Below are positions 1 to 64,000 of a DNA stretch of 64,000 nt, piece by piece. The notes under the pieces were generated by a model that saw nothing but the letters and a program-made list of their open reading frames with translations, was not told where the DNA came from and searched no databases. How positions within the stretch are numbered: position 1 is the first letter of the stretch; the number at the start of each line of letters is the position of its first letter. The position numbers were made by a program, and so were the translations under genes. The stretch is from a virus: IMG/VR virus record IMGVR_UViG_3300031578_000009, positions 31,690-95,689 of that record. The stretch is one strand, 5' to 3'.

Positions 1-1
1 T

Positions 2-3000
2 ACAGAAGAACCTAAAATAGTCAAAGCTAAAACTAAATCTGGTAATGAAATCATTGGAGAATTATCTTATACCAAAACTGGTAAACCAATGATTAAGAAA
101 GAAGGTAATAAATCTTCTACTCTCGTAGATCCAGAAACTATTGAAGAATTAAGTAAACAATCTCAACCAGAAGATATTGAAGCCCAAAAAGCTAATATTG
201 AGAAAAGAAGAAATGCTGAAATAGCTAACCCTTATAAAATGTTACATGATTCTAATATAAAAAAGGGAACTGAATTATTTAGAAGAGCAACATCAGAAGA
301 AGAATATTTTGATCCAAATAGTAGATTTGTTTCATTAGGTAAAATAAAAGCGCTCAAAACAAATTCTAATGGAAACAATTTACAAGGCGTTTTAGTTGGT
401 GATAGATGGCTTAATAAAGGAGCTTGGTATGATATGTATATCAAAAATGATGTTGATGCAATCAATGCTAAATATGATTCTGAATTATCAGCATTAAATA
501 CACAGCCAAATGTATTAACCAATACAATACCTTTAACGACAGAAGAACAAACTATAACTGAAGAAACTCCTATAGTTGATAATCAGTCTATTATTACTCC
601 TGAATTAGAAGATGAATTAAATGATTTAGAAACAAGGAATGATGGTAGTGATAGAACTGGATTATTTGAAGTAGACCCCAGGGTTTTATTAACTACTAAA
701 GCTAAAGAATCTGTTGAGTATAGAGACAAGAATGGTAATTTAAGATTTAAAGATAAATATGATAGTCATGGTGATTTAATTAAAATGCCTTTGTATGATG
801 CTAAAATGGCTTCTGAAGATGTATTTAAAGAAAACTCACAAGTTATATTATCTGTAAATACAGAATTTATTAAAGTTAAAAATGGAGTAGAACATGTTGT
901 AATTGATGGTAAAGATAAAGGTAAATTAACAATTGAAAATTTACCAATCAATATATCTACAGTAGAAGATTTTGAAGCAAATAAAACTCCATATGTAGCA
1001 ATAAGGGATTTATCAGAAGGCAAATGGACTAACTTAGAATCATCTGCTAAAGAGAAAACTATAGCCTTACGTGAAAAAATGTTTAAGGCTTATAAAAAGA
1101 ATAAACAATCAATATCATATTCTACTGTAACAAGTAAAGATAATGGTTGGATTAATAAAACTGAAAGACCTAAATCATTATCTGATAATTTAAAGATTAG
1201 TGGTCATTCAATATATGGAGATAAAATATCATTTGGAGTATCTGGATTGTCAAATACAATTATGACTGCTAATGGTGAAGCTGTTAATATGGGTAGAATA
1301 CCACCTGGATTACCATATTTAATTATACCTAATGCTAATGGTCAAGAAGTTGGTACAAGATTAACTGTTAGTCCACTATCAGAACAAATAACTCCAAGTG
1401 GAGAACCTACTGGAGTTTATAATGATCATGTACAAAATGTATTTGCTATTCTTGAAGCATATGCAAATGATGATCCTAGATTTACTTATCAAAATGTATA
1501 TAAAGAAGTAGGTAAATATTTTAATCTTAGGGAATCTGCAAAAGGATTAGATGATAAAGTTAATCCTAATGGTGAAGATTTAAACAACAATGTATTTGCT
1601 GCTTATAAAGACAAATCTGGTAGAGTTGTTATATCATTACCTGCTAATAAAGGTTATAAACAAATAGTAATTAAGAAGACTAATGGTGGATTACAATACT
1701 ATACTACATTTAATGGAATTGACCAACAATCTTCTAAAGAATCTTTATTGAAAGAATTCAATAATAGATTAGATCAAATGTATCAAAATATTCAGGTTGT
1801 TAGTAATAGTGAGATATATAATTTCAAAAGATTTGAATATAAAGATGGTAAATTAGAACAAGTATCTGATAATTACATAGACTTTCTATCAAAATCTGGT
1901 ATTAAAACCAGAGTTATTCCAATGATTGGTTCTGATGGAAAACCATATTATGTATCTCAACCTAATATTACTATTGATGAAAATATCAAATCAGATGTCG
2001 AATTTAATCAAACTCAGGAATCTCCAAAGCAATCTAATGATAATAAAGTAGTAGAAGAACAATCAACTGAACTAATATCTGAGATTCCTACTGTAACTAC
2101 AAATGAAACTTTTAGTATAGAAGATTTTAATAATATTGATTTTAATTTAGATATTGATAATTTAAATGAAGCAAATGAACCTATTGATGGTATAGAATTT
2201 AATAATACTTCATTATCTTCATTCTCTAATTTAAATGATATTCAGAAAGAATCAGGATTGGTTCAATCAATGTTGAATATATTATTGCAAAGACTTGATT
2301 CTAAAAGAGAATTAAATACTCCAACAACAACCAAAGAAGCATTAGGTGAAGTAAAATCAATATTAATAAATACCAGAGACAAATTTAATAGATTTACAAC
2401 ACAAAATATTTCTACATCAGAAGCTAATACTAATGGCGTAACAATTGGTGCAACTAATAATGCTAAGATTGCTCAGAATCTTGATTTCTTTATTAATAAT
2501 TTTGAACAACAATTAAATAATGATGGTAGTGTTAAATTCATTGGATATGGCAATAAAGTTTTAATGGAATACAACAGATTATCTTTTAATTCTGCTTATT
2601 TACTAGATGAAGAAGCATTAGAAGATGTAGAAGATAAGCCTGAATCATTTATAGAAGGAAAAAACTATAAAACAGATCCAGAGAAATCTTTATCTGCACA
2701 AATCAAAAGAACATTATCTGATATTAAAAAAGTAAAACCTAATGGTAAATATATATCTAATGCATTTGGATTAACTGAGAGGGAAGATTTTGGTAAGGTT
2801 TTTAACTATTTAATGGAAAACTTATCAAATGTTGCTACAGATGATATTATGAGTGAACTTTCAGAATTAGCTAAAGTTAGTTATATAGCAAAAGAAGTTA
2901 ATTCAAAATTAGACTCATTAAGGGCTAAAAATCCAGAGATAATTACCAAGTTTATATCTACGTTCAAAAAACAAAAGATTAAGCTTTATTCTGTACTATA

Positions 3001-6000
3001 TGAAGTAAATAATGGTAAAATTATTACTAAGGTTACAGAGTCAAATAGAAATGGTGCTAAAGATGTAATATTTAATAATTGGAATACTGAGTTTGTAAGT
3101 ACTGGTCATAAAAATGGATTCTTAATCAACAAAGACAATAAAGATACAGTAGTCAAAACTAAAGCCTCTAAAATAAATAATGACTTTGTAAATCTAAGAA
3201 AATTATCTGGAGAAGAATATATTAATGAATTATATTCTTTATTTAATAACATTGGAATAAAAGTGTCAAAAGATGCTTTAAAAGCTATTAAAGAAGATTT
3301 TAAGAACAAGAATAATAAAAAATACTTTAAACAAGAGTTTAAAGGTAAAGCATTAAATCAAGAAACATTTGAAGGATTTATAAATGCTTATTTTGGACCA
3401 ATGTTTAATAAGTTCAACAATGGTGAAAACATATTTGAAACAAACAAAGGAACTATTAAATCATTAGCAGTCTATGAACAAAAGTTTGATGTAGATGCAT
3501 CTTCTCAGTCATTTAGAAGTGCAAATGGTAATATGTATTATGCCTATGTTAATACACATCATTTGAGCAATACAATTGATAAAATCAACTCAAATGATAC
3601 AGATTTTTTTAATGAGAAATTAAACAATCCATTCTCATCTAAATCAACTTGGATTAATAATTCAGACGCTGTTAAGTTAGCTTATATTGATGTATCAAAA
3701 AGTACTCAAAAAGGTAGCACTGCTAAATCATATGAAGACCAAAATAATTTTGAAAAAGAAGTTACAAAAGTAAGTTTCTTTTTAAATAATGGTAATGTAG
3801 ATAGAACAATGATGTTAACTGTTTCTCCATCTGATAAAACAACGTTTTCATTATTAGATTCACAAAGAACCAGAGTAAATAATGGTTCATATTTAAATGA
3901 GAAACTTACATTAGATAGCAATTTAGAGAAGCAATTGTTTGATTTATTTGTAACTTCTGAAATTAACAGGATTAATCAAACTGTTGATGATTTCAATAAA
4001 ACTGAAGACAAAAATAAACTAATAGAAGGTTATCATTATCAAGGTAATCGCGTGGGAGCAGGTGGATATTTCTTCTTTATACCAGAACTTAATGAAGTAT
4101 TAAAACGTAGTTCAGAAGGTAAAATAATAATGAATGAATCTAATTTATCTAAAGCTAAAGATATAATGCTTGGATTTTTAGAATCAGAAATTGGATCTAA
4201 AATTAAACAATGGGAGAATATTGGTTTACAAGATTTTGTAGATGATGAAGCATTTAAGCAATATGATAGCAAACTATCTGATTTGGCTACAAATTATGTA
4301 ATAAATAATGCATCATCTTATGCTAACCAGTTTATGATGGTTACTGGAGATCCAGCTTTATTTGCAAAAATAGATGGTAAATTTACAGGAGAATATTCAA
4401 ATTGGAAACCAGTAGTAGAAGCAAGTTTAGTAAATTTATTTAAACGTACATCTAAAGATATTGCTCCTGGAATAAAAGGTAAATTTGACAATCCTACATA
4501 TAAAACATTATTTATTGAAGAACCTAAAGAGAATTCATTATTAGGTAAAGAGATTAAAGCTTACAATAATATTAAACTTGCTGATGCTCAAGAATGGACA
4601 ACTCTTGAAGAGCATTTGAATGTTATGAAAGCTATTGGTAAGATAGATCAGAATGATTATGATAACATAATTTCTAATAAAGATAATCTAACTTATGAAC
4701 AAATATTGACTGTTATACAACCAATGAAACCTGTTCAGGTATTATCTCAAATGGATAATAATTTTAATGCAGAAACTCAATATTATATTAAAACATCATC
4801 ATTCCCGTTATTATCTCAATTAACTAAAGGATTTCCTGAATTAGATAAAATGAGGAAATTCATGGAAGATAATAAAATTGATAGAATTGCTCCAAAAACT
4901 GCTGTTAAATTAGGATTTCATAATGCAATAAATTTATTTAATGAAGATTCATTTAATGATAATAATGGTTTTAACGGTACTGTTCTTACTTTAAATAGAG
5001 AAGGATTTAGTATTCAACAGGATGTTCCATATGATGAAAATAAATCTGAGATATTAGAAGGTTCTCAAATGAGAAAAACTATATTTGCTGATTTAACTCC
5101 AGATATGGAATTTTCTATGGGTAATGCTGTTGAACTAAAGAAGTTATCAGATGCTATACACATAGAACAGTATCAGAGAAAGTTAGAAGAACTTAAAACA
5201 AAACTTAAAGTAGAATCTGATGGTATCATTCAAAATATGAATGAGCTTAAAGACATGATGATTAAAGAAGGTCTTGATAGAGGTTATTCTATTAATGATT
5301 TGTTAGCATTAACAACTAAAAAATTATCTAATGGAAGATCTGTATTTAATATACCATTATTTTTTCATCCTATGGTTCATAAGATTGAATCATTATTGAA
5401 TTCTATTGTAAAAAATAAGATACTTAAAAACAAACTACCAGGTAAATCATTCGTACAAGGTTCATCATTGGGATTTAAAGTGGCAACTGAAGATTTTCTA
5501 AAGAGAGTTGCTGGTGATAATAATGGAATTATTTTAACTAAAGATTATAAAGGAAGTTTAGATTATAGAGAAGAAAATGGTGAATTATATGCTGAAATAT
5601 TCTTACCATCTATATTTAAAGACATAGATTTAACTCAATATATTGGCAAGGATGGATTATTAGATACAAATAAAATAGATCCAGAATTATTAAATATGAT
5701 TGGATATAGGATTCCAACTCAGGGATTTAGTTCAATTATTAGATTAAAAGTAGTTGGAATATTGCCAAAAGTTTCAGGAGATTTAGTTATAGTTCCACCA
5801 GCAATGGTTACTCAAATGGGTAGTGACTTTGATGTTGACAAACTATATGTTCATAATTATAATTATTATAAAGATTCCAATACAGATAAGATTAAAAAGA
5901 TTAAGCATAAAAATACTGCTGAATCAAATCTACTCCAAAAAATGGGTAATTTAAGTGATTTATCCATGTATTCTGATGAAGAATTACAAAATCATTTATT

Positions 6001-8827
6001 AGATATATATCACTCAATACTTAAAAACAAACAAGTACAGGAATTAAGTAAAAATCCACTTGATAATACAGAAATTGATAAACTTGCAAATGGAGACTTA
6101 AAGCAAGAAAGAGATTCTAAGTCTTTATTATCTGACAATTTACATTCAGATATGGTTGATGTTCAGGCTGCTGGGAAATTGGGTATTGGCATAACTTCCT
6201 TGTGGGTAACTGGACATAGAGATAATCAATATTCTGGGCTATATATTGAACCTAAAGCTGTAGATGGTAAGTTAATTTATAATGCAGTAATGTTTGATAA
6301 TAAATCTGATCATGAAGATTTAAATGAATCAACTAATGAGAACAATAAAATATATAATCCAAAATCAAATACAGTTGATCCAAATATAACTTATGGAAAT
6401 CATGCATTTAAAGGTGCATTTAGGTTAGATAAAATTACTGGATTTGATGGTAGAAGAATTAGTTCGGTTCAAGTGAATATTCAAACAGAATCTGTTGATA
6501 ATGCCAATAAAGGTAATTTATACCCAATGAATCTTAATAAATATACATTCGATGTAGCCATGTTAATTGCAGATACTGGATTCAATGAAAAAACAATTGG
6601 ATATTTCCTTAATCAACCAATTATTAAAGAATACATTGATAAATTACAAAGTCTAAACAATTTTACAGATACAGAATTTATAGCAGATAAGAAGAATAAA
6701 CTTAAAGAAGAAGTATTAAATAAATTAGGAATTAAGATTTCACTTGATGAATTAACAACATCAAATATCAATACTGAAGAAATGAAGTCTGCTTTAAATA
6801 CTACTAAAACAAATACTGATTTACAAAAAAGAGTAATACAAAACTTTTTTGTATATGAAGAATTAGCAGATGATATTAGAAAAATTCGTAGTGCATTAAA
6901 CGTAGATACTAAATTTTTAGGTAGTAATTTTTCAGGAGTTATAAATAGAAGTGCAAATTTCTCACAAAAATTAGATTCTAAGTTAATTGGTAATACTCAA
7001 AATTTATATAATAATACAACATCTGGTGTTGCTCATGATATAGGAGTTGAAGAAACTATTAAGTTATTTGGAAGCAAGAATCTATTACCATATGATAGCA
7101 CAAGTTTAAAAACTATATTTAATAAAATATCTGATATTACAGATAGAGATTTATCAGATAAAGATATTGAAAATATTACTATTGGAATTAGGTCTGCTTT
7201 AGTTAGTGAAGAATTGAGGAAGATATTTAATATTAATGATATATATAAATATAGAAAAGCATTATTATTTGGTGATAATAATATAGCAAGGAGAGTTATT
7301 GAAGCTAAAGAATCAATGCCAAATAATTCATTCATACAAAGCTTAAATCCAAAAGACTCTTATGACTCAAAAGTTCCAGCAACTGTAGAACATTATTCTG
7401 CTAAAGATTCTAAAGCTGATTATGATTATAAAAAGCAGATGGATTGGCTGAAAATGCTACAATCTGATGATTTAAAAACAAGACAATTGGCTAAAGACTT
7501 AATATTGTACGCTACAACATTTGGAACAGAACGTAATGCAAGAGATTTTGGTAGATTTATACCATTTGATTTTTATATGAATTCTGGATTAGCAAAATCA
7601 TTGCAAGATATTGATTTTAATGATGAATCTAATGCAAGTGTTCAGAAACTATCAAGTAACTTTGTTCAACAATATTTCCAACATTATCCAAATAAACTTG
7701 AAACATTAAATGATAAAACTGATAGTTTATATGCAAGAAAATATAATAAAGATACAAAACAAATTGAAGTTTATAAGAATATAAATGGTAAATATGTAAT
7801 GTTGGATAGACTTGGCGATGATTTCTTAGATGAATATGATTTAGATTTGTCATATAATAAGACAATTATGCCAAACAATCCCATTGGCACAAGACTGGAA
7901 TCAATCAGAACTGTAAATCCAGATGCAGGTATAGTTAAAGATATTCATGCAGGAGAAGCAATATTAAAAGATTATGGATTTGATAATGGAATAAATTCTG
8001 TATTATTAAAGATTTCAGAATCAAATAGCAGGTTTGCTAACTTAGCCAAGCTGTTATATGATAATTCAGATAAGATTTCTGATTTTACATTAGAAAGAAT
8101 GAATCCTGATAATCCAGAACATAATGTATCTAACTATTATAATCTTCGTGGTAAAGTTATAGATAATGCAGGAACTAAGTTAATTTTGGTTAACCAAACT
8201 AACGTTGATTCTGATAGTCGATTTCAGCGTACTTTTATGCATGAAACAGTACATGCTTTTACATTAAGATTACTTAAAACAAATGATTCATTATTAACTA
8301 AAGAACAAATTGAAGCAAAAAACAATATTAATAAATTATATAATGATTTCTTAACTAAATCTAAACTAGATAAAAGATCATTTGGTAATGCAGAAAAAGA
8401 TGTATATGAATTTGTTTCAGAAGTAATGGTTAGTGATAACTTACAGAAATATCTTGAATCTAAATCTTATAATAACAAATCAATGATGCAGAAGTTTATT
8501 GATTTAGTTAAGGATTTGTTTGGAGTTAAAAACGATACTATGTTGGAAGCTTCTATTGCTAATATATTTCAATTAGCAGAATTACAAACTGAACCAATGC
8601 CTAAGAATATTATTTCAGATATAAAATTAGAAGCTAACGAAACCGTAGATGAAAATAATTTGCAATCTCAAAATAAAGATATAACTTTGTCAAAAACCTA
8701 TAAATCTGTTATTGACAGTTGGGATATTTACGGAAGTAAGTTTGAGAAAGCTGGATATACACAAGAAGCAATTGGTAAAATGAGTGAAGAAGAATTAGGT
8801 CAATTTATAAAAGATAATATTTGTTAA
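2..8827 (+). CDS. Giant virion (crAss-type, two-barrel) RNA polymerase polyprotein with C-terminal zincin-like domain; 5'-truncated by the window
   Basis: Frame is open from position 2, upstream of the tracked ATG at 89. Contains GYRIPTQ and the catalytic GSDFDVDKLY (DxDxD, ~5825-5839). HETVH (HExxH, 8240-8254) lies near the C-terminus. Matches the known crAss-like vRNAP architecture. Confidence 0.9.
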   Translation, partial: TEEPKIVKAKTKSGNEIIGELSYTKTGKPMIKKEGNKSSTLVDPETIEELSKQSQPEDIEAQKANIEKRRNAEIANPYKMLHDSNIKKGTELFRRATSEEEYFDPNSRFVSLGKIKALKTNSNGNNLQGVLVGDRWLNKGAWYDMYIKNDVDAINAKYDSELSALNTQPNVLTNTIPLTTEEQTITEETPIVDNQSIITPELEDELNDLETRNDGSDRTGLFEVDPRVLLTTKAKESVEYRDKNGNLRFKDKYDSHGDLIKMPLYDAKMASEDVFKENSQVILSVNTEFIKVKNGVEHVVIDGKDKGKLTIENLPINISTVEDFEANKTPYVAIRDLSEGKWTNLESSAKEKTIALREKMFKAYKKNKQSISYSTVTSKDNGWINKTERPKSLSDNLKISGHSIYGDKISFGVSGLSNTIMTANGEAVNMGRIPPGLPYLIIPNANGQEVGTRLTVSPLSEQITPSGEPTGVYNDHVQNVFAILEAYANDDPRFTYQNVYKEVGKYFNLRESAKGLDDKVNPNGEDLNNNVFAAYKDKSGRVVISLPANKGYKQIVIKKTNGGLQYYTTFNGIDQQSSKESLLKEFNNRLDQMYQNIQVVSNSEIYNFKRFEYKDGKLEQVSDNYIDFLSKSGIKTRVIPMIGSDGKPYYVSQPNITIDENIKSDVEFNQTQESPKQSNDNKVVEEQSTELISEIPTVTTNETFSIEDFNNIDFNLDIDNLNEANEPIDGIEFNNTSLSSFSNLNDIQKESGLVQSMLNILLQRLDSKRELNTPTTTKEALGEVKSILINTRDKFNRFTTQNISTSEANTNGVTIGATNNAKIAQNLDFFINNFEQQLNNDGSVKFIGYGNKVLMEYNRLSFNSAYLLDEEALEDVEDKPESFIEGKNYKTDPEKSLSAQIKRTLSDIKKVKPNGKYISNAFGLTEREDFGKVFNYLMENLSNVATDDIMSELSELAKVSYIAKEVNSKLDSLRAKNPEIITKFISTFKKQKIKLYSVLYEVNNGKIITKVTESNRNGAKDVIFNNWNTEFVSTGHKNGFLINKDNKDTVVKTKASKINNDFVNLRKLSGEEYINELYSLFNNIGIKVSKDALKAIKEDFKNKNNKKYFKQEFKGKALNQETFEGFINAYFGPMFNKFNNGENIFETNKGTIKSLAVYEQKFDVDASSQSFRSANGNMYYAYVNTHHLSNTIDKINSNDTDFFNEKLNNPFSSKSTWINNSDAVKLAYIDVSKSTQKGSTAKSYEDQNNFEKEVTKVSFFLNNGNVDRTMMLTVSPSDKTTFSLLDSQRTRVNNGSYLNEKLTLDSNLEKQLFDLFVTSEINRINQTVDDFNKTEDKNKLIEGYHYQGNRVGAGGYFFFIPELNEVLKRSSEGKIIMNESNLSKAKDIMLGFLESEIGSKIKQWENIGLQDFVDDEAFKQYDSKLSDLATNYVINNASSYANQFMMVTGDPALFAKIDGKFTGEYSNWKPVVEASLVNLFKRTSKDIAPGIKGKFDNPTYKTLFIEEPKENSLLGKEIKAYNNIKLADAQEWTTLEEHLNVMKAIGKIDQNDYDNIISNKDNLTYEQILTVIQPMKPVQVLSQMDNNFNAETQYYIKTSSFPLLSQLTKGFPELDKMRKFMEDNKIDRIAPKTAVKLGFHNAINLFNEDSFNDNNGFNGTVLTLNREGFSIQQDVPYDENKSEILEGSQMRKTIFADLTPDMEFSMGNAVELKKLSDAIHIEQYQRKLEELKTKLKVESDGIIQNMNELKDMMIKEGLDRGYSINDLLALTTKKLSNGRSVFNIPLFFHPMVHKIESLLNSIVKNKILKNKLPGKSFVQGSSLGFKVATEDFLKRVAGDNNGIILTKDYKGSLDYREENGELYAEIFLPSIFKDIDLTQYIGKDGLLDTNKIDPELLNMIGYRIPTQGFSSIIRLKVVGILPKVSGDLVIVPPAMVTQMGSDFDVDKLYVHNYNYYKDSNTDKIKKIKHKNTAESNLLQKMGNLSDLSMYSDEELQNHLLDIYHSILKNKQVQELSKNPLDNTEIDKLANGDLKQERDSKSLLSDNLHSDMVDVQAAGKLGIGITSLWVTGHRDNQYSGLYIEPKAVDGKLIYNAVMFDNKSDHEDLNESTNENNKIYNPKSNTVDPNITYGNHAFKGAFRLDKITGFDGRRISSVQVNIQTESVDNANKGNLYPMNLNKYTFDVAMLIADTGFNEKTIGYFLNQPIIKEYIDKLQSLNNFTDTEFIADKKNKLKEEVLNKLGIKISLDELTTSNINTEEMKSALNTTKTNTDLQKRVIQNFFVYEELADDIRKIRSALNVDTKFLGSNFSGVINRSANFSQKLDSKLIGNTQNLYNNTTSGVAHDIGVEETIKLFGSKNLLPYDSTSLKTIFNKISDITDRDLSDKDIENITIGIRSALVSEELRKIFNINDIYKYRKALLFGDNNIARRVIEAKESMPNNSFIQSLNPKDSYDSKVPATVEHYSAKDSKADYDYKKQMDWLKMLQSDDLKTRQLAKDLILYATTFGTERNARDFGRFIPFDFYMNSGLAKSLQDIDFNDESNASVQKLSSNFVQQYFQHYPNKLETLNDKTDSLYARKYNKDTKQIEVYKNINGKYVMLDRLGDDFLDEYDLDLSYNKTIMPNNPIGTRLESIRTVNPDAGIVKDIHAGEAILKDYGFDNGINSVLLKISESNSRFANLAKLLYDNSDKISDFTLERMNPDNPEHNVSNYYNLRGKVIDNAGTKLILVNQTNVDSDSRFQRTFMHETVHAFTLRLLKTNDSLLTKEQIEAKNNINKLYNDFLTKSKLDKRSFGNAEKDVYEFVSEVMVSDNLQKYLESKSYNNKSMMQKFIDLVKDLFGVKNDTMLEASIANIFQLAELQTEPMPKNIISDIKLEANETVDENNLQSQNKDITLSKTYKSVIDSWDIYGSKFEKAGYTQEAIGKMSEEELGQFIKDNIC

Positions 8828-8828
8828 T

Positions 8829-9320
8829 ATGAAAGAATTTTTAAGTCAAGAAGCAATTAAAGAGCTTAATTACAGGATAAATCAAGAAGAATTTTCTGCT
8901 CGTATCTATGAAGGTATGAACTTATGGTTTGACGATAGAGGATATAAGAATTTTGCAGCTTTATATACTAAATATGCAGAAGAAGAATGGAAACATTCTA
9001 AGCTAGCTAAAGAATTTCTATTGTCGTTCAAAATTAAACCAGAATTACAATCTATAGAAGCTCCACCAGCAAATTATGAAAGCTGTTATGAGATATTAGA
9101 ATCTACATTAGAACATGAAGCAGAAGTTTCAAGGCAATGTCAGGAATTAGCTATTAACTCCTTAAAACGTGGAGAAATAATGTTGCATACATTGGCTCTA
9201 CAATATTGCAAGGAACAAATAGAGGAGATGGATAAATCATATACAATCCTGGATATCAGTAAATTAACAACAGATATGTTGGTTTTGGATCAATATATAG
9301 GTGAAACATATTTAGATTAA
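8829..9320 (+). CDS. ftn: Ferritin (FtnA-like)
   Basis: 163 aa helical protein with ferroxidase-type motifs INQEEFS, EEEWKH, EHE and EQIEE. Confidence 0.8.
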   Translation: MKEFLSQEAIKELNYRINQEEFSARIYEGMNLWFDDRGYKNFAALYTKYAEEEWKHSKLAKEFLLSFKIKPELQSIEAPPANYESCYEILESTLEHEAEVSRQCQELAINSLKRGEIMLHTLALQYCKEQIEEMDKSYTILDISKLTTDMLVLDQYIGETYLD

Positions 9321-9321
9321 T

Positions 9322-12300
9322 ATGAGTATTATATGCCCCCATAAGGGATTAAAAAAATGGTCTGACTTAGTGGCTTTACATGGTGAAGCTAAGAGTTATT
9401 TTTTGTGGAATGAATTTGAAGGTAAGGTTCCTAAAGAATTTTACTCAGAAAATAGTAATGTTCAAGTCTCAGATAAAGACTTAGAGCCATACTACAAATA
9501 TTCTCCACAAGAACCTAAAGTTCCATTAATTCAAAAAGTTCCTAAAGTTAATTTCAATAGTAAGTTTGCTGCCGGAACAAAACTTGTTGAAAGACAAGCT
9601 GGTGAAATTAATGCTAAATATGATGAGATGTTACCACCTAATTCTATTAAAAGACAAGTGGCTAACAAATTCTTTAGATATGCTAAATATGATAAAGATG
9701 GCAATAATTCACCAGTATATTATCCATTTAAAGTATCTGATTCATGGGAGAAAAATAAACAATATAAAGATGCTATTAATAAACTATATAGTGAAGATGT
9801 AGTTGGTGTTGATAATGATGGAAGTATTGTATTCAGACCTAATATTGAAAATGCTATATATACTGGTGGAGATTTTGGATATGCAGTAGAACCTGTTGAT
9901 ACAGATGTAGGAACAATTGAATCACCAGATACTAAGGCAATAGATACTGCTATTGAACGTTTAAATGAGAGACTAGCATTATTAACAAGGAGAGCATCAA
10001 AAACTGGTGGATCTTCACAAATGAGAGCTAATATTGCTGATTTAAAGAGTCAGATTAAAAAGCTTGAAGAAAATAAGACTACTTTAGCATCTAATAATAT
10101 TTTAGAAAGGTTTGCTAAAAATGATGCTGTACAAATACAAGATAATCTTGATAATATCAGAGAAAATGTTGATACTATCTTAAAAGCAGATCTAAGAGAA
10201 GAAAAAACAAAGCAACAAATGTTAGCTCTCATGGATAGTTTAATGCTTAATTCTATTACTATTCAAGGATGGATAGACATTCAGGATTTTGTAGAGCATA
10301 GTGATCCAGAATTAATCAATGAATTAGAAAAAATATCTGGTCATTATTCAAGATTAAATAGAGAGTGGAATGATTTAGCTAAAACACTATTTACAGAGTA
10401 TGCAAACAGATATTCTTATAGAGATAATTTCTCTAAAGATGAGTTATTTGATGCAGTAAAAGATACTAGTATTTATAAGTCTAATGTACTAGGATTAAGT
10501 GAATCTCATATTGAATTATTAAAAGTTGTAGATGATATCATTAGAAAATCAGCAAGTGATATTAATGAAGAATCGTTTGATAAAAAATCAGAAGTAAGAG
10601 AGTGGAACAAAAAACTTAAAGAGGATGGATTTTCAGAATCAGAAGTTAATGATATATTTAAACAAAAACATAATGGAGATTGGACTGGTAATATCATTGG
10701 TGATATAGATCATTCATACTATGTAAAAAAACAAGAATTATTTGATGAAGCAAATAGAACTGGTAAGTATGCTAGAGTAAATAAATGGTTAAAAGATAAC
10801 TCTAAATCTTTAAACTTAAAACAACTAAGAGATATTAAAGAAGGAAATTTTGAATCCAGTAAAAATATAGGTTATTCTCAGGAAGAATTAGATATTCAAA
10901 AAGAATTATTAGAGAAATACCAAGAAGACCATGATACTTATCAGGAAATAACTGAGATGAAATATGGTAATTCAGAATTTGCTCAAAGAGAATTAGAAGA
11001 ATGGGAGTTGGCACATTCTCCATTTTTGTATGCACAAGGAGAAAAAAATTCTGGATATAAATATTTAATTAAAGAAAAACCTAGTATTAATAAATGGGGA
11101 GATAGAAGGTTTGATAAAATTAAGAATAATCCAACTCTATTTGGATTCTATAATTTTATGAAACAAAGATTTAATGAAAATAATAAAGCTTTAGGTTATT
11201 TTAATGCATTTGAGGAGTTTTATATGCCTGAGAAAGAATCTAATTTTGCAAAACAATTAATGCAGAATAAAGGTCTTTTAAAGAAAGTTGGATTTCTTGG
11301 TAATAGTATAAAGAATTCTATATCACAAAGTGCTAGTGAAACATTTCCAGCTATTCATATAAAAGGAAAACCAGTTAAGTCTGTGCCAATTAGAATGATG
11401 CAGAATAGAATTCCACCTCAGATAAAAGAAGATCATTTATTAAATATAATTAATTTACATACTGAAAATTCATTAGCACATAAATATAAGACAGAGATTG
11501 AACCAATGTGCAATGCTGCTACTGAATTATTAAATACTATTAAAGAATTAAAACCTGGTGACAAAGAGATTGAGAATCAGCTTGCAAATGCTAAAAAACA
11601 ATTAGAATATGCTAAAGATGCAGGATTATATGATGAAAGAAAATCCAGGATAGAAGGTAAAACAGGAGTTAAATTCTATACTGATGAAGAAAAACAAAAA
11701 TTAGCTGAACTAAAACAACAAAGATCTAATAAAAAGATAACTGAAGAAACATTTAACCAAGAAAAAGATAAACTTGGTAAAATGATTACAGGCAATAAAT
11801 TAGTTGATTCATTAATTAATTATACCTATATAAAAGCAATGTCATTTCCAAACGTTATTACTCCTGGGGTGAACGTACTTTTTGGTATTAATTCAAACTT
11901 AATTTATGCATCTGCTGGAGTTGATGTTGACTTAAAAACTATGAATAAAGCAATGATTCAAATGATGTCAGCTACAGCAAGAAGTTTTGGTGCCAAAAAT
12001 AATCCAGAGTTAGTTGAGAAAGTTTATGCTTTTATGGAAAAATTACATTTATTAGGAACTATCCATGACAATGAATATGGTAGTAGAAAGTCTTTTTCAG
12101 AAAAGTTAACTATATTACAAGAGAAAGCAGAACATTTTAATCAAGGATCATTGATGTTAGCTATTCTACAATATCAAAAACTTCTTGATAAAAATGGTAA
12201 AGAAGTATCTATTTTTGATGCATATAAAGTACAAGATGAAAAACTTGTATGGAATGAAGAATTAATGGGAAAACAAACAAATACTCCAAATTCAAGAGTT

Positions 12301-13071
12301 ATTTCTGAAGATAAACATGGAGTTAATCTGTTTGGATTAACTAAATATATTGATAGAATTAATGCAACTGTACATGGTGATTATAAGTCTCCAATGATGG
12401 CAAAAAAGAATGCTGCTTTAAGAATGTTAATGTTATTTAAGACATGGTTACCTAAAGCTATTGATCATAGATTTGGAACACAAAGATTAGATAAAGATTT
12501 AATCAATAAAGAAGGATTTTTTGGTAGAGACGTAAAAGGTAGATATTTATCGTTTTGGAATTCTACTACTATGGATGCACAGGAAGTTCTATTTAAAGAT
12601 ACATTAGGAATGATTTTAAAGAGCTTTGTTTCTAAAAAGGCATTTGATAAACTCTCTGATATAGATCGTGTAAATATGATGCGTAATATGCGTGAAATTA
12701 AACATTTGATCGCTATCTATGGTGGATTATTAATGATGAGAGGTTTGCTAATGGATGATGATGATGATAATAAGCCTATATTAAATATTACGCTCAATAT
12801 GCTATCTAAAACTGGTCAAGATATGAGCTTCTTTTTGTCTCCAAACTCAATGAGTCAAATGGTAGATAATATTATCCCAGTATATTCTACAGTTAGAGAT
12901 GGCCAAAGAGCAATAAATAATGCATTTGGATTATTAACTGGAGATGTATTTTATCAAAATGGTCCTTGGAAAGATTCTCCAAAATTAGCAGTTAATACAT
13001 TTAGAATGATACCAGGTTCTTCAGGAGCAATTAAGATGTGGAATATGGGTAATAAGTTTTATCAATATTAA
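9322..13071 (+). CDS. Large virion-associated/ejected cargo protein
   Basis: 1249 aa, largely helical, last gene of the vRNAP block as in other crAss-like phages. No catalytic motif recognised. Confidence 0.6.
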   Translation: MSIICPHKGLKKWSDLVALHGEAKSYFLWNEFEGKVPKEFYSENSNVQVSDKDLEPYYKYSPQEPKVPLIQKVPKVNFNSKFAAGTKLVERQAGEINAKYDEMLPPNSIKRQVANKFFRYAKYDKDGNNSPVYYPFKVSDSWEKNKQYKDAINKLYSEDVVGVDNDGSIVFRPNIENAIYTGGDFGYAVEPVDTDVGTIESPDTKAIDTAIERLNERLALLTRRASKTGGSSQMRANIADLKSQIKKLEENKTTLASNNILERFAKNDAVQIQDNLDNIRENVDTILKADLREEKTKQQMLALMDSLMLNSITIQGWIDIQDFVEHSDPELINELEKISGHYSRLNREWNDLAKTLFTEYANRYSYRDNFSKDELFDAVKDTSIYKSNVLGLSESHIELLKVVDDIIRKSASDINEESFDKKSEVREWNKKLKEDGFSESEVNDIFKQKHNGDWTGNIIGDIDHSYYVKKQELFDEANRTGKYARVNKWLKDNSKSLNLKQLRDIKEGNFESSKNIGYSQEELDIQKELLEKYQEDHDTYQEITEMKYGNSEFAQRELEEWELAHSPFLYAQGEKNSGYKYLIKEKPSINKWGDRRFDKIKNNPTLFGFYNFMKQRFNENNKALGYFNAFEEFYMPEKESNFAKQLMQNKGLLKKVGFLGNSIKNSISQSASETFPAIHIKGKPVKSVPIRMMQNRIPPQIKEDHLLNIINLHTENSLAHKYKTEIEPMCNAATELLNTIKELKPGDKEIENQLANAKKQLEYAKDAGLYDERKSRIEGKTGVKFYTDEEKQKLAELKQQRSNKKITEETFNQEKDKLGKMITGNKLVDSLINYTYIKAMSFPNVITPGVNVLFGINSNLIYASAGVDVDLKTMNKAMIQMMSATARSFGAKNNPELVEKVYAFMEKLHLLGTIHDNEYGSRKSFSEKLTILQEKAEHFNQGSLMLAILQYQKLLDKNGKEVSIFDAYKVQDEKLVWNEELMGKQTNTPNSRVISEDKHGVNLFGLTKYIDRINATVHGDYKSPMMAKKNAALRMLMLFKTWLPKAIDHRFGTQRLDKDLINKEGFFGRDVKGRYLSFWNSTTMDAQEVLFKDTLGMILKSFVSKKAFDKLSDIDRVNMMRNMREIKHLIAIYGGLLMMRGLLMDDDDDNKPILNITLNMLSKTGQDMSFFLSPNSMSQMVDNIIPVYSTVRDGQRAINNAFGLLTGDVFYQNGPWKDSPKLAVNTFRMIPGSSGAIKMWNMGNKFYQY

Positions 13072-13103
13072 TGCCTAACTAGAAAAATTTTTATTGGCAA
13101 TAT

Positions 13104-13135
13104 AAAAGAGGAGAATTAATTCTCCTCTTTTTTTT
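13104..13135. terminator. Bidirectional intrinsic terminator at the convergence of + and - blocks
   Basis: Perfect palindrome aaaagaggagaat-ta-attctcctctttt with T/A tails on both sides, between convergent genes. Confidence 0.85.
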
Positions 13136-13137
13136 GT

Positions 13138-14259
13138 TTAATCAAATTTTAATAGAAAATCTGGATTGATAGCTTTAAATGATGAAATCTTTTTTCCATC
13201 TTCTATACATCTAAAAACTATTCCTTCTCTCGGAATATTTGCTAATGTAGATTTTCCTTTAGTAAGATTAATAATTTTATCAACAGTATCTCCAAGATAT
13301 TCTAATCTATCCATGCCTAAAAATGGAACAATATTTAAATTATATTTTTTACAAAACATATTCATTTCATGATAATCATAATGATATCCCTTTTCATGAT
13401 CTATAATATTAAATACCCACATAGTAGGTTCTGTAACACCATATTTATTTCCTTGAACTTTAGTATCACCTTGTTCTCCTTGAATTGTTAAGGTAGGATT
13501 TTCTTTAAGTATTTGTTCTAAATTGTATTTCTTGGCAATTTTCCAATACAGAGAATTTTTATCATTTGTAGTTAAATTTCTACTACATACAACAAATTGA
13601 TATTTCTTAAATGGTAATTTACTTAGTATTCCATTAAATCTTGGAACCATTTTACCTGTCCATGTACCTGATTGATAGTCTATTTTTTCAGTTATATAGA
13701 ATATTTTATCTTTATATTGTTTTAATACTTGTGGAATATTTTGTATTCTTTCTTCATCTGTTTTAGAAACCCAATAAGGAAATCCAGATTTACCTTTCTT
13801 GCTTAAAAACAATCTTCTAAAGAGACTATATCTCAATAAGAATTTCTTTAACTTGGACTTCTCTAACTTAATTTTATTTTCTAATTGTTCAATTTCAGTT
13901 CTTTCAGAAGGAGATAGGTATTTAGTTATCCCCATCCACTCAGTTACGTCTTGATGTTCCCCAAATTTACCAGAATCTACTGAAAGGTAAGAGGTAGGTA
14001 GCACAAGACCCATTGAAATTTGCCCACGAAGTTTAATGGTTCTTATTCTAAATTTTCTTTCTCTAAGGAATTCAAATTCAGGTTTTTCTGGCATTACGGA
14101 ATCAACTTCGCAATAAACTACCTTATCTCCAACTTTAAAATTATCTTTTTTAGCAATTACACATTGCCAACCAAGTATTCCACATAATTCAATTTTATCT
14201 GCACCATCAATAGGCTTTATCCACTCTATTTTTTCTATATGAGCAAGTTTCCTGTCCAT
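13138..14259 (-). CDS. RNA ligase, DRB0094/Rnl2-like, with N-terminal OB (tRNA-binding-like) domain
   Basis: N-terminal RKLAHIEKI..PIDGADKIE. Motifs KTDEERIQN, TEKID (motif I), IQGE, REGIV and SFKAIN. Confidence 0.85.
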   Translation of the reverse strand: MDRKLAHIEKIEWIKPIDGADKIELCGILGWQCVIAKKDNFKVGDKVVYCEVDSVMPEKPEFEFLRERKFRIRTIKLRGQISMGLVLPTSYLSVDSGKFGEHQDVTEWMGITKYLSPSERTEIEQLENKIKLEKSKLKKFLLRYSLFRRLFLSKKGKSGFPYWVSKTDEERIQNIPQVLKQYKDKIFYITEKIDYQSGTWTGKMVPRFNGILSKLPFKKYQFVVCSRNLTTNDKNSLYWKIAKKYNLEQILKENPTLTIQGEQGDTKVQGNKYGVTEPTMWVFNIIDHEKGYHYDYHEMNMFCKKYNLNIVPFLGMDRLEYLGDTVDKIINLTKGKSTLANIPREGIVFRCIEDGKKISSFKAINPDFLLKFD

Positions 14260-14263
14260 TTAT

Positions 14264-14488
14264 TTACAATTTATAATTTTTATTAATGTATCCATAATAT
14301 GTTAAGTATCCAATTAACCAATAAATATTGTAATCATCACTAGAAATAAAATCTCCATCATTAGTAACAATATCATAACAATATCCGGTTAATGTAATAT
14401 TACAATGTTTGTTTATAAATGTATTTGAATCATGTGGATCTTTCTTAAATCCATTATTAATTAGAAAATTAACTACCGTTTCCATCAC
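14264..14488 (-). CDS. Hypothetical protein
   Basis: ORF tightly packed in the - strand operon. Confidence 0.6.
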   Translation of the reverse strand: MMETVVNFLINNGFKKDPHDSNTFINKHCNITLTGYCYDIVTNDGDFISSDDYNIYWLIGYLTYYGYINKNYKL

Positions 14489-14717
14489 TTAATTCTTCTA
14501 ATATAATAAATTCATCTAACCATTTATAAAATTCACCAGCCTTAACATCTACCCAATCTATAACTTCCATTAAATCTCCAGAAATTAAATCAATACTTTC
14601 TATCTTAACTACTGGTTCATTATCTGGTAAATCATAATTATTTGATGATGATTGTGGAGTATAAATATATGTAACTCCAATTACACTTTCTCCTAGATTT
14701 ATATTTCTGTATTTCAT
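14469..14717 (-). CDS. Hypothetical protein
   Basis: ORF tightly packed in the - strand operon. Confidence 0.6.
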   Translation of the reverse strand: MKYRNINLGESVIGVTYIYTPQSSSNNYDLPDNEPVVKIESIDLISGDLMEVIDWVDVKAGEFYKWLDEFIILEELSDGNGS

Positions 14718-14721
14718 AACA

Positions 14722-14973
14722 TTAATTATTAATTAATACACTTTTATTTGTAACCCATCCGCCAATAGCATTTGATGTGTCTCCGTCACCTATATGTTTT
14801 TCATATTCAAAGAAAGTATGTGTTTCATTTTCCCAATAAATACACTTGCATATAGGGCAAATTTCAACGTCAATTACTTCAAGTGGACTATCTATATCAA
14901 ACTGATATTGATAGTCCTTATTTGGCTCTAATATAACTTCATTTTGACAATTTTTACATTTCACTAGACTCAT
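14722..14973 (-). CDS. Zn-ribbon protein
   Basis: CKNC...CPIC motif. Confidence 0.6.
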   Translation of the reverse strand: MSLVKCKNCQNEVILEPNKDYQYQFDIDSPLEVIDVEICPICKCIYWENETHTFFEYEKHIGDGDTSNAIGGWVTNKSVLINN

Positions 14974-15297
14974 TTATTGTTCTAATTTAAATCTATCATC
15001 TAATTCTGGTCTTGTTTCTAACACAAATGCTGCTACCAACAAATTCCATGCAGCATGATATAAATGATTTATTTTACTTTCATCATCAAAATCAGATAAT
15101 CTTGGATCTTCAAATGCATCCATATGTCTATCATGTGAATCTAAATACTGGGTAATTGGTGCGCCTTTTAAAAAATTGTATGTTGCATATTTACCTTCTC
15201 CATAATGTGCAACTTTAGCAATCCCTCTAAATAAAAATTTAGGAAAATTATGCCATCTCAACTTACCTTCATTAAATCTTTCTGCTAATTCACTCAT
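14974..15297 (-). CDS. dATP/dGTP diphosphohydrolase-like (DUF5664) protein
   Basis: RFNEGKLRW, YGEGKY..NF.KG, D.ESK.NHL.HAAWN pattern. Confidence 0.8.
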   Translation of the reverse strand: MSELAERFNEGKLRWHNFPKFLFRGIAKVAHYGEGKYATYNFLKGAPITQYLDSHDRHMDAFEDPRLSDFDDESKINHLYHAAWNLLVAAFVLETRPELDDRFKLEQ

Positions 15298-15652
15298 AAT
15301 ATTTTAAATCATAATATTTTAAATACTTAACTGGTATATTATTTTCTTCTGCAATCCTTAATTCAGATTGACAACCTTTACTATTTTTAATTAGTTCCAT
15401 GCCACTTTCTCCAATAATTACTACAATAACCTCGTTACATCTTTTAAGTAATTCAGAATCTTGTTTCATCCAAAAATCATGATCTGTTTGTAATCTATCA
15501 TGCATATATTCAGATATTGGATGAGAATGACTTATTGGACTAAATACGATGTTTCCTTTTAACATTAATTCAGAAGCAACTCTATTAGCTATTTTAAATG
15601 AACGTTCTGGATGCCAACTATAAGGAATACATAAGTATATGATTTTACTCAT
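15290..15652 (-). CDS. DUF1937 / nucleoside-deoxyribosyltransferase-like protein
   Basis: IYLCIPYS, VFSPISHSHP, W..QD, SKGCQSE..A pattern. Confidence 0.75.
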   Translation of the reverse strand: MSKIIYLCIPYSWHPERSFKIANRVASELMLKGNIVFSPISHSHPISEYMHDRLQTDHDFWMKQDSELLKRCNEVIVVIIGESGMELIKNSKGCQSELRIAEENNIPVKYLKYYDLKYYE

Positions 15653-15718
15653 TATTTATTTGTTTTAAATAGTCTTCAAATGACTTAAATTTATATTCAG
15701 TTATTTATTACTTTTTTT

Positions 15719-16057
15719 TCATAACATTTTAATTATTAATAATTTATCTTCTTCACTTGTATCAATATCTTCTGATTGTAGTAGAGATATAAAAGATTCT
15801 TTTGTACTTCTAAAGGATAAATTATTGTTATTATAATTCTTAAAAACACATCTTAAATGTTCTCCTTTATTGTTAAAATCATTTCCAACTAATTCAATAA
15901 ATTCTACTAAATCTTCATCTGTTAATTCAGAGAGTTTTCCTAAGATTTTATAATCTTTGTCTTTATATCCAAATAATATTAATGCTCTTTTAGTAAAAGG
16001 TCCTGGATTTTCTATTATAATTAAATCATTAGATTGTGTTTTTATTTTAGTTGTCAT
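15719..16057 (-). CDS. Hypothetical protein
   Basis: ORF in the operon. Confidence 0.6.
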   Translation of the reverse strand: MTTKIKTQSNDLIIIENPGPFTKRALILFGYKDKDYKILGKLSELTDEDLVEFIELVGNDFNNKGEHLRCVFKNYNNNNLSFRSTKESFISLLQSEDIDTSEEDKLLIIKML

Positions 16058-16084
16058 AATATATTTTCAATATATAACATTGTT

Positions 16085-16570
16085 TCAGTTTTTTTCATAT
16101 ATCTGTATTATTATTTCTCTATTATCAAATTCTTCTATCGCTTCAAACTCATATTCAATATTATTTATATATTGAACTGAATCATCGGGAATAATTTTAG
16201 CTTTTACCAAACAATCCAATGAACCTTTAACCCATAATTGTAACATATTGTCAAGATCATAATTGGGAACATAGTTATCATCTGGATATTTCCAAATAAT
16301 AACTTCATTCCTACGCTGAATAGAGCCATGATTAATTACAGTCTTTATAATGAATTTAACTTTAATTGGAAAATTATATATTTTTAATCTCTTAGGAATT
16401 TTATTCATCACATATTTATGAATGTTGTCCATTAAAGTATTTCTTGCAAATCTATTTACATTTGAATTATATAATAGTTGTCCATTTAGTTTAACATACT
16501 TAGGCTTGGCTTTCTTAGGATTTGTTATTGGTAAGTGAGTTGGAAATTTTGTTAGTTTTATTTCTATCAT
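16085..16570 (-). CDS. RusA-like Holliday junction resolvase
   Basis: DLDN...LD.L....IPDDS acidic motif set. Confidence 0.7.
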   Translation of the reverse strand: MIEIKLTKFPTHLPITNPKKAKPKYVKLNGQLLYNSNVNRFARNTLMDNIHKYVMNKIPKRLKIYNFPIKVKFIIKTVINHGSIQRRNEVIIWKYPDDNYVPNYDLDNMLQLWVKGSLDCLVKAKIIPDDSVQYINNIEYEFEAIEEFDNREIIIQIYEKN

Positions 16571-17382
16571 TATACATATTCTAATTCCTTAACTATATCA
16601 AATGCTTTATCATTAAATCTTGCTTGATTACCAACGACAGCTCCAAATATATTCTTTGATTTATCTTTATTCAATAGATGCGTTGAGTAATAAGTCATTC
16701 CTTGCATAATTGACCATAAATTGTTTCCAAAATCATTAGTTGATTTTTGAATAGCATGTGTTAATATTTCAGCTTTATTAATCTTTCTTGTAGAGTTTTC
16801 TTCTATATCATCCCAATCAACCATTTTTTTAACAGCTATTTCTGCTGTATCTTTTGTTATTGAAATATCATTCCATAAATTAAATTGTCTAATTAAAGCA
16901 TCTTTTTCTCTAAAATAGTCTTCAATAGAAGTTACTAATTCTTCTAATTTAAACTGAGAAGATGTTGTATGTTTAAATTTAGTTCTCATTAACTTGCTAA
17001 ATTGATTTTGACAAAACAATACAGTTGTTGAATTTGATAGAAATATTTGACTACTACCATCAAATGAATTACCAAGTATCAAATATGTATCTAAATCAAA
17101 ATCACCAACCTTATTATATCCAGTATTGTTCTTTAAATAAGATAATACTATTTTACCACCTTTAAATTGTTGATATCCATGGGTATCAAATCCAGATATT
17201 TCTCCCAATCTATTAGTAATATTATGAAAATCTCTCATATAAAAAGGTTTATAGCTATTTTTCATGATACTTAATAATGAACCATCATTCTTCACTATAG
17301 CCTTATGTTCTAAACTTCGAGTATATAAATCACTAACAAAAACAGGCTGTTCTGTTATTTCAAAATCTAATTTTTCTTCCAT
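16570..17382 (-). CDS. DUF932 family protein
   Basis: L.NSFDGS, V.C.NQ, KHT and NLW..MQG.T.Y.TH motifs. Confidence 0.75.
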   Translation of the reverse strand: MEEKLDFEITEQPVFVSDLYTRSLEHKAIVKNDGSLLSIMKNSYKPFYMRDFHNITNRLGEISGFDTHGYQQFKGGKIVLSYLKNNTGYNKVGDFDLDTYLILGNSFDGSSQIFLSNSTTVLFCQNQFSKLMRTKFKHTTSSQFKLEELVTSIEDYFREKDALIRQFNLWNDISITKDTAEIAVKKMVDWDDIEENSTRKINKAEILTHAIQKSTNDFGNNLWSIMQGMTYYSTHLLNKDKSKNIFGAVVGNQARFNDKAFDIVKELEYV

Positions 17383-18020
17383 TATTTATTGTTTTTAAGT
17401 TTCCAATTGTTAAACATGTCAATATAAGATTCCCTAAAAGAATGTTTAGCATCTATTGCAAAATCTATCATTTGCATTTGAGAATACATAGGCTTGTTTA
17501 TTTCAATATATTTTTCAGCAGCTTTTTTAGTTGAGAATTGTACATAACCTAATGGTGGTTTATTTGGATTTCTCCAATCACATTGGTGTGATAGCGCAGT
17601 CCAACCTTTAAGATAAGGCGAATCGCTTTCTACTACATAATAGTAAACATCTCCTTTATAAATACCTACTCCATCTTTAGTTGCAAATAATGGAGTTTTT
17701 GCATGTTTAACATCTTCCATAATATTAATATGTTTAGATTGAGCTATTTGTTCATCGGTATAAGAAGTTAATTCTGAAGGTCTATGCCATCCATCTTCTT
17801 TCTTAGTATAAGTAGTTTTAGTCTGACTATTAAATACTTTAGTTCCAATTGGATATTCAATTATTTCTTCCCAAAATTCTGGATAAAATTCTACTTTTGT
17901 ATGTGGAATTGGCTGATGATATGGATCATCTGGTATATAATCACCATGATTATTTCTATATGTTGCAATTGTTCCAATTTTTGGAGAACCTGGATATTCA
18001 CGTATGAGTTTAAATTTCAT
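17382..18020 (-). CDS. Hypothetical modular phage protein
   Basis: KLIREYPGSP..G, YPEFWEE, PLF.T.DGV.IY.GD and FSTKKAAE segments. Confidence 0.65.
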   Translation of the reverse strand: MKFKLIREYPGSPKIGTIATYRNNHGDYIPDDPYHQPIPHTKVEFYPEFWEEIIEYPIGTKVFNSQTKTTYTKKEDGWHRPSELTSYTDEQIAQSKHINIMEDVKHAKTPLFATKDGVGIYKGDVYYYVVESDSPYLKGWTALSHQCDWRNPNKPPLGYVQFSTKKAAEKYIEINKPMYSQMQMIDFAIDAKHSFRESYIDMFNNWKLKNNK

Positions 18021-18700
18021 TTATTTCTATTTTTAAGTTGCCATTCTTCATTTAATTCATCAACTATCTCAAGTGAATCAATTAATCTATCATATTCTTT
18101 ATCTATATCTACATAAAGTATATTCTTCATATAAGTAACCGAAATACTTTCTTTAGAATAGTCTTTAGTAGGTAATTTGTAGTTTAGTTGAAATAAATAT
18201 ATACTATTAGTGAATACTTGAGATATATGAGTTAAATAAGCGTTTCCAGTAAGATAGATGTAATTATTATTTCCTAATTTTGATAAATGTAATTTGCAAT
18301 AATTGTTGCCTTTTTTAGAAATTCTATACTCTATTCCAGTAATTCTATCCATCACAACAATGTTTTCTGTATTCTCTGTTAATTCTAATAAATCAGTAAC
18401 TTGATGAGTGCAGAATATTTCATTACAAATATCATACTCCCATAATGGATCATATGTAATTGGAATACCAAGTAATTCAGTTTCCTTATTAACCCAATAC
18501 ATTATATCAACATCATATTCATATAAGTCAATAGTTGGATAAGTAACTGCTTTATCCATTCCCATATCAAATAAAGTTAATTGTCCATCATTGTAAGAGT
18601 GCTTTTGACTACTCTTATTTACTGCAATTATCTTATCCAAACTATTGACTAATGATTGTCTTCTTCTAAATATTTCTATTGCCTCTTTTTTGCTATACAT
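18017..18700 (-). CDS. Stand-alone DNA polymerase III alpha (DnaE) C-terminal-like protein with beta-clamp motif and OB fold
   Basis: QLTLF followed by KETELLGIPITYDPL (cf. EKE.LG.Y.S.HPL) and an OB-like segment (ITGIEYRISKKGNNYCKLHL). No PHP or polymerase core. Confidence 0.65.
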   Translation of the reverse strand: MYSKKEAIEIFRRRQSLVNSLDKIIAVNKSSQKHSYNDGQLTLFDMGMDKAVTYPTIDLYEYDVDIMYWVNKETELLGIPITYDPLWEYDICNEIFCTHQVTDLLELTENTENIVVMDRITGIEYRISKKGNNYCKLHLSKLGNNNYIYLTGNAYLTHISQVFTNSIYLFQLNYKLPTKDYSKESISVTYMKNILYVDIDKEYDRLIDSLEIVDELNEEWQLKNRNK

Positions 18701-18924
18701 TATAATTTAGGATGCGGTGTATTTATAATTGAATTTTTATCAACTATTACATTATTTGCTACTGAAGTAGTATCTGCAAATGATGCACATAGTTCTCTCT
18801 GTTCTAAGCATTTTTGTTTAGCATAAAAATAACACACGCTAACTATTTCATCCAATGAATTAAATACATTACCAGATTCATCATGTAATATTCTTTCTCT
18901 TAAATATTTCTCAGTCTCAGTCAT
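18700..18924 (-). CDS. Hypothetical protein
   Basis: ORF in the operon. Confidence 0.6.
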   Translation of the reverse strand: MTETEKYLRERILHDESGNVFNSLDEIVSVCYFYAKQKCLEQRELCASFADTTSVANNVIVDKNSIINTPHPKL

Positions 18925-19414
18925 TATATTTCATGTTTTTTACAAAATTATTAAATAATATCTTATTGTGTATGTCTGGTAAGGATTTTTTTATCTGTTT
19001 TAAAGCATCATCATTTTGAATATCAAAAGATTCATTTTTTATATCAAATTTAATTGCCCTTCTGCATTTTGATAATAGATGTTGATATCTTTTATTGAAT
19101 TTTTTATCTGTATCAATATAATTATTAATTCTCTTAAGACTATTATATACACAAGTTCTCTCCTTATATTCAAAATATTCTGATAATACTGTTGGATTAC
19201 AATTAACTAATTCCATTGATATAGATTGTGCAATTTGTTTAGGAAGCATAATATTTACATCTCTTGTTTTTATAACAAAATCTTTTGGCTTTAAATCATA
19301 ATCTTTACTTACAATATCACTAATAATTCCTAACTTCTTTTTACTTACTACTTTATTATATTTCTTAAATGTCCTTGGTTTATAATTAATATCATCTTTA
19401 TCAATACTGTCCAT
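18917..19414 (-). CDS. DnaA domain IV (C-terminal HTH)-like protein
   Basis: I...VS..Y.L...DF..KTR...I..PKQIA...F..KERT.VY.SLKRI aligns by eye with the DnaA DNA-binding domain. Confidence 0.7.
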   Translation of the reverse strand: MDSIDKDDINYKPRTFKKYNKVVSKKKLGIISDIVSKDYDLKPKDFVIKTRDVNIMLPKQIAQSISMELVNCNPTVLSEYFEYKERTCVYNSLKRINNYIDTDKKFNKRYQHLLSKCRRAIKFDIKNESFDIQNDDALKQIKKSLPDIHNKILFNNFVKNMKYND

Positions 19415-19595
19415 GTAATAAATTGTTTAATTCATGTATTAATAATGCTATTTCTGATTTTTCAACAAGTATTATGTCACCCATACTACTATGTTGTTTT
19501 TTGTCTTTGTCTTTAAAGTAGAATGGAGATATTGTAAAAACATCTCCAATTCTACTTAATTTTATCTTATGATTTTTAAAATTAAGTTCTGTCAT
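19401..19595 (-). CDS. Hypothetical protein
   Basis: ORF in the operon. Confidence 0.55.
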   Translation of the reverse strand: MTELNFKNHKIKLSRIGDVFTISPFYFKDKDKKQHSSMGDIILVEKSEIALLIHELNNLLHGQY

Positions 19596-19905
19596 CTTTT
19601 TGTTTTTTATTATCTATCTCAAAAGAAATTGCTGTAGCTCTATTTGCATCTTTTGTAGTATATGCCCATATGCCAAAGTCTCTTGATTTTGGATATGCTT
19701 CTTTGAATTCAGTTTCAGAATAAATTCTATTTTCAAAATCTAAGCATAATGGAACAACTTTAGTTTCAAACACTTCATACCATGAATCACCAAATTCATT
19801 AAATACTTTATAAATTTTTGAATATTCATTAGATTTTATTTGTATAAACTTAAACTCAGAAACTTCTCCAGTACCATTAAACTCTAATTCTAGTTTATTT
19901 ATCAT
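19582..19905 (-). CDS. Hypothetical protein (Bacteroidota phage family)
   Basis: GTGEV..F.F.Q, YEVFE and YP...DFG.WA motifs. Confidence 0.6.
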   Translation of the reverse strand: MINKLELEFNGTGEVSEFKFIQIKSNEYSKIYKVFNEFGDSWYEVFETKVVPLCLDFENRIYSETEFKEAYPKSRDFGIWAYTTKDANRATAISFEIDNKKQKDDRT

Positions 19906-20099
19906 TTTCTGTAAGTAATTTACACGTTATCATTTTACCACACTCTTTACATATAGTAACAGTATAATCATCTCCATTGGGATGAGTATCATACCTATTA
20001 CTAGTTATATGATTGTCTTGATTTAGACAACATATACTGTTACCATCTTCTGTTGGTTCTTTATTTTCTTCCATAAGATCCATTAAATAACTTAATACA

Positions 20100-20471
20100 C
20101 TAATCATTTTTATGTTTGTTGTACCATTTAATAAATTCAACTACTGCGCTCCAAGTTACTTCTATAAATTTTGTATTTATAAAAACTTCATTTTCAAATT
20201 GTCCAGAAGCATCTTTCCATTTATAATATTCATTACTTTGATATATTTTATTAATACAAGGTATTAACCAATCCCAAGATGAATGATATTTTAGTTCACT
20301 GAATTTCCAACAACTTCCATCATGGGGATTTTCTGGATAATCTTCTTCTTGAAAATTAATTTCTTCTTCAGATATATACCCTCGAATCCAAGGAGAACAT
20401 TTTTCCTTAGATTGTCCCCCCATAAATTCAGCAATTAGCTTATTTCCTTCTAATATTTCTTCTTGTGTCAT
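20100..20471 (-). CDS. Hypothetical phage protein
   Basis: NKLIAEFMG, YHSSWDWL.P and VVEFIKWYN motifs. Confidence 0.65.
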   Translation of the reverse strand: MTQEEILEGNKLIAEFMGGQSKEKCSPWIRGYISEEEINFQEEDYPENPHDGSCWKFSELKYHSSWDWLIPCINKIYQSNEYYKWKDASGQFENEVFINTKFIEVTWSAVVEFIKWYNKHKND

Positions 20472-21265
20472 AATATATCTTGTATTAAAATATCATTTTC
20501 ATCAAACTTACTATATAATTCTATTCTATCTGGATAATTCATATTAACATCTAATTCTTTCTCATAATGCTTAATTAATGATTCTTCTCTAATGAGAATC
20601 TTCTTTATTAAACCACCTTCTTGAGAATTATAATGGAATGTAATTATTCTTTCTTTAGCTTGTTTACTAATTAATGAATATTTACCATCTAATAATAATT
20701 TATAATCTTCTATGAAGTTATCTGGAATTATAAATTCATATAGTACATATCTATTATTGATATCTATTGTTCTTACAAAACATTCATGTTTGATTAAATA
20801 TTCCTCTTGAGCTTTAAATCTTGAAGACTTGGAAAATTTCAACAATATAAATATAGAATTTTCTGCTTTATGTTCTATAAAATTACAATCTAAATATCCA
20901 TTCATTAAATATCCAATATTTCCACTATTATATTCAATATAGGAAGCAAGCGTTTTATTTTTGAATATAAGTGGAATTATAAATAGTGAAGTTTTATTAT
21001 AAATAGATTCTAAAACATAAAATGTTTTTAAATCTTTTTTGCTTTCTATTATATGATTAGTTTTATACTGGATATCAAAGTTATTTACAGAACAATTATA
21101 CATATCTCCAAGCTGAAGAATAGAATCATTAAATTCTATTGAACTTATGATTCTATTGTCTTTGTTAATTATATAATTGCTATTTGGAAATGTAATCATC
21201 ATCTCACAAATATTTATTGGAGTAAAACTCACTCCATAGTTCTCTAACGCTTGCTTTTTATCCAT
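20468..21265 (-). CDS. Conserved crAss-like replication-module hypothetical protein
   Basis: 265 aa, GKYS.IS motif, coupled to the exonuclease gene. Confidence 0.55.
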   Translation of the reverse strand: MDKKQALENYGVSFTPINICEMMITFPNSNYIINKDNRIISSIEFNDSILQLGDMYNCSVNNFDIQYKTNHIIESKKDLKTFYVLESIYNKTSLFIIPLIFKNKTLASYIEYNSGNIGYLMNGYLDCNFIEHKAENSIFILLKFSKSSRFKAQEEYLIKHECFVRTIDINNRYVLYEFIIPDNFIEDYKLLLDGKYSLISKQAKERIITFHYNSQEGGLIKKILIREESLIKHYEKELDVNMNYPDRIELYSKFDENDILIQDIL

Positions 21266-22158
21266 TAAAAGTCTATTTTTATTTCTTCATTCAGTTTTTG
21301 TATTTCTGTTATTATTGGAAATTCTGGTAATCGGCCAATTTCTCGCATGAAATCATCATTGCAATCTAATAAATGTAAAAGTCGATAATTCTTTTGAAAT
21401 TCATAAACTCCTTTTGATCTACCAAGTCCATCAATTGTTTTCTTTTGTCCACTTGGTGTTTCATAGTACATTCCCCATATATATCCATGTAGTATTTCAT
21501 GTGAATCTAATTTATTATTGAATATTCCACAATTCTCAGGGAATGGAGTTATAACATTATCTCCAGCATCTCCAGATATTAATTGAAAACTTTGCCATTT
21601 TAAAGAATCTTCTATTGAAGTTTCAATCCACCAACCTTTAATTACATCTTCCTCTTGAATCTGATACATTACATCTTCTTTAACTAATGCTTTAATATCA
21701 TCTTTTAGCTTATAGGTATAATTAAAATTTTTGCCTGGAATACTTTGTAATAAATCTTTATCTGGAGAAACTAATATTTTATCAAAATATGTTATATCAT
21801 CATCTAAGATATTTTCTTTCAAATCATTATTTATCCAATATGCTATCAAATCATCGGATTCCATTAAATCCATCCATTGAGCATTCCAATTCTCTATTAA
21901 ATAAGATTTAAGTGTTTTAATCCATTTTAATTGAGTTGGATACTTACTTCGATTTGACTTATATAATGGATCAATGTTGTGACGAAAATATTTATCTTTA
22001 CTAATAAAAAATACATAATGAGTTGCTTCTGTTTTAATAAAAATATTCTGGATTTTTTCATCCAGAATATTTATACTTTCCTCTAATGTATTTTTACTAC
22101 TATGATAAACTAGTCCATCTGCATCAACTAATACTAACTTCTTCTGTTGGTCTTGCAT
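21265..22158 (-). CDS. 5'-3' exonuclease (FEN/PIN fold)
   Basis: VDAD, YK.NR, ESDD, DKDLLQ and GD.GDN motifs. Confidence 0.85.
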   Translation of the reverse strand: MQDQQKKLVLVDADGLVYHSSKNTLEESINILDEKIQNIFIKTEATHYVFFISKDKYFRHNIDPLYKSNRSKYPTQLKWIKTLKSYLIENWNAQWMDLMESDDLIAYWINNDLKENILDDDITYFDKILVSPDKDLLQSIPGKNFNYTYKLKDDIKALVKEDVMYQIQEEDVIKGWWIETSIEDSLKWQSFQLISGDAGDNVITPFPENCGIFNNKLDSHEILHGYIWGMYYETPSGQKKTIDGLGRSKGVYEFQKNYRLLHLLDCNDDFMREIGRLPEFPIITEIQKLNEEIKIDF

Positions 22159-22639
22159 ATTCTATAAATTCTTTACTAAGATTTAATTGTTTTTCTTTGT
22201 CATAATCTTCCATAGTAGACTTTAATAAATCAACTCCAAATATATCATTAAGATTTCTCATATTAATAACCTGCTTTCTACTGCTCCATCCAAATTTGTT
22301 AATTGCAGTAATGATTCTTCTATAATCACCACTAGATAAGTTTGATTTATCAATTAAAGCCATTGGAAGTTCTAGATTATTTCTATTATAACAAACAATT
22401 AGTCCCATTGCATCAAGGCTATTACGTATGATCCCATTACCAACATAATACTCTGCTGTTGAATTGTTTGTAATAAGGCTTCCATCTACAGATAATATTT
22501 CTTCAAAGTTGAATTTATCTTTTAAATCATGAACATATCTACGTTTAGTATTAGAATTAATCTGAAAATATTTTCTGGTTTTAAATCCCCTTTGATTAAA
22601 ACAATATGGAATATATTCTTTTGTCTTTTGTATAATCAT
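22124..22639 (-). CDS. Hypothetical protein downstream of E1
   Basis: ORF overlapping both neighbours. Confidence 0.6.
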   Translation of the reverse strand: MIIQKTKEYIPYCFNQRGFKTRKYFQINSNTKRRYVHDLKDKFNFEEILSVDGSLITNNSTAEYYVGNGIIRNSLDAMGLIVCYNRNNLELPMALIDKSNLSSGDYRRIITAINKFGWSSRKQVINMRNLNDIFGVDLLKSTMEDYDKEKQLNLSKEFIEYARPTEEVSIS

Positions 22640-23295
22640 AATACTTCAATTAAAAATGGTTCTCCAAATTCGCTTATTTTAAATGGAAGATTACATATTT
22701 CTTCATTTGCATATTTATTAATTAAATAATTAACCAATACATGAGTAATTCTAGCTCCTATTAGCATTCCAAAATAAGCAGTTTGTTTAAATGTACATGG
22801 TCCATCATCTACTTCTGAATCATCAAATAATGTAGCCTCATATTGTTCTTCCCTACCTTTAGTAACTACATATACTTCATATAGGTTCGCTCTTAATCTC
22901 CCGTCAATCAGCAATTCTCTATTATCCTGTTTACTCCATTTTTCAAATACTTGTTTTCTGGTAGCCATATTATCCAATCCAGTAATCATAATTGGAAAAT
23001 ACTCATTATTATATTTTGAATTGAATTGCCTTATTGAACAATTAGATTGTTCTTGACAATTTTGTAAAATAGAACTAACTTTATATTTACCAATTTGATT
23101 TTTTTTGAAATTTTGAGTTCCAATATTTATAGCTTCAACTTTATCTGGATCATATATCCAATAAGTTGCTGGAACTGTTTTGGTTAATGCAAATAATGCA
23201 TTTGATCCAATTCCACCAGTTCCAACTAATATTATATGCTCATTTGAACTTTTTTCATACCAAGGAGCATCTTTAAATCTATCATTGTATTCCAT
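22636..23295 (-). CDS. ThiF/E1-like adenylyltransferase
   Basis: VGTGGIGS, D.D.VE..N...Q, G.YK, DN..TR and DGR motifs. Candidate catalytic Cys in GPCTFKQT. Confidence 0.85.
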   Translation of the reverse strand: MEYNDRFKDAPWYEKSSNEHIILVGTGGIGSNALFALTKTVPATYWIYDPDKVEAINIGTQNFKKNQIGKYKVSSILQNCQEQSNCSIRQFNSKYNNEYFPIMITGLDNMATRKQVFEKWSKQDNRELLIDGRLRANLYEVYVVTKGREEQYEATLFDDSEVDDGPCTFKQTAYFGMLIGARITHVLVNYLINKYANEEICNLPFKISEFGEPFLIEVL

Positions 23296-24358
23296 AAAGT
23301 AAATTATTAATAGTTATATCAAATATTGGATTAGTTTCAAATTTATCTCTTAAATCTTCCATTTTAGAACATGCTTCAAGGCAATTTTTACGTAAATTAG
23401 AATCTGATCCAAATTCAAAATCATGAATAATTTCTAAATTAGTTTCCATAGCAACTTCGTATTCATCATAAGCAATTTCTTCATCTTTTGATAATTCATT
23501 ATTAATTTTCTCCATTGCATCTCCAATACTTGAATAATATTTACCAGAATTTAATGAAATTAACTTTTTAAGAAAATTATCAACAGTTCCTGTTTTCTTA
23601 TAAGTCTTTGTTAATGTTTGTAAATCACTATTCCCACCTTGATTTAGCCATCCTGCATTATAATCATCATTCCAATCTTCTTTGAAATTATATTGTTTTT
23701 GCCAAGATTGCTGACCAAATGTTTGTACTGGTTTAATTGCTGTTTTTTCTTTTTTAAGTTCATCAATTCTTTTATTCAACCAATTAATACTATTGAATTT
23801 TGTAGGCATATCAATATCTAAATCTCCAATAAGAATAATATCTTCTTCTGTAGATGATTTAATATTAATTAATTTACCATCCGTACCTTTAATGGATGAA
23901 TTATACAATACTTTAGTTTTAGATGGAAATGCAACTTTACATTTATATTTTCTATCAAAACTAACAATCAATGATAAATAATAATTAAAGTTTGTAGCAT
24001 TTGATAATAATTCATCAGAATCGGTGTTACTAAAAAACGCTTGCATATTATGATGCGTATGCACCATACCACTATTACTATTAATTAAATTTTCATTAAT
24101 ATCATAAGCATCCATTACTTTACCAGAATATTCGAATTCAGTATATGTATGACTACCAATATTCATTGGAAATATAAAATCAACTGTAAATTCCAAATCT
24201 TTCATTTGAAACAAGTTACCTTTTGTTAATTTGTAAAATAATATTCCAGACCATTCTGTACTACCAATAGCAGAATGAAGATTATCTATTACATTAATAA
24301 TTTCTTCATCTAATACTATTTTACCTATTGTTCCTAATTCTTGAGTTTTTTTATCCAC
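23282..24358 (-). CDS. JAB/MPN+ metallo-isopeptidase
   Basis: EWSG plus HTHHNMQAFFSNTD (HxH-x7-S-x2-D). Confidence 0.8.
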   Translation of the reverse strand: MDKKTQELGTIGKIVLDEEIINVIDNLHSAIGSTEWSGILFYKLTKGNLFQMKDLEFTVDFIFPMNIGSHTYTEFEYSGKVMDAYDINENLINSNSGMVHTHHNMQAFFSNTDSDELLSNATNFNYYLSLIVSFDRKYKCKVAFPSKTKVLYNSSIKGTDGKLINIKSSTEEDIILIGDLDIDMPTKFNSINWLNKRIDELKKEKTAIKPVQTFGQQSWQKQYNFKEDWNDDYNAGWLNQGGNSDLQTLTKTYKKTGTVDNFLKKLISLNSGKYYSSIGDAMEKINNELSKDEEIAYDEYEVAMETNLEIIHDFEFGSDSNLRKNCLEACSKMEDLRDKFETNPIFDITINNLLYGIQ

Positions 24359-25562
24359 GTTGTTTTAGTTTTTTATTAATTATATATTGTGAAAATTCTT
24401 CTTCTATCTTACTAATAACTTCATTTAATATATCAACATGTATTGATTTTTCTAAATTATTTTCTAAATCATCATCTGGAATTACTATGTTTTTGATATT
24501 TTCTTCCTTAAACATTACTTCAGAACCTGTATCATTATATCTTTTATAAAAATAATTCTGTTCAAAATTTTCAGTTACTGAAATTCCATTCCTATAAGAA
24601 TATAAATAATGTTCAGGAACAATCTCATTTAAAACTTTACGAATATGATCTTTAGAATCATCTGATAATTTAATATCATAATAATCAATATCATTTATAT
24701 TATAAATAAAACTAAAATCATTGATATGCGATAACAATAATAAATAAACTGTATTTGCATCATAAAAATATTCAATGTCTGCTTCTTTAAATCTATTTTC
24801 ATCACATAGTACATTATCAATCTTTCTATATGGAACTCCCTCAATACTTTCCCAAGAAATATATTCTTTTAATAAGTAATAGAATGGAACAATATTTAAA
24901 AAACAATGTTTTGTTGAATTTCTAGTTCTATCAAATACATTTTTTATTTGAGTATCTCCCATACATAAATCATTATCATATGTTCCAATGTGTGAGTGAG
25001 ATAGATGTGAAAATATATAACTATTTCTTAATTCTCTTTCCGACACTGTAGTTCTTGCAAACTGTAAATAATGTAATCTTTTATTACTAAATGTTAATTT
25101 CATATATAAATCTTTCATCTCAAGAGATTGTTCAAATGAATTTGAAATTATTACAGAAGGAATCCATATAATTATACTATATCTATAACCATCTTTGTAG
25201 CTATTATCATTTTGTAAATCTACATATTCTTCACCAAATACTTCTATTGCTTTATTCAAATAAAATGTTCTAAGTTTTTCATCAGACATTTTGTCTACAG
25301 AATCTATGATATTATTTAATTTTATATCATGAACTTCTTTTTTAGTTAATGGTTTAACTTGACTACTTAAATCTTTAATTGAAAATGCAATAGGTGACAC
25401 TTTATTATTTACATCCGAATAATACATTTTATTTGCTACTCTTCCTTCTTTCTTGAAAATATATTGTTTGTTATACATTACATATTTACTTTGATAAACA
25501 TTATTTGGTAATTTATCTAATTCTTTATCAGAAAGTCTTAATATTTCTTCTGGAAGTACCAT
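24351..25562 (-). CDS. Putative prokaryotic E2-like conjugating enzyme
   Basis: YIFSHL...LCMG (His...Cys-x-Gly) and WES.EG.PY, located between the Ubl and JAB genes. Confidence 0.5.
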   Translation of the reverse strand: MVLPEEILRLSDKELDKLPNNVYQSKYVMYNKQYIFKKEGRVANKMYYSDVNNKVSPIAFSIKDLSSQVKPLTKKEVHDIKLNNIIDSVDKMSDEKLRTFYLNKAIEVFGEEYVDLQNDNSYKDGYRYSIIIWIPSVIISNSFEQSLEMKDLYMKLTFSNKRLHYLQFARTTVSERELRNSYIFSHLSHSHIGTYDNDLCMGDTQIKNVFDRTRNSTKHCFLNIVPFYYLLKEYISWESIEGVPYRKIDNVLCDENRFKEADIEYFYDANTVYLLLLSHINDFSFIYNINDIDYYDIKLSDDSKDHIRKVLNEIVPEHYLYSYRNGISVTENFEQNYFYKRYNDTGSEVMFKEENIKNIVIPDDDLENNLEKSIHVDILNEVISKIEEEFSQYIINKKLKQRG

Positions 25563-25577
25563 ACATTAATATTTTTT

Positions 25578-25600
25578 AAAAGAGGGGATTTCTCCCCTCT
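25578..25600 (-). terminator. Stem-loop/terminator between the Ubl and E2 genes
   Basis: agagggga-gaaa-tcccctct followed by ttt on the - strand. Confidence 0.6.
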
Positions 25601-25606
25601 ATTTGG

Positions 25607-26143
25607 TTAAAACAAATTTAATAATTGTTGTGCTTCAAAATCTATGTCGTCTTCAGTCGTTTCATCCAATAATTTTACTTTATTAGTGGCTTTTGGTTCA
25701 GTTTCATTACTCATAACCTTTAAAATATAAGTTCCTGGATATAAATGAATTTCATCTACTTCTTCTGCTTGATTATTGTTTTTTTCAATCGTATCAAGAA
25801 ATTCATTCAGTTCTTGAGTAGTTTTATGAGTATAATTAAATGGAACATCACCACCATTATCTTTATATTCTTTAACTGCATCTCTTGCTTCCCAATAACC
25901 TAATGCTCCTGCTTTTGATTTAGTTGGCATTACAAACATTACTGAATCAATTTCTGGTAATACTGCTTGGTCTACTTCAAATGAAGCTTTAGAAGCTCTG
26001 TCAATTAGCTTTGATGAACTCCAATCAATACCTAATTCAGTAATTTCTTCTTTTAACTCACCTAATGTACGAGCTGATGTTTCTACTTTCACTAACTCAG
26101 TTTGAGTTAATAACTTTAATTTAATTGTTCTTTTTGTTGTCAT
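25607..26143 (-). CDS. Putative ubiquitin-like (beta-grasp) precursor with C-terminal extension
   Basis: ~78-aa N-terminal domain (ARTLGELK, LP, VMFVMP) ending in KSKAG, followed by a ~100-aa extension. Confidence 0.55.
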   Translation of the reverse strand: MTTKRTIKLKLLTQTELVKVETSARTLGELKEEITELGIDWSSSKLIDRASKASFEVDQAVLPEIDSVMFVMPTKSKAGALGYWEARDAVKEYKDNGGDVPFNYTHKTTQELNEFLDTIEKNNNQAEEVDEIHLYPGTYILKVMSNETEPKATNKVKLLDETTEDDIDFEAQQLLNLF

Positions 26144-27162
26144 AATTTGATTTTTAAATCTGTTAACTGATTTTGTAAATAAAAATTAAACTCACGTCCA
26201 CCATCTTTATACCACATGTCTGTGGGGTCTTTTGGTGCACGTAATGGATTATGTATGTATGGTATTTGATAAATTTGAGAAAACTTCTTTGCATATTTTA
26301 TTCCAGCTTCATCATTATCAAAATAAATTACAAGATTTGGATATCTTTTTTTAAGTTTATAGAATACTTTGTCTGGTATCCAAGATCCTTCATTATTTGG
26401 AGCTATTGCTATTGGTTTATTATATATTCTCCAAAATGGCCCTGTATCTTTAAAACTACTTGTTATAAAGCATATATCTCCACTTTTTGGCAATAAATCC
26501 CATCCCTGTACGATTGTATTATCAACATTTGACAACCACTTTCTATAAGATGGTTTTTGTGGAAAATACAACTTCCTTCTGAATATTCCATTATGCCAAT
26601 AATAATCCATACTATATGAATAATCATCACATACATATAATTTTTCATATATATTCTTTTTTTCAGAAGTTAATCTGAAATAAGAAATTGGATTTATATT
26701 AGCTTTAATAAGCATATTTTCAGCCCATGACTGACTACCCCACCATTCTAAATCATGCTGAAGAAGTTCTCTCTTTTTAATTGTTAATATTGTTTTGTAA
26801 TCCTCATATTCAACTGTATGAATTTGTTGTTCTGAATACTTAGTATAATTATTACTTCCTGAACCTCTTAAATACAGATTAAAATCAATATTTATTTTTT
26901 CTAATACTTCTTTAAAAGTTAATCCATATTTTCTACTAACAAATTGGAAACAATTTAAAGCCCCATCTTCACCAAAGTCTTTATATAAATAAGTGCCATT
27001 AAAATATGAGATAACAGCACTTGGATTTGGATCATTTCTAAATTCAGCTTTAAAATGTTTTCCTATCTTTTGAAAATACTTTGAATATTTCTTATATATA
27101 TCTAATGGACTAACTCTTTCAAGAATATTTTCTATTGTTAATAGTCCATTTGTTTTAAACAT
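26140..27162 (-). CDS. dnaG: DNA primase (TOPRIM)
   Basis: FR.DPNPS, KDFG, ITSSFKD, FDNDEAG and KDPTD motifs. Confidence 0.85.
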   Translation of the reverse strand: MFKTNGLLTIENILERVSPLDIYKKYSKYFQKIGKHFKAEFRNDPNPSAVISYFNGTYLYKDFGEDGALNCFQFVSRKYGLTFKEVLEKINIDFNLYLRGSGSNNYTKYSEQQIHTVEYEDYKTILTIKKRELLQHDLEWWGSQSWAENMLIKANINPISYFRLTSEKKNIYEKLYVCDDYSYSMDYYWHNGIFRRKLYFPQKPSYRKWLSNVDNTIVQGWDLLPKSGDICFITSSFKDTGPFWRIYNKPIAIAPNNEGSWIPDKVFYKLKKRYPNLVIYFDNDEAGIKYAKKFSQIYQIPYIHNPLRAPKDPTDMWYKDGGREFNFYLQNQLTDLKIKL

Positions 27163-27166
27163 TCAA

Positions 27167-27388
27167 TTAACTAATTAACTTCCATTCATATATAGAATTT
27201 AATGTTCTGAATTTGTTTTCAGATATTATTTCAGTAACTCTTGACGTTACCCAATTATATCCTACAAAAAATCCCTTGCCAATTTCTGGATTTTCTACAA
27301 ATTTTCCAATTTTTTCAAATCCAACTTCTATATTGTTTGGATGAAGTGGATTTTCTGCTTCTTCTAATTTTCTAATTAGGACGTTCAT
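27167..27388 (-). CDS. Hypothetical protein
   Basis: TS.V.EI..F.T.NSIY motif. Confidence 0.6.
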   Translation of the reverse strand: MNVLIRKLEEAENPLHPNNIEVGFEKIGKFVENPEIGKGFFVGYNWVTSRVTEIISENKFRTLNSIYEWKLIS

Positions 27389-27389
27389 A

Positions 27390-27557
27390 TTATTTATTGT
27401 TTTTACTAGTTAAATGCCAACCAAAACAATGTGGACAATAATATTTATAAAGAACTTTATTATCTTTTAAAGCTCTTTTTATGATATTATCTGCCCATGA
27501 TTCTTTTAGTTTTTTCTTATGTAAACATGTTTTTACCCATTCATCAATTTTCTTCAT
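27390..27557 (-). CDS. Small Zn-binding protein (55 aa, not in the ORF track)
   Basis: Manually translated MKKIDEWVKTC...YYCPHCFGWHLTSKNNK. Confidence 0.6.
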   Translation of the reverse strand: MKKIDEWVKTCLHKKKLKESWADNIIKRALKDNKVLYKYYCPHCFGWHLTSKNNK

Positions 27558-28193
27558 TTAAAATGGAAGATCGTCCTTAATAGATTGAGTATCAGTTGAT
27601 TGTTGGGGATCTTCATCCATCTTAACTAATGCTTTATAAAAATACTTATTAGTTTTATCAGGCCATGTATTATCCTTCTGTCTTGCTTGTAATTCTGCTT
27701 CTGTTGCTGCTACATAACCATATCTGGGTAAATTAATCAACATTTTAACTTTAGGACTTCCATCCTTATCCTTACCCATATATTCTACTGCTCCAATCAA
27801 AAACCAAGTATATTTGTTATTAAATACTCTTTTTACTTGATTAAGAAAATCTTCAATACTATCTGCTTTAATAGCATCTACTTGCTCTTTTACACCCATT
27901 GCTGTAGCAATAGTTGCAATAATATCTATAAAATCATTTGTAGCTTTATCATCTTGCTTACCTGTAATATAGATACCTAAATCTACTCTTCCAATTTGCC
28001 CCACTGCTCCTTCAAACCCTTCAAAATCTCCACCTAATGGTTTAGTTTCAAGATTGGCTTGCACTTTAAACTTTTCTCCGTTATTTGATTGTGTTATTTC
28101 AAATCCTGTAACCTTTAACTCATTAGGGCCAATGTTAATGAATTGTGGAGTTTTAAACCCTGAATCTACTTTTGCTTCTTTTGTACTAAACAT
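27558..28193 (-). CDS. Single-stranded DNA-binding protein
   Basis: Acidic C-terminal tail DDLPF and replication context. Confidence 0.65.
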   Translation of the reverse strand: MFSTKEAKVDSGFKTPQFINIGPNELKVTGFEITQSNNGEKFKVQANLETKPLGGDFEGFEGAVGQIGRVDLGIYITGKQDDKATNDFIDIIATIATAMGVKEQVDAIKADSIEDFLNQVKRVFNNKYTWFLIGAVEYMGKDKDGSPKVKMLINLPRYGYVAATEAELQARQKDNTWPDKTNKYFYKALVKMDEDPQQSTDTQSIKDDLPF

Positions 28194-28219
28194 ATATATT
28201 TGTTTTTAATTGTTTCTAA

Positions 28220-28729
28220 TTATAATTCGCCATATTCTACATAAACTTTTGGTTCATCTACTTCATCTTCTTTAGTGAACGCATTATCAGGAAATTCTGC
28301 AAAATCATCTCTTGTTAAGCTTCCTGGGTATGAATCATTAAGAATAATCAAATACGCATAGTCTGCTTTAACATCTGGTACTTTTAATAAGAATTCCCTA
28401 CCATTGTATAATTCAACTCCATATTCCTTAATTATTCTGTCTGCGAATTTAGAATTTGAGAAACTATTATCTAAGTTAATTTTTGCATCATTCTGAGTTT
28501 CTACACCAGTTGTATTAGCAATAAATAATAATTCATTTAATGGACCATAACTAATCATTTTACCAGTTATTTGAGAATTACTATAATTTAATAATTCAGC
28601 AGCTTTTTGATTAATTTGCCATTTTTTAGTTTTACCATCAGAACTACCAATATATGTTAATACTGGTAAATCTGGATATTTGTCTACTTTTTCTTCTTTT
28701 TGTTTCTTAAAACTGAAATTTAATTCCAT
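28220..28729 (-). CDS. Hypothetical protein
   Basis: ORF in the operon. Confidence 0.6.
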   Translation of the reverse strand: MELNFSFKKQKEEKVDKYPDLPVLTYIGSSDGKTKKWQINQKAAELLNYSNSQITGKMISYGPLNELLFIANTTGVETQNDAKINLDNSFSNSKFADRIIKEYGVELYNGREFLLKVPDVKADYAYLIILNDSYPGSLTRDDFAEFPDNAFTKEDEVDEPKVYVEYGEL

Positions 28730-28747
28730 ACTTTATTTTTTTAATTA

Positions 28748-28930
28748 TTATTCTTCAAAAATTACAAATTCATTCTCAATATCTACATCACTTATTTCTG
28801 GATATAATTCTCCACATTCTTCCATTCCTGGCCAATTGTCAACTCCAGCAGCTTCTAGTTCCATTAATGTAGTTTCACTGCTTAATAAATCCATTATCCT
28901 TTTTAAAGGAACTTTTACATATCTATTCAT
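28748..28930 (-). CDS. Hypothetical phage protein
   Basis: LEAAGVDNW.G motif. Confidence 0.65.
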   Translation of the reverse strand: MNRYVKVPLKRIMDLLSSETTLMELEAAGVDNWPGMEECGELYPEISDVDIENEFVIFEE

Positions 28931-28938
28931 ATTATTAT

Positions 28939-29730
28939 TTATTTTAAATATATTTTATCCCAATAAGTTTTAATAGATTTGTCTTCCATCTTTTCAGATA
29001 TTAAAATACTTCCATCTAAATGGGGGCATCTTCCGCCACATACGACTTTGTATTCATTGTTATAACTTAAATAACCCTTACCATCCTCTCTATAAAAATG
29101 TCCAACTGCATCAACTCTTGAGGAATAAATAGATTTAACTTTACCAGTTAAATTAATGTCAATTGATTCTACTGAATCTCCATTTCTTGATTCTACTAAT
29201 TTATCCTTAACATGAGCTAATAATATAACATAAGTTACTTTATCTAATGATATCAATTCAAGTAATTTATCGTACCAAGTAGTCATTGCTTCTCTTGAGT
29301 GTTTATATCCATATCCTTGACCTAAATCATGAACTGTTTCAAATTTTGGATCTGTATGATATATAACAGCACCAGTTTCAACTTCCCCAACTCTATTAAA
29401 CTTCTTACCTTGAGGTTTATTCATATAATTATATGTACCAACAATTTCTGACCATTCATCAAGTTTTGTTACAGTATCTATAATTAAGAATTCACATACT
29501 TTTGTTTCAGAATTCTTAATTAAATTCAATACTTCATTAAATTCTGAAGCTTTATATATTTCTTGAACTCTACCTTCAATATAATCAGCACCACCTGGTT
29601 CTAATTCTAATATAAGATGATTTTTTAATTGAGCAACAATATTTGTCTTTCCCGCCTTGGGTACAGAATATATCATATGCACTCTTGGATTAACAAACTT
29701 TTGCTTTCTTTCTTCTGTTACTAATTCCAT
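28939..29730 (-). CDS. AAA_24/Sak4-like ATPase
   Basis: Walker A variant PKAGKT, IIDT and LAH.K motifs. Confidence 0.8.
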   Translation of the reverse strand: MELVTEERKQKFVNPRVHMIYSVPKAGKTNIVAQLKNHLILELEPGGADYIEGRVQEIYKASEFNEVLNLIKNSETKVCEFLIIDTVTKLDEWSEIVGTYNYMNKPQGKKFNRVGEVETGAVIYHTDPKFETVHDLGQGYGYKHSREAMTTWYDKLLELISLDKVTYVILLAHVKDKLVESRNGDSVESIDINLTGKVKSIYSSRVDAVGHFYREDGKGYLSYNNEYKVVCGGRCPHLDGSILISEKMEDKSIKTYWDKIYLK

Positions 29731-29744
29731 ATTTTTATTTAAAA

Positions 29745-31051
29745 TTTATATGACGGAGCGTAAAACCAACTCATTACGAAGTGTGGGTTGGATGTAAGCG
29801 ACTCCTTTACACTCACATTTTGACATTTTGTTTGTTTTGTATAAATTGGCATAATTTTTGTAATATATAAACTATGTTTAAATCGTTCAAATACAGAATT
29901 TACCCAACCGAGCCACAAAAAGAGCTTATTGCCAAACATATTGGTAGTAGTCGTTTTGTGTTTAATCTTGCGTTGGAAACTAAAAACGCTGCATATATTG
30001 GTAACAAACATAACTACAGCCCTTTCGATTTAATTAAACAATTACCAGAACTTAAAAAAGAATGTCCTTGGCTAAAAGAAGTAAACTCACAAAGCTTACA
30101 ACAATCTATACAAAATATGGATATTGCTTTTAAGAAATTCTTTAAAGGAGCTGGTTTTCCAAAATTTAAGTCTAAAAGAGATAGACAATCTTTTTCAATA
30201 CCACAAAATGTAATAGTTGAAAATAATCTTTTGATAATACCAAAGTTTAAAGAGGGTATTAAAATATTTTTACATAAACCTACACAAGGTATTGTAAAAA
30301 GTGGAACTATCAGTGTAACACCTACAGGTAAATACTTCGTGTCAATACTTTGTGATACTAAAGAAGATATGCCAATTAAGGTTTCTATTAATGAAAACAC
30401 CACAATAGGTATTGACCTTGGAATAAAAGACTTTGCCATTACCTCAGATGGAGAGGTATTTGATAATCCTAAATTTCTTCGTAAAGCACAAAGTAAATTA
30501 AAATATGTACAACGTAAATACTCAAAACACAAAGGCAAGCGAACTAAAAAGAAACTTGCCAAATTACATGAAGATGTAGTAAACAAACGCAAAGATTTTT
30601 TACACAAAGTTTCAACTAAATTAATTCGTGAGAACCAAACGATAGCCCTTGAAACTTTAGCGGTTAAAAATATGGTTAAAAACCACAATTTAGCACAAGC
30701 AATTAATGATGTAAGTTGGTCAACTTTTGTTTCTATGTTGGAATATAAAGCTGGTTGGTATGGTAAAAATATCCTACGAATAGGACAATTTGCACCATCT
30801 TCAAAAACTTGTTCAAACTGTGGGGCTATCAACAATGAACTACAACTAAAAGACCGTGAATGGACTTGTGGCAGTTGTTCTACTGTTTTAGACCGAGATG
30901 TTAATGCTGCTTGTAACATAAAATCATTTGCTTTAAAAAATATTTTGTCTGGGGAACACAGACTTAAAAGTCAAGACGAACTGCCTACATTAGTAGGAGT
31001 AATGACTCTTGAAGCCAAACCCATCGCCTTTGGCGTGGGTGGGTAGTTCAC
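29745..31051 (+). mobile_element. IS200/IS605-family (IS1341-type, TnpB-only) element
   Basis: Left-end hairpin ccaactca...gtgggttgg (~29766-29791). Right-end hairpin acccatcgcc-ttt-ggcgtgggt ending GTAGTTCAC (31051). Inserted against the operon direction. Left boundary is approximate: TTTAT at 29734 or 29745. Confidence 0.8.
29874..31046 (+). CDS. tnpB: RNA-guided endonuclease TnpB
   Basis: KYRIYPT, RFVFN, RuvC D (GIDLG), E (ALETL), D (DRDVNAA) and Zn ribbon CSNC/CGSC, all intact. Confidence 0.95.
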   Translation: MFKSFKYRIYPTEPQKELIAKHIGSSRFVFNLALETKNAAYIGNKHNYSPFDLIKQLPELKKECPWLKEVNSQSLQQSIQNMDIAFKKFFKGAGFPKFKSKRDRQSFSIPQNVIVENNLLIIPKFKEGIKIFLHKPTQGIVKSGTISVTPTGKYFVSILCDTKEDMPIKVSINENTTIGIDLGIKDFAITSDGEVFDNPKFLRKAQSKLKYVQRKYSKHKGKRTKKKLAKLHEDVVNKRKDFLHKVSTKLIRENQTIALETLAVKNMVKNHNLAQAINDVSWSTFVSMLEYKAGWYGKNILRIGQFAPSSKTCSNCGAINNELQLKDREWTCGSCSTVLDRDVNAACNIKSFALKNILSGEHRLKSQDELPTLVGVMTLEAKPIAFGVGG

Positions 31052-31135
31052 TCTTCTATTATTAAATTAAAATTATATATACTTTCTTCTATTAATTTGA
31101 ACTGTTGTTCAACCCATAAGTCATAATCATCCCAA

Positions 31136-31477
31136 TCATTTGTCATATGCTTCTAAATATTCGTTAAAATGTTTTTTACAAAACCAAACTTTTTCTCCAT
31201 ATAATTCTCCACTATATTTAACTTTATTTCTACATGGTGAAAAATAGCATCTATGTTCTGGAACATTTAATCCTAATATTTTTGAATTATTATCAAATTT
31301 ATCTAATAATTCATCTTTTATATTTAAGATAGTAGCCCATTCTTCTGTTTCAAATTCTGTTAATGCATCAAAATTAATTGGTTTTTGTATTCCAGAAAGA
31401 ATATATTTAAAATAATTTCTGTTTTGAGCTAATTTTTGCTTATTTGTCATATCCATACTTTTTACGTAAACTTTCAA
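31136..31477 (-). CDS. Hypothetical protein with C-terminal Cys/His cluster
   Basis: CYFSPC...CKKH. Confidence 0.6.
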   Translation of the reverse strand: MKVYVKSMDMTNKQKLAQNRNYFKYILSGIQKPINFDALTEFETEEWATILNIKDELLDKFDNNSKILGLNVPEHRCYFSPCRNKVKYSGELYGEKVWFCKKHFNEYLEAYDK

Positions 31478-31673
31478 ATGCCTGATTTAACAATGCAAAA
31501 TCTTTTTCTTCATAAATAACCCTTAATCCACGTAAACTAATTCCATTAATATTCAAATCTATTATTGAATCTAAATAGTATTGAATAACTGGTAATCTAT
31601 GTTTGGCTAATTCTTCTGGATTATCAAACCAAGTATTATCTTTTAATTTTTTTACAAACTCTTGTCTATTCAT
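31440..31673 (-). CDS. Hypothetical protein
   Basis: ORF in the operon. Confidence 0.55.
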   Translation of the reverse strand: MNRQEFVKKLKDNTWFDNPEELAKHRLPVIQYYLDSIIDLNINGISLRGLRVIYEEKDFALLNQAFESLRKKYGYDK

Positions 31674-31983
31674 GTTTTACATATATATCAGAATCATCCT
31701 CTTTCTTAAATAATTTTACAAATTTATGTACATCTGAAGATCCAACATCTTGCAATTTTTCTGGGAATTCTTTTTTAAATGTATCTACCTATTTATTATG
31801 ACCAATTATTGATAATTCTTTAGTGTCATATAATTCCACTATAATCCAATTCCCATTATTATATTCTTTACTACATATTCCTGTTTCATATGGTTGATCG
31901 GAATCTGTTACTAATGCAGTATCAATTGTTACTCCATTAATTACATCATTTGCAACAACTCTATCTTTATAAGTTCCCATCAT
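31666..31983 (-). pseudogene. Hypothetical gene interrupted by an in-frame TAG at 31789-31791
   Basis: Frame continues 40 codons after the stop (GHNK*VDTFKKEFPEKLQDV...) and ends overlapping the next start codon. Confidence 0.55.
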
Positions 31984-32053
31984 TTCTAATTATGTCGTTG
32001 TAAATCATAGTAATAATGTTATTTATTACACATTAATGATGTTTATACAATAG

Positions 32054-32209
32054 TTATGTGGCATTAGGCTTCGGTGTATTTATTTCACGCACCATTTCCA
32101 TAATCTTTTCCATAACCTTTGGCACATACTTTTCACTACAAGTTGTTTCTAACCTAATTCCTGCACGTAATAATGGTGCTTCTACTGTAATTTTATATTT
32201 ATTGTTCAT
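32054..32209 (-). CDS. Cassette 1 ORF (51 aa, not in the ORF track)
   Basis: MNNKYKITVEAPLLRAGIRLETTCSEKYVPKVMEKIMEMVREINTPKPNAT. The stop codon is the complement of the GTTA core. Confidence 0.65.
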   Translation of the reverse strand: MNNKYKITVEAPLLRAGIRLETTCSEKYVPKVMEKIMEMVREINTPKPNAT

Positions 32210-32222
32210 AATTAATAACGCC

Positions 32223-32351
32223 ACATAACAATTTATAAAAAATAATAGCAGGTTATGTGGTACTTGTTAGCTGCTACCGCTGTATTTAAGTTTGTAATTA
32301 TTTCAAAGTGTCAGTTTCAAAGCTGCTACTATTCTTATAATAACGTTAGCG
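32223..32351 (+). other. attC1
   Basis: ACATAAC-aat-ttataaaaaataatagcag...ctgctactattcttataa-taac-GTTAGCG. Confidence 0.85.
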
Positions 32352-32561
32352 TTAATTGCTTTTAAACTTTGCGTACAATATTTCGTTGTAATGTCTATTA
32401 CATTCGTACTGATACACAAATTCACTATTATTTTTACACCACATAACGAAATCTATTGCTTCTTTTTGTAGCAACATATCGCTAACACCAGATAAAAACA
32501 ATTGCTTGTTGTATTCATCTATTGTGGTTTGTGCTTTTTTATAATCGTCTTCTGTTATCAT
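32352..32561 (-). CDS. Cassette 2 ORF
   Basis: 69 aa. Start codon lies inside the attC2 loop. Confidence 0.65.
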   Translation of the reverse strand: MITEDDYKKAQTTIDEYNKQLFLSGVSDMLLQKEAIDFVMWCKNNSEFVYQYECNRHYNEILYAKFKSN

Positions 32562-32609
32562 AATTTTGTTTATTAAATTCGCAACTGTGTTTATCTGTAA
32601 TCGTTATAC
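32480..32609 (+). other. attC2
   Basis: CGCTAAC-ac-cagataaaaacaattgc...gcaactgtgtttatctg-taatc-GTTATAC. Confidence 0.85.
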
Positions 32610-32846
32610 GCAAGCTAAAGAACCGAGCAACGTTTCAACCCATGCGTTTGAATCGGCACATCTTTTGAGTTCTTCTTTGTGCGTTTTTGCACAGTCGGTG
32701 CATACTGGTTGGTTTGTTCTCCAATGCCAAGTATTGGTAGGTTGCTTGCAAAAGTAGCAGCGTTCGTACACACCTGTATTTTCGTACATATCTTTAGTCT
32801 CTTTTACTGTTGGTATCATGATATCAAAATTAACGGGCGGTAACAA
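32604..32846 (-). CDS. Cassette 3 ORF, Zn-finger (CYFC...CTDC)
   Basis: Stop lies in the GTTA core. The true start is probably an internal Met. Confidence 0.6.
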   Translation of the reverse strand: MLPPVNFDIMIPTVKETKDMYENTGVYERCYFCKQPTNTWHWRTNQPVCTDCAKTHKEELKRCADSNAWVETLLGSLACV

Positions 32847-32965
32847 TGTATAAAAAACATAGCTGAGCCTGTGGTTAATATTAAGTTTCTATTTCAATTT
32901 TACATTTGTAAGTTATTGTTGTTCAGTATTTCAAAACGCTACGTTTCTTATACTCAACGTTATAG
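32838..32965 (+). other. attC3
   Basis: CGGTAAC-aat-gtataaaaaacatagc...gctacgtttcttatac-tcaac-GTTATAG. Confidence 0.85.
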
Positions 32966-33160
32966 GGCATTATTGCATTGGTCTAACGCATTTCTCATAT
33001 CCTCATCAGCAAGTTCTTTTAACTTATCAGCAATCATATATAAACCTTCTGGTCCATATTTATCTAACAATGCGTTAAAGTTAATTTCTTTATCAACGCA
33101 CTCTAACAAAGTATATAGTGCATTGCTGTCTTGTTTCAATTTATCATCTTCGTAAATCAT
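32960..33160 (-). CDS. Cassette 4 ORF
   Basis: Starts inside attC4 and stops in the GTTA core of attC3. Confidence 0.65.
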   Translation of the reverse strand: MIYEDDKLKQDSNALYTLLECVDKEINFNALLDKYGPEGLYMIADKLKELADEDMRNALDQCNNAL

Positions 33161-33220
33161 AATCTTTTGTATTTTAATTAATATTTGTGATGCAACGCAC
33201 CATATACTCAGCCGTTATGC
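33101..33220 (+). other. attC4
   Basis: CTCTAAC-aa-agtatatagtgcattgc...gcaacgcaccatatact-cagcc-GTTATGC. Confidence 0.85.
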
Positions 33221-33224
33221 GCAA

Positions 33225-33482
33225 TTATTCAGACGCTTCTTCCAAAAATGGATTGACATCTTCGCCAAGTTCTTTACTGCTATGCTTCATTAAAATTTTA
33301 ACAATATCCCCCTTGTTGATTCTTTTCAGGTTGTTAAATTCAGTGTATATTTCTTGGAGTATTACCTGAAATTCAGCATTGCAGTTGCGTATTCCAAATA
33401 AAATTCCATCATTATAACTGCCCATAACAGCACCTAAATCGCTATTGGCGGTTTCTTCTGTATTCAAATTTTCGTGTTCCAT
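33225..33482 (-). CDS. Cassette 5 ORF
   Basis: 85 aa. Starts inside attC5. Confidence 0.65.
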   Translation of the reverse strand: MEHENLNTEETANSDLGAVMGSYNDGILFGIRNCNAEFQVILQEIYTEFNNLKRINKGDIVKILMKHSSKELGEDVNPFLEEASE

Positions 33483-33553
33483 TGTTACTTTATTTTCATG
33501 TTGATAAATTGCGTTTCAAATCGCCAACAGCGTTTAGCTGCGGCACGTCATGG
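33422..33553 (+). other. attC5 (R' core mutated GTT>GTC)
   Basis: CCATAAC-agc-acctaaatcgctattggcg...cgccaacagcgtttagct-gcggcac-GTCATGG. Confidence 0.8.
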
Positions 33554-33588
33554 GCAAGTGTAAGAAATCCCACGCTCACCTGTTTAAA

Positions 33589-33759
33589 TTACTTGGTATC
33601 TGTGTATTTTACATCACCGTTTTCATCTATACTTCTTTCCACCCCATCCGAGTTCCTATCAACGATATTCCCCCACTCATCTTTTGATGTGTAAAAATCA
33701 GTATCTCTGCCGTAATATTCGGCTTCGGAAACAATGTTTCCCCATTCATCTTTTGGCAT
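33589..33759 (-). CDS. Cassette 6 ORF (56 aa, not in the ORF track) with duplicated KDEWGNIV motif
   Basis: MPKDEWGNIVSEAEYYGRDTDFYTSKDEWGNIVDRNSDGVERSIDENGDVKYTDTK. Confidence 0.65.
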   Translation of the reverse strand: MPKDEWGNIVSEAEYYGRDTDFYTSKDEWGNIVDRNSDGVERSIDENGDVKYTDTK

Positions 33760-33787
33760 ATTAAGCCCTCCTATTATAAACGCCAGC

Positions 33788-33915
33788 CCATAACACTAAA
33801 TATAAAATATACGGGTATTGTGCGTGTTTGAACGGTATTACCTTTAATCAAGTGTTGTGTATCGGGATAGGATACCGCTTTTAATCCCGTACATTTCATA
33901 TTTTTAACGTTATAC
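33788..33915 (+). other. attC6
   Basis: CCATAAC-act-aaatataaaatatacggg...cccgtacatttcatattt-ttaac-GTTATAC. Confidence 0.85.
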
Positions 33916-33921
33916 GCTATA

Positions 33922-34134
33922 CTAATTGACAATCGGATGTTCAATTACCTTATAACCCCAGTCAAGTAATATTTCTTTAACTACATACCATTCACCATTA
34001 AATTCCAGTGCATCAATCGTTGCTTGTGGTGCATCACTATGGAATATTACTTTTCTTTCGTTGATAGAATCATTGAAAGTACAGCGTATAACATCGTGTA
34101 TAGCACATTGCTTTTCGTTCTTCGCATTTTCCAT
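33922..34134 (-). CDS. Cassette 7 ORF
   Basis: 70 aa. Starts inside attC7. Confidence 0.65.
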   Translation of the reverse strand: MENAKNEKQCAIHDVIRCTFNDSINERKVIFHSDAPQATIDALEFNGEWYVVKEILLDWGYKVIEHPIVN

Positions 34135-34209
34135 TTTTAATATATTTTAAAGTTTGTAATTCTATTAAAGTTTTGTGTAAGCAATGTGCTATACACGTAT
34201 CCGTTAGGC
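34086..34209 (+). other. attC7
   Basis: GTATAAC-atc-gtgtatagcacattgctt...aagcaatgtgctatacac-gtatcc-GTTAGGC (perfect 18-bp arms). Confidence 0.9.
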
Positions 34210-34215
34210 GTAATG

Positions 34216-34428
34216 CTAAGAAAGCATCCACTTTAAAGCTTCTACTTTACCGTTGGCAATATTCATTCTATTTTGAACTTTGTCTCCATATTCAATACTT
34301 GCCATTTGGCTCATGTTACATAGTTCTTTGTTAAGTTTTTCAGCCAATAACTCTTGGTCTTTAATTTCAATCTTTATTTCTCTTTCTGTTTTCATAACAA
34401 TTTGAATTAAAGCACATACGCCTAACAA
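34216..34428 (-). CDS. Cassette 8 ORF
   Basis: Likely start at the internal MKTERE. C-terminal KVEALKWML. Confidence 0.6.
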   Translation of the reverse strand: MLGVCALIQIVMKTEREIKIEIKDQELLAEKLNKELCNMSQMASIEYGDKVQNRMNIANGKVEALKWMLS

Positions 34429-34549
34429 TATGTATAGTTAATGGCGGTTTTGTGCGTGGTTTAACATTTATTTTACCTTTTTATTTTTGTTTAGTTTGAT
34501 AGTTTTGTGGTCTTAAATCCGCCACGACACCTTACATTCAACGTTACCA
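34420..34549 (+). other. attC8
   Basis: GCCTAAC-aat-atgtatagttaatggcgg...ccgccacgacaccttacat-tcaac-GTTACCA. Confidence 0.85.
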
Positions 34550-34554
34550 CCCAT

Positions 34555-34884
34555 TTAAAGAGGGCGGTGCAAGTCTATGTTTATTGTAATGTAATGGAAA
34601 AAAGTTATCGTTATATAAGCATATCCTTTCATAAAGGAACGCCTGTAATTTATTAACGATACTTCTTTGTATTTACCACGTTTTTCTTCATCCTGTACAG
34701 GTGTCCTACGTTTTATCTTATAATACCATAAATACCAATCTACGCTGCTTTGTGTTTTCTCGAAATAGAATAAACGGGTGGTAACAATAGATAAAATCCA
34801 TTGCTTAAATTGTGTTAATTTATTGGTTTTCTGTTTCATATCAATATTATTTTTAGTTTGAAAATTTGTAATTCTAAATCGCAA
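34555..34884 (-). CDS. Cassette 9 ORF
   Basis: Probable start MKQKT at 34839, inside attC9. Confidence 0.6.
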   Translation of the reverse strand: MRFRITNFQTKNNIDMKQKTNKLTQFKQWILSIVTTRLFYFEKTQSSVDWYLWYYKIKRRTPVQDEEKRGKYKEVSLINYRRSFMKGYAYITITFFHYITINIDLHRPL

Positions 34885-34908
34885 CGTATCTTATCTGAGC
34901 CGTTAGCG
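34779..34908 (+). other. attC9
   Basis: TGGTAAC-aat-agataaaatccattgc...gcaacgtatcttatct-gagcc-GTTAGCG. Confidence 0.85.
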
Positions 34909-35094
34909 TTCATTTGCCAACGCACTCTTACGCACAATCGGAACTACTTTATACATAAAAGTTGCTCCACCTTGTTGCTGTATAAAATCATAACATTCTT
35001 GCTCTGTTCCTTCAAAGCATTCTTGTCCTTCGTCTGGTGTATAAACCAAATCTAATACTTGATGTGTTGCTTCCATTTTATTTAAGTTTTGCAC
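34903..35094 (-). CDS. Cassette 10 ORF
   Basis: Stop lies in the GTTA core. FEGTEQECYDF motif. Confidence 0.65.
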   Translation of the reverse strand: MQNLNKMEATHQVLDLVYTPDEGQECFEGTEQECYDFIQQQGGATFMYKVVPIVRKSALANER

Positions 35095-35114
35095 CGCCCA
35101 CGCTCAAAACGAAA

Positions 35115-35215
35115 CGCTAACAAGCGGTATAGTTAATAAAGGCTGAATTAAGTTTTATTCTTTGATTGGTCGGTAGTGGTCAGCCTTTACTAAACCATAC
35201 CGCCAGCCGTTATAA
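35115..35215 (+). other. attC10
   Basis: CGCTAAC-aag-cggtatagttaataaaggctga...tcagcctttactaaaccataccg-ccagcc-GTTATAA. Confidence 0.85.
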
Positions 35216-35428
35216 ACAAGGCGTAAGCAACGCCCATTTTGTACCGTCTATAAGGTCAGTATATCGCCCGTAAATCAACACTTCTTTCTTTGCAAGTTGT
35301 TCAGGTGGTGGATAAATTAATATTTCATCACCGTAGTTGGGTTTATCTTCTGGGAAAAACGCCCAGTTTATAACAAGCGGTAATACGGCATTGCCTTCCG
35401 CTTCATTGATACTTTTTTCTGTGTTCAT
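35210..35428 (-). CDS. Cassette 11 ORF
   Basis: Starts inside attC11 and stops in the GTTA core of attC10. Confidence 0.65.
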   Translation of the reverse strand: MNTEKSINEAEGNAVLPLVINWAFFPEDKPNYGDEILIYPPPEQLAKKEVLIYGRYTDLIDGTKWALLTPCL

Positions 35429-35501
35429 AGTTTTGTCCTCGTATTTAAGTTATTACTAATTTGATAAATCGGCAACGACCGCATACCGCCAGCCGTTAGC
35501 A
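35368..35501 (+). other. attC11
   Basis: TTATAAC-aag-cggtaatacggcattgcc...ggcaacgaccgcataccg-ccagcc-GTTAGCA. Confidence 0.85.
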
Positions 35502-35507
35502 CCAATA

Positions 35508-35744
35508 TTAAGGAAGTAACTCGCATTCATGAACTTCCCACCATTGATCATAATCAAATGGATATTCTTTTGCAGGAGGATATTCTTTGCATTCATTTTC
35601 CCACTCTTTTAGTTTTTCAGCCTTGTGAAATTCCATAGCCATTTCAGCACCTTTCTTTGTTTTGTGAATACTTATAGTAGTTGCTGCACTATCATGACAA
35701 TCTGAATTATAAAGAAACTCATATACAAATTCTAGTTTTTCCAT
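35508..35744 (-). CDS. Hypothetical protein (position of a 12th cassette lacking its own attC)
   Basis: Follows the R' of attC11. No matching GGTGCTAAC hairpin seen to its right. Confidence 0.65.
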   Translation of the reverse strand: MEKLEFVYEFLYNSDCHDSAATTISIHKTKKGAEMAMEFHKAEKLKEWENECKEYPPAKEYPFDYDQWWEVHECELLP

Positions 35745-35746
35745 AA

Positions 35747-35944
35747 TTAATTTTCTTTATCTAATTGATAATGCCAAAATAAATCACAAGATGTTCCTGT
35801 TAGCTTATTTATAAAAGGAGCTTCTATCCAAGATACAATAATAGATTTATTATTAACTCCTAATATAAATCTCTTACATATATCTCTTTTGGGACAGATT
35901 CCTCTATTCTTATGCTCTCCTGAACAAAGTGTAATATCTAACAT
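35747..35944 (-). CDS. Small Cys-rich phage protein
   Basis: DITLC.G..CP.R..C.RF motif. Confidence 0.65.
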   Translation of the reverse strand: MLDITLCSGEHKNRGICPKRDICKRFILGVNNKSIIVSWIEAPFINKLTGTSCDLFWHYQLDKEN

Positions 35945-36102
35945 AATTCACAATTTTAAAATTATATTCATACGTTTTTTCTTATTTAAGTTCCAATAAA
36001 ATATAAATATATTCCAATCATTAATCTCTATTCTAATCTGAAATATCTTAAAGATTGCAAATATAATTATTCCGAAGCTAATTAATAATAATTTTATTAA
36101 CA

Positions 36103-36453
36103 TTATTTATTCTTTTTAAGTAGTTTCCAATATTTATATAATTCTAAGAATGTTTTGCGTTTGATTTCATCTTCAATTTCAGATTTTGTTAATTCTGTTA
36201 CTTTTGAATTATTTTCTTCTATTTGTTTACTAATAACTTCTCCATGTAAATCTACAATATTTTGTATTTGATAGTGTAGTTTATGATGTAAGTCTAAACT
36301 AGAATTAATTTTTGAACTATATCTTATTTTCCCCATCCAATATTCATCTATTGTATAGCTTAAATTAATATAATCTGGTTTTTTTTCATTAGCTTGTTTA
36401 ATTAATTCAATATATTCTTTATTTTTTAATAAAATACAATTTTTATTTTCCAT
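36103..36453 (-). CDS. Hypothetical protein
   Basis: ORF coupled to the DnaB gene. Confidence 0.6.
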   Translation of the reverse strand: MENKNCILLKNKEYIELIKQANEKKPDYINLSYTIDEYWMGKIRYSSKINSSLDLHHKLHYQIQNIVDLHGEVISKQIEENNSKVTELTKSEIEDEIKRKTFLELYKYWKLLKKNK

Positions 36454-36454
36454 T

Positions 36455-37528
36455 TTAATTAATTTTTGTAAGTTTATTTATTGCTACATAATATTCAGGC
36501 TTCATATCATCAGCTTTAGGTAATTCTTTAATAATTCCAGATTCTCCTAAAAACATTGTACCTAATATTTTATCAGCAGCACCTTCTCTGTTTTTAAGTA
36601 TGCTAATAGCTCTAAATCTATCTCCAATTCCACCATCTCTCTTATTTATAAGATAGCCTCTAAAATTAGCAAGTTCATGTCTTTGTGGACTAAATATTGA
36701 TACTACATAATTAGCAGCATCAGTTGTATCACTTGTTTCTTTAAAATCATCAAGAGTTGGCGTAACTGCATCTAGTTTCATTCTATCTGTTGAACCTATT
36801 CCTCTATTTAATTGTTGAACATTTACAAATGAAACTCCAAACATATCTCTTAAATCAATCTGATAAGACATATATTTATCAATATTCTCTTTCTTAGAAA
36901 AACCTCTTTCTCTTTTGATAATTCCTAAATGGTCTGATGCAACTACTACTAATTGTTTTTTATGTGGTTTATAATAATCAAATACTTCTTTTTCTCCATC
37001 ATGAGCTTGTACTGTTTTAGTATAAGTCGTACCATTATCATTAATATACCTTAATACAGTATTCCTAATTCCAGTAGGATTTTCATTGCTAAATACTTCT
37101 ATATATTCTGACATTTGTTCAAAATATTTAGCTAGAGTTTTAGTTTTTTCATAAATTTCTTTAGAAACTCTATTTTTACCTCTTGATAATATATAATTAG
37201 TATCTGCAATAATACCATAATCTAAATAAAGTTTTCTTGCGATAGCTCTAACTCCAAGAGCAGGTTTACTCATCTCTGCACTATATATAAAGATTTTGAG
37301 ATTCATTGAGTCTTTATAATTCTTTATATAGTCTTCATAAGGAGTATATATGAAATTATTTATAACAAACATTGACTTTCCTGAACCCGTGCTACCACCA
37401 CATAAATAAATATTTCCTGGTTGTAGTCCTGGTATATATTCTTGTAATCTTTCTAGTCCTAAATTTAAGCCATTATTCTCACCCTTAATACCAGATTCTA
37501 TTTCTTGCAATCCTAGGTTAAATATCAT
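36455..37528 (-). CDS. dnaB: DnaB-like replicative helicase
   Basis: GGSTGSGKS, SAEM, DHLG, QQLNR and LKNREG motifs. Confidence 0.88.
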   Translation of the reverse strand: MIFNLGLQEIESGIKGENNGLNLGLERLQEYIPGLQPGNIYLCGGSTGSGKSMFVINNFIYTPYEDYIKNYKDSMNLKIFIYSAEMSKPALGVRAIARKLYLDYGIIADTNYILSRGKNRVSKEIYEKTKTLAKYFEQMSEYIEVFSNENPTGIRNTVLRYINDNGTTYTKTVQAHDGEKEVFDYYKPHKKQLVVVASDHLGIIKRERGFSKKENIDKYMSYQIDLRDMFGVSFVNVQQLNRGIGSTDRMKLDAVTPTLDDFKETSDTTDAANYVVSIFSPQRHELANFRGYLINKRDGGIGDRFRAISILKNREGAADKILGTMFLGESGIIKELPKADDMKPEYYVAINKLTKIN

Positions 37529-38051
37529 CTGAAAAATCTTTTATATCGTTAGTTTCTAGTTCTCCAATATATCCTTGGAATTTAGTTTCATTCATAAGCG
37601 TTTCTATTCTAAGGTATTGTCTCATTTTAGGGTCATTTACCCAATGAGAATATTTTAAATCAATAACATCTTTTAAGTCTTGAACAGAATATTCTTTTAA
37701 TCTTGCTGATATAAATTTTCTATTAGAAACCGATTTATTTGATACTCTTAACTTACCTGTTTTTTGTTTGAAGTAATTAATAACTTCAACAACATCATCA
37801 ACTGTATATTCTGTATCATTTAAATAATCAATAATAGATAATTTTCTAATCTCAAAAGAATTATAATCAATCTTATCATCTATTATCTTTAAAATCATAT
37901 TCCGTTCAAGAAACTTAGCCATTATAAATATATCTGATACTTTATTAAGTTCAGACAGATATTCATTATTTTTATTATGTATAGCTTTAAGTAAACAAAT
38001 TAGAGATGGAGATAGTTTTAATTCTTGTAGATCTTTAATTGCTATTTCCAT
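37518..38051 (-). CDS. Replication initiator/replisome organiser-like protein (phage conserved C-terminal domain)
   Basis: I.ARL.E.YS..DLK.VID.K...W..D..M..YLR.ETL...KF..Y, directly upstream of the helicase. Confidence 0.75.
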   Translation of the reverse strand: MEIAIKDLQELKLSPSLICLLKAIHNKNNEYLSELNKVSDIFIMAKFLERNMILKIIDDKIDYNSFEIRKLSIIDYLNDTEYTVDDVVEVINYFKQKTGKLRVSNKSVSNRKFISARLKEYSVQDLKDVIDLKYSHWVNDPKMRQYLRIETLMNETKFQGYIGELETNDIKDFSDDI

Positions 38052-38372
38052 GTTTTAAATAGATTTAAGAACCACTCTAAAATAGGCATACTACCTGTTT
38101 CTATAACGCCATTATCATACCAATCACAATCTACGCATTCTTTTAACATAGTCATTCCAGATGTATCAATATGCTTACAGTCTTTCTTGTATTTGTATGA
38201 ACATTTCATAATTGTCTTTTATAAATTAATATTCCAATCTCCAACAATAAAAACTTAAATTCTATTGCAAATCCTTCAAAGTTATTTATAACAATAGTTG
38301 GAAGTATATAAAAATCAATCCAACTCAATCTTGACCAACAACACCATGTTCTTATTTCCATATAATATAATT

Positions 38373-38750
38373 TTAATCCCACCAATAAACATAATACTTT
38401 TTAAGTATATCAAATAACCATTCTTTATTTCTATATTCACAATTATCTGCATTACAGTATTTAAATTTAGAATCTTCTGAATAGCTTCTTTTATCATAAT
38501 TAGAAGTCTTCCAATAAAATCTATTATGTTCTCTCTTGAGTAATTCTAAACATATTCTTAATGGTTTATTGGTATTTTTATCTTGATTTTCAAAGTATTC
38601 TTTAGTAGAATATCTTTTATATACCTTTTTAAGTTTAACTTCTAATATATCATTTACATATGCAAAATCCCAATCTCTATCTTTCCAAATAACAGGTAAA
38701 TAATAGATTAGATTTTTAATTCCAGTTATAAATATTTTAATTCTCCACAT
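38373..38750 (-). CDS. Hypothetical phage protein
   Basis: IWKDRDWD...WWD motifs. Confidence 0.65.
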   Translation of the reverse strand: MWRIKIFITGIKNLIYYLPVIWKDRDWDFAYVNDILEVKLKKVYKRYSTKEYFENQDKNTNKPLRICLELLKREHNRFYWKTSNYDKRSYSEDSKFKYCNADNCEYRNKEWLFDILKKYYVYWWD

Positions 38751-38925
38751 TTTCTTGAGCTAATAGTTTATCTGCTAATAAATAAGATTGTTCAACAATC
38801 CATTCATGTGGAAATTGTTCAATTTGAATTCCAGCATAACTTGCTAATATTCCTTGCATAACTGCACAAGCAGCATAGAATCTTTTGGACGTTTCTATGC
38901 TATTAATTATAACTTTATTCTTCAT
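38737..38925 (-). CDS. Hypothetical phage protein
   Basis: KRFYAA..MQG.L...AD.LL motif. Confidence 0.65.
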   Translation of the reverse strand: MKNKVIINSIETSKRFYAACAVMQGILASYAGIQIEQFPHEWIVEQSYLLADKLLAQENVEN

Positions 38926-39121
38926 ATTGATTATTTAAGTTTTGATTAATTTGTTTTTTATATTCAAAGAATTTTTCTTTTTCTACAGCATTCTCTAAAA
39001 ATGATTTAGGTCTTTTTCTATATCCACATTTAGGACATATTAACCATACAGAATACCTACCTAATTTCTTTCTATCTTTAACTAGAGGTTCTATACAATC
39101 TGGACAATATTCTTTTGACAT
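38915..39121 (-). CDS. Zn-ribbon protein
   Basis: CPDC...CPKCG. Confidence 0.6.
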   Translation of the reverse strand: MSKEYCPDCIEPLVKDRKKLGRYSVWLICPKCGYRKRPKSFLENAVEKEKFFEYKKQINQNLNNQYEE

Positions 39122-39304
39122 AACTTTATTTTTAGAATTATTTCAATAAGAGTAGTTAAACTCTCCTAATTGTATCATTTTTAACATATATTCATGTTTC
39201 CTATCTTCATCTTCAAAATTCTCAATTTTAGGAACCATTTTAACTGGTTTTTTCTTGATCATTTTGATAGATTGTTTTTTGAGATGTTTCATAATTATTT
39301 CTCT

Positions 39305-40489
39305 TTAATTTAACCATTTGATTTTATCTTTAAACAATCCATATTGACTATTTCTTAACCAATATACTTCTTGAGAATCTTTAATGTATAGATTGATAAA
39401 AATAACATTATTATCTCCAAATAGTCTTCCTATTCGACCCAGTTTTTGAATAGACTCTCTTTTACTTGATGTATAGGAAGCATTTATAGCTACTTTAAGC
39501 TGTGGAATATCTATTCCTTCATTAAATGCTTTTACAGTGCTTAAAATACGTTTCTTAGTATGTTTATCTTTAAATCTTTTTAATGCTAATTCCCTATCTT
39601 TATCTTTCATCCCAGAATGGATTACTTCTGTTTCTGATTTAAAGTTTTCATAGATATAATCAGCAAATTCCTGAGTTTGAGAAAATACAATAGTTTGTTC
39701 TTTATTAAGTTTAGAATCTTTCAAGAACCATAATGTTTTGTCTTTTTTAGCTTGAGCATTATATATTAGCTTCTTTCTATAACCTATTAATCTATTGTAA
39801 GATATTGCTAATAAGTATAATTCCTTATTATCTTTAGTCTTTTTATATTGACTTATATACTTTGAAGATAAATTAAACATATTCTTTTCTACATACTCTA
39901 AGTCTAATTTCTCAATTTCAGAAACATCTCTAAAGATTTTATTAAGATTATATTCAATATGATTATAGACTTCTCTTTCTTCTATTGTAAATTCTAAAGC
40001 TATATTGTAGATAGTATAATTGGAAATCCAATTATTTTCTAAAGCTTCTTCAAAAGTAACTGTCATTAATATAGGAGCAACTTCAAGTATAACTTTATGC
40101 TTATTATCATTCCTAATCATAGTTGCTGATAATGCTATAATCTTATTAAATTTAGCATTCTTCCAAGATAGACTAAACCAATCTGCTGAAGCTGTTGAAT
40201 GAGCTTCATCTATAATTAATAAATCACAATTTATCTCTTTATTTACAGCAGTATTAACTACATAAACTATATAATTCTTAACTTTCCATGATTTAAGAGA
40301 TAGCTGCCATTGCTTTTGAAGCTCTTTTGTGGGGACTATAACTATAATAGATTCTGCTCTACATTGTATAGCTGCTTTAATAGAACACGTGGTTTTCCCC
40401 CATGAGGTGATTGCAGTTAATGTTCCATAATAATTATTCTTAATCCACAAGTCTATAAACTTTTGTTGAGATTCATCTCTTGAAATCAT
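39305..40489 (-). CDS. Superfamily 2 (DEAH) helicase
   Basis: SWGKT, DEAH, LSAT, EGIDIP and QKLGRIGR motifs. Confidence 0.9.
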   Translation of the reverse strand: MISRDESQQKFIDLWIKNNYYGTLTAITSWGKTTCSIKAAIQCRAESIIVIVPTKELQKQWQLSLKSWKVKNYIVYVVNTAVNKEINCDLLIIDEAHSTASADWFSLSWKNAKFNKIIALSATMIRNDNKHKVILEVAPILMTVTFEEALENNWISNYTIYNIALEFTIEEREVYNHIEYNLNKIFRDVSEIEKLDLEYVEKNMFNLSSKYISQYKKTKDNKELYLLAISYNRLIGYRKKLIYNAQAKKDKTLWFLKDSKLNKEQTIVFSQTQEFADYIYENFKSETEVIHSGMKDKDRELALKRFKDKHTKKRILSTVKAFNEGIDIPQLKVAINASYTSSKRESIQKLGRIGRLFGDNNVIFINLYIKDSQEVYWLRNSQYGLFKDKIKWLN

Positions 40490-40574
40490 AATTTATTTTA
40501 TTTGTTTTACAACATAGTAATATAGGGCAAATCAATGCCCTATATCCAATCATCTAACCCCAAACCTCACTAAT

Positions 40575-40901
40575 CTATGAAAAAATCTTAAATAATTCTT
40601 TCAATTTATCCAAATTATCATTTGCAACTTGTAAATCTTCTGCTGCAATATCTCTAACTTCCCAAGCTTTCTTAACTCCACCCAAATAAGTATCTACATG
40701 TTTTGTTAAAGTAATTTGAGCTTTAACAACATCTTCTTCTGCTTGGTTTAATTCAATAGTTTTTTCAATAATTTGAGCTTCTTGGGCTTTAATTTGAGCT
40801 TCAACTTTAGATGCTAAAATAGCACCATATTGTTCAGCTTGTTTTTTAACATCACCTTCTTCTTTTGCGTTTTTTACGACCAATTCTACATACTTTGACA
40901 T
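40575..40901 (-). CDS. Coiled-coil protein
   Basis: Heptad-rich sequence followed by a hairpin at 40520-40545. Confidence 0.6.
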   Translation of the reverse strand: MSKYVELVVKNAKEEGDVKKQAEQYGAILASKVEAQIKAQEAQIIEKTIELNQAEEDVVKAQITLTKHVDTYLGGVKKAWEVRDIAAEDLQVANDNLDKLKELFKIFS

Positions 40902-40921
40902 AATTTTTGAATTTTAATTGT

Positions 40922-42940
40922 TTATATTAGATTTATTTTAGCAAATTCAATTGTTTTTTTAACAGATTTTTTGTTTATCATTTGAAATGGAACAACTTTA
41001 TGAACATTTAATTCTTTATTAATTATTGGTTGAGTTTGATTAACAAAGTTGAATATATTAATCTCTATTAAATCAGAATCAGATTCATTAAAATGTTCTT
41101 TCTGTTTATATTCATAATATTCTTCTTCAGCTTCATCACATCTACAGCCTTCACACAAAGAATGACCATGTTGAAAAATAAATTCATCAGAATGATTCTC
41201 TGTGCATAATTTACAAATTCCATTTTGTTCATCAATACTTGTTTGCATAATAAAATCTTCAAGTTGAGCATCATAAGCTTCTTTTGTTGATGGTTTAAAA
41301 TAAATTAAATAATCAGAAAATCCATTTTTTTGACTTCCAGCATCATCTAATTCTAAAGTAATATCTTTTCCTTCTAACTTTTTAACTTTATAAACTTTAC
41401 CTTTAGTAAATTGATTTGAATATCCTTTAATACATTCAACATATTTAGGATATTCATACTTAGATTTGTTTATTAAAGTTGTAGCAAATCCTTCAGCTTC
41501 TTGTTTAGTTGCAAACCATTTAATCTTTCCTATATTTTCCCATTTAATGTCATTTTCTGTTCCATTTTTATATCTTATTCCTCCATTATCAAATCTATTC
41601 TTTTTAAATTCAGATATTTCTTGATATTCGCCTTTTTTGTATTTATTAAATCCAACATTATCTTCTAAAAATACAACATAACTTCCAACGCTCCATTTTT
41701 CAATAGATTTAGTTGATATCTTATTAGAATGACTAAATGGTAAATATTGTTGAATTTCTTCCAATGAACATTCTATAGCTTCACTAAAATGATTTGTTAT
41801 TCTTCCTTCTAAAGTATCAAGTCTATATTTTCCATTATCAATATATCCTGTATTTGTACAAAAACATCCAGTATCATCTATGCCATTAAATCTAACAATA
41901 TATGAATTATCTGATCCAATATTTTTATACCATCTACCAACTTTAAACTTAGAATCATCTTTGACTTCTTCTTTCAAAACATATTCCTTAAATTGATTAA
42001 ATGTTATTTCTGTATATTTTTTATGACCATCTTGTTCAATGGCACAATGATATCCAATAGTTGTATTTGGCCCATTACAGCAATATCCATCATTTGTATT
42101 AATTGAAAGTTCCCCACCAGTTCTCCATTCACCTAAAGCTTTTTTACTTTCTTTAGTTACTCTTATTTTATAATATTCTGGCAATACAAACTCTTTCATA
42201 GAATCTGAAAATGCTTGAGCTTCTTTTAATGAAGTAAATGGTTTAGATTGTAAGTTATCACTTAATACATAGTGATAATCATTTTTATTAAGTTTAGACC
42301 ATTGACCGTTGCTTTTAGACTTAAATATGTCTCCTTTTTTAGAACCATCTATTCCTTGACAACCATCTACTAAAGCTACTCTCCAATATTTATCTTGATC
42401 ATTCATATTAAAATCTTTTAATGCTGTTTCTTTATCAATGAATTCATTTGCTTTTATACAAGCTTTAAGCCAATGTTTTTCTTCAGGAGTTGCTAATCTT
42501 AATTTCCATCCTCCCCAGTCAAATGACTTTGTTAAATCATCTTTATAATATAAGGAAGTTCTTTTTTGTATGCAAATATATTCATAATAACCACCTTTAT
42601 TATAATTTTTAAATACATAATCATTATCTGATTTATCTCCTCCAATTGCATAATAAACTTCTCCTTCAACTAAATCCTCAGCAGTTAATTGTTTATCAAT
42701 ATATTTAGCAATAAATTCTTCTTCTGTAATTGTTTTTAATTCTTTATATTTACCACTTTTACAATTAGAAAAATCTTCTAATATACCTAAATTGTTATCT
42801 CTAGGGCAATTGTTCATCAATGATGTATATTGAGTTAATCTTTCTCTATATCTACCATCATTACTTGTAGTCTCGTAATTATCATATAACCAATCTAATA
42901 TCCTAATTAGATTATCTTTTGTTTTAATTTCTACATTCAT
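40922..42940 (-). CDS. Large mosaic protein built from short repeated modules
   Basis: Successive ~60-80 aa modules (LVEGEVY..RLATPEE, EITFNQFKEYVL, FKVGRWY..CSLEEIQ, VECI..FTKGKVY..FKPSTKEAY). Confidence 0.65.
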   Translation of the reverse strand: MNVEIKTKDNLIRILDWLYDNYETTSNDGRYRERLTQYTSLMNNCPRDNNLGILEDFSNCKSGKYKELKTITEEEFIAKYIDKQLTAEDLVEGEVYYAIGGDKSDNDYVFKNYNKGGYYEYICIQKRTSLYYKDDLTKSFDWGGWKLRLATPEEKHWLKACIKANEFIDKETALKDFNMNDQDKYWRVALVDGCQGIDGSKKGDIFKSKSNGQWSKLNKNDYHYVLSDNLQSKPFTSLKEAQAFSDSMKEFVLPEYYKIRVTKESKKALGEWRTGGELSINTNDGYCCNGPNTTIGYHCAIEQDGHKKYTEITFNQFKEYVLKEEVKDDSKFKVGRWYKNIGSDNSYIVRFNGIDDTGCFCTNTGYIDNGKYRLDTLEGRITNHFSEAIECSLEEIQQYLPFSHSNKISTKSIEKWSVGSYVVFLEDNVGFNKYKKGEYQEISEFKKNRFDNGGIRYKNGTENDIKWENIGKIKWFATKQEAEGFATTLINKSKYEYPKYVECIKGYSNQFTKGKVYKVKKLEGKDITLELDDAGSQKNGFSDYLIYFKPSTKEAYDAQLEDFIMQTSIDEQNGICKLCTENHSDEFIFQHGHSLCEGCRCDEAEEEYYEYKQKEHFNESDSDLIEINIFNFVNQTQPIINKELNVHKVVPFQMINKKSVKKTIEFAKINLI

Positions 42941-43410
42941 AGTTTTAGTGTTTTATAAATTTGATTAGCTCTTTTTCTATAAGTCTTAGTATATTTCCAT
43001 CTTTTATGAATGTTATATACTCCTGCATTATGGCAATGTGCCACTGTATCTATATTATATGATGGATTATATCTATCATTTAATATAAAGAACATCTCAA
43101 TAGATTTATTTTCATCAAATCTATCTTTATAAGAGAATTTCTTATTGGAGATTCTATTTACTTCGTTTACATATATTTTACGCAATTGTAATATTCCTAC
43201 TGCATCTTCTTTAATATTAACTAGTTTAGAATCTCCTTCACCACTCTCTATTTTGATTATTGTTTGTAATACTTCATATTTATATGTATATGCATGACAT
43301 ATTATATTTAATGAAGATATTTCAAATACTATTCTCCATTGACTACTGATATCAGGAGCATATAACTTCACTGATAACATGATCAATAAAAATGTAATTA
43401 TTTTTTTCAT
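42937..43410 (-). CDS. Lysozyme-fold (lytic transglycosylase-like) protein with N-terminal signal peptide
   Basis: IESG, AVGILQ and HNAG motifs. Hydrophobic N-terminus. Confidence 0.7.
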   Translation of the reverse strand: MKKIITFLLIMLSVKLYAPDISSQWRIVFEISSLNIICHAYTYKYEVLQTIIKIESGEGDSKLVNIKEDAVGILQLRKIYVNEVNRISNKKFSYKDRFDENKSIEMFFILNDRYNPSYNIDTVAHCHNAGVYNIHKRWKYTKTYRKRANQIYKTLKL

Positions 43411-43513
43411 ATTTTGTTTTTAAAATTAATACTAAAAATAGACTGTCAATTTTATGACTTATTATTTGACAGCCTATTGTACTAAACTAACTACTAACTT
43501 AAACTACTACTAG

Positions 43514-43587
43514 TAAAGAATAATGGACTCGAACCATTGGCCTACAATTTAGAAAATTGTTGCTCTATCCAACTGAGCTAATTCTTC
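43514..43587 (-). tRNA. tRNA-Arg(TCT)
   Basis: gaagaat/attcttt acceptor, agctcagttggatagagc D arm, acaat-ttTCTaa-attgt anticodon arm, aatgg-ttcgagt-ccatt T arm. No encoded CCA. Confidence 0.75.
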
Positions 43588-43609
43588 TGCAAAAATAATA
43601 AAATATTTT

Positions 43610-43643
43610 AAAAGAGAGATAGTATAGCCTAACTATCTCTCTT
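43610..43643 (-). terminator. Stem-loop/terminator
   Basis: aagagagatagt/actatctctctt 12-bp stem with a short T run on the - strand. Confidence 0.55.
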
Positions 43644-43722
43644 AATTGTGAAATTTAAACTTGTAAACTGTGCTGGTTTATACTTTATTTATTTTTCACT
43701 CATTAGTCAATTGACTAATTTC

Positions 43723-44115
43723 TTATTTACCTGATTTTTCAAATTCAGATTCTGTATTAGCAAATACATTTTCTGTACTTGTTTCAGTAGTAACAGCTCC
43801 AGAAACATTAAGAACTTTTGCATCATTTGATTTAGATGCTTGCATGATATCCATTACAGATGCTTTTGCAATTACTTGAGTATTAAATTGACGACCATAC
43901 TCCTTACTTTCTTCGATTTCTGTGAACTTGAATACATAAGTACTTCCAATTTCAATGTTGTGATTAATGGCTACGCTGCCTGCTAATACCATACATTTGT
44001 TTGGAATTGTTCCACTTAATGGAGACAAGAATACATTTTGATTACCGTTTTTGTCAACTTCATGACCTGCTTTCCTAAACTCACTTACTGAGCATAATGC
44101 AACTGTTTGTAACAT
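43723..44115 (-). CDS. Hypothetical protein (possible OB-fold)
   Basis: DKNG.QNV.L and YGRQFN motifs. Confidence 0.6.
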   Translation of the reverse strand: MLQTVALCSVSEFRKAGHEVDKNGNQNVFLSPLSGTIPNKCMVLAGSVAINHNIEIGSTYVFKFTEIEESKEYGRQFNTQVIAKASVMDIMQASKSNDAKVLNVSGAVTTETSTENVFANTESEFEKSGK

Positions 44116-44433
44116 AACTTTAATTGTTTAATTGTTTAATTAATTAATTGTATTTGATATAACTATATCCATTTAAAAAAGAACCAGGATTTATCAGGTG
44201 AGATATATTGTTCTTTGACTTATTCCGATTTATGTAGTTAAAATATTAGAAACCCTGGCTCTTATGTTATTAAGTGTTTTGTAAAAAATATTCGATATCT
44301 TTTTCTATTGGTAATAAAAACTCATCTTCTTCTTCTTGAATATCAAGATAAGCACTAAATTTTGCAGCTTCTTCTGGATCATATGTATCAACATCAAAAG
44401 CTTGAGATAATACTGATATCATAGTTTTAAAGT

Positions 44434-44811
44434 TTAAATGATTTCAAATCCAATAAGTTCACAATTGATATCATGAGCATATTTATTTAATTGGAATTCA
44501 AGTTTATCATTATCTGATAATTTCTTCCAATTGTTATAAATATTCCACTCACTGTAAGCAGCACCATTTCTTGGTTTCTTTGGCCTGGTTAATGCCATCT
44601 CAATAAATGAATTATCCATTTGAACACTTCTTGTTGCTGATTTATATTCAGGAGCTTGAAATATTCTTGATGGAACAATTAATACGAATTCTTCATCATC
44701 TTTGAATGCATTTTTAACTTTAATTCCTGCTGTAGAATAGTTTCCTCTATTCTTGAGGTACTCACCAATTTCCTTGAAATTAGCTTGTAATTTTGAATCT
44801 TTATCTATCAT
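44434..44811 (-). CDS. Hypothetical protein
   Basis: ORF on the coding strand. Confidence 0.6.
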   Translation of the reverse strand: MIDKDSKLQANFKEIGEYLKNRGNYSTAGIKVKNAFKDDEEFVLIVPSRIFQAPEYKSATRSVQMDNSFIEMALTRPKKPRNGAAYSEWNIYNNWKKLSDNDKLEFQLNKYAHDINCELIGFEII

Positions 44812-44841
44812 TGTTTGTTAATTATAATAAATTAAATCAAT

Positions 44842-45183
44842 TTATAAATGTTTTTCAATCCATTTGTTTAATCCCATTTTATCTATATAAAAATAAGAAG
44901 TTTTAGATTCATTTATAGCTAATTTTATAATATTTTCAACTTCTCCTCTACTATACATTCTTTCTTCAGGAATAACAATATCGGGAAGTTCAATAACTTT
45001 AGAACCATGTGGTGAATAAAAATAATAATCAAATTTATTATTTACCAGTCCATAATAACCATCAATAGAATCTCCTTCAAAATTAAATGTATCAACTCCT
45101 TGATCTTTCCACCATTGAATGACTTTTTTGCCATGTTCGGCATTAAGAACTTTTATTACGGTATTATTTAAATTAGTAGTCAT
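44842..45183 (-). CDS. Hypothetical protein
   Basis: ORF on the coding strand. Confidence 0.6.
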   Translation of the reverse strand: MTTNLNNTVIKVLNAEHGKKVIQWWKDQGVDTFNFEGDSIDGYYGLVNNKFDYYFYSPHGSKVIELPDIVIPEERMYSRGEVENIIKLAINESKTSYFYIDKMGLNKWIEKHL

Positions 45184-46339
45184 AATTGCGAAATTAATTA
45201 AGTTAAAATTTGTTGTTAAATATACATGAATAATCCGTAGATGTTATAAAGGTATTTAAAAAATTGTTAATATCAATTTTTTAAATAAAAACTCTAGTGT
45301 TAGTTATTACTTCTTTGAAATTGAGATGGTCTTTAATTACTATCATTGGCAACAGCATTAACATCAATAATAATAAAAATAATAGCTAGGACTCTACCAG
45401 TTATTGTCGAATAAAACCATATGGGATTAAATGTAATAAAATAACCCACAGTCCAAATAATAAAAAGTCCAAAAATAAAAGTAATTAAACCAAAAATAAA
45501 ATCTTTATTCATAATTTCTAGGTGTTTTTTGTTAGTCTATTTGTCATTACATCTCAACAGTCTTCATCTGTTGGATCAGTCAATTCAGCAGGATGAACCC
45601 GACTAAACATACCATTAGGAGTCATTGAAACAACTCTTACTTTGGATGTATTTCTAAATTCTTTATCAAGCCAGACAATATCTCCGGGTATGATATTTTC
45701 TTTATTGTGGTTCATAATAATTGATTTTAACTGTTAATATTATGTTTAGTAAAAAATACATGTCCACTATCGACAGTTCCACTACCATATTTTAATAAAA
45801 GATATTTTCTTCTTTTACTTTTGTTTTTTGGCATGCCTTTATCTACTATTATTATCATCATAATTTTAATTGTTAATATTAAATAAGTGAAATTGGTAGC
45901 TGTTTTCTGTCAGTTTTATTTAAGCCAATCAGACATGAGGTTTAGCACTACCAATATTCACTTATTATTATCAAATAGTTTGTAATACTGTAGCCTCATA
46001 TTTCTATGGATTTCATCCCCATCTACAGATACCACCATCCCTACTATTACAAACTTTAATTACTGGTTTGATAATGTTTTTAAAAACAATTCTCCAACCA
46101 CAATGCTAAAGTGGTATATAAATTAAAGGAATACAATCTCCCTTGAGCAAAGACCATTACTGGTTTCTTCGTGTCCAACGAATTGGATTCACCACATGAT
46201 TATCCTTCTTATCTATACCTTACCCCAGACAACATCCCTTAGCGAAGGATTATAACTATAGTCCATTTTACTTTGTGAGTGCTGATACTATACTTCCCTG
46301 AATTTGTTACTGTCTGTCTTTCAGTAGAGAATTGCTATT

Positions 46340-46774
46340 TTAGTTCAATAATTCTTTTGCTTTATTTATATTACCTTTTGGTACAGGCAATACTTTATTA
46401 TTAGGAATAGTAATTTCACATTGATTTTTATCCATTATGCTAATTTCACTTAAACACCAATAAATAAAAGAAGTTTGATAATCATATATTGGGTATGTTT
46501 CATAGTTATTTCGCCATGTATTTGTATTAATGTAATACCCACATTTCCAGCATTGATCTGGAGAAGATTCATTAATAGCTTGAATAGCTTTATCTGAAGT
46601 TAAATAATTAATAGAGTTTAATCTATTTAATAGCATACTGAATACTTCAGATTTATGATTTATAATATAACCATCTGCTTGTAAACATTTACATAAGTCT
46701 TCAATTATATTATCACTTCTTTTATACCAATTTTTAGCATAAAGAGTTATATGTTTTAGGTCAAATTTGTTCAT
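46340..46774 (-). CDS. Hypothetical protein
   Basis: ORF on the coding strand. Confidence 0.6.
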   Translation of the reverse strand: MNKFDLKHITLYAKNWYKRSDNIIEDLCKCLQADGYIINHKSEVFSMLLNRLNSINYLTSDKAIQAINESSPDQCWKCGYYINTNTWRNNYETYPIYDYQTSFIYWCLSEISIMDKNQCEITIPNNKVLPVPKGNINKAKELLN

Positions 46775-46799
46775 ATTAATTAATTTTAGTTATTAATAG

Positions 46800-46856
46800 T
46801 GGCCAATGTGGAATCGAACCCTCACTCCTATTATTTCAGAGTTAACCGTTTTGGCC
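46800..46856 (-). pseudogene. Truncated tRNA-like remnant
   Basis: ggccaa/ttggcc-a acceptor-like stem and GGTTCGATTCC T-loop. No proper D or anticodon arm. Confidence 0.4.
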
Positions 46857-47105
46857 TTGAATGGTTTTGAAATAGGATAACCATAAACCTATATTGTAAA
46901 GCATGTTCATCTTATTGAATTAATATTGAAATAACAGCTAATGCTATAAATAACATTGTAGCCATTATACTAGGTAGATACTTTTTCATAGTTGTAGAAT
47001 TAAGTGTTAATTAGAATAAATTAATTAATACAAGATTTACTAATCTAATGTGTTCAAAGTTTCAAAACACTATTTCAAGTGTTCACTCGTATTAATTAAT
47101 AGATT

Positions 47106-47201
47106 AAACTTTTATAAGGTTGCGCCTTAAACTTATTGTATTTACTACTCCTGCTTTAACAGTTTAATAGTAGTAATGTTCCTGCAATTGGATAAAAGTT
47201 T
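47106..47201 (-). ncRNA. Repeated structured RNA motif A, copy 1
   Basis: - strand: aaact(c/t)t(c/t)atccaattgcagg-[variable]-aaggcgcaacctt..gttt with a terminal stem. Confidence 0.6.
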
Positions 47202-47431
47202 AATCAAAGAGTTTCTCAAATAGTTTAATGAATAAACGAACTATTAGTATTAAAATCATAATTGGTATTCCAACTGGCCACATTATTGACAATGCTGCAA
47301 ATAATGCGAAATCTTCATAGTCTATAAATTTATCTATCAAATATAACAATATAGTTGTTATAAAGCAATATCCAATAATGGATAATAAAGTGATTAATAA
47401 TGTCATAGTTTTTGTTGTCAAGTTTTTGTTG

Positions 47432-47641
47432 TCAAGTTTTCATTGCCAATCTTCTTATTGTCACTTCAGCTTCTGCATTTTCATCACATGAGCTTCCATT
47501 AAACAACATTTGTCCAGTTCTTTTGTTGATTAATCCCCTCCAAATGTATTTCTTGGATTTGAGTTTTTTACTCCACCAAACTTTTTTATAGACCGTAACA
47601 ATTACGTGATCATTTGCTATTATTTCTACTGTTGGTTCCAT
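47432..47641 (-). CDS. Hypothetical protein
   Basis: ORF on the coding strand. Confidence 0.5.
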   Translation of the reverse strand: MEPTVEIIANDHVIVTVYKKVWWSKKLKSKKYIWRGLINKRTGQMLFNGSSCDENAEAEVTIRRLAMKT

Positions 47642-47685
47642 AAGTTAGTTTTAATATTGTTTAGCGTTTTCTTTATATTTATATG

Positions 47686-47982
47686 TTATTCAAAATCATC
47701 GCCATAATAATATTCTGCATTTACTTCATATTTTTCATTAATTATTTTACCAAATTTAATTTTTTCTATTTTTATTATTGATATTTTATGTGCGTGTTTG
47801 AATAATGTTCCATTTGTTAAATCAAATTTTTTCTCAGCACTTCCTACCTAAGTTTTATCAAGCATATTTTTAATTTCAAAAATTTCTTTTTCTTCCTCTT
47901 CTTCTTCTTCTTCTTCTTCTATTTTTACTACTATTATCATTATTATAACAGTGCATATTATTGCTATAATTATTGTTTCCAT
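47686..47982 (-). pseudogene. Membrane-anchored protein gene with a poly-Glu (GAA)n tract and an in-frame TAG at 47848-47850
   Basis: METIIIAIICTVII...E10...DKT*VGSAEKKF...GDDFE. Confidence 0.5.
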
Positions 47983-48017
47983 AATTTTTAGTTTTTCCAT
48001 AGTTGTTGTAGTTTTAG

Positions 48018-48407
48018 TTATGTCAATATTACACCATAGGTAATCTTCCAGTCTTTACTATTATTTATTTTTATGGTTTTAACTGGAATTATTTTTCCAT
48101 CTCTTATTACAAAAGTTGGTTTATCTAATTGTAAAGAAAGTTTTGTTTCTTCAAATGCTCCTTTGCCAACATATCCTTTGAATTCATGAGTAATAACACC
48201 CTTACATTTTTTTACAATTTGTAAATAAGGATTCAATGAACCTAATTCACCAATATCTTTATTTGGGCATATCATTGGAAAATTAAATGATTTAATTGTT
48301 TCAGTTAATTCTTTTTCTAATTTAGTATTATATATTTGCATAGAATGAGCAAAATAATATTTATTCTTAAATTTATTTTTCATAACAAATATGATTAAGT
48401 TTAGCAA
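48018..48407 (-). CDS. Nucleoside 2-deoxyribosyltransferase-like protein
   Basis: YFAH, CPN and GKGAFEE...KP.FV pattern. Confidence 0.55.
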   Translation of the reverse strand: MLNLIIFVMKNKFKNKYYFAHSMQIYNTKLEKELTETIKSFNFPMICPNKDIGELGSLNPYLQIVKKCKGVITHEFKGYVGKGAFEETKLSLQLDKPTFVIRDGKIIPVKTIKINNSKDWKITYGVILT

Positions 48408-48791
48408 TTTATTTGCATTTTACACCTAAAACTTTAATATGAATGTTTTCCACGCCCATTAGGCGAAACATACAAGGATACTTAGTTCTCCATTGAACAA
48501 ATATTAAAGAAACTGGTGTTCTCAATGGCTTGAAAAGTTATTAAGTTTTTTAATTAAACTAAACAGTATATTAATGGATTAATGTACCTATTTTATCTAT
48601 AAGATACGCAATTACTCCAAGAATTCCTAAGAAAAGTAAATTATATGGTACCAATGTAGATTCAATCTTTTGATTAACAATGGTTTTCATGACTTTATTA
48701 AAATACATATCTATACTTATAGCAATAAGTACAAGACTAAGTCCAAATAGAATGTTTATCATAATAACAAATTTTAAGTTAATAAATCAAG

Positions 48792-48873
48792 AAACAGACT
48801 CCCATCAATAGCTAATTATTCCTGCCATAGTTTGACTAGCTTGCTGTTATTAACACGGTGGTGAGAGTCTGTT
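48792..48873 (-). ncRNA. Repeated structured RNA motif B, copy 1
   Basis: Closed by the acagactc/gagtctgt stem. Core agctaattattcctgccatagttt is identical to copy 2. Confidence 0.55.
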
Positions 48874-49574
48874 GTGTTTTAAGAGAGATCTATTTTTAAT
48901 TATAAATTTCTCTCCAAGTTTTTCGAATAATTGATCCATTGTATATTCAGGAATTGATTCTTTCTTAGTATCAATATCTTTGGCATATTGCCAACTTAGA
49001 GTAGATGTAGTCTTTTCTGCTTCTCCTGCACGTTTGTTTCTTTTAAAAACAGAAACACTTCGTTTATTTCCCTGTTCAACTTGTCTCTCAATCATTTTAT
49101 CAATAATTTCTTGAGGGAATCCTTTAATTTGATTTGTTGTTTCCATAGTATTTTATCGTTTGTTTAAATGTTTAGCTAAGAAAATAGTTTCCTCCCCGTT
49201 GATATTATCTCAGGTTTGGAAACTTACTCAAATAAGTTTTGGATTAATGAATTAAATGATAAACCAATATCCCCAGTACAATTAATAATGTTGTCATAGA
49301 TACATGTTTTTATTTATTAGGTTCTTTAAACAATTCAATATACTCCGCAATAATTATAGCTATTGTAAGTATTGCCCACATTATAGGCCAAAGTATAGCT
49401 GCAAAATTTGGGTGATCTAAATGCCCTTGGTTGTTTAATATTCTAAATGGTCTAACTGAAATAAAGGCTATTAATAGATATATTACAATTAAACTAATGA
49501 TTAAAGCTGTTTTCATAATTTTAAATTTTAGTTTATACTATATTTAATTGTTTTAATATTTGATTATTAATTAG

Positions 49575-49678
49575 TGGGGATAACAGGACTCGAACCTGCA
49601 AGACTTCAAACAATACCAACCTATCTAAGTCCACTAGTTTAGGTTAAACTATACTTTTCCAATTAAGCAAATATCCCC
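49575..49678 (-). ncRNA. tRNA-like RNA with aberrant anticodon arm and long variable region
   Basis: ggggata/tatcccc-a acceptor, D-like arm, gcagg-ttcgagt-cctgt T arm; 104 nt. Confidence 0.6.
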
Positions 49679-50129
49679 GTAAAGACACTTTCCTAAAATT
49701 TGATTGTGTGGCTCTATTGGTGTCTGCTATCCGTTACCATTGATTTAAACTATCAGGGGCAGATATGGTACCTCATGCATAACCAAATAAACTCTGAGTG
49801 TCATATCAATATTTAGTGTGTTTTTCAAGGTTACTTCACAATAGAGATTAACCCTTATCTTAATCTATTGTATAAAAGTTCTCCTTATATTGATAGAGTT
49901 AAAAATCAAGTTCCTATTTATAAATACTGTTGATATATTCACTTATGAAAGCACAATCTGATTTACTCAAAATACAGGAATACAGTTGATTTTTATTTTA
50001 AATAAATCCCAAAACTCTTAGTTAGTCGACTAATGATTTAGTTATGATTATTCAATAAGGTTGTAATTTAAATGGTTGAAATAATGGGGATAAGTAGGGA
50101 ATGATGATAAAACGTTGATAATCAGTTAA

Positions 50130-50366
50130 TTACCATGTTAAATTAGTTATATCTACAACTAATTTTGTTAATTCAATTGGTCCACTAATTTCAATGCATG
50201 TTGTTATACATCTTCCATTATTAAATAGCTCTAATGCTTCTTTATTATTTGATATTTTACACATATATAATGTAGTTCCTTTTATTTCTAATATTACAAA
50301 TAATCCCTTATCCCAATTAAATGATGGATGATTAGGATTATAATAAATGACATTGCCTGGTTTCAT
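50130..50366 (-). CDS. Hypothetical protein
   Basis: ORF on the coding strand. Confidence 0.55.
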   Translation of the reverse strand: MKPGNVIYYNPNHPSFNWDKGLFVILEIKGTTLYMCKISNNKEALELFNNGRCITTCIEISGPIELTKLVVDITNLTW

Positions 50367-50928
50367 AATTGTATGTTTAAGTTATATATTAATAATAGTT
50401 GTATATATAAGATTGAAGAATATTGATGATTAGTTAGGGAGTGGGATAGACTAACTCCATCAATCAATCAACTCCCCTAACCCACTAATATCAACACTTC
50501 AGCATTAACCAAATGGTTAAACTAAATGGTTAATTACTTATAAATTTAACCTCATTACCAGCTTTCTTAAGAGCTGAAATTAAATTACCCATACCCTCAT
50601 CACTCATAGTACAGTCATATTTATAACCATCTTCAGAGTATTGAATTAAGTGCCAATATAAATAAGCACCAATTGTAGAGCTACGTTGCTCTTTATATTT
50701 AGTAATAGTAATCATAATCAACTAATTAAAAATGACACAATAAAAGCCCCTACAAATACTATACTTGCAAGAATAAAAGGTAAATGTTTTTTCATACATA
50801 TATAATAATAGGTGTAATTAATAAAAGTAATTATAGTGCTTTATTAACCTCAACCAACAGAATGGGGATTTCTCCTTACACTGCATAGGATATGATATGG
50901 CTTTATTACACTATAATTACAAATAAAT

Positions 50929-51039
50929 AAACTTCTCACAAGGTTGCGCCTTGACAACAGGAACACCATTTGCCTGCTATTAGCTTTAGTGCCCAATCAT
51001 TAGCATTTTTTATAGTTACCTGCAATTGGATGAGAGTTT
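50929..51039 (-). ncRNA. Repeated structured RNA motif A, copy 2
   Basis: Same conserved ends as copy 1 with a different middle. Confidence 0.6.
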
Positions 51040-51215
51040 ATATCTTAAATGTCTTGTTGAATGGTTTTGCTTAGATGCATAGGATAAACATTAACCTATA
51101 TATAATTACTAACCTAGTTAGCATCATAATTCACCCTGTCTTCAATAGAGCCAAGTGAACCATCTTGTAGAAGATATAACATAAAATGATACCTATTATA
51201 TATAGGTGTAAAAAT

Positions 51216-51327
51216 AAACTCTCACAAGGTTGCGCCTTATTATATATTACTTCATCAGATGCTTTCAACTTAATTACTTACACGATTGTAATACCAAGTT
51301 ATGATACCTGCAATTGGATGAGAGTTT
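51216..51327 (-). ncRNA. Repeated structured RNA motif A, copy 3
   Basis: Same conserved ends with a different middle. Confidence 0.6.
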
Positions 51328-51339
51328 TAGGTTAATTAA

Positions 51340-51585
51340 TTAAGATTTACAAGGAGTACCAAATAATATTTTATTTGTCAGATCTTGTATTGGTAAAGGT
51401 TCAGTTACATCATGTAAGCAACATGTTGGTATCATTCTTTCAACATTGTCTGAACAAGTACATATTACTATACCTGGATCATTTGTCCATTCTTTAAATG
51501 TTGCTGTATAAGATTCAAATTGATTCCATCCTCCTTTTGGGGGACTTACAACAAAACCGTTATATCTAAATTTTTCTACTTTCAT
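51340..51585 (-). CDS. Hypothetical protein
   Basis: WTNDPG...CSD..ER.IPTC motif. Confidence 0.6.
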   Translation of the reverse strand: MKVEKFRYNGFVVSPPKGGWNQFESYTATFKEWTNDPGIVICTCSDNVERMIPTCCLHDVTEPLPIQDLTNKILFGTPCKS

Positions 51586-51640
51586 AATATATAGTTTTAG
51601 TTGGTTTTAATTAAAAATAAATAGCTAACAGTATTTTTAT

Positions 51641-51730
51641 ATTCTCATCTTTGTCTCCTTTATAAATAAGGTTAGATTGGCTCACTTGATATAGGGTTAT
51701 TTCTACTGTCCTGTAATTGGATGAGAGTTT
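51641..51730 (-). ncRNA. Motif A, divergent copy 4
   Basis: cctgtaattggatgagagttt end is conserved. The other end is diverged but the tctcatc/gatgaga stem is kept. Confidence 0.45.
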
Positions 51731-51742
51731 ATTAAGTGTAAA

Positions 51743-51825
51743 AAACAGACTCCTCTCAAGAGCTAATTATTCCTGCCATAGTTTAACTAGCTTGGTTATT
51801 ATCACCGGGGAGATAAGAGCCTGTT
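51743..51825 (-). ncRNA. Repeated structured RNA motif B, copy 2
   Basis: Same core and closing stem as 48792-48873. Confidence 0.55.
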
Positions 51826-51900
51826 AAGTCTTAAAACTAATCCAAGTATCATTCACTAACATGTAGTCTTGCTTGGATTATTGTATGCAAATAGTAGAGA

Positions 51901-52152
51901 CTATAAAGTCCCTACTACGTTTTCTTCAGATGGATTATGAAGACACCAAAGGATTTCTCCTGTATCTTCCAATATTAATTGGACGAATTCAGCAGGCTTT
52001 GATGAATCATAATTCTTACTTACTGCTGCAACTGTTGTCCCATTAGCAGTGACAAACAATTTATCATTCTTGGGGTTTTTAACAATTAGCAGTGAATCTG
52101 CGTTATGCTCTTGTTTAAAAGCATTAACTGAAAGTGATTTTCCGAATTTCAT
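51901..52152 (-). CDS. First gene of the leftward block (conserved-looking crAss early protein)
   Basis: SV..FK...IVKNPKN.KLF...AVS...LH pattern. Confidence 0.65.
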   Translation of the reverse strand: MKFGKSLSVNAFKQEHNADSLLIVKNPKNDKLFVTANGTTVAAVSKNYDSSKPAEFVQLILEDTGEILWCLHNPSEENVVGTL

Positions 52153-52359
52153 ATGTAGAAAGTTTAAAAGTTAGTTACTAGTTTACAAATACCAACCCGG
52201 TATCTGCCCAAATTTCTGAGGGGTGGGGAGGGTTATTGGTAGTAACCTAATAAACACATAGTTATAGATGAAAAAAATATTTTTATAAAAAATATTTAAA
52301 CACACTTAACAATAATAAAGTGTAACAATTGCAACACTCTAAAAAATATATAAAAAAAA

Positions 52360-52391
52360 TTTGGAAAATTAAAAACTATGATTTATATTTG
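52360..52391 (+). promoter_or_regulatory. Bacteroidota housekeeping-sigma promoter
   Basis: TTTG (52360-52363), 20-nt spacer, TATATTTG (52384-52391) match the -33/-7 consensus. Confidence 0.7.
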
Positions 52392-52696
52392 CATCGTCTT
52401 AGTACAAACTTCAATCCCCTATAAATAATGGAAGATTGTTGGATCAGGTACTTTAAGTGTGTCTAAGATATTTCTTACGCACACTCAAAAATCAAATGCT
52501 AAAACGGAGGTGACATTTGTTTTTGGTGGTGAAAACCATTTTTTGTTTGGGCTGACAAACAAGACTGGAAGGAGATAGTCTTTCATGATCTGTTTAATTA
52601 ATAAGTTAATTAACAACTGAACAGGATACTAAAAAAGCATTAAAGCAGTAATTTACTTAAATATCACGGAAGCTATGTGCATTCCAATTAATTATT

Positions 52697-53101
52697 ATGT
52701 ATAAACTAGAAATTAACAAAGATAATAGATATGTAGATTCATATTATTTTAAAGTAAAAAATGAGTTTAATCAATTCTTACACTTTTTTATATATAATGT
52801 AGATTGGTCTGAATTTAATATAGATGCAACTTACTCAGTCCAGTTTTATATAACAACAAAAAGAAAACAGGGTTATCAATATTTAAAACAAACTGGTAAG
52901 GATGGATTAAAGTCTTTACTGTGGGCAAAAGAATGTATTAAATATTTTATCAATAATAAACTTAAAGGTAAAGATAAAATTATTATTTATGCAGATAATA
53001 ATAAAAGATTAAAAGCATATCAATGGGGACTGAAAGATTTAGGATTTACTGAATCTTATATAAAGGGATCAAAATGTTTAATCTATTACAATAAAAAATA
53101 A
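52697..53101 (+). CDS. Hypothetical protein
   Basis: First ORF of the rightward block. Confidence 0.6.
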   Translation: MYKLEINKDNRYVDSYYFKVKNEFNQFLHFFIYNVDWSEFNIDATYSVQFYITTKRKQGYQYLKQTGKDGLKSLLWAKECIKYFINNKLKGKDKIIIYADNNKRLKAYQWGLKDLGFTESYIKGSKCLIYYNKK

Positions 53102-53145
53102 TTGTTTAAATATAACAAAAACCTTATTAAATAAATAAGTTACTT

Positions 53146-53217
53146 GCTTCTAAAGCATAAATGGTGATGCACTGGATTTGTACTCCAGAGAACAGAGTTC
53201 GATTCTTTGTAGAAGCT
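53146..53217 (+). tRNA. tRNA-Thr(TGT)
   Basis: gcttcta/tagaagc acceptor, ctgga-ttTGTac-tccag anticodon arm, cagag-ttcgatt-ctttg T arm. Confidence 0.75.
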
Positions 53218-53272
53218 CAAAATAAACTAGCAATTTTTGCTAACTATGTTTAATTGTTTCATTTAAAATTTT

Positions 53273-53306
53273 ACCATCTATTCTTAATTGAGTAGATGGT
53301 TTTTTT
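53273..53306 (+). terminator. Intrinsic terminator
   Basis: accatctattc...gagtagatggt followed by a T run. Confidence 0.75.
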
Positions 53307-53337
53307 ATTTTGTATAACATATAAAATAATTTGTTAT

Positions 53338-53372
53338 TTTGTATTATAATATATGAAAAATACCTATATTTG
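53338..53372 (+). promoter_or_regulatory. Bacteroidota-type promoter
   Basis: TATATTTG at 53365-53372. Shares tatatttgcatcg with the 52384 promoter. The -33 spacing is slightly long. Confidence 0.55.
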
Positions 53373-53999
53373 CATCGAATATAATACAATTGAATTATGG
53401 ATGAAGTAAAACTTAACTTTAATAAGGAAACAACTAATACCTGGATTGATTTTAAAGAATGGAATTTTCTGATGGCATTTAAACATTATAAAGAATGTAT
53501 GGCATGGACATTTGGTTTTGCAAGAAAAATAAGTAATGAAGATAAAATTATATTTAATGATTCGTATAGAAAACAATATAGTGAGAATGCTAAAATATTA
53601 GAAATTTAAATTATGAAGAAAAAATATCCACTTCAAGAAGAAAGTACATTAAAAAAACAAAAATTATTTTATGAAAATGAAATTAAAAAATATTTAAATT
53701 ACTTAAATAACTTAACTATTGAACAGTATTGTATTAAAAAAAAGAATATAGACTTATTTAATGAAATTTTAAAACAACAATTATGAAACTAGAAATTGAC
53801 GAAACAAACAAAACAATTAAAGTTAAAGAATTAACTAATCTTAAAGAACTGTATGATTATTTGAATGATCATAATTATAAGTTAAAAGAATGGAGTATTA
53901 CAAATAATGTAGAATGGTATTATTATCCATATTATCCAGTAGAAGCTCCTATTATTACTTATACAACTGCATCTTCATTAATTAGCTTATAGTATAAAA

Positions 54000-54167
54000 A
54001 TGAATAAACAAAGAGTAGATATAGAGTTTGATGTAGTAGATCTAGAGTGGGCTAAAAAACAAGCTGCTCTAAAAGGTATGAGCAGAAGAAAGTTCTTAGC
54101 TATGTGTGTAACTAAAGAAAGAATGTTTGAGAATTATCAAAACATAATAAAGAAAACAAAGTTATAA
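54000..54167 (+). CDS. Small ribbon-helix-helix-like regulator (55 aa, not in the ORF track)
   Basis: MNKQRVDIEFDVVDLEWAKKQAALKGMSRRKFLAMCV. Confidence 0.55.
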   Translation: MNKQRVDIEFDVVDLEWAKKQAALKGMSRRKFLAMCVTKERMFENYQNIIKKTKL

Positions 54168-54396
54168 TTTTGCTGAAAAATAATGAGTTATGGATATACC
54201 AGAAGGATTTATAAAGTTGATAGATTATGAAGAAAAATATGGTGACAAATTATTAATAATGTTTCCAGGTCAAAAATATAGGAAAAATAATATCATTTGG
54301 GATTCCAGAAGAGATAAATTTTTTGAAATAGAGTCAGTTCAAATTGATTCAATGACTGGATATAGAATTCCTAATTTAATAGAAAATTGATGAGTT

Positions 54397-54723
54397 ATGA
54401 TAGAAGATAAAAGATTAAGAAATTTCTTTGGGGAGTTATTAATATCCAGATCTAAAATCACTTCTGAATATTGTATTCAAAAGGATAATCCAGTTTTACA
54501 AGAAGATTATTTTGATGAGTTAATGAATAAAGAAATTAATGCTGGATTATTAAAGGAATTTAATAAACAAGCAGATAAACCAATTAAAGAAAATGATGGT
54601 GATTATTTTAGATTTAGAAAAGAATTATTTATTTTTAATCCAAAGTATTTTAAAGAAGTTGTTGAAACATGCATTAGACTAATGCCACAGGAAGTAATTA
54701 ATAAAATTAGAAGTGATGAATAA
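54397..54723 (+). CDS. Hypothetical protein
   Basis: ORF in the + operon. Confidence 0.6.
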   Translation: MIEDKRLRNFFGELLISRSKITSEYCIQKDNPVLQEDYFDELMNKEINAGLLKEFNKQADKPIKENDGDYFRFRKELFIFNPKYFKEVVETCIRLMPQEVINKIRSDE

Positions 54724-55111
54724 ATTCATATGCGATGGATGTTCTAAAGAATATCCAATAAAAGAAGCTGTAGATGTTAATACACCTAATTTAGCTGGGA
54801 TTGTTATGTGTAAGAGTTGCACAAAGAATACTGATGATGATACATTTACAGAATATGCTAAAAAATACTCAAACAATGTATTTAAATTATGTACTGAATG
54901 TGGAGAGTACTATAGTACTGACAGTATGCATATTAGAATAGCAAATTATAGTGGAGATGGACTTACTAAACTAATAGATTTAGATGAAGAAGACATTGCT
55001 TACTTTAAAAATAAGTACTTTCCACAATTACAAAATGAGATGAATGACAAAATTAATAAATTGAGAGAGACTTATACTGCCAAAATAACAGATAAACAAC
55101 TTGGTACTTAA
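54713..55111 (+). CDS. Zn-finger protein
   Basis: CDGC, CKSC and CTEC motifs. Confidence 0.6.
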   Translation: MMNKFICDGCSKEYPIKEAVDVNTPNLAGIVMCKSCTKNTDDDTFTEYAKKYSNNVFKLCTECGEYYSTDSMHIRIANYSGDGLTKLIDLDEEDIAYFKNKYFPQLQNEMNDKINKLRETYTAKITDKQLGT

Positions 55112-55153
55112 TTTGAATAGAAATAATATTGTTAAACTTTAAAAATTAGAAAT

Positions 55154-55471
55154 ATGGAAAATAAAAGTATTTACACATTGTTTGGTGGGCTTAGGTATTA
55201 TGACAATATAGTAGGAAATGGTTATATTTGGGATGGACATACTAGGGTTGTTAGTTTCTCAACAAACTTTCTACCAACCTACAATCCAGAAACTCATGAT
55301 TTAGTTGAGAAAAAAGATGCTAAGATTAATAGATTAAAGAGTGAGATTGAAGTATTGAGATTAGTAAATATTGAATATGAAGATAAGATTAAGTATTATA
55401 ACAAAGCATTAGCGGAACAGTTAAAAAAACTAGATGATAAAAAACAGGAACTAAAACAACTAGAAGAATAA
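55154..55471 (+). CDS. Coiled-coil hypothetical protein
   Basis: ORF followed by a terminator. Confidence 0.6.
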   Translation: MENKSIYTLFGGLRYYDNIVGNGYIWDGHTRVVSFSTNFLPTYNPETHDLVEKKDAKINRLKSEIEVLRLVNIEYEDKIKYYNKALAEQLKKLDDKKQELKQLEE

Positions 55472-55494
55472 TTAACTAAATAAGTTAAATTACT

Positions 55495-55529
55495 AAAGCC
55501 CCTTTGAACTTAATCATTGGGGCTTTTTT
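55495..55529 (+). terminator. Intrinsic terminator
   Basis: aaagcccc...ggggctttttt. Confidence 0.7.
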
Positions 55530-55626
55530 ATTAACAATTAAAAATGAAAGTATGACAATGCAAATATAGTTAATAGATTCTAATTTACAAAATGTTTTAC
55601 AACATATAAATAAATGTTAAGATTAA

Positions 55627-55659
55627 TTTGGATTGTATAACAATAATACCATATCTTTG
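55627..55659 (+). promoter_or_regulatory. Bacteroidota-type promoter
   Basis: TTTG, 21-nt spacer, TATCTTTG upstream of the 55688 operon. Confidence 0.65.
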
Positions 55660-56222
55660 TTGAATAAATATTTAAAACAATAAAAGCATGATTGGGAATA
55701 AAAAACTAAAACAACAGATTGCTTCATTGGAAGAAGAAAACAAAGCACTTAAAACTATAGTAAAGTATATTTCAGAAGATTCAATATATAAAAAAGAATT
55801 AGATGTTATGTTGAAAGAGATTTATGATAGAAAAAGATGGAGTAGTATGATAACTCAATCACATTTAGAATTTTTATTAAAAGATAAGCAAATAGTATCA
55901 ATTGTTAAAAATTTAATCAATAAAGCAAATATTTAAAATAACAAGTATGAATATTGAATTATCAAAAGAACTATTAAATAAGTTCAAAACAAAGATGTAC
56001 CAATTACTTGGTGAAAATAGTGAAGATTTAGTATTATGTAATGAAATAAATAAATTTATTAAAAACGTTGAATCAAATAATCTATCAATAGATGTACCAA
56101 AATCTCATTTATACATTGGTAATATTTCATATGCTGGAGAATTATTAACATTTAAATATGAAGATTTAGAAGAATTTTTAGGAAATAAATACAATAAAAA
56201 ACATAATTTAAAACAGTAGAAA

Positions 56223-56579
56223 ATGATTAAAAAAGTTAAAGATTTAAGTAAAGTAACATTAAACAAAGAAGATGTTCTCATTGAAGCAATGGTTAAGGTT
56301 AAGAAATCATCTGGACTTGACCTAAGTGCTATGGATGATAAATCTAAGAAAGAATATACTGAAAAAACTCAGGAAGTATTAGATATGACTATTCTAGCTA
56401 AAGGAGAAAACGTTGTATTCAATGTAGGACAACATGTAGTATTAAAACAAGGAGTTAGATTTAACTATGAAGTTCTTGATTCGGTTGCTGCTGGTATTGA
56501 AAGTTTAGAAAAAAGAATAGCTACTATTCACATGAATAACATCGAATTCGCAATTAATACAGATAATTATGAGCTATAA
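56223..56579 (+). CDS. GroES-like co-chaperonin
   Basis: DVLIE...SSGL.L...ILAKG....VGQHV pattern. Confidence 0.5.
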   Translation: MIKKVKDLSKVTLNKEDVLIEAMVKVKKSSGLDLSAMDDKSKKEYTEKTQEVLDMTILAKGENVVFNVGQHVVLKQGVRFNYEVLDSVAAGIESLEKRIATIHMNNIEFAINTDNYEL

Positions 56580-57027
56580 AGCAGTACAAAAACCAAGATC
56601 AACAGCTAAGTTTTTTTATCCTAATTTTCTTGAGGTAGATAAACATGCTAATGGACAACCAATCATCATTAAAACAGGACCATATAAAAAGGATTTAGCA
56701 GGAGAAACTATTGAAAGTGTATTTATGTATTTACAACATCTACAAGAGATTCATAATGAATCAAAGAATAAAAATAAGAAAATATGAAATACTATAAATA
56801 TAACTCAATACCATTAGAAGAAGAATTTCCTGGGATTGGAGAAACATCATTTGATCAATATGGAAATATGATTAAGATAGATATGTTCAATGAACCAATT
56901 ATTATTCATAAAACAGTATTAAATGATGATACAAGAGTAGATGATTATAATCCAGAGTCTTTCAATATTCATAATGAGATATTCTTAAAAGGATTCTGGG
57001 CATGGACAACTAAATCAATAGGAGGAT

Positions 57028-57411
57028 ATGGAGTATCTGATGCCGATTAAGAAGAAAGATTTTGTGTATAAGATAATAGATATATTCTCATGTATGCCAC
57101 CATTCTCTAATTTATCTATTAGAGAGAAGGAGATATTTGCTATATATGCAGAAGGATATCTTGCATTGAGACATAAATATGATAGAGAGAAAATATTTGA
57201 ACTATTATTTGAATATGATTTTACTAAAAGAATATCTGATGTATTAAGTAAAAAGACTGATACTCAAGTTACTATGAATAATGTTAGGAATTATACTACC
57301 AAACTTAGAAAAAAAGGATTACTTAAGAATAGAAAAATAGTTGATAAATTCTTAACACTATTTGATAATTTAGATAATAATATTACATTTGTACTTGAAA
57401 TTAAAGATTAA
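57028..57411 (+). CDS. HTH-type DNA-binding protein
   Basis: LS.RE.EI and N.RNY.TKLRKKG.L motifs. Confidence 0.5.
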   Translation: MEYLMPIKKKDFVYKIIDIFSCMPPFSNLSIREKEIFAIYAEGYLALRHKYDREKIFELLFEYDFTKRISDVLSKKTDTQVTMNNVRNYTTKLRKKGLLKNRKIVDKFLTLFDNLDNNITFVLEIKD

Positions 57412-57880
57412 TATGGAAGAAAGTAAATATTATGTACCAGAATTATCAGAATTTCATGTTGGATTTGAATGTGAAATGTTTTCATTAAGAAACGATTGGT
57501 ACACAAGAGAATTAGACGCTAGAGATGTTCAAGTTGCTATAGATATTTGTTTTGAAACTAACGATTTTGATAAAACATATAGAACTAAATACCTTGATAA
57601 ATCTGATATAGAAGAATGTGGGTTTGTTCAGGATGGCAATGAAAGTGGAGAAGAATCACCATCATTATTTGATGAACATGGATATTCATTAGTATATGTA
57701 TTAGATAAACAATTAGAACCAATAAATACAGCTTGGACAATATATCACTTCCCAGACAACTTTCTAATTATAGAGAGAATAGTTAATTGTGGAATTGGAT
57801 TTGAAGATATGTTATTTAGAGGACGCGTAAAGAATAAATCAGAATTAAAAATGTTACTAAAAATGCTAAATATTAAATAA
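57389..57880 (+). CDS. Hypothetical phage protein
   Basis: YY.P...EFHVGFE, KYLD.SDIE and F.G..KNKSELK motifs. Confidence 0.65.
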   Translation: MYLKLKINMEESKYYVPELSEFHVGFECEMFSLRNDWYTRELDARDVQVAIDICFETNDFDKTYRTKYLDKSDIEECGFVQDGNESGEESPSLFDEHGYSLVYVLDKQLEPINTAWTIYHFPDNFLIIERIVNCGIGFEDMLFRGRVKNKSELKMLLKMLNIK

Positions 57881-58995
57881 TGGATATACAACAAATAGTA
57901 GAAAAGTTTAAAAGTAAACCTTATCTTATGTCAATGGGAAAAGGTAGTTTAAGTAAAATATTTAAGTGTAGTGAAGATGATATTAAAACAGTTAAAAAAA
58001 TAATAAGAAGTGGAAAAAATCAATTTAATGAATATTGTGAAATAAATGGAGTTGATCCAAATAACGTAAATCACTATTGGCATAAGGGGACTCACTATAG
58101 TTTACATGTTGATAATCAACAATTGTCTCCAGAAATACAATTTAAGACATTATTGGATGAATGTAAATTAATTGCACCAAAATATAATAATTTTATTAAA
58201 GTTAAAAAATTAGACCAAACATGCGCAGTCATAAACATTTATGACATACACTTAGACAAGAGAGATATTAGGTCAGACAATAAAAATCAACTTGAAAAAA
58301 TATCTGAAGAAATAATAAATGGATTTTCTGATTTATTGTCTTCAATAAATACAAATAACCCAAGCACATATATAATGCCAGTTGGGAATGATATTTTTTG
58401 TACAAATGGTTTTGATAAGTCAACTAAAAAAGGAACTCCACAAGACCCAATAGTACCACATGAAATTGTATTTAGAGAAGGTTTATCGTTAATTAGAGCA
58501 ATGATTGATGAATTATCTAAGTATGGAGATGTTTATATACCAATTATATACGGAAATCATGATGCAGATGCAGTGTGGTATTTAGGTGTTGCACTTGAAG
58601 TATTATATGAAAATAATGATCATGTAATTATAAACAATGATAAATTATCAAGAAAATATCATAAGTTTGGAGATAATTTATTTGGATTTGGTCACGGTGA
58701 TTTAGAAAAGAGAAATATTGATAAACTTCCATTAATAATGGCAACTACAGAACCAAAGTTGTGGGCTGATACTAAATATAGAATATTTTATCTTGGAGAT
58801 ATACACCATAAACAAGAGTTTAAATTTTTTAGAACAAAAGATAATCCTGGATGTACAGTTCAGTTTTTAAGAAGTATAAGCGTTACAGATCAATGGCATG
58901 ATGACAATATGTTTGTTGGAATTCCGAGAACAATGGAAGCTACTGTATTTGATAAAAATAGAGGACAAATTGCTAATTATAGTTTAAATATATAG
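57880..58995 (+). CDS. Calcineurin-like metallophosphoesterase
   Basis: DIH, GND, GNHD, GHGD and GDIHH motifs. Confidence 0.85.
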   Translation: MDIQQIVEKFKSKPYLMSMGKGSLSKIFKCSEDDIKTVKKIIRSGKNQFNEYCEINGVDPNNVNHYWHKGTHYSLHVDNQQLSPEIQFKTLLDECKLIAPKYNNFIKVKKLDQTCAVINIYDIHLDKRDIRSDNKNQLEKISEEIINGFSDLLSSINTNNPSTYIMPVGNDIFCTNGFDKSTKKGTPQDPIVPHEIVFREGLSLIRAMIDELSKYGDVYIPIIYGNHDADAVWYLGVALEVLYENNDHVIINNDKLSRKYHKFGDNLFGFGHGDLEKRNIDKLPLIMATTEPKLWADTKYRIFYLGDIHHKQEFKFFRTKDNPGCTVQFLRSISVTDQWHDDNMFVGIPRTMEATVFDKNRGQIANYSLNI

Positions 58996-59079
58996 ACGTG
59001 GAAGATTTTGAAATAATAAATGAACTAGAAAAAAACTATATTTTGATAAAAACAAAATAGTTAATTAATAGATAAAAGA

Positions 59080-59226
59080 ATGGAAAAATATATAGGAGTA
59101 AAATTGATTGAAGAAAGTCCTATTTTTAAAACAGTTGCTATTGACGAGCAAATTAGACTTAAACAACAATTAATAGCAATGAAGTATTATTTTACTATTT
59201 TAGTTGAAAGGATTGAAAACTTTTAA
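59080..59226 (+). CDS. 48-aa ORF (not in the ORF track), possibly an internally deleted gene
   Basis: MEKYIGVKLIEESPIFKTVAIDEQIRLKQQLIAMKYYFTILVERIENF. Confidence 0.5.
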   Translation: MEKYIGVKLIEESPIFKTVAIDEQIRLKQQLIAMKYYFTILVERIENF

Positions 59227-59229
59227 TAT

Positions 59230-59505
59230 ATGCAACTATCTAAGGAGAGAATAAATGTAGAAATGTTTAATATTAGTCTTGAGAATGATCATGAAACTGG
59301 AGTTAATGAACTTGAGACTTTTGCAGAAGTAATTAAAAAATGTAATACTGAATCAAAGAAGTCTGGATTTAAGAAAGTATTTAATGGCACTGAAAGAAGT
59401 TTAATTGAAGGAATTTATAAAATACTATTTAAAGAAGATGGATCTCCTCAGATTTCAAAGATAGATGGTGGACTTACAAATATTGTAAACTATGAAGACG
59501 AATGA
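59230..59505 (+). CDS. Hypothetical protein
   Basis: ORF in the + operon. Confidence 0.6.
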   Translation: MQLSKERINVEMFNISLENDHETGVNELETFAEVIKKCNTESKKSGFKKVFNGTERSLIEGIYKILFKEDGSPQISKIDGGLTNIVNYEDE

Positions 59506-59663
59506 ACCTAAATACTGTATTGTATGTGAAACTGAAGTAGAAATTGGAAGTAGAAGTAAACCAAATAAAGCAGAATATTTTGAGAAGTTTAATGGTGATT
59601 TAATTCCAGTTTGTAGAATGCACAAGAAAGTATTAAGAAGTGAACATTTAGATGATATATTAG

Positions 59664-59888
59664 ATGAACAGCCAGACGAGTAAAGCTATACTTGGAGATT
59701 TATATCGTAGATATAACATAACAAACGATCAAGCATTAGAAATAGTTAAGAGTCAGTTTAGAGTATTGCTTAAAAAAATGGCTGAATATAGTCTGTCAGA
59801 TGAGAATTATCCAACAATAAGATTAATGAACTTTGGATTATTTTTTGTAAAACCAGGTAAGAAAGTTAATTATGGAAATAAAGAATAA
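59664..59888 (+). CDS. HU/IHF-like DNA-binding protein
   Basis: IRLMNFGLFFVKP (cf. V.L.GFG.F). Position upstream of the terminase is typical of crAss-like phages. Confidence 0.6.
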   Translation: MNSQTSKAILGDLYRRYNITNDQALEIVKSQFRVLLKKMAEYSLSDENYPTIRLMNFGLFFVKPGKKVNYGNKE

Positions 59889-60169
59889 ATATATACCAAC
59901 AAAAGATGATGCTGAATTGCTTAAAATAAAATATAAATATAATAATGAAGATTCAACATGGTTTTATACTGGAATAACATTAGAAAGAGGCAATGATGAA
60001 TTTGGTGAAGTTATGTTAATGTTTAGTAAACATAAACGTAAAAATAATTTAACAGTATTTACATCTTTTACTAAAGGCCCAAATATATGGAGTGATACTC
60101 CAGAATTTAAATGTAGTATTGAAAATAATTTACAATTGGAAAATTTAATACATAAATTAAAGAAGAATT

Positions 60170-60613
60170 ATGGAAAAGAAGAATAAAGAATATAAAAGTT
60201 ATAATTATAGATTTACTCCATTCCTTTTTGGAATAATTGATGGAGCTAGACAATATGCTATCAATAAAGAAAACGATAAAGTTGTAGTATTTGTTAGAGG
60301 AAAAAAGATATTGTTAGAAGAATTTTGTGATTTTGAAGTATCATCTCAAATTAGATTAACTAAAGAAGAAGCTTTAGACTTAATTAAAGGAACAAATGGA
60401 TTTATTTTATCTCAAGGAGATTTTGCAGACCTACCTATTTTATATACAACAAGTGATGAAGTTGAACTTAAGGAAGGTGATTTATTTTATTGGGTAAATC
60501 AGGGATTTATTGGAGTAGGTAGAACTTGTAATATGAACAGTATATTATTTGCTTCAAATTTTCCAATATTTGGTAAAGTGGAAAATGCAGTAGAATTTAT
60601 AATTGAAAATTAA
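60170..60613 (+). CDS. Hypothetical protein
   Basis: ORF in the + operon. Confidence 0.6.
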   Translation: MEKKNKEYKSYNYRFTPFLFGIIDGARQYAINKENDKVVVFVRGKKILLEEFCDFEVSSQIRLTKEEALDLIKGTNGFILSQGDFADLPILYTTSDEVELKEGDLFYWVNQGFIGVGRTCNMNSILFASNFPIFGKVENAVEFIIEN

Positions 60614-60631
60614 TAATAAACACTATAACAG

Positions 60632-60964
60632 ATGAAAGAAGATATTGATAATTTAATAGAACTACATAAAGATAATAAAGGAATTAAGAAGTACATTATG
60701 GTATTGTCTTTAAGAGAATTTAAAAACTTACAGAAATTACTTAGTGAAGAATATAGTATTAAAGAAAAACAGGTTCCAGCATCATTATGGAGACATGCTG
60801 ATGAAGATGGTAAAACTCCTTATAGAGAAGGTACTGTTAAGTTTAAAGGATTTGAACTAAATGTATATTGCCATACTAATATAGTTGGTGGATATGTGAT
60901 ATCTAAGATGAATGATTTACCATTGGTATATATGGATATATTTAAAAATAGTAGTAAGGATTAA
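60632..60964 (+). CDS. Hypothetical protein
   Basis: ORF in the + operon. Confidence 0.6.
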   Translation: MKEDIDNLIELHKDNKGIKKYIMVLSLREFKNLQKLLSEEYSIKEKQVPASLWRHADEDGKTPYREGTVKFKGFELNVYCHTNIVGGYVISKMNDLPLVYMDIFKNSSKD

Positions 60965-61261
60965 TAGTAATATGAATATTATAGATAAAATAACAAAATT
61001 AATGTGCAATTCATCAGTTGGAACTATTAAATCTGATGAGAGGGAATTTACATTATATTGTAATAAGGAATTTAAAGATACATTTGATAAAGTAGTTGCA
61101 GAACCAAAATTGGAATGGATAAATTCAGATTATAGTAAAGATGTATTTATTAGTGGGCTTATGATTACAATAGTAGAAGATGAAGAATTTGATATACCAA
61201 TGTTATCAACTAAGATTATTAGATATAAATTTCCAGAACCAAATTTAAAGTTCATTAAATA

Positions 61262-61810
61262 ATGGAAAGCCTACTAGCTAATTTTGATATAGATAATCCA
61301 AAGAACTTCTGGAAAATATATCCAACATGGAAAACTCCTAAAATATTTAAAGACTTATATGATTCTGATAAATCTAAAGATAAATCAAAATCAAGTCTTA
61401 TAATGTGGGGAATAGTTCATATGTTTGAGAAATCTCCAGAAAATCCTTGGAGAAATATGGATTCTAATGAAAGAGTAGAATTAATTAATGAAGATATAAT
61501 GGATGATTTTGACTTTGATTGGTCAAAATATAAGCCAGTAATTGATTATGCTCAGAAGATATTAATGACTGAAGATGAGAGGAATTTGTTTATACTTGAA
61601 CAATATATAGAAAAAAGACGTAGATTTCTTGAAGAACAACAGGAAGAATTAAGTTTTGAAACAATGAAAGCTCTTGACGAATCTATTAAACGTAATGCTG
61701 ATATAGCTAAAGAACTTGATAGATTAAGAGCAGCAGTATTGCTTACAGAAGATCAAGGACTCACAAAAGGTGGAAAAATTGAAAGTGCTGGAGAACAAGG
61801 GTTAATTTAA
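61262..61810 (+). CDS. Probable terminase small subunit
   Basis: Helical protein ending KGGKIESAGEQGLI, immediately upstream of TerL. Confidence 0.55.
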   Translation: MESLLANFDIDNPKNFWKIYPTWKTPKIFKDLYDSDKSKDKSKSSLIMWGIVHMFEKSPENPWRNMDSNERVELINEDIMDDFDFDWSKYKPVIDYAQKILMTEDERNLFILEQYIEKRRRFLEEQQEELSFETMKALDESIKRNADIAKELDRLRAAVLLTEDQGLTKGGKIESAGEQGLI

Positions 61811-61814
61811 AAAT

Positions 61815-64000
61815 ATGGAATTTATACGAATAAACAACAGAAAAAACTTTCTACTTAGAGAAATACCTACAATTAATCCAGCTTCTAAGAAATATATAAA
61901 ATGGTGGGGCGAACAGAAGAAGCGATCAATAAATGGTTTTTGGTCAATTGATGAAGCTGGAGTTGATGTAGATATTTTACCAGAACAACCAGATTTTCCA
62001 CAAAGCAACTCCTGGAGATATATGCCTCCAGGATGTTATTTTTATGTCAATTTTGGAACTATATTAGTTAATAAAGGTGGAGCATCATCTTCTGCTAAAG
62101 TACCATCAAGACCATCTTTAGATGATGTAGAATGGGAATTTGGATATAATTGGACAGAAGCAAGGGGATTCAGTGGTTTTGAATTTGATGAAGAATATTC
62201 ATGCAATATAAGGTTAATAAAAGATTATACAGACTTAGAATTAGAACAAACTTGTATAGACAAAGATGGAAATAGAGTAGATTTATTATATTATAATTAT
62301 TTTAACAAAAAAGGTCAGCGTAAAACATATGTTACAGTAAGACAATATATAAGACAATTATTTGATAAACCATTAGGAAGACCAATTTATGGAAACATAC
62401 CTGAAAACTTAGATTTGTTAGGTACAAGGGATGGTGGTAAATCGTATTTAACTGCTGGTGAAGTAGTTGTGCCTGAAATACTATTTGATGGACAGAGAGA
62501 TTATGAGAAAAATAAAGGCGATTTACCAGTAGCAGAAGTTGTAGTTGGTTCTGGTATGTCTGATAAATCAAGAGATTTATTAAAAAAGGTTGTATTTATT
62601 ATGGAAAATTTACCTGGTAAATACAATAAAGGTACTAAAAATGAAATACCATGTCCATTCTATAAAACAATGACTGGAAGTATTGGTGCAAATAAAGATT
62701 ATGAGCATAAATACAAGAAGAAGATTGGTGGAGAGATGAAGGATGTTGGCACTGGAGCTATAATTAAACATAGAGTATTTACATCTGAAAATCCAGAAGC
62801 CGCTGCCGGTGGAAGACCTGGAACTATTATAGTTGAAGAACAGGGATTAACGCCAAACTTAATAAGTATTCATGGTGGAAACGTTGCTGCACAAAATGAT
62901 AGTGGAATAAAATTTGGATCTTCATTATACATTGGAACTGCTGGTTCAGTTGAGAAAATACGTGAGGCTGAGATAATATTTAATAATCCAGAAGGATTTG
63001 ATATGTTAACTTTTGACAATATATGGGAACCAGAGCATAAAGATAAAATAGGATGGTTTATTCCAGCTCCATATATGGCAAGAAGATTTAAAGATGAAAA
63101 TGGTAATACAAAAATTAAAGAAGCATATGCTTTTTTTGAAAAACGTAGATTAAAAGCTGCAAAATCGCCATCAAAAAGATCTTATGAGATAGAGAAAATG
63201 AATTATCCATTAGTTCCATCTGAGATGTTTGTTAATGCTGAATCTAATATATTTCCAGTTAGCCAGATAAAGCATCATTATGCAAGAATAATGGGTAATA
63301 AAAAGATGCTTGATCAAAGTTATAAAGTTGAATTTTATGTCAGGGAAGACAATGGTAAGGTTGATTTTAGAAATACTCATGTAAGAAAACCAATAAGAGA
63401 GTTCCCATTAATATCTAAAAAAGAAGAAGGTTTGGATTTAAATGGATGTCCAGAGATATTCAGTATGCCAGCAAGGGCTGATGATGGAACTGTTCCAAGT
63501 GGAATTTATTTAGCTGGATTTGACCCCATTGATGATGATGATAATTCAGATATACAAAGATCATTACAATCTTTCTTTATAGGAAATAGATTAACTAAAG
63601 AGATTGTATTTGAATATACTGGTAGAACAGAATTAGCTTCTGAATTTTATGAACAATGTAGATTAGCCATGTTATATTACAATGCAAGATGTAATTATGA
63701 AAATAATAAAAAAGGGTTCTATGCTCATATGATGAATAGGGCATCATTGTATTTACTAATGGAAACTCCTGAAATATTATTACAGAAAGATATGCAGAAA
63801 TCCAGGGGAGTTGGCAATAAATCCTTGGGAACAAATGCAACAGCAGAAGTTGTATCATGGGGACTTGAGTTAGCTGTTCAATGGCTTCAGGAGAGAGTTG
63901 AAAATCAATCTGAAGGATCTCAATTAACAATTTTACAAACAATAAAATCTCCTGCATTATTAAAGGAATTTATGAGTTTCAAACCAGGTGGAAACTTTGA
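61815..64000 (+). CDS. terL: Terminase large subunit (3'-truncated, absent from the ORF track)
   Basis: ATG at 61815. In-frame YFYVNF, Walker A GTRDGGKSY (62421), Walker B IIVEE, GTAG, nuclease AGFDPIDDD and NYENN. Runs off the end of the window. Confidence 0.9.
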   Translation, partial: MEFIRINNRKNFLLREIPTINPASKKYIKWWGEQKKRSINGFWSIDEAGVDVDILPEQPDFPQSNSWRYMPPGCYFYVNFGTILVNKGGASSSAKVPSRPSLDDVEWEFGYNWTEARGFSGFEFDEEYSCNIRLIKDYTDLELEQTCIDKDGNRVDLLYYNYFNKKGQRKTYVTVRQYIRQLFDKPLGRPIYGNIPENLDLLGTRDGGKSYLTAGEVVVPEILFDGQRDYEKNKGDLPVAEVVVGSGMSDKSRDLLKKVVFIMENLPGKYNKGTKNEIPCPFYKTMTGSIGANKDYEHKYKKKIGGEMKDVGTGAIIKHRVFTSENPEAAAGGRPGTIIVEEQGLTPNLISIHGGNVAAQNDSGIKFGSSLYIGTAGSVEKIREAEIIFNNPEGFDMLTFDNIWEPEHKDKIGWFIPAPYMARRFKDENGNTKIKEAYAFFEKRRLKAAKSPSKRSYEIEKMNYPLVPSEMFVNAESNIFPVSQIKHHYARIMGNKKMLDQSYKVEFYVREDNGKVDFRNTHVRKPIREFPLISKKEEGLDLNGCPEIFSMPARADDGTVPSGIYLAGFDPIDDDDNSDIQRSLQSFFIGNRLTKEIVFEYTGRTELASEFYEQCRLAMLYYNARCNYENNKKGFYAHMMNRASLYLLMETPEILLQKDMQKSRGVGNKSLGTNATAEVVSWGLELAVQWLQERVENQSEGSQLTILQTIKSPALLKEFMSFKPGGNF

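What the first reader, a model, noticed from the sequence alone, without database searches (positions are those of the whole stretch)
18017..18700. Stand-alone DnaE C-terminal mimic with a QLTLF beta-clamp motif in a replication module lacking a polymerase
Seen: the 227-aa protein starts just before QLTLF, then has the E..LLG..IT.DPL segment and an OB-like region. No PolA, PolB or DnaE catalytic gene is recognisable in 13-52 kb, although primase, DnaB, SSB and exonuclease are present. Established: QL[S/D]LF is the clamp-binding consensus, and crAss-like phages usually encode PolA or PolB in this module. Inference: an adaptor or decoy that redirects or inhibits the host Pol III holoenzyme.
Basis: partly seen in the sequence, partly recalled or inferred. 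Interest (0 to 1): 0.7.

Follow-up and report, generated by a model that had tools for sequence, protein, structure and literature searches.

The report
Stand-alone DnaE tail in polymerase-less crAss phage
A complete crAss-like phage genome with no DNA polymerase gene carries a small, conserved gene that copies only the non-catalytic tail of the bacterial replicative polymerase (the part that grips the sliding clamp), most likely so the phage can plug into the host's replication machine, though jamming that machine is not excluded.

Summary
Observation confirmed. The ORF lies on the minus strand (18700 to 18017, 227 aa). It is a true homolog of the last ~200 residues of Pol III alpha (DnaE1). 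A DnaE profile hits it at E 2e-21 and hits nothing else in six frames of the whole 95.7-kb genome. hhalign puts QLTLF (aa 40-44) on E. coli Q920-ADMF-924. The AF2 model (pLDDT 90) best matches the M. tuberculosis DnaE1 tail (Z 11.3).

It belongs to a family of about 120 mostly stand-alone metagenomic proteins. In 44 aligned members (19-47% identity to the target) the motif Q[LMF][SDTN][LIM][FY] is present in all. The target's subfamily has also lost the extreme C-terminal domain of DnaE.

The complete genome has no PolA, PolB, DnaE core, clamp or canonical SSB. It does have DnaB, a DnaG-like primase, FEN, Sak4 and an SSB-like protein ending in DDLPF. A syntenic relative without a polymerase keeps the gene. 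A 99%-complete relative with PolA lacks it.

A complex prediction puts QLTLF in the canonical pocket of a Bacteroidota clamp (score 0.65, best control 0.00; textbook-like pair).

Best reading: a clamp-docking, ssDNA-binding adaptor for using host Pol III. The inhibitor reading remains open. I found no publication. This scan has noted the same kind of gene in other crAss-like genomes.

The parts
18017..18700 (-). Gene for the 227-aa stand-alone DnaE-tail protein (P0001); the stop codon is 18017-18019
   Evidence: ORF list. DnaE HMM E 2e-21 over residues 14-214. AF2 pLDDT 90.1. Overlapping start and stop codons with both neighbours.
18584..18700 (-). Residues 1-39: two helices matching the last helices of the DnaE beta-binding domain. 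R14 is present in 42 of 44 family members (the other two are gapped there).
   Evidence: Residues 19-34 also touch the clamp in the predicted complex.
18569..18583 (-). Clamp-binding motif QLTLF (residues 40-44), in a loop of lower model confidence
   Evidence: Aligned to gQlsLF of the DnaE HMM and to E. coli Q920-ADMF-924. Q is invariant, and L43 and F44 are in 42 and 43 of 44 members. pLDDT drops to 61-69 over residues 31-50. Docked in the clamp pocket.
18443..18484 (-). Linker ETELLGIPITYDPL (residues 73-86), matching the DnaE 'E.E.LG.y.sgHPL' segment between the clamp motif and the OB fold
   Evidence: E73 and G78 are invariant and Y83 is in 41 of 44 members. Aligned.
18113..18379 (-). OB-fold domain (residues about 108-196) with the conserved loop S128-K129-K130-G131-N132-x-Y134
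   Evidence: AF2 strands. VIA-align matches to DnaE1 and OB folds, Z 9-11. The loop aligns to E. coli T1008-K1009-R1010-G1011-N1012. Family conservation.
18020..18112 (-). Short helical C-terminal end (residues 197-227). The protein stops where the extreme C-terminal domain of DnaE would begin.
   Evidence: The DnaE HMM alignment ends near position 1087 of 1158 for the 227-aa subfamily, while some ~260-aa members reach 1120-1148.
27558..28193 (-). Context: 211-aa SSB-like protein ending in DDLPF, a second possible hook to host replisome proteins
   Evidence: Translation. Atlas look-alikes include DUF669-type phage proteins at 0.95-0.96. No Pfam or PHROG hit.
26140..27162 (-). Context: DnaG-like primase (Toprim)
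   Evidence: Pfam Toprim_2; PHROG DNA primase, E 3e-30.
36455..37528 (-). Context: DnaB-like replicative helicase
   Evidence: Pfam DnaB_C, E 1.4e-13; PHROG 19.
21265..22158 (-). Context: 5'-3' exonuclease (FEN)
   Evidence: Pfam 5_3_exonuc_N, E 7e-11. Syntenic in relative G001.
18917..19414 (-). Context: DnaA domain-IV-like HTH protein, two genes upstream. Its homolog also lies upstream of the tail gene in relative G001.
   Evidence: Pfam Bac_DnaA_C, E 1.1e-7; G001 homolog.

Best explanation
The gene encodes a non-catalytic, stand-alone copy of the tail of bacterial DNA polymerase III alpha (DnaE1 type), derived from a cellular dnaE, possibly of the Bacteroidota that crAss-like phages infect. 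It keeps the last two helices of the beta-binding domain, the internal clamp-binding motif (QLTLF) on a flexible loop, the linker and the OB fold. It has no PHP, palm, thumb, fingers or helix-hairpin-helix parts, and in this subfamily it also lacks the extreme C-terminal domain.

Proposed mechanism:
1. QLTLF inserts into the hydrophobic pocket of the host beta sliding clamp.
2. The OB fold, with its conserved basic loop, holds single-stranded template.
3. The phage has its own helicase, primase, SSB-like protein, flap nuclease and recombination proteins, but no polymerase, clamp or clamp loader that I could recognise. It must therefore copy its DNA with the host Pol III holoenzyme.
4. The tail most likely takes one of the two pockets of a loaded host clamp at phage primer-template junctions. 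That would keep or mark clamps, and through them host Pol III, on phage DNA.

On this reading it is a hijacking adaptor rather than a general replication poison.

Shown: the homology, the domain content, the family-wide motif conservation, and the absence of any recognisable polymerase. Predicted in silico: docking on the clamp. Inferred: ssDNA binding, and the adaptor role rather than an inhibitor role.
For: Homology:
- The profile search reaches real DnaE only in the region after HHH_6 and into the OB domain.
- The DnaE HMM hits the ORF at E 2e-21 and nothing else in six frames of the genome.
- hhalign to the E. coli DnaE tail gives probability 93.9, with QLTLF on Q920-ADMF-924 and SKKGN on T1008-K1009-R1010-G1011-N1012.
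- The AF2 model has pLDDT 90.1. The top structural match is M. tuberculosis DnaE1 residues 919-1099, Z 11.3 over 154 residues. It is the only match spanning both the helical part and the OB fold.

Selection:
- The family has 120 representatives, 48 of them at E<=1e-10, nearly all 220-290 aa.
- All 44 aligned members hit the DnaE HMM at positions about 885-1070.
- The motif Q[LMF][SDTN][LIM][FY] is in 44 of 44, and E73 and G78 are invariant, at 19-47% identity to the target.

No polymerase, clamp or canonical SSB in the complete genome. The larger unknown proteins checked do not look like polymerases.

Distribution:
- The syntenic relative G001 has no PolA or PolB in the 70% that is assembled and keeps the gene (QFSLF motif).
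- The 99%-complete relative G002 has PolA and no tail gene.
- In 122 cellular genomes sampled, the profile matches lay inside long dnaE frames, apart from three short or weak ones: two in frames that may be cut at contig ends, and one weak partial hit interrupted by stops. I saw no intact stand-alone copy.

Docking: complex prediction with a Vicingus (Bacteroidota) DnaN dimer scored 0.65, best control 0.00. That mark was reached by 58 of 80 solved complexes and 2 of 110 mismatched pairs. The runs agree in at least 72% of contacts and partner pLDDT is at least 73. Partner residues 38-55 contact DnaN 172-177, 242-247, 345-347 and 365-370. This resembles solved clamp-peptide complexes, so the pass may come from model memory.

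Context: an SSB-like protein with a host-type DDLPF tail. [quoted passage not shown]
Against: - No experiment. Clamp binding and ssDNA binding are predictions only.
- The adaptor-versus-inhibitor choice rests on three genomes, one of them only 70% complete, plus unchecked notes from this scan.
- This subfamily lacks the extreme C-terminal domain. From memory, that domain binds tau in E. coli. So it cannot mimic the alpha-tau link, and no contact with any phage replisome protein has been shown.
- A protein that fills clamp pockets would also compete with host alpha, on which the phage itself depends.
- The host is not identified. The family profile scores Bacteroidota DnaE only modestly better than Patescibacteria DnaE (top 76.7 versus 63.8 bits).
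Confidence: 0.5

Rival explanations
1. Decoy or inhibitor. The tail saturates the protein-binding pockets of the host clamp (and perhaps template ssDNA at host forks). It would displace host Pol III alpha or other clamp clients such as repair polymerases, MutS/MutL or Hda, and so shut down host replication or repair during takeover.
For: The same motif conservation and predicted pocket docking apply. The protein lacks every catalytic part and the extreme C-terminal domain, so it can occupy a clamp without doing DNA synthesis. From memory, small proteins of Staphylococcus phages Twort and G1 bind the clamp and stop host replication. Phage Mu MuC uses a clamp-binding motif and is toxic when over-expressed (PMC12867686, listed).
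Against: The phage has no polymerase of its own, so a general block of clamp-Pol III contact would also stop phage replication. The gene is present in polymerase-less genomes and absent from the PolA-encoding relative, the opposite of what is expected for a host-specific poison. A decoy would need only the peptide, yet the OB fold and its basic loop are conserved across the family.
Confidence: 0.25
2. Clamp-tethered ssDNA-binding factor for recombination-dependent replication or Okazaki-fragment processing. The tail would bring the phage flap nuclease, ligase-like enzyme, Sak4 annealase or RusA resolvase to clamps left on phage DNA, rather than acting on Pol III itself.
For: The gene sits in one minus-strand block with FEN, a RusA-like resolvase, DUF932 and Sak4. 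FEN and the 265-aa neighbour are syntenic with it in G001. The domain content is an OB fold plus a clamp motif.
Against: No contact with any of these proteins has been shown. The immediate neighbours (74 aa and 212 aa) are not conserved in G001. The origin from the polymerase tail points to the polymerase's own position on the clamp.
Confidence: 0.12
3. Third piece of a split or unrecognised phage polymerase. The tail would supply clamp binding and template grip to a catalytic subunit encoded elsewhere that is too diverged to recognise, for example something like the two-gene minimal Pol III alpha of jumbo phages.
For: Several conserved replication-block proteins have no known family: 265 aa at 20468-21265, 672 aa at 40922-42940, and others. 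Notes from this scan describe split mini-DnaE genes in jumbo phages (lead only).
Against: A DnaE HMM with filters off finds no other piece in six frames. Pfam and PHROGs give no polymerase hit on any ORF tested. The 672-aa protein is a poorly folded chain of small repeats in the Atlas model (pTM 0.23). The 265-aa protein's model (pLDDT 69) has no significant PDB match.
Confidence: 0.08
4. Decaying remnant of a captured or once full-length dnaE gene, with no function.
For: It covers only about 200 of about 1160 DnaE positions.
Against: It has an intact frame with coupled start and stop. It belongs to a family of about 120 representatives with the same stand-alone architecture and the same N-terminal boundary. 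Functional residues are invariant at 19-47% identity to the target. The fold is predicted with confidence.
Confidence: 0.03

Closest known systems
C-terminal region of bacterial DNA polymerase III alpha, DnaE1 type (E. coli alpha about 886-1100; M. tuberculosis DnaE1 919-1099, PDB 7pu7)
   Same: Homologous in sequence and fold. It has the internal clamp-binding motif at the same position (E. coli 920-924), the same linker, and an OB fold with the same basic loop (E. coli K1009/R1010 region).
   Different: It is a separate 227-aa gene product in a phage. It has no PHP, palm, thumb, fingers or helix-hairpin-helix parts and no extreme C-terminal domain, so it cannot synthesise DNA. From memory of the E. 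coli work, it also cannot bind tau through that domain.
Phage proteins that act on the host beta clamp (from memory: Staphylococcus phage Twort and G1 clamp-binding growth inhibitors; from the library: phage Mu MuC, PMC12867686)
   Same: A phage-encoded protein that addresses the host sliding clamp through the client-binding pocket or a clamp-binding motif.
   Different: Those proteins are not, to my knowledge, derived from the polymerase itself and carry no OB fold. The staphylococcal ones come from phages with their own polymerase and act as inhibitors. MuC serves late transcription.
Polymerase-less crAss-like phages (epsilon group and a few environmental genomes; Yutin et al. 2021, PMC7886860)
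   Same: A crAss-like genome with DnaB, primase and other replication genes but no PolA or PolB.
   Different: In the passages I read, the paper notes the absence of a polymerase and does not describe a DnaE-tail gene. It contains no mention of the clamp.
Split minimal Pol III alpha of jumbo phages
   Same: A phage gene derived from a fragment of a C-family polymerase.
   Different: Those fragments are the catalytic core with the aspartates. This one is the non-catalytic tail, and no core halves were found in this genome.

Membership tests
DNA polymerase III alpha subunit (C-family polymerase, DnaE) | PHP domain | tested here: not met
   There is no PHP hit on the protein. The DnaE HMM aligns only positions 887-1086. 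No other DnaE part is found in six frames of the genome.
DNA polymerase III alpha subunit (C-family polymerase, DnaE) | Pol-beta-like palm with catalytic aspartates, thumb and fingers (PF07733, PF17657) | tested here: not met
   Absent from the protein and from the whole genome.
DNA polymerase III alpha subunit (C-family polymerase, DnaE) | Beta-binding domain with helix-hairpin-helix (PF14579) | tested here: not met
   Only the last two helices are present. In real DnaE the match starts after HHH_6.
DNA polymerase III alpha subunit (C-family polymerase, DnaE) | Internal clamp-binding motif Qxx[LM]F | tested here: met
   QLTLF aligns to the DnaE consensus gQlsLF and to E. coli 920-924. It is present in 44 of 44 family members.
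DNA polymerase III alpha subunit (C-family polymerase, DnaE) | OB-fold domain after the clamp motif | tested here: met
   The AF2 model and VIA-align give Z 11.3 to DnaE1 and Z 9-10 to other OB folds.
DNA polymerase III alpha subunit (C-family polymerase, DnaE) | Extreme C-terminal domain (tau-binding in E. coli) | tested here: not met
   The alignment of the 227-aa subfamily ends near HMM position 1087 of 1158. Some ~260-aa members reach 1120-1148.
Beta-clamp client proteins (clamp-binding-motif bearers) | QL[SD]LF-type pentapeptide in an exposed, flexible segment | tested here: met
   Motif. pLDDT dips to 61-69 over residues 31-50, between well-ordered parts.
Beta-clamp client proteins (clamp-binding-motif bearers) | The peptide occupies the hydrophobic pocket between clamp domains II and III | tested here: inconclusive
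   Complex prediction scored 0.65 against a best control of 0.00, with contacts to DnaN 172-177, 242-247, 345-347 and 365-370. This is a prediction only, and the pair is like solved complexes, so the pass may come from memory.
Beta-clamp client proteins (clamp-binding-motif bearers) | Physical binding to the host clamp | not testable with these tools
   This needs a pull-down, ITC or SPR with the host DnaN.
Phage clamp-targeting replication inhibitors | Expression arrests host DNA synthesis | not testable with these tools
   This needs expression in a host. I held no sequences of the known inhibitors, so no homology test was run.
Split minimal Pol III alpha of jumbo phages | Two adjacent small genes carrying the catalytic core | tested here: inconclusive
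   There are no DnaE-core hits in six frames and no PHROG hit on the small unknown ORFs. No profile of the mini-DnaE family itself was available.

The most novel reading that the evidence does not exclude
The DnaE tail is the clamp-binding and template-gripping subunit of a phage DNA polymerase of a kind not yet recognised. Its catalytic partner would be hidden among the conserved unknown proteins of the replication block. On this reading, 'polymerase-less' crAss-like phages are not polymerase-less.
Probability: 0.07. Interest if true: 0.9.

Novelty: new variant of a known kind. Interest (0 to 1): 0.62.

Why it matters
Some crAss-like phages have no DNA polymerase, and how a roughly 100-kb phage with its own helicase and primase gets the host polymerase onto its forks is not known. 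A conserved phage gene that copies exactly the clamp-gripping, template-sensing tail of the host polymerase gives a concrete handle on this that can be cloned. It can be tested with purified clamp, ssDNA and Pol III holoenzyme.

If it is an adaptor, it would be a new way of capturing a host replisome. If it is an inhibitor, it is a natural, domain-sized blocker of the bacterial clamp, which is a recognised antibiotic target. Either way, it marks a family of about 120 metagenomic protein clusters that currently carry no annotation.

Tried and rejected
- Direct sequence searches with the single protein gave nothing useful: a weak sub-threshold MCM10_OB hit in Pfam, nothing in PHROGs, and only a chance hit in PDB sequences.
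- tblastn of the target and two family members against GenBank phages found no match.
- Scans of IMG/VR and JGI metagenomes for relatives found only G001. Three alignments were too diverged for the scanner.
- The word-indexed protein search with the family alignment returned only 3 proteins.
- Hidden polymerase in the ORF-poor stretch 31047-36102: all three stop codons interrupt every frame, so recoding is not the explanation. There are no Rfam introns and no polymerase hits.
- The larger unknown proteins as polymerase candidates:
  - 672 aa: no family, poorly folded repeats.
  - 265 aa: model pLDDT 69, no significant PDB match.
- Host assignment from the TnpB element was not decisive. Its closest copies are in MAGs labelled Saccharimonadales, Vicingus, Sediminibacterium, Flavobacterium and others.
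- A scan for the organism of the closest DnaE (P0092) found nothing.
- The primase-based search for more relatives gave one 9.5-kb contig that ends before the region of interest.
- Literature searches for a described stand-alone DnaE tail in phages found none.
Full report
**What is there**

The window is bases 31690-95689 of a complete 95,689-bp viral record with a 127-bp direct terminal repeat. The record is 26-29% G+C.

Its layout is crAss-like:
- Portal, major capsid protein, large virion proteins and a 3773-aa giant protein lie on the + strand.
- A replication block lies on the minus strand.
- TerL is at the right end.
- The capsid protein is about 30-33% identical to those of known Crassvirales.

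The finding's ORF is on the minus strand, 18700 down to 18017, and encodes 227 aa. Its start overlaps the upstream stop (TAATG). Its stop overlaps the next start (ATGA). It is therefore embedded in the replication operon.

**Is it a DnaE tail?**

Single-sequence searches see nothing, but profile methods are clear.

- A profile of the target and its closest homolog, run against 1.8 billion representative proteins, found 120 proteins. Most are 220-290 aa and stand alone. It also found long proteins at E about 1e-4.
- Pfam shows that those long proteins are bona fide DnaE (PHP, DNA_pol3_alpha, fingers, HHH_6, OB). The match always falls just after HHH_6 and into the OB domain, for example P0092 residues 948-1105 of 1224.
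- In the reverse direction, an HMM of eight DnaE sequences was searched with filters off against every stop-to-stop frame of the whole phage genome. It hits this ORF at E 2e-21 (HMM 887-1086 of 1158, target 14-214). Nothing else scores below E 1.
- hhalign of the 44-member family against E. coli DnaE 841-1160 gives probability 93.9 and E 1.6e-7. It places QLTLF on E. coli Q920-ADMF-924, and the loop S128-K129-K130-G131-N132 on T1008-K1009-R1010-G1011-N1012.
- From memory, 920-924 is the internal beta-binding site of alpha, and K1009/R1010 are among the OB-fold residues implicated in ssDNA binding. I did not verify those papers here.

**Structure**

AlphaFold2 with the family alignment gives pLDDT 90.1. 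The model has two N-terminal helices, then a lower-confidence loop carrying QLTLF. A helical linker, a five-stranded OB barrel and a short helical end follow.

VIA-align ranks M. tuberculosis DnaE1 (7pu7_A, residues 919-1099) first, at Z 11.3 over 154 residues. It is the only match that covers both the helical part and the OB fold. All other matches (Z 9-10) cover the OB fold alone.

**Family and selection**

- All 44 aligned stand-alone members are recognised by the DnaE HMM at positions about 885-1070.
- At 19-47% identity to the target, Q40, E73 and G78 are invariant.
- The pentapeptide Q[LMF][SDTN][LIM][FY] is present in 44 of 44 members. The loop SK.GN.Y is also strongly conserved.
- Some ~260-aa members extend to HMM 1120-1148, so they keep the extreme C-terminal domain of DnaE. 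The target's 227-aa subfamily stops near 1087 and has lost it.
- In 61 Bacteroidota and 61 Patescibacteria genomes, the profile matches lay inside long dnaE frames (about 1070-1630 aa). There are three short or weak exceptions. Two are in frames that may be cut at contig ends (423 and 345 aa). One is a weak partial hit interrupted by stops. I saw no intact stand-alone copy.
- The top scores are somewhat higher in Bacteroidota (76.7 bits) than in Patescibacteria (63.8 bits).

This is a stable, selected gene family and not a decaying fragment.

**No polymerase**

- PF07733, PF00476 and PF00136 find nothing in the complete genome.
- DnaE proteins and the DnaE HMM find only the tail.
- The PolA pieces of a related phage find nothing.
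- No clamp (PF02768) and no canonical SSB (PF00436) is present.

The replication block does encode:
- a DnaB-like helicase, an SF2 helicase, a DnaG-like primase and a Sak4-like annealase;
- a 5'-3' exonuclease, a RusA-like resolvase and an RNA-ligase-family enzyme;
- a DnaA domain-IV-like protein;
- a 211-aa protein two genes downstream of Sak4 that ends in DDLPF and resembles DUF669-type phage proteins, so it is a likely SSB with a host-like tail.

The larger unknown proteins do not look like polymerases.

The ORF-poor, slightly G+C-richer stretch at 31047-36102 is interrupted by all three stop codons in every frame and has no Rfam match. I did not test that.

Yutin et al. [quoted passage not shown] This genome fits that minority.

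**Relatives**

- G001 (67 kb, 70% complete, capsid 68% identical) is syntenic. It keeps the tail gene (44% identity, motif QFSLF), the DnaA-IV-like gene, the 265-aa gene and FEN. It has no PolA or PolB in what is assembled.
- G002 (97.6 kb, 99% complete, capsid 51% identical) has a PolA in three pieces next to its helicases and no tail gene.
- The immediate neighbours of the tail gene in this window (74 aa and 212 aa) are not conserved in G001.

This pattern (tail without polymerase, polymerase without tail) is what a host-polymerase-dependent role predicts. It rests on three genomes only.

**Clamp docking**

I took DnaN from a Vicingus (Bacteroidota) MAG, reached through the phage's TnpB element. 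I folded a DnaN dimer with the tail.

- The score was 0.65 in two runs and 0.60 in the third. The best of three controls was 0.00.
- That mark was reached by 58 of 80 solved complexes and by 2 of 110 mismatched pairs.
- The runs agree in at least 72% of contacts, and partner pLDDT is at least 73.
- Contacts of tail residues 38-55 centre on DnaN 172-177, 242-247, 345-347 and 365-370, which is the canonical client pocket.
- Clamp-peptide complexes are well represented among solved structures. The pass may therefore reflect memory. It shows likeness, not binding.

**How it most likely works**

The protein keeps exactly the parts of alpha that hold the clamp and face the single-stranded template. 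It has lost everything that makes DNA and, in this subfamily, the extreme C-terminal domain.

A phage that brings its own helicase, primase and SSB-like protein but no polymerase, clamp or loader must use the host holoenzyme. I therefore favour a clamp-docking, ssDNA-binding adaptor. It would occupy one of the two pockets of a loaded host clamp at phage primer-template junctions. That would keep clamps, and through them host Pol III, on phage DNA, possibly in concert with the DDLPF-tailed SSB-like protein.

I give this reading a confidence of 0.5. That the protein is a DnaE-tail homolog with a selected clamp motif is far more secure.

The rivals are:
- a decoy that blocks clamp clients (0.25). 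It is disfavoured because the phage needs the same clamp-polymerase contact, because of the distribution among relatives, and because the OB fold is retained;
- a clamp-tethered factor for recombination or Okazaki-fragment processing (0.12);
- a subunit of an unrecognised phage polymerase (0.08);
- a dead remnant (0.03).

**Known or new**

Full-text searches found no description of a stand-alone DnaE tail in phages or in Crassvirales.

Notes of this scan report the same kind of gene in at least three other crAss-like genomes (e1-5964288, e1-6007003, e1-5967216). One follow-up there reached the same reading. These are unchecked AI notes, so I treat them as leads only.

It is not a member of the polymerase family in any functional sense, since five of seven defining features are absent. 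It is a domain-level offshoot of that family, and a new variant among phage proteins that address the host clamp.

**Limits**

- The host is unidentified.
- All functional statements are predictions.

Noticed in passing
window 29745-31051 (+): A TnpB-only IS605-type element (OrfB_IS605 plus Cas12f1-like TNB domains, 390 aa) is inserted between the Sak4-like gene and the ORF-poor stretch. It is 93% identical in DNA to a copy on an 81-kb contig of a 'Saccharimonadales' MAG, and 74-83% identical to copies in Vicingus, Sediminibacterium, Chitinophagales and other MAGs. Homology stops 5 bases after the tnpB stop codon.
   Followed up: partly
window 31047-36102: This 5-kb stretch has no ORF over 109 aa, is about 33% G+C against 26% elsewhere, and has all three stop codons in every frame. 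It has no Rfam match.
   Followed up: partly
window 22636-26143 (-): ThiF (E1-like) and weak JAB hits lie directly downstream of the primase, together with a 403-aa and a 178-aa protein of no family.
   Followed up: no
window 27558-28193 (-): A 211-aa protein two genes downstream of the Sak4-like gene ends in DDLPF, the kind of acidic tip that bacterial SSB uses to recruit partner proteins. It has no Pfam or PHROG hit, and its Atlas look-alikes are DUF669-type phage proteins.
   Followed up: partly
window 40922-42940 (-): A 672-aa protein of no known family appears to be built of repeated small beta-rich modules, with a Cys-rich C-terminal part. It has a 710-aa counterpart in relative G002, next to that phage's helicases.
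   Followed up: partly
L033 (G002:C1) 36337-39241 (-): The PolA of the related 97.6-kb phage is split into at least three separate open frames (Pfam positions 30-160, 162-303, 304-380), with other ORFs between them. This suggests introns, inteins or homing-endonuclease insertions.
   Followed up: no
window 14974-15652 (-): Adjacent small genes hit the PHROG families dATP/dGTP pyrophosphohydrolase (MazG-like) and nucleoside 2-deoxyribosyltransferase. This hints at nucleotide pool editing or DNA base modification.
   Followed up: no
window 13138-14259 (-): A 373-aa protein combines a PHA02142 OB-fold domain with an RNA_ligase domain. It is the only ligase-like enzyme I saw in the replication block.
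   Followed up: no
window 20468-21265 (-): A 265-aa protein is conserved (42-48% identity) in G001 and four metagenomic proteins. It lies directly after the flap nuclease, has no family, and its AF2 model (pLDDT 69) has no significant PDB match.
   Followed up: partly

Follow-up and report, generated by a model that had tools for sequence, protein, structure and literature searches.

The 64,000-nucleotide window of viral DNA analyzed here comes from a crAss-like bacteriophage and contains four tightly linked minus-strand genes, located 3ʹ of a DNA primase gene, which encode a ubiquitin-like protein (Ubl), an E2-like protein, a JAB metalloprotease and an E1 enzyme. We consider it fairly probable that these genes form a phage-encoded ubiquitin-like protein-conjugation cassette, which is organized in one operon with replication genes and serves the phage's own core cycle. 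A complete Ubl-E2-JAB-E1 set coupled to the primase had been proposed in the first-pass annotation of this DNA. All four ORFs were confirmed on the minus strand, with their coordinates unchanged, and the identities of the parts were upheld in every computational test.

The primase (26140-27162, minus strand, 340 aa) is of the DnaG type, as indicated by its matches to PHROG 12622 (DNA primase, 3.3e-30) and to Pfam Toprim_2. Its stop codon overlaps the start codon of the Ubl gene in this genome; in the related phages, the adjacency of the two genes is frequent but not universal, and the coupling cannot be called obligatory. The order Ubl-E2-JAB-E1 was identical in all nine related phage loci, among them those of cr111_1 and Flavobacterium phage FpV4. 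The enzyme genes abut or overlap each other, and the sole intergenic gap of the cassette lies 3ʹ of the tag gene. Both the order of the genes and their position within the replication module are constant over distant phage lineages (crAss-like and FpV4-like), and the cassette is present in cultured relatives, namely in crAss001-type phages of Bacteroides intestinalis and in FpV4 of Flavobacterium psychrophilum. On its other side, the cassette is flanked by an ORF of 171 aa (22124-22639, minus strand), with an overlap of 4 nt at the E1 stop codon. It had no match in Pfam or PHROG; weak relatives were observed 3ʹ of E1 at three loci only (L003, L004 and L008). This ORF possibly, not certainly, belongs to the cassette unit.

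The first gene of the cassette (25607-26143, minus strand) encodes a Ubl precursor of 178 aa, in which a beta-grasp domain is followed by a flexible PTKSKAG tail and by a conserved helical and acidic extension, as judged from the predicted model (mb9ab14dfacf5), fold matches and an alignment of 31 sequences. In the model, residues 1-71 adopt a beta-beta-alpha-beta-beta-beta arrangement with pLDDT of 83-93. The best 50 structural matches of the domain were all ubiquitin or Ubl chains (Z of 5.3-6.6, rmsd of 2.4-3.0 Å over 66-74 residues), and the Foldseek comparison with ubiquitin gave TM values of about 0.6-0.67 at a probability of about 1.0. The modelled fold thus identifies the product as a ubiquitin-like beta-grasp protein, as had been proposed earlier. 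The ubiquitin-like domain comprises residues 1-79 (25907-26143, minus strand), the limits of which follow from the structure matches and from conservation. Residues K75 and G79 are invariant among 31 homologues. A domain ending in KSKAG had been noticed before and was indeed found to end at an invariant glycine; the residue is, however, Gly79 (codon 25907-25909) and not Gly78. The tail terminates with Ala-Gly and not with Gly-Gly, which we counted against conjugation.

Gly79 lies in the low-confidence, flexible tail of the model and is internal to the 178-aa protein, and hence we infer that it is exposed by cleavage. The extension that follows (residues 80-178; 25610-25906, minus strand) is about 100 residues long and is itself conserved in the 31 sequences, with a helix, a GG.VPFNYT segment, a variable linker and a terminal acidic helix; in the model, helices span residues 83-95, 109-125 and 164-177. 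Since the extension is conserved, it is more than a disposable mask. Moreover, it is long and conserved, unlike the Ubl tails of up to 9 residues in the Bil systems, and therefore the Ubl protein might also work uncleaved.

A terminator-like hairpin (25581-25600, minus strand) was found directly 3ʹ of the Ubl gene, where one had been reported earlier. It begins 6 nt past the Ubl stop codon and is composed of an 8-bp G+C-rich stem, a GAAA loop and a short T-run, as revealed by folding and by comparison of related loci. The folding energy was -14.5 kcal/mol (z = -5.4 in comparison to shuffled sequences). A hairpin with a T-run occupied the same place in eight of the nine related loci, i.e. in nine of ten genomes when this window is counted, and in all nine genomes with a gap there the z values ranged from -3.2 to -5.8. 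The hairpin is conserved by position, and its sequence differs between genomes. We counted the shortness of the T-run in this genome (3-4 T) against its reading as a partial terminator.

The second gene (24351-25562, minus strand) encodes a protein of 403 aa, for which the model (m780df190e419, mean pLDDT of 93.1) comprises an N-terminal beta domain, a UBC/UEV/RWD-like core and a C-terminal alpha/beta domain. The core, delimited by structure and motif, covers residues 93-240 (24843-25286, minus strand), and the order of its secondary structure elements agrees with the UBC fold over residues 94-234. In the VIA-align searches with the core, UEV, E2, RWD and Cap2-E2 chains made up most of the best 50 matches in one search and nearly all of them in another, with Z of 4.5-6.4 over 110-144 residues. 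Since these scores are middling (Z below 8), the support for the UBC fold is moderate. The SH...LCMG motif, which had been suggested as E2-like, corresponds to S185-H186 ... C200-x-G202, and its residues H186 (codon 25005-25007), C200 (codon 24963-24965) and G202 do not vary among 75 homologues that share about 20% identity. Both H186 and C200 belong to the loop that joins strand four (162-174) to the following helix (205-215). The modelled core thus bears out the UBC fold expected for this protein.

At the sequence level, an Atlas search gave a lead to Prok-E2_D (score of 0.92), and hhalign against this family returned E values of 0.33 and 0.028 with a probability under 2%, the CxGS motifs being in register. 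None of the 75 members of the E2-like family matched the Pfam Prok-E2 models, including Prok-E2_D (PF14460), at E ≤ 1, and the protein had no match in NCBIfam (PRTRC_B included) and no sequence match in the PDB. Thus no sequence profile ties it significantly to any E2 family, which we counted against its reading as an E2. Taking together the structural scores and the position of the motif, we hold with moderate confidence that the 403-aa protein, which belongs to no known family, is probably an E2 with a core of the UBC/UEV type.

The third gene (23282-24358, minus strand, GTG start) encodes a JAB/MPN+ metalloprotease of 358 aa with a C-terminal helical domain, identified by motif and profiles. 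The MPN+ assignment made earlier was borne out by the full E...HxHx7SxxD motif, consisting of E35 (codon 24254-24256) and H100-x-H102-x7-S110-x2-D113 (24020-24061), all invariant among 10 homologues. Nine of these 10 sequences matched Pfam Prok-JAB, all below the cut-off.

The last gene (22636-23295, minus strand) encodes a minimal E1/ThiF-type adenylating enzyme of 219 aa, as indicated by Pfam and by conservation. It scored above the cut-off of Pfam ThiF (PF00899; 49.6 bits, cut-off of 28.1, 3.7e-13), and the profile search returned MccB, UBA6, UBA5, SAE2 and UBA3 at about 1e-10. Across an alignment of 32 sequences, no variation was seen at R6, G25/27/28, D49, K72, D108-N109, R113, R133 and C167. 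Judging from these residues and the GxGGxG motif (23206-23223), the adenylation/nucleotide-binding site is intact. The free cysteine noticed earlier is the invariant Cys167 (codon 22795-22797), which may be the equivalent of ThiF Cys184 or of the P-x-C-T cysteine of eukaryotic E1s, although no alignment bore this out. The protein has one adenylation domain, with no Cys domain, UFD or zinc site, which we counted against an E1-to-E2 relay; conserved CxxC pairs were absent from the 32-sequence alignment.

The closest known systems are the PRTRC (ParB-related, ThiF-related) cassette of plasmids and integrative elements and the BilABCD operons, and the phage cassette is a member of neither. PRTRC includes PRTRC_C (Pfam Prok_Ub), PRTRC_B (Prok-E2_D), PRTRC_A (DUF2016 and Prok-JAB) and PRTRC ThiF, and like the phage cassette it resides on mobile elements, with the order Ubl ... 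E2-JAB-E1 at the reference locus (L015). In both, a beta-grasp Ubl has a tail of the small-residue-Lys-Gly type (AGAKG in PRTRC, SKAG in the phage) followed by a long extension, and the E1 is short, with a single adenylation domain, no CxxC zinc motifs and the same P-x-C-[ST] cysteine. In NCBIfam, PRTRC ThiF was the second-best match of the phage E1 (1.6e-10) and PRTRC_A the only JAB-type match of the phage JAB, and hhalign gave E values of 1.1e-9 for E1, 3.4e-4 for JAB (against PRTRC_A) and 0.028 for E2, with the CxGS motifs aligned. Nevertheless, ParB, PRTRC_E and PRTRC_F (alpha-hel2), present at the reference locus, are absent from the phage cassette, each of its four proteins either scored far under the cut-off of the PRTRC models or went undetected, and the phage E2-like protein has 403 aa with two extra domains, in comparison to about 250 aa in PRTRC. 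PRTRC is itself uncharacterised.

BilABCD operons (types I and II) share with the phage the identical Ubl-E2-JAB(DUB)-E1 order and a Ubl that is ubiquitin-like, not ThiS-like, with extra residues after a conserved glycine; in these systems, JAB trims the Ubl after this glycine and then E1 and E2 conjugate it (PMC10557695). However, the large E1 of Bil (BilD) combines an inactive adenylation domain and an active one in tandem, and it further contains a zinc site and an inserted Cys domain. None of these features is found in the phage E1, and the tail of the Bil Ubl consists of non-conserved residues. Bil is a host defence system, whereas the phage cassette is owned by the virus. PADLOC models matched neither the phage Ubl nor the E2-like protein or JAB; the Rossmann region of the phage E1 was the only region to match the PADLOC E1-E2 (Cap2) models of type II CBASS, up to 7.6e-7. 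Further likeness to type II CBASS lies in the Cap2 E2 domain (7to3_A, residues 7-157), which matched the E2-like core with Z of 5.3-5.6, and in the JAB partner (Cap3 in CBASS). In CBASS, however, one fusion protein contains both E1 and E2, and what is conjugated is the C-terminus of a CD-NTase and not a Ubl, whereas the phage genes are separate, with a dedicated beta-grasp tag and no nucleotidyltransferase/CD-NTase in the cassette. The tail-assembly Ubl of phages Lambda and T1 (TAPI), which accompanies the JAB-NlpC protein TAPK, is also a phage-encoded protein in which another domain follows the C-terminal Gly of a beta-grasp domain, and its cleavage by the JAB protease was predicted (PMC1779556). 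This pair lacks E1 and E2 and belongs to the tail module, whereas the cassette lies in the replication module.

In the mechanism that we propose, the JAB metalloprotease would cut the 178-aa precursor after Gly79, releasing the 79-residue tag from a conserved C-terminal polypeptide. E1, which is probably homodimeric as MoeB and ThiF are, would adenylate Gly79 and load the tag on Cys167, from which the tag would be handed to the 403-aa protein, at Cys200 of its UBC-like core. The N- and C-terminal extra domains of this protein could pick the target, in which case a single protein would play the parts of both E2 and E3. JAB might also be able to reverse the tagging, and the partial terminator 3ʹ of the tag gene may keep transcripts of the tag and primase genes more abundant than those of the enzyme genes. 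Host or phage proteins would be tagged during the replication phase; the evidence singles out no particular target among the host proteins, replisome proteins or host Ubl defences suggested in the first-pass annotation. Since the cassette is syntenic across distant phages and located inside the replication module, we favor such a role in the core infection cycle over that of an optional anti-defence accessory. A more specific version, in which virus-owned tagging is a core step of crAss-like phages, with JAB dividing a ubiquitin-fusion precursor into the tag and a further polypeptide with a role of its own, and a one-piece E2/E3 tagging host or replisome proteins and thus reprogramming the cell, we regard as possible rather than probable. 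A parallel for such a precursor is provided by eukaryotes, which make ubiquitin-ribosomal-protein fusions.

It is rather unlikely that the cassette serves mainly counter-defence, outside the phage core cycle, either with Ubl and JAB as decoy and eraser against host Ubl immunity (Bil-like, or Cap2/Cap3 of type II CBASS) or with a tag that disables a host defence protein. The fastest-evolving component is the E2-like protein (25-34% identity, in comparison to 56-71% for E1), as would be expected in an arms race, and bacterial E1/E2/JAB systems function in phage defence (PMC10557695). However, a simple eraser would require only the JAB protease, and the order and place of the cassette are fixed across distant phage lineages. 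Anti-defence genes, by contrast, are usually patchy accessories.

Still less likely, in our judgment, is a system without E2, in which E1, JAB and Ubl act alone and the 403-aa protein, with a non-catalytic core of the UEV/RWD type, serves as adaptor, scaffold or main substrate. E2-less Ubl systems exist (archaeal SAMP/UbaA/JAMM and Thermus TtuB/TtuC), the best structural matches of the core include the non-catalytic UEV/RWD domains of Tsg101, GCN2 RWD and VPS37A, and no E2 sequence family was detected for this protein. On the other hand, the Cys200, His186 and Gly202 triad is located as in E2 active sites and persists in the very diverged homologues, UEV and RWD domains are not known to have such a cysteine, and the gene order equals that of systems with catalytic E2s. 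We consider it very improbable that no protein is conjugated at all and that adenylation of the beta-grasp protein or of a peptide by E1 serves sulfur transfer or other acyl-adenylate chemistry (ThiS/MoaD-like or MccB/PaaA-like), e.g. in nucleotide or cofactor modification. MccB, PaaA, TcdA, ThiF and MoeB are indeed among the best profile matches of E1, and ThiF is its top NCBIfam match. The cassette, however, has no rhodanese, ThiG, MoaE or cysteine-desulfurase partner, the tag is closer to ubiquitin than to sulfur carriers, and E1 is always linked to JAB and to the UBC-like protein with its conserved Cys.

We found no paper in the literature describing the phage cassette. To our knowledge, all experimental demonstrations of prokaryotic ubiquitin-type conjugation concern cells, and those in bacteria mostly concern anti-phage defence (CBASS Cap2, Bil), whereas here the whole predicted Ubl kit is owned by a virus. 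The cassette is widespread, with 3,059 representative clusters for the E2-like family alone, and in crAss-like phages, a prominent lineage of the human gut, its place among the replication genes is fixed. Since it occurs in cultured phages, the cleavage, thioester transfer and targets are directly testable. The very small E1 and the E2 with built-in extra domains may be of use in mechanistic studies, and the cassette may also help to explain the PRTRC genes that plasmids and ICEs carry. Conjugation by this cassette would provide genes currently annotated as 'thiamine biosynthesis protein' and 'metalloprotease' with a function and, if true, would make crAss-like phages the first bacterial viruses shown to run their own complete E1-E2-DUB-Ubl pathway.

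The window belongs to a virus record of 95,689 bases and has a G+C content of 25-29%, except at positions 32001-36000 (0.33-0.34). Between 14 and 52 kb it reads on the minus strand and carries a replication and recombination module with an RNA ligase, a DnaB-like helicase, an SF1-type helicase, exonucleases and a Sak4-like annealing protein. On the same strand, the gene of a DnaG-type primase (26140-27162) lies directly before four genes, encoding a Ubl precursor of 178 aa (25607-26143), an E2-like protein of 403 aa (24351-25562), a JAB protease of 358 aa (23282-24358) and an E1 of 219 aa (22636-23295). The stop codon of the primase overlaps the start codon of the Ubl gene, the E2-like and JAB genes overlap by 8 nt, the JAB and E1 genes by 14 nt, and a 171-aa ORF downstream of E1 overlaps the E1 gene by 4 nt. 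The sole gap between the cassette genes, of 44 nt, is located 3ʹ of the Ubl gene. The first-pass annotation had proposed a four-part operon of Ubl, E2-like protein, JAB and E1 after the primase; our analysis confirmed the genes, and their order on one strand was kept in each of the nine related loci that were long enough to show it. Elsewhere in the window, we also noticed two giant ORFs on the plus strand, one of 2,941 aa (2-8827) which runs past the window start and one of 1,249 aa (9322-13071) without a PHROG or Pfam match, as well as a 227-aa protein (18017-18700, minus strand) with an MCM10 OB-fold match below threshold (E 3.7e-4). A 390-aa gene of the TnpB/IS605 OrfB type (29874-31046, plus strand), with matches to Pfam OrfB_IS605 (8.6e-24), Cas12f1-like TNB and HTH_OrfB, lies on the opposite strand within the minus-strand module and has the look of a mobile element that entered the phage genome by insertion.

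The Ubl protein had 77 relatives among the 5.8 billion proteins searched, no meaningful match among PDB sequences and no model in PADLOC. In an alignment of 31 sequences, K75 and G79 of its PTKSKAG segment were invariant. The conserved glycine of the tail, previously assigned to position 78, is thus present, but a coordinate check placed it at Gly79. Conservation also reached beyond G79, into an extension made up of a helix, the segment GG.VPFNYT and, at the end, an acidic helix, with a variable linker. The AlphaFold2 model, run on the same 31-sequence alignment, contained strands at residues 5-11, 18-22, 45-48, 53-56 and 67-71 and a helix at 27-33 (pLDDT 83-93), followed by a tail (76-78) with pLDDT <50 and by further helices. 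The top rows of the Foldseek search were ubiquitin (TM to target ~0.6-0.67, rmsd 2.4-2.8 A), with weak E-values because just 75 of the 178 residues align. When the model was aligned exhaustively by structure with 48,161 chains, the top 50 were all ubiquitin, FAT10, ISG15, SUMO, UBX or similar (Z 5.3-6.6 over 66-74 residues; 22-24% identity to ubiquitin). The order of strands and helix in the model, together with these uniformly ubiquitin-like matches, bore out the beta-grasp fold suggested earlier for this gene.

The E1 passed the Pfam ThiF cut-off, and its family profile matched MccB, UBA6, UBA5, SAE2, UBA3, Uba1, ThiF, MoeB and Cap2. In 32 homologues, R6, G25/G27/G28, D49, K72, D108-N109, R113, R133 and Cys167 were invariant, in agreement with the first-pass reading of a ThiF/E1 protein with a cysteine. 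Cys167 is located in the sequence GPCTFKQT, and it may occupy the site of ThiF Cys184 and of the catalytic cysteine in the P-x-C-T motif of eukaryotic E1s. The C-terminal half of the protein, searched by itself, had no match among PDB sequences. CxxC zinc motifs, an inserted Cys domain and a UFD were all absent from its 219 residues. A complex prediction with two copies of E1, residues 1-79 of Ubl and the E2-like protein, run without controls, gave a score of 0.00, which is evidence neither way. For the JAB protease, the complete JAMM signature (E35, H100-x-H102-x7-S110-x2-D113) was invariant in ten homologues, as expected from the MPN+ protease proposed before. Pfam Prok-JAB was matched by nine of the ten, every one below cut-off; PDB sequences gave nothing meaningful, and PADLOC no JAB model. 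The helical C-terminal half of this protein, residues ~200-358 (23282-23760, minus strand), was also conserved, with Pfam DUF6557 found in 4/10 homologues (best E 2.2e-4).

The E2-like protein had no match in Pfam, PHROGs, NCBIfam, PADLOC or PDB sequences, and the Prok-E2 family was absent from a Pfam scan of 75 homologues. A word-based search returned three relatives; when 1.84 billion representatives were searched exhaustively with a profile, 3,059 were found at E <= 0.001. The residues N141, Y182, S185, H186, C200, G202, E238, S239, G242 and P244 were invariant in the 75 homologues, at ~20% identity to the query. The model was confident (mean pLDDT 93.1, pTM 0.83), with a UBC-type core between an N-terminal beta domain and a C-terminal alpha/beta domain; residues 94-234 formed a helix, four antiparallel strands, the loop with H186 and C200, and two helices, which is the order of the UBC fold. 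Foldseek with the whole model gave weak, uninformative rows (E >= 0.1). When VIA-align was run exhaustively and for re-examination of the Foldseek candidates, the UBC superfamily dominated both lists, including the UEV domains of Tsg101 and Vps23, Ubc8, Ubc9, Ubc6, UbcH5, Ube2W, RWD domains and the E2 domain of CBASS Cap2 (7to3_A 7-157). The Z values of 4.5-6.4 over 110-144 aligned residues are middling by the tool's own warning, and therefore we placed weight on the consistency of the lists and the position of the motif, not on the score. In the ESM Atlas, a largely viral cluster with Pfam Prok-E2_D was among the nearest neighbours, both by features (0.92) and by structure. The hhalign comparison of the family with four Prok-E2_D proteins of bacterial genomes aligned exactly the active-site segment, with the phage SH...C-x-G-S opposite ...C-x-G-S (E 0.028, low probability). 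The UBC-order model, the matches and the invariant H186 and C200 support, with moderate confidence, the earlier E2-like assignment, the core being an E2-type domain with Cys200 as the predicted active site. The flanking domains could select substrates; the N-terminal one was missing in many homologues.

A tblastn search with E1 found 74 phage records, including crAss001-type phages of Bacteroides intestinalis, cr111_1 and Flavobacterium phage FpV4, in which the cassette genes are labelled merely as 'thiamine biosynthesis protein', 'metalloprotease domain' or hypothetical. The cassette region gave no blastn match to phage records, and its relatives were visible at the protein level only. Identity to the window phage in the seven closer loci was 56-71% for E1, 44-63% for Ubl, 38-42% for JAB and 25-34% for the E2-like protein; in cr111_1 and FpV4 it was lower for all four. 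Several loci have the primase gene immediately before the cassette; elsewhere its distance is one to a few genes. Among 185,579 species of bacteria and archaea, each represented by one genome and scanned with E1 motif patterns from close relatives only, no cellular home for this version of the cassette was found; the matches were just two short MAG contigs (RZZN01000224.1 and JAOZLT010000269.1), and therefore this version looks viral. These contigs, of 2.4 kb and 2.9 kb, binned to a Gammaproteobacteria MAG and a Gracilibacteria MAG, are probably mis-binned phage fragments.

The hairpin noted in the first-pass annotation right after the Ubl gene was found at 25581-25600 (minus strand), 6 nt past the stop codon, with the stem AGAGGGGA / TCCCCTCT, a GAAA loop and a following run of three to four T. 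Eight of the nine related loci likewise have their sole cassette gap after the Ubl gene, and this gap holds a strong hairpin (z -3.2 to -5.8 vs shuffles) with a T-run, mostly longer than that of the window; the hairpin sequences differ between loci. The exception is cr111_1, with a gap of 6 nt and no hairpin. As its position is conserved, we consider the hairpin a real feature. In the simplest reading it would be a partial intrinsic terminator, lowering enzyme mRNA relative to tag mRNA, an effect of which we infer both direction and size. In one related locus (L003:6550-6954) the gap measures 405 nt, compared with 36-88 nt; its hairpin is still directly after the Ubl stop, so an extra small gene may lie between the terminator and E2.

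Among known systems, PRTRC shares with the phage cassette the Ubl ... E2-JAB-E1 order, the location on a mobile element, and a Ubl in which a Gly-ending domain is followed by a long extension. E1 and JAB weakly matched PRTRC cassette models of NCBIfam, JAB aligned with PRTRC protein A in hhalign (E 3.4e-4), and the P-x-C-[ST] cysteine is common to the phage E1 and the PRTRC ThiF protein. However, the reference PRTRC locus reads ParB, protein E, protein C (Pfam Prok_Ub), protein F (alpha-hel2), protein B (Prok-E2_D), protein A (DUF2016 + Prok-JAB) and ThiF; the phage cassette lacks ParB, E and F, and its proteins fall below all PRTRC and Prok-E2 model cut-offs. The comparison therefore points to resemblance, possibly distant kinship, and not to membership. 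In protein C of that locus (L015:5623-6039, P0352), the Gly-ending beta-grasp domain (…RAAGAKG) is followed by ~70 residues, and the Ubls of PRTRC, too, may be synthesised in precursor form. The Ubl-E2-DUB-E1 order of BilABCD is identical to that of the phage, but the Bil E1 is far larger and the Bil Ubl tails are short. For BilABCD, pre-processing by JAB after the conserved Gly, followed by E1/E2 conjugation, was shown experimentally (PMC10557695). Type II CBASS differs in that its E2 and E1 are fused and conjugate the CD-NTase, not a Ubl.

Two further readings were dropped: a ThiS/MoaD sulfur carrier, since the partner enzymes are absent and the tag resembles ubiquitin, and a TAPI-type role in tail assembly, since the cassette lies in the wrong module and has E1 and E2. 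Operons of E1, E2, JAB and Ubl genes in bacteria, as well as the TAPI Ubl of lambda, were described by Iyer et al. 2006, who did not describe the phage cassette (PMC1779556), and in our literature search, which had subscription journals outside its range, we found no description of it in crAss-like phages. The kind of system is already known, whereas its virus-borne version is new. The first-pass annotation was right about the parts; the chemistry that it proposed, with processing of the Ubl at its glycine, and the proposed targets are predictions. From the order and place of the genes, fixed across distant lineages, and their seat among replication genes, we infer that the cassette more likely has a core role during infection than a dispensable one against host defence. 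Fast evolution, as in the E2-like protein, would be in keeping with a component whose partners vary. The cassette can be tested in cultured phages.

Follow-up and report, generated by a model that had tools for sequence, protein, structure and literature searches.

Eleven probable mobile cassettes of an integron-like system in a phage genome without a recombinase

Eleven small gene units in a complete phage genome of 95.7 kb (~96 kb) are probably mobile cassettes of an integron-like system that is common to phages and Bacteroidota and that is present here without its recombinase. The units lie at positions 32053-35498 of the window, the 64,000-nt stretch of this genome that was analyzed. The new part is that sites of the type found in the window occur beside an Xer-like recombinase, in arrays on phage contigs and, as weaker matches, in Bacteroidota chromosomes. 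Searches of the literature returned no description of this site family or of a phage-Bacteroidota Xer-like cassette system.

Anatomy of the array and structure of its sites

Integron attC sites are imperfect palindromes of ~57-141 bp with conserved AAC...GTT cores. In the window, eleven imperfect palindromes of 95-128 bp (TAAC...GTTA; 101-134 bp when 3 nt of flank per side are included) split the array into units of 255-362 bp, measured from GTT to GTT, each with a single minus-strand ORF of 51-94 aa. All eleven sites listed in the first-pass annotation were found in place with one ORF per unit; ten have TAAC/GTTA, whereas the core of site 5 is mutated and reads GTCA. The observation that the region is richer in CG than its flanks was also borne out, with a GC content of 32-35% at 32-36 kb versus ~24-30% in most of the window. 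In the whole 95.7-kb genome, a covariance model built on the sites matched nowhere but at these 11 places. Each of the 11 ORFs is read from the folded strand; its hairpin lies 5' to the start codon or surrounds it, and 6/11 start codons fall inside hairpin loops.

The cassettes are described here from left to right; all are on the minus strand, and hairpin coordinates (s1-s11) run from TAAC to GTTA on the plus strand. The left boundary (32031..32056, minus strand) is attI-like and consists of the last TAA/C, where the slash marks the break, and then TATTGTATAAACA; an integrase gene is absent behind it. Cassette c1 (32054..32345) carries an ORF at 32054-32209 (51 aa) and hairpin s1 at 32226-32348 (R1 96.6 bits). 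It is followed by c2 (32346..32603), whose 69-aa ORF (32352-32561) starts inside the loop of s2 (32483-32606), and by c3 (32604..32959), in which an ORF for a CxxC...CxxC protein (32604-32846) accompanies an intact hairpin (s3, 32841-32962; R1 108.9 bits). The 66-aa ORF of c4 (32960..33214; ORF 32960-33160) starts in the loop of s4 (33104-33217), while the hairpin of c5 (33215..33547; s5, 33425-33550; core triplet mutated, GTC/GAC) encodes the start codon and a 19-aa leader of an 85-aa ORF (33225-33482). Cassette c6 (33548..33909) combines a 56-aa ORF (33589-33759) with s6 (33791-33912), and c7 (33910..34203) has a 70-aa ORF (33922-34134) starting in the loop of s7 (34089-34206), which contains a perfect stem of 19 bp. 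Further to the right are c8 (34204..34543; ORF 34216-34428; s8, 34423-34546), c9 (34544..34902; ORF 34555-34839/34884, start in the loop of s9, 34782-34905) and c10 (34903..35209; ORF 34903-35094), the last with a short hairpin (s10, 35118-35212; R1 57.3 bits). The array closes with c11 (35210..35495; ORF 35210-35428, 72 aa, start in the loop of s11, 35371-35498; R1 80.4 bits), whose right end is at G/TTAGCACC.

The rule by which cassettes are recognized, namely that the sequence after each GTT (R') pairs with the sequence before the next TAAC (R''), holds in 9/11 units. Pairing is exact over 10 nt in c1, c8 and c9 (c9 11/12 overall), over 9 nt in c10 and c11, over 9-10 nt in c7 (11/12) and over 7 nt in c2, and reaches 9/10 in both c5 and c6 (c6 9/12). 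Cognate pairs agree at 93/132 positions, a value reached by 0/20000 random re-pairings in a permutation test. The rule had been claimed for each site, but it fails in c3 (3/12) and is weak in c4 (7/12); for the latter reason the claim that cassettes 4, 5 and 6 are near-exact is true only of 5 and 6. The R' of c3 is the same as that of c7. Given the breaks of the rule in c3 and c4 and the mutated core triplet of site 5, part of the array may be decaying.

The fold is strand-specific, with an arm pairing score of 389 for the minus strand versus 273 for the plus strand, and the ORF-sense strand of the hairpins shows invariant G.T wobbles and compensatory changes. Amongst the 11 window sites, whose identity is 55% per column, 91.5% of cells are paired and 12 pairs are compensatory. 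A model-fitted alignment of 82 sites (13 loci) gives 96.8% paired, 17/23 compensatory pairs, and G.U at two pairs in 82/82 and 81/82 sites. The expectation that the sites would fold into hairpins of the attC kind was upheld in part: the ORF-sense strand has a hairpin structure, but the canonical unpaired central spacer (5-6 nt, both arms) and the extrahelical bases on the 3' arm of the bottom strand, a layout verified on attC_aadA1, are absent from the window sites. These have instead a bulge of 2-4 nt on the 5' arm only, straight after TAACG, and a continuous 3' arm.

Related arrays, their recombinase and the movement of cassettes

As first proposed, the array is without an integrase: recombinases of the tyrosine and serine types and Y1 transposases are all missing from the whole 95.7-kb genome, and a search of the whole genome for a degenerate integrase remnant found none. 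In related arrays, located with a model built from the 11 window sites, as many as ~45 sites immediately precede the gene for a 266-aa tyrosine recombinase of the Xer-like type (contig L019). This recombinase has 216 relatives among IMG/VR viral contigs, including complete jumbo phages, two of which have the system. In 80 phage-contig loci of the recombinase there are 358 site-model matches, distributed over at least 52 loci; among the matches listed (300), all share the strand of the recombinase gene, and almost every one is upstream of it. Weaker site-model matches are found in Bacteroidota chromosomes, beside recombinases that are 40-50% identical (e.g., L160 from Flavobacteriaceae bacterium S0862, L108 and L175).

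The phage recombinases are 265-266 aa long and lack the additional (I2) domain of IntI. In alignments, the enzyme beside related arrays has 31 residues where IntI4 has 79, shows 71 gap positions against IntI1 and scores below the TIGR02249 cut-off; the domain is absent from every recombinase that was found adjoining this site family, phage and bacterial alike. An attI-like motif, TAAC/TATTATATAT, precedes the integrase ATG by ~50 nt in 70/78 phage integrase loci. The left boundary of the window array is the second-best match in the window to a PWM of this motif, with a score of 10.4 versus a training median of 26. The left edge of the array keeps the attI-like motif found ahead of the recombinase gene in other loci.

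Movement of individual cassettes is seen with c2, which recurs (94-96% aa identity) on L007, L018, L019 and L020, each time with different neighbors, so that it is known from five contexts including the window, on contigs without other genes in common. On the four other contigs the identity starts at TAA/C and stops at CGCTAA/C, which confirms for this cassette the predicted breakpoints at exact G/TT (window plus strand). No c2 relatives were found in GTDB species genomes. Cassette homologues are also present on a 95,566-bp sister contig and on 289-kb and 51-kb contigs. Additionally, the hairpin and leader of c5 recur in L185-L191, where they are joined in frame to other ORF bodies, and a hairpin near-identical to that of c6 stands with a different ORF at L020:10207-10343. 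Such hairpins, ~90% identical and carrying different ORFs, break at the ORF-sense 3' GTT, and a single TAA/C crossover point does not explain them.

The cargo consists of small accessory proteins of unassigned function. The cassette proteins matched no Pfam or PADLOC family and gave one PHROG match only, a weak one of c8 to phrog_12106. In blastn searches of the region against cultured phages the TnpB gene alone was matched, plus 79 nt inside c5 in one uncultured phage, and searches with flanking genes gave relatives only 33% identical, or none. An exact-sequence search with the attI-side junction had no match, and Rfam identified two tRNAs only in the window.

Candidate mechanism and competing explanations

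On the ORF-sense (minus) strand, a cassette runs from C through the 5' arm, the loop (often with the start codon) and the 3' arm to GTT and a cassette-specific R', followed by the remainder of the ORF, the complementary R'' and TAA. This strand would fold as single-stranded DNA, and a small Xer-like tyrosine recombinase would cut between A and C within TAA/C, with another hairpin or the attI-like site as exchange partner. In an excised circle, base pairing between R'' and R' would extend the stem by 10-12 bp. The additional domain is held to be necessary for recombining single-stranded attC sites (PMC7790495); given that the recombinases found here are without it, a single-strand mechanism is not assured. 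The interpretation as an IntI-mediated array stands as regards mobile cassettes exchanged at G/TT, but the enzyme that accompanies this site family is Xer-like, without the additional domain, and not a classical IntI.

Because the recombinase is missing from this phage, the array would change only when it comes in trans, either from a co-infecting phage carrying the gene or from a host, presumably a member of the Bacteroidota, with a related chromosomal system; otherwise the array may be recently frozen. The first-pass annotation had favored the host as donor. Since phage loci pair these sites with the Xer-like recombinase, a co-infecting phage is at least as likely. More tentatively, and with slightly less than even confidence, we suggest that phages, from 60-kb genomes up to jumbo phages of 360 kb, have an integron lineage of their own, with a minimal I2-less Xer-like enzyme acting on single-stranded DNA hairpins. 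These hairpins would be portable translation starts, with start codon and leader, that are grafted in frame onto new ORF bodies, and the window array would be a client borrowing its enzyme from co-infecting phages. If so, these arrays would show how integron recombination arose and also how cassettes come into being, a problem long unsolved.

T4-type phages have promoter-stem-loop cassettes, for which homologous shuffling between similar hairpins has been proposed. An analogous explanation here, in which the hairpins act chiefly as RNA or in regulation (as terminators, processing sites or translation control of start codons) and the genes are shuffled by homologous recombination, could draw on the fact that in phages the mRNA has the sense of the folded strand, on the 6/11 start codons in loops and on the ~90%-identical hairpins with different ORFs. 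We consider it improbable, as homologous exchange would not be expected to produce cassette-specific R'/R'' complementarity and exact TAA/C breaks, the eleven hairpins are just 55% identical per column, and a dedicated tyrosine recombinase accompanies the arrays, as does a conserved attI-like site. Moreover, the folded strand is sense in phage cassettes and antisense to the genes in bacterial cassettes, which favors a function of the DNA itself over one in the mRNA. An even more remote explanation is that the units are IS200/IS605-like single-strand transposons served by a neighboring TnpB/OrfB element. An OrfB_IS605/TnpB gene does lie at 29874-31046, 1 kb left of the array, and this family uses hairpins and short target motifs. 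There is no Y1 TnpA in the whole genome (no PF01797 match), TnpB is a nuclease and not the transposase, each unit has one hairpin and not two subterminal ones, and in other loci the arrays accompany a tyrosine recombinase and not TnpB. An IS200/IS605 identity was rejected on the missing PF01797 match and the single hairpin per unit.

Somewhat less unlikely, but still carrying a low probability, is a classical CALIN, with ordinary attC sites served by a canonical host IntI that has the additional domain. As regards the CALIN criteria, an attC-like cluster is present and the integrase is absent in the genome. The R boxes are canonical AAC/GTT, with the neighboring G and T as in attC_aadA1 (TAACG...TGTTA), and the sole match of the phage-site model in the R100 integron region is attC_aadA1, on the bottom strand and with the right ends, but only at 6.7 bits (E = 3.3). 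While IntI1 can recombine published phage attC sites (PMC9892861), the recombinases found adjoining the present family are all without the IntI domain, the sites have a 5'-arm bulge where canonical ones have a spacer and extrahelical bases, and ORF polarity is reversed. The reading as cassettes of an integron-like system with an Xer-like enzyme is considered the most probable.

Significance and comparison with known systems

Integrons are seen as devices of bacteria (and archaea), and their recombination of single strands is ascribed to a domain acquired by IntI relative to Xer recombinases (PMC7790495, PMC4792948). In the present case phages show this cassette logic, with a recombinase without this domain and with gene polarity reversed, in arrays reaching dozens of cassettes, and unrelated phages have cassettes in common. 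If active, the system would be a general route for Bacteroidota phages, crAss-like and jumbo phages included, to exchange small accessory genes, plausibly ones for counter-defence. In addition, it would be a natural test case for the evolution of hairpin recombination and for the making of new cassettes. The occurrence of one hairpin with its leader on six different ORF bodies bears on the latter question. For the window phage itself, the array marks 3.4 kb of foreign, higher-GC, exchangeable cargo.

In a canonical integron cassette the ORF is on the top strand, attC is 3' of the ORF and expression comes from Pc at the attI end; sedentary chromosomal integrons have long, homogeneous attC sites, such as the Vibrio VCRs of ~120-130 bp. 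The present system resembles classical integrons in its tandem cassettes, each with one imperfect-palindrome site with AAC/GTT cores, in the G/TT crossover that gives cassette-specific R'/R'' pairing, in strand-specific folding, in site families common to unrelated ORFs and in the attI-like site that adjoins the recombinase gene in complete versions. It differs in the recombinase, which is without the I2 domain and measures only 265-266 aa, in phage ORFs placed on the folded bottom strand with the site at the gene 5' end, in start codons and leader peptides within the phage sites, and in sites with a 5'-arm bulge but no canonical spacer or extrahelical bases. Furthermore, its carriers are phages, and the window phage has no recombinase. 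In CTX-type IMEX, single-stranded phage DNA folds and is acted on by Xer recombinases at the dif site of the chromosome. These elements share with the present system an Xer-type tyrosine recombinase without the IntI domain and, by the mechanism proposed here, recombination of an ssDNA hairpin, but IMEX integrate a whole phage at dif and have neither cassette arrays nor an attI-like platform.

Phage attC clusters are not unheard of, as had been cautioned: virulent phages carry small attC-type clusters without an integron integrase, including Polaribacter phage P12002L, which has a Bacteroidota host (Qi et al. 2023, PMC9892861). These published CALINs have 2-3 sites and were found with the classical attC model, whereas here there are 11 sites (~45 in L019) of a family with its own phage-borne recombinase; common to both is a cluster of attC type in a phage without an integron integrase. 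The P12002L CALIN had no match to the model of the window site family, and its membership in that family was rejected on this ground. The Bacteroidota arrays are close counterparts too, although their recombinases are longer (376-384 aa), have an N-terminal extension and lie upstream of the array, and their ORFs (180-500 aa) are on the top strand with the site after the ORF, which is the canonical cassette polarity. Phage and Bacteroidota arrays share the site motifs YAACG..GTATR..GTTGCG...GCAAT..TATAC..TGTTR and related Xer/XerA-like recombinases without the additional domain.

Array anatomy and hairpin sites

The array is carried by a complete virus (95,689 bp, direct terminal repeats), of which the window is a portion and which encodes a large terminase subunit. 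It sits inside a long minus-strand replication block containing a DnaB-like helicase, helicases and an AAA protein, and its GC content is 32-35%, compared with approximately 24-30% across most other parts of the window. The first-pass annotation had described an array of eleven palindromes with a single ORF per unit, and this description was confirmed. Between positions 32053 and 35498 (+ strand), eleven imperfect palindromes (s1 to s11) of 95-128 bp begin with TAAC and, except for s5, end with GTTA. The GTT-to-GTT spacing is 255-362 bp, and each such interval holds one minus-strand ORF of 51-94 aa. The c3 protein (ORF 32604-32846) has a CxxC...CxxC zinc-ribbon-like pattern and the c6 protein (ORF 33589-33759) a KDEWGNIV motif repeated twice, both without a family match.

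Aligned on the ORF-sense strand, the sites displayed a conserved order: 5'-terminal TAACG, then a bulge of 2-4 nt, a long stem with GTAT(A/G) and GTTGC, a variable loop, GCAAT, TATAC and TGTTA. A 23-pair structure fitted to the 11 sites was paired in 91.5% of cells, with compensatory changes at 12 pairs; none of 500 shuffles was as good, and slid controls reached 32-52%. Three pairs carried conserved G.U wobbles, which become A.C mismatches if the opposite strand is read. The arm pairing score was likewise higher for the minus strand (389 vs 273 for the plus strand), and the minus-strand fold was more stable at most sites. In a model-fitted alignment of 82 sites from 13 loci, 96.8% of cells were paired and 17 of the 23 pairs had compensatory changes; two pairs were G.U in all or all but one of the sites (82/82 and 81/82).

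Outside the array, a TnpB / IS605 OrfB-type gene of 390 aa (29874-31046, + strand; PF01385, PF07282 and PF12323) lies 1 kb to the left, on the strand opposite to every neighbour gene; TnpA was absent from the genome. When the 30.1-38 kb region was compared with cultured phages by blastn, matches were limited to the TnpB gene and a 79-nt stretch within c5.

Cassette pairing and the mobile unit

The cassette rule claimed from the sequence, namely that the stretch following each GTT (R') and the stretch before the next TAAC (R'') are reverse complements of each other, stood for most of the array. Complementarity was exact over 9-10 nt in c1, c7, c8, c9, c10 and c11 and over 7 nt in c2, and reached 9/10 in c5 and c6; it was weak in c4 (7/12) and absent in c3 (3/12). 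Over 12 nt, cognate R'/R'' stretches shared 93 of 132 positions, a value matched by 0 of 20000 random re-pairings, and position 8 of the R'/R'' stem was a conserved wobble on the ORF-sense strand. The R' of c3 (32603) and of c7 (33909) are identical (GTTATACGC), and the R'' of c3 mismatches its own R', a pattern that suggests an earlier rearrangement or a chimeric origin of the cassette. The core triplet, otherwise invariant, is mutated in s5 (33425-33550), where it reads GTC on the + strand and GAC in ORF sense, giving the end GTCA. This junction is probably dead, because copies of the same hairpin in two other viral contigs (L185 and L188) keep a normal TAAC. The mutated s5 core and the pairing failures of c3 and c4 may reflect decay in a genome that lacks the enzyme.

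Since the cassette rule is strand-symmetric, the mobile unit must be found by comparison. Cassette 2 recurs with 94-96% aa identity in four viral contigs (L007, L018, L019 and L020), including the 67.9-kb phage contig L007 (completeness estimate 99%), that have no other gene in common with the window phage. In all contigs, identity begins directly after TAA/C upstream of the hairpin and stops at CGCTAA/C, with differing neighbours on either side; the cassette therefore consists of hairpin plus ORF on the ORF-sense strand. Of the 11 ORF starts, 6 lie inside the hairpin loop, a position compatible only with hairpin plus ORF as the unit. Read from these breakpoints, the putative crossover point is G/TT on the window + strand. 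Short sites of 46-62 nt with ends as in full sites were observed at L007:5213-5258 and L019:10207-10268, and the former may be the landing site of the single cassette 2.

Hairpins were also found on different ORF bodies. Within the c5 hairpin, 33425-33482 specifies the start codon and a 19-aa leader, MEHENLNTEETANSDLGAV, that has the GTT of R' as its final codon. In other viral contigs (L185-L191), six unrelated ORF bodies are fused in frame to this hairpin and leader, each body retaining its own R'/R'' pair. The c6 hairpin similarly occurs in L020 with a different ORF. Either cassette genesis copies the site onto new bodies, or crossover is possible at both sides of the hairpin. The gene just beyond the right end of the array (35508-35744, - strand) has homologues that are cassettes elsewhere, one lying entirely within the loop of a hairpin of ~290 nt (L087:9586-9804) and another fused to a c5-type leader (L189).

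Recombinases beside related arrays

The claim that the array lacks an integrase was borne out, as PF00589, PF00239 and PF01797 had no match in the window phage genome and tblastn of the whole genome for the L019-type recombinase left no trace. A covariance model built from the 11 sites (R1) matched only these sites in the genome. In L019 it matched ~45 sites (2061-15814), every one on the ORF strand, directly followed by a gene for a 266-aa tyrosine recombinase (PF00589 and PF13495). Its best family matches, NF040815 (XerA / 'integron integrase', 173 bits) and TIGR02249 (integron integrase, 152 bits), were below the respective cut-offs of 220 and 265. The enzyme aligned collinearly with the Pyrococcus XerA-like protein 4a8e, placed 31 residues opposite 79 in IntI4 and left 71 gap positions against IntI1, and is therefore without the IntI-specific additional domain, a defining feature of integron integrases (10.1101/2022.02.06.479319; PMC8138268). 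The two L019 cassettes nearest the gene (15315-15905) are an exact tandem duplicate, which looks like a fresh duplication or a re-insertion at the attI-like site.

IMG/VR contained 216 relatives of this recombinase, and the loci of 80 (61-79% identity) yielded 358 R1 matches; every one of the 300 matches listed shared the strand of the recombinase, and almost all were upstream of the gene. Two carriers were complete phages of 310 kb and 362 kb with terminase genes. The 310-kb phage (G003) has two site clusters (170787-172765 and 184286-187106), of which the second alone adjoins the recombinase gene. In a tree built by a quick method, a branch with aLRT 92 separated the 26 phage enzymes from 21 cellular relatives. 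In Polaribacter phages Freya_1 to Freya_10 (44.0-48.9 kb), an integrase with 39% identity to the phage-type enzyme starts anywhere within positions 83-4180, and R1 gave one weak match at positions 1-129 of Freya_10; the segment preceding the integrase may be variable in these phages.

A conserved motif, TAAC/TATTATATAT, was located ~50 nt ahead of the recombinase start codon in 70 of 78 loci. The left array edge in the window, TAAC/TATTGTATAAACA, was the second-best match to this attI-like motif in the entire window, and an unrelated 64-aa ORF takes the place of the recombinase gene behind it. Therefore, the array retains the putative platform site and not the enzyme.

Relation to bacterial arrays and integrons

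The closest GTDB relatives of the phage recombinase (40-50% identity) were mostly from Bacteroidota. These enzymes, of 376-384 aa and above the NF040815 cut-off, are likewise without the additional domain. R1 matches adjoin them as well, but downstream of the gene and on the opposite strand, in arrays where a site follows each ORF (180-500 aa), the canonical cassette polarity. Site motifs are common to both groups, and the structured strand is sense to the genes in phages and antisense in bacteria, which argues for a role of the hairpin in DNA recombination rather than in mRNA. The loop motif CACAAA..TTATCAA, directly after GTTGCG.ATT, is also common to phage and bacterial sites (alignments A1 and A4; loci L108, L175 and L162) in loops that are otherwise variable, and could be a binding site or promoter-like element.

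Altogether, the window array belongs to an integron-like cassette system of phages and Bacteroidota, of which it is an integrase-less representative. In the full-text literature, with most subscription journals outside coverage, no paper on this phage/Bacteroidota Xer-like site family was found; published phage CALINs have 2-3 classical attC sites (PMC9892861). In the R100 integron region, R1 matched only attC_aadA1, at a weak 6.7 bits (E = 3.3), and the bottom strand of this site has TAACG...TGTTA, as the window sites do. Canonical attC sites differ in having 5-6-nt spacers and extrahelical bases in the 3' arm, whereas the window sites have a bulge in the 5' arm instead.

Follow-up and report, generated by a model that had tools for sequence, protein, structure and literature searches.

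Small genes and hairpins alternate inside a phage operon

The window analysed is a stretch of 64,000 nucleotides from the complete 95.7-kb (95,689 bp) genome of a crAss-like phage of Bacteroidota, in which terminal repeats are present. Positions 32054 to 35495 of the window are a foreign island, with a GC content of 34.5% (0.345) compared with 26.6% (0.266) in the flanks, located inside the minus-strand replication operon of the phage. The island is composed of 11 units, with a TAAC...GTTA hairpin of 101–134 nt after each one. Its minus strand holds eleven ATG open reading frames (ORFs) of 51–94 aa, co-oriented with the operon, and its plus strand only two, of 36 and 45 aa. The cassette genes and ORF L are as follows.

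32054..32209, minus strand: cassette gene A, 51 aa; TAA stop in the left-end core b0
32352..32561, minus strand: cassette gene B, 69 aa; start in the E2 loop, in-unit ATG after GTTAGCGAT
32604..32819, minus strand: cassette gene C, 71 aa; CxxC-N15-CxxC motif; 17 homologues, E down to 2.5e-23
32960..33160, minus strand: cassette gene D, 66 aa; start in the E4 loop
33225..33482, minus strand: cassette gene E, 85 aa (longest ORF); has homologues
33589..33759, minus strand: cassette gene F, 56 aa; internal DEWGNIV repeat
33922..34134, minus strand: cassette gene G, 70 aa; 16 homologues
34216..34395, minus strand: cassette gene H, 59 aa; weak phrog_12106 match
34555..34839, minus strand: cassette gene I, 94 aa; leader MKQKTNKLTQFKQWILSIV encoded by the E9 loop and arm
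34903..35076, minus strand: cassette gene J, 57 aa
35210..35428, minus strand: cassette gene K, 72 aa; 4 homologues; conserved core from the GTT Val codon (VINWAFFPE...)
35508..35744, minus strand: ORF L, 78 aa; GC 0.33; without a hairpin of its own

The original prediction was to be refuted if minus-strand frames lacked homologues or expression while plus-strand ones had them; four minus-strand frames, C, E, G and K, have homologues, with E values of 1e-17 to 1e-40; judged by such sequence relatives, the four genes are real. The C-terminal 20 aa of gene C are replaced compared with its homologues. The real start of gene E is probably M20, in GTT ATG GGC, because its homologues begin at residues 17–22. 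In gene G the conserved folded core runs from Val17, encoded by the core-box GTT, and the loop-encoded leader is variable and predicted to be disordered. The leader of gene I is kept in four other contigs, where it is fused to unrelated bodies. The longest ORF begins inside the hairpin loop in five or six cassettes, and the stop codons lie in or beside the TAAC core (within it in 6 of the 11). ORF L is a possible twelfth unit.

The hairpins are attC-like and lack extrahelical bases

An integron attC site is expected to be an imperfect hairpin of about 57–141 nt with spacer, stem and variable loop, bearing on its L'' arm two or three extrahelical bases, which are a key determinant of strand choice in studied attCs. 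The hairpins of the island, 101–134 nt overall, have stems of 16–19 bp.

32053..32062, plus strand: left-end core b0, GTTATGTGGC, a lone core and a 10-nt perfect complement of the E1 R'' core
32223..32351, plus strand: hairpin E1, left-core C 32229, right-core G 32345; atypical, double cores
32480..32609, plus strand: hairpin E2, left-core C 32486, right-core G 32603
32838..32965, plus strand: hairpin E3, left-core C 32844, right-core G 32959
33101..33220, plus strand: hairpin E4, left-core C 33107, right-core G 33214; best attC-model match
33434..33538, plus strand: hairpin E5, left-core C 33440, right-core G 33532; degenerate cores CTAAAxC / GTTTAG
33788..33915, plus strand: hairpin E6, left-core C 33794, right-core G 33909
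34086..34209, plus strand: hairpin E7, left-core C 34092, right-core G 34203; perfect 19-bp arms 34095–34113 / 34179–34197
34420..34549, plus strand: hairpin E8, left-core C 34426, right-core G 34543
34779..34908, plus strand: hairpin E9, left-core C 34785, right-core G 34902
35115..35215, plus strand: hairpin E10, left-core C 35121, right-core G 35209; attC-model match on this strand
35368..35501, plus strand: hairpin E11, left-core C 35374, right-core G 35495; ends G|TTAGCACC at 35495

The inverted core sites R'' (RYYYAAC) and R' (GTTRRRY) read TAAC...GTTA in 10 of the 11 sites, E5 being the exception, and no convincing hairpin was found on the left side of b0. As had been predicted, the attC top-strand pattern is on the plus strand, with TAAC-AA(T/G/A) in 8/11 hairpins and C-GTTA in all 11. 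A hairpin scanner recovered 6 to 9 of the 11 sites, depending on the threshold, and gave just two spurious matches in the other 60 kb of the window. Five or six candidate 'short' intergenic sites turned out to be the right arms of full-length hairpins, whose left arms fall within the sequence encoding the N terminus of the adjacent minus-strand ORF.

The extra left-arm bases that had been claimed are present at attC1 and attC5 only; at the other nine sites it is the right arm that is longer, by 2–3 nt beside the core. This arm asymmetry is not an extrahelical-base signal, and genuine Bacteroidota attCs have it too; these show three bulged bases in the same analysis that shows none in the phage stems, which are uninterrupted on the L'' arm (3' arm of the bottom strand) and asymmetric only in the core-adjacent spacer. 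The proposal to read polarity from extrahelical bases therefore fails here, and polarity was settled by other tests.

Across the whole 95,689-bp phage genome there was no tyrosine recombinase (PF00589) match at E≤1, and the intI and attI that adjoin the array in a complete integron were not found in the phage. With 11 co-oriented sites within 3.4 kb and no integrase, the array is thus a CALIN (cluster of attC sites lacking an integrase).

The plus strand as the probable attC top strand

Bacteroidota integrons served as the reference. IntI scored above the TIGR02249 cut-off in 113 of 401 genomes (about 28%), and the chromosomal integrons compared with the phage array comprise 16 intI loci (L082–L097). 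In 11 intI-flanking arrays, 84 of 99 ORFs (85%) lie on the strand reading away from intI, on which the attCs read TAAC-AAGCG...GGGTC-GTTA. These chromosomal sites resemble those of the phage in their TAAC/GTTA cores, their length of about 100–120 nt, the top-strand TAAC-AAGCG ... C-GTTA, the spacer asymmetry (2 versus 5–6 nt), the stabler, G:T-rich bottom strand and the cassette-specific core boxes. They differ in that intI stands beside the array, in the three extrahelical bases on the bottom-strand 3' arm, and in gene orientation, since 85% of their ORFs are on the top strand compared with 0/11 in the phage.

From 26 intI-anchored Bacteroidota attC top strands, all of one attC lineage, we built the covariance model R1. 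Its full-length matches in the window are on the plus strand at E4 (21.3 bits, E 0.0011), E10 (14.9), E7 (9.1), E11 (8.7) and E5 (7.3); all five sites score higher on this strand, and the best minus-strand score is 7.2 bits. The outcome named beforehand as adverse, a model placing attC polarity on the minus strand, was not seen at these five sites. With this single-lineage model, E was below 0.05 at two of the 11 sites only (E4 and E10), and six sites gave no full-length match. On three other contigs (L035, L022 and L018) R1 also matched the strand opposite the ORFs.

Folding points the same way: 10 of the 11 hairpins are stabler as the minus strand than as the plus strand (mean −1.49 kcal/mol), with 21 G:T pairs versus 7. 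Among the control integron attCs, 21 of 26 are stabler as the bottom strand (mean −1.51), with 66 G:T pairs versus 13. Both sets agree with the published bottom-strand folding bias of attCs (PMC5027507). G:T pairs on the coding strand are equally expected if hairpins are selected as RNA structures. The spacers measure 2–3 versus 5 nt in the phage hairpins and 2 versus 6 nt in genuine top strands. In Polaribacter phage P12002L, HattCI assigned as the bottom strand of attC1 the coding strand of gp35/gp36 (PMC9892861), and this site carries on its coding strand the same signature as those of the present array, TAAC-GGCTA ... ATT-GTTAGGC. The R1 model, the G:T and energy bias, the spacer signature, the P12002L call and breakpoints at G|TT (see below) together support, on sequence criteria, a plus top strand with all 11 genes on the bottom strand. 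The original prediction of genes inverted relative to integron polarity is therefore borne out: none of the 11 has the canonical cassette form, in which an ORF on the attC top strand is followed by its attC.

Unit boundaries carry probable crossover footprints

In 7 of the 11 units the left GTTA core is identical over 7–10 nt to the reverse complement of the right TAAC core, whereas the two cores of one hairpin match over 4–5 nt only; four units are without matching cores. At boundary b10, another metagenome has unit K and the first 18 nt of E11 (1 mismatch) next to a different left neighbour, starting exactly at G 35209. At b11, an 87%-identical homologue of ORF L from another metagenome begins precisely at the core G, position 35495. 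Breakpoints on the other side exist as well: a 99%-identical counterpart of unit G from another metagenome departs from the present sequence 9 nt inside E7, and in the ORF C family L022 and L026 have the downstream hairpin in common and not the upstream one. Crossovers may thus not be confined to the canonical box.

The mirror orientation recurs on viral contigs

The folding strand is non-coding at 45 of 50 bacterial attCs and coding at 24 of 25 viral or metagenome hairpins (Fisher p = 1e-13). The E10-type attC, TAACAAGCGGTAT...CATACCGCCAGCCGTTA, also occurs in the bacterial genomes G123 and G012. These bacterial sites (L102–L104) have the same arms, TAACAnGCGGTAT ... CATACCGCnAnCCGTTA, and few or no extrahelical bases; they differ in that their flanking genes are of 140–380 aa and in normal polarity, and one forms an array of at least 6 sites, the others being single. 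Around this attC, all four bacterial sites have top-strand genes (4/4) and all 14 further viral contigs have bottom-strand genes (14/14); L107, L109 and L118 seem related, so that the independent viral cases number nearer 12. By sequence comparison, the mirror orientation is no peculiarity of this phage: within this attC family phage contigs have it as a rule and bacterial arrays only exceptionally, and the suggestion of a phage-associated class is upheld. Phages thus appear to maintain a gene-cassette system of their own, an inverted version of the bacterial one.

The further proposal, that host integrons hold such genes as a silent reservoir and that some 'empty' cassettes are of this type, gained no support. 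In the 401 Bacteroidota genomes the E10-type attC was found four times, always with genes on the top strand, and a 19-mer of the E9-type hairpin had true matches in viral contigs only.

A probable integrase-less cassette array in mirror orientation

We interpret the island as an integrase-less, integron-type cassette array (CALIN), drawn from the Bacteroidota gene pool and mirror-oriented in the phage operon, with a probability of roughly 0.7. Eleven cassettes would have been acquired from that pool into the minus-strand replication operon, each consisting on the plus strand of the TTA remainder of a core, a unit of 136–250 nt and an attC hairpin of 101–134 nt ending in G. With the plus strand as attC top strand, canonical G|TT crossovers would keep each unit with the hairpin on its right; all genes being on the bottom strand, the order of transcription is attC hairpin, gene and a stop codon, for which the TAA of the crossover core often serves. 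Expression of the genes would depend on the phage operon or on signals in the loops, and the cassette mRNA would carry the stabler, G:U-tolerant version of each hairpin. Host integron integrases may excise and reinsert the cassettes, and one landing at a host attI would have its gene antisense to Pc.

The hairpins could instead be phage intergenic repeats that have lost, or never had, the role of integrase substrates and act mainly in the mRNA (stability, processing, translation start). Recombination between the repeats, homologous or illegitimate, would shuffle the small genes, a mechanism proposed for T4-type stem-loop cassettes; the attC resemblance would then be ancestral or convergent and the 'polarity' without mechanistic meaning. 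The favoured folding of the transcribed sense strand (21 versus 7 G:T, or G:U, pairs), the start codons and conserved leader sequences in the loops, the lack of extrahelical bases and of an integrase, the breakpoints on both hairpin sides and two contigs (L062 and L063) that retain leader and 3' arm without the 5' arm would all fit, as would the failure of P12002L attC1, the only family member bench-tested, to recombine with IntI1 in E. coli (PMC9892861). We nevertheless regard this explanation as unlikely: the longer core match at unit ends than within hairpins is the footprint of GTT crossovers and not of homologous exchange, breakpoints fall exactly at the G of GTT, bacterial arrays built of ordinary cassettes contain the same attC type, the model from intI-anchored sites finds full-length matches and, since they have no U-tract, the hairpins are not intrinsic terminators.

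An array of normal polarity appears to us quite improbable. The minus strand would then be the working top strand, each gene being followed by its own attC, with crossover at the GTT after the hairpin in the direction of transcription and loop-encoded leaders swapped onto whichever cassette is downstream. Stop codons in or beside the TAAC core, as in ordinary cassettes, would agree with this, and so would the minus-strand 5' arm that is 2–3 nt longer in 9/11 sites, although genuine sites of intI-fixed polarity share that asymmetry. The G and K families, whose conserved cores start at the GTT codon after variable N-termini, would fit as well, as would the E9-type leader fused at GTT to four unrelated bodies, the in-frame reading of GTT as Val in 6 of 8 independent hairpin types, and the divergence of unit G just within E7; yet some leader differences resemble in-place divergence, and in the K family NNAVLPL is common to both sides of the junction. 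Moreover, cassette boundaries would run through 6 of the 11 genes, bacteria with the same attC type have the genes on the other strand, and plus is made the top strand by the intI-anchored model, by the G:T and energy bias and by the spacer signature. The orientation bias can hardly be an artefact of sampling or annotation, with a few related phages, misclassified fragments or small minus-strand ORFs that are not genes. Three contigs (L107, L109 and L118) do have ORF sizes in common, four others (L009, L017, L018 and L020) are copies of one phage and the majority of contigs are short, but the matches come from at least a dozen different samples with GC contents of 0.28–0.41, all four genes tested have many homologues, and the isolated, sequenced phage P12002L has the same arrangement.

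Relation to known systems

Promoter-early stem-loop cassettes (PeSLs) in the hyperplastic regions of T4-type phages resemble the array, with small accessory genes between repeated stem-loops and a proposed modular shuffling. Unlike the present hairpins, they are not known to have TAAC/GTTA cores, cassette-specific box complementarity or a bacterial integron counterpart. Closest in kind are the published phage CALINs (Qi et al. 2023, PMC9892861), in which virulent phages without integrase carry attC-type sites between their small genes; these CALINs have 2–4 sites compared with 11 here. That study mentions only 'divergent directions' for P12002L, gives no account of genes being systematically inverted with respect to attC, and reports neither ORF starts in attC loops nor any comparison of phage and bacterial arrays that share an attC type. 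Phage CALINs as such are already published, and the systematic inversion appears to be new. Integrons with antisense cassettes share with the phage array a gene antisense to array polarity and expression that, in the phage too, would be independent of Pc; such cassettes are a minority in otherwise normal arrays, whereas the phage has all its cassettes inverted, within an operon able to transcribe them.

Anatomy of the hairpin array

The island and the gene to its right are laid out as follows, in window positions.

32054-35495: island of eleven attC-like hairpins (E1 to E11, from left to right on the + strand) and eleven minus-strand cassette genes (A to K)
35508-35744, minus strand: ORF L, a possible twelfth unit, to the right of E11

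The minus strand of the island carries 11 ATG ORFs of 51-94 aa arranged head to tail, and the spacers between them appear to alternate between long (~140 nt) and short (40-80 nt). Alignment of the arms resolved the 'short' spacers as right arms of full-length hairpins whose left arms fall within the sequence coding for the N-terminus of the next minus-strand ORF. The 11 hairpins are 101-134 nt long and, on the + strand, start with ...TAAC and finish with GTTA...; the units between them measure only 136-250 nt. In 7 of the 11 units the left GTTA core is the reverse complement of the right TAAC core over 7-10 nt, and the two cores of one hairpin agree over 4-5 nt only. This pattern is the classical footprint of integron cassettes, in which the crossover inside GTT parts the outer core halves. 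Our hairpin scanner recovered the hairpins of the island and only two weak matches in the other 60 kb of the window.

Two observations concern the hairpin family at large. Phage contig L018, with an array of five hairpins, contains an 'empty' cassette (L018:15600-15640, minus strand), flanked by two hairpins and made of 10 nt between GTTATATGC and the matching GCATATAAC. In metagenome runs X1-X5 the summed contig depth over the hairpins (32168-35507) was far above that of the phage backbone, with a depth of, for example, 1745 over 35007-35173 in run X3, where the backbone is absent; many sites of the same hairpin family must therefore sit on some abundant replicon.

The minus-strand genes

That the minus-strand ORFs are real genes was borne out by homologues of four of them: 17 for ORF C (reaching E 2.5e-23 and sharing four invariant cysteines), 21 for ORF E, 16 for ORF G and 4 for ORF K. 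On the + strand of the island, ATG ORFs number just two (36 and 45 aa). With + polarity all eleven genes fall within single cassettes, whereas with the opposite polarity six would straddle a boundary. The homologues of E begin just past the core, so that the long N-terminal extension of this ORF is unlikely to be genuine. In G and K, conservation sets in exactly at the Val codon made by the core GTT, and the N-termini are variable; the AlphaFold model of G predicts a disordered loop-encoded leader and a fold from residue 16. Pfam and PHROGs searches of the cassette ORFs gave no match apart from a weak one of H to phrog_12106, and Foldseek searches of the G and C models against the PDB gave nothing at E<=0.001, the rows for C being weak and zinc-finger-like only; none of the cargo genes gained a functional assignment.

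Two by-eye readings were set aside: a DPPY-containing ORF of L018, taken for a methyltransferase, had no Pfam match, and a Bacteroidota-type TAnnTTTG promoter motif in the loops was inconsistent between sites, so we make no claim for it. The last ~20 aa of ORF C (32604-32680, minus strand) are wholly unlike the conserved C-terminus of its 16 homologues (KVAELPKCTPDYKPPTKKEY...), and the left and right cores of its unit do not match; the end of this cassette has been replaced or truncated.

The + strand is the attC top strand

Integrons are defined by a fixed polarity, with the gene on the top strand and read from Pc, and this polarity is enforced by the integrase choosing the bottom strand. 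In the recombined bottom strand of an attC, the 5' arm contains 5'-RYYYAAC and the 3' arm bears the extrahelical bases; this strand folds more stably and with more G:T pairs than the top strand (PMC5027507). The original prediction had taken the + strand as top strand and had appealed to extrahelical bases. This reasoning failed, as extra bases in the + strand left arm are present in sites 1 and 5 only, and in the other nine sites the right arm is 2-3 nt longer beside the core and the stems are devoid of bulged bases. The polarity itself was nevertheless upheld, by the spacer asymmetry, a covariance model, the folding and G:T bias, the breakpoints and the published call for a phage relative. 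The reverse assignment, with the minus strand as top strand and thus normal polarity, was suggested by a 5' arm 2-3 nt longer and by stops in the TAAC core; it was rejected in view of intI-anchored Bacteroidota attCs, where the same spacer asymmetry goes with the opposite assignment.

These anchored sites came from a survey of 401 Bacteroidota genomes, 113 of which have an integron integrase scoring above the TIGR02249 cut-off. The 16 loci examined have their arrays on the 5' side of intI; on the strand that runs away from intI, their attCs take the form TAAC-AAGCG...GGGTC-GTTA, and 84 of 99 ORFs share that strand. Since the genuine intI-linked sites show the same spacer asymmetry (2 nt vs 6 nt), that of the phage sites agrees with + as top strand; the three bulged bases that the genuine sites have on the other arm are, in contrast, absent from the phage sites. 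The Bacteroidota arrays, with sites of ~112 nt, are highly uniform across several genomes.

Model R1, a covariance model made from 26 intI-anchored attC top strands, matched five sites over their full length on the + strand, two of them with E<0.05, and its best minus-strand match was 7.2 bits. Run against the loci L102-L105, it gave no match at default filters.

Scores of model R1 on the + strand of the hairpins
E4: 21.3 bits (E 0.0011)
E10: 14.9 bits
E7: 9.1 bits
E11: 8.7 bits
E5: 7.3 bits

The minus strand is the more stable one in 10 of the 11 hairpins (mean difference -1.49 kcal/mol; G:T pairs, 21 vs 7), and among the control integron attCs the bottom strand is more stable than the top strand in 21 of 26 (-1.51 kcal/mol; 66 vs 13). 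In an independent metagenome, unit K and the first 18 nt of E11 (one mismatch) have a different left neighbour, which begins exactly at the G of GTT at 35209; similarly, a homologue of ORF L from another metagenome begins exactly at the G of the 35495 core. Both breaks are canonical G|TT breakpoints for a + top strand. As for attC1 of Polaribacter phage P12002L, which has the same signature as the window sites, the HattCI call places its bottom strand on the strand encoding the flanking gp35 and gp36 (PMC9892861). The geometry of the array ends (on the + strand, unit first and hairpin last) is a weak argument for polarity, because ORF L may be a further unit and the L018 array has hairpins at both ends.

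Opposite gene orientation in phages and bacteria

The inverted gene orientation proposed for the island is real, in 11/11 genes, and general. Hairpins of the same family are also present on other viral and metagenome contigs, found via ORF C homologues, and in P12002L. The better-folding strand is the coding one at 24 of 25 hairpins on viral/metagenome contigs, compared with a non-coding one at 45 of 50 attCs in bacterial loci (Fisher p = 1e-13). The attC type of E10 (TAACAAGCGGTA...ACCGCnnnCCGTTA) allows the contrast to be drawn for a single type of site. It was found at four places in three of the 401 Bacteroidota genomes, one of them within an array of at least six sites, and the genes are on the top strand in 4/4. 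On 14 further contigs of the viral collection the genes beside the site occupy the bottom strand in 14/14, these contigs being partly interrelated and the independent cases fewer, perhaps a dozen. This contrast supports the proposed phage-adapted cassette class. Nothing in the data, the four E10-type sites of the 401 bacterial genomes included, supported the companion idea of host integrons as reservoirs of these cassettes. Putative read-through expression in the phage and putative silencing in host integrons are plausible.

One integron array (L084, G130:C1:1639200-1659100) accounts for four of the five bacterial exceptions and may offer bacterial cases of inverted cassettes; there the ORFs beside the sites, among them ORFs of 148 and 409 aa, occupy the bottom strand. 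A 19-mer of the E9 loop had 19 matches in bacterial genomes, all at unrelated gene starts.

Breakpoints and leaders

Some breakpoints lie elsewhere than in the canonical core: a 99% identical copy of unit G from another metagenome departs from the window sequence 9 nt into E7, and in the ORF C family the downstream hairpin is common to some pairs that differ in the upstream one, the reverse being true of others (contig joints with short sides were left out unless backed by a long record). The E9-type loop encodes the leader MKQKTNKL.QFKQW..SIV, which is fused at the GTT codon to four unrelated bodies on different contigs. In L062 and L063 the gene has this leader and the hairpin 3' arm with no 5' arm upstream, and L060 carries the same gene with a full hairpin. 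Of 8 independent hairpin types, 6 have the GTT in frame as a Val codon. The non-canonical breaks, the leaders on unrelated bodies and the in-frame GTT fit either a lost strand selectivity or a fast in-place divergence of the leaders.

A possible mirror-image cassette pool

A more speculative reading, with a probability of only about 0.2, is a mirror-image cassette pool of the Bacteroidota phages' own, for which the host integron integrase would serve as gene-shuffling engine. The attC would lie upstream of its gene and double as its 5' leader, contributing a start codon and a short N-terminal stretch, disordered, whose reading frame continues across the GTT core. The recombinogenic strand would coincide with the sense strand and, in genes co-oriented with replication, with the lagging-strand template, and folding and recombination of the arrays would thus be easy while the phage DNA replicates. 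As the sites have no extrahelical bases, both of their strands may be open to recombination, and the breaks at both cores and the leaders on unrelated bodies would then be explained. The alternative that the hairpins now act mainly as RNA structures keeps some weight, because IntI1 failed to recombine P12002L attC1, the sole site of the family with a bench result (PMC9892861).

Phage CALINs are already on record (PMC9892861). What appears to be new is their systematic mirror orientation, the placement of the attC ahead of its gene and the difference from bacterial arrays that have the same attC type. Phages and chromosomes of Bacteroidota share a family of attC sites, and the genes face opposite ways in the two. 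If this finding stands, there is a distinct phage cassette pool, and phage-host gene flow through integrons would be directional in effect, the genes being expressed in the phage and silent or antisense in the host. In practice, the 'gene-less' or antisense cassettes of metagenomic integron surveys need re-reading on the other strand. The sites without extrahelical bases offer a concrete test set for strand choice outside Proteobacteria, and roughly one in four Bacteroidota genomes has an integron integrase on which such phages could draw.

Phage genome around the island

The source virus record is a complete genome of 95,689 bp with direct terminal repeats, of which the window is bases 31690-95689. 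No tyrosine recombinase was found in the whole 95,689-bp genome. The island has a GC content of 0.345, against 0.266 in its flanks, and the genes around it are all on the minus strand and have replication functions, among them a DnaB-like helicase, a second helicase, a primase and an RNA ligase.

36455-37528, minus strand: DnaB-like helicase, near the island
29874-31046, + strand: 390-aa ORF matching phrog_506 'transposase' (E 2.9e-121)

The latter, ~1 kb from the island, is the sole + strand gene of a long minus-strand operon. When the region was compared by blastn with 50,697 phage records, a single match of 79 nt came up, and the relatives recovered via the DnaB-like helicase are only ~33% identical, so that no empty-site comparison is possible. 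In spite of having no hairpin, ORF L (GC 0.33), possibly together with the ORF after it (GC 0.27), may belong to the acquired island (35508-35944, minus strand). Finally, a contig of run X2, at a depth close to that of the phage, links 32209 with 35837 via 8 other letters (CGTTAGAA), and may be either a variant without most of the island or a repeat artefact.
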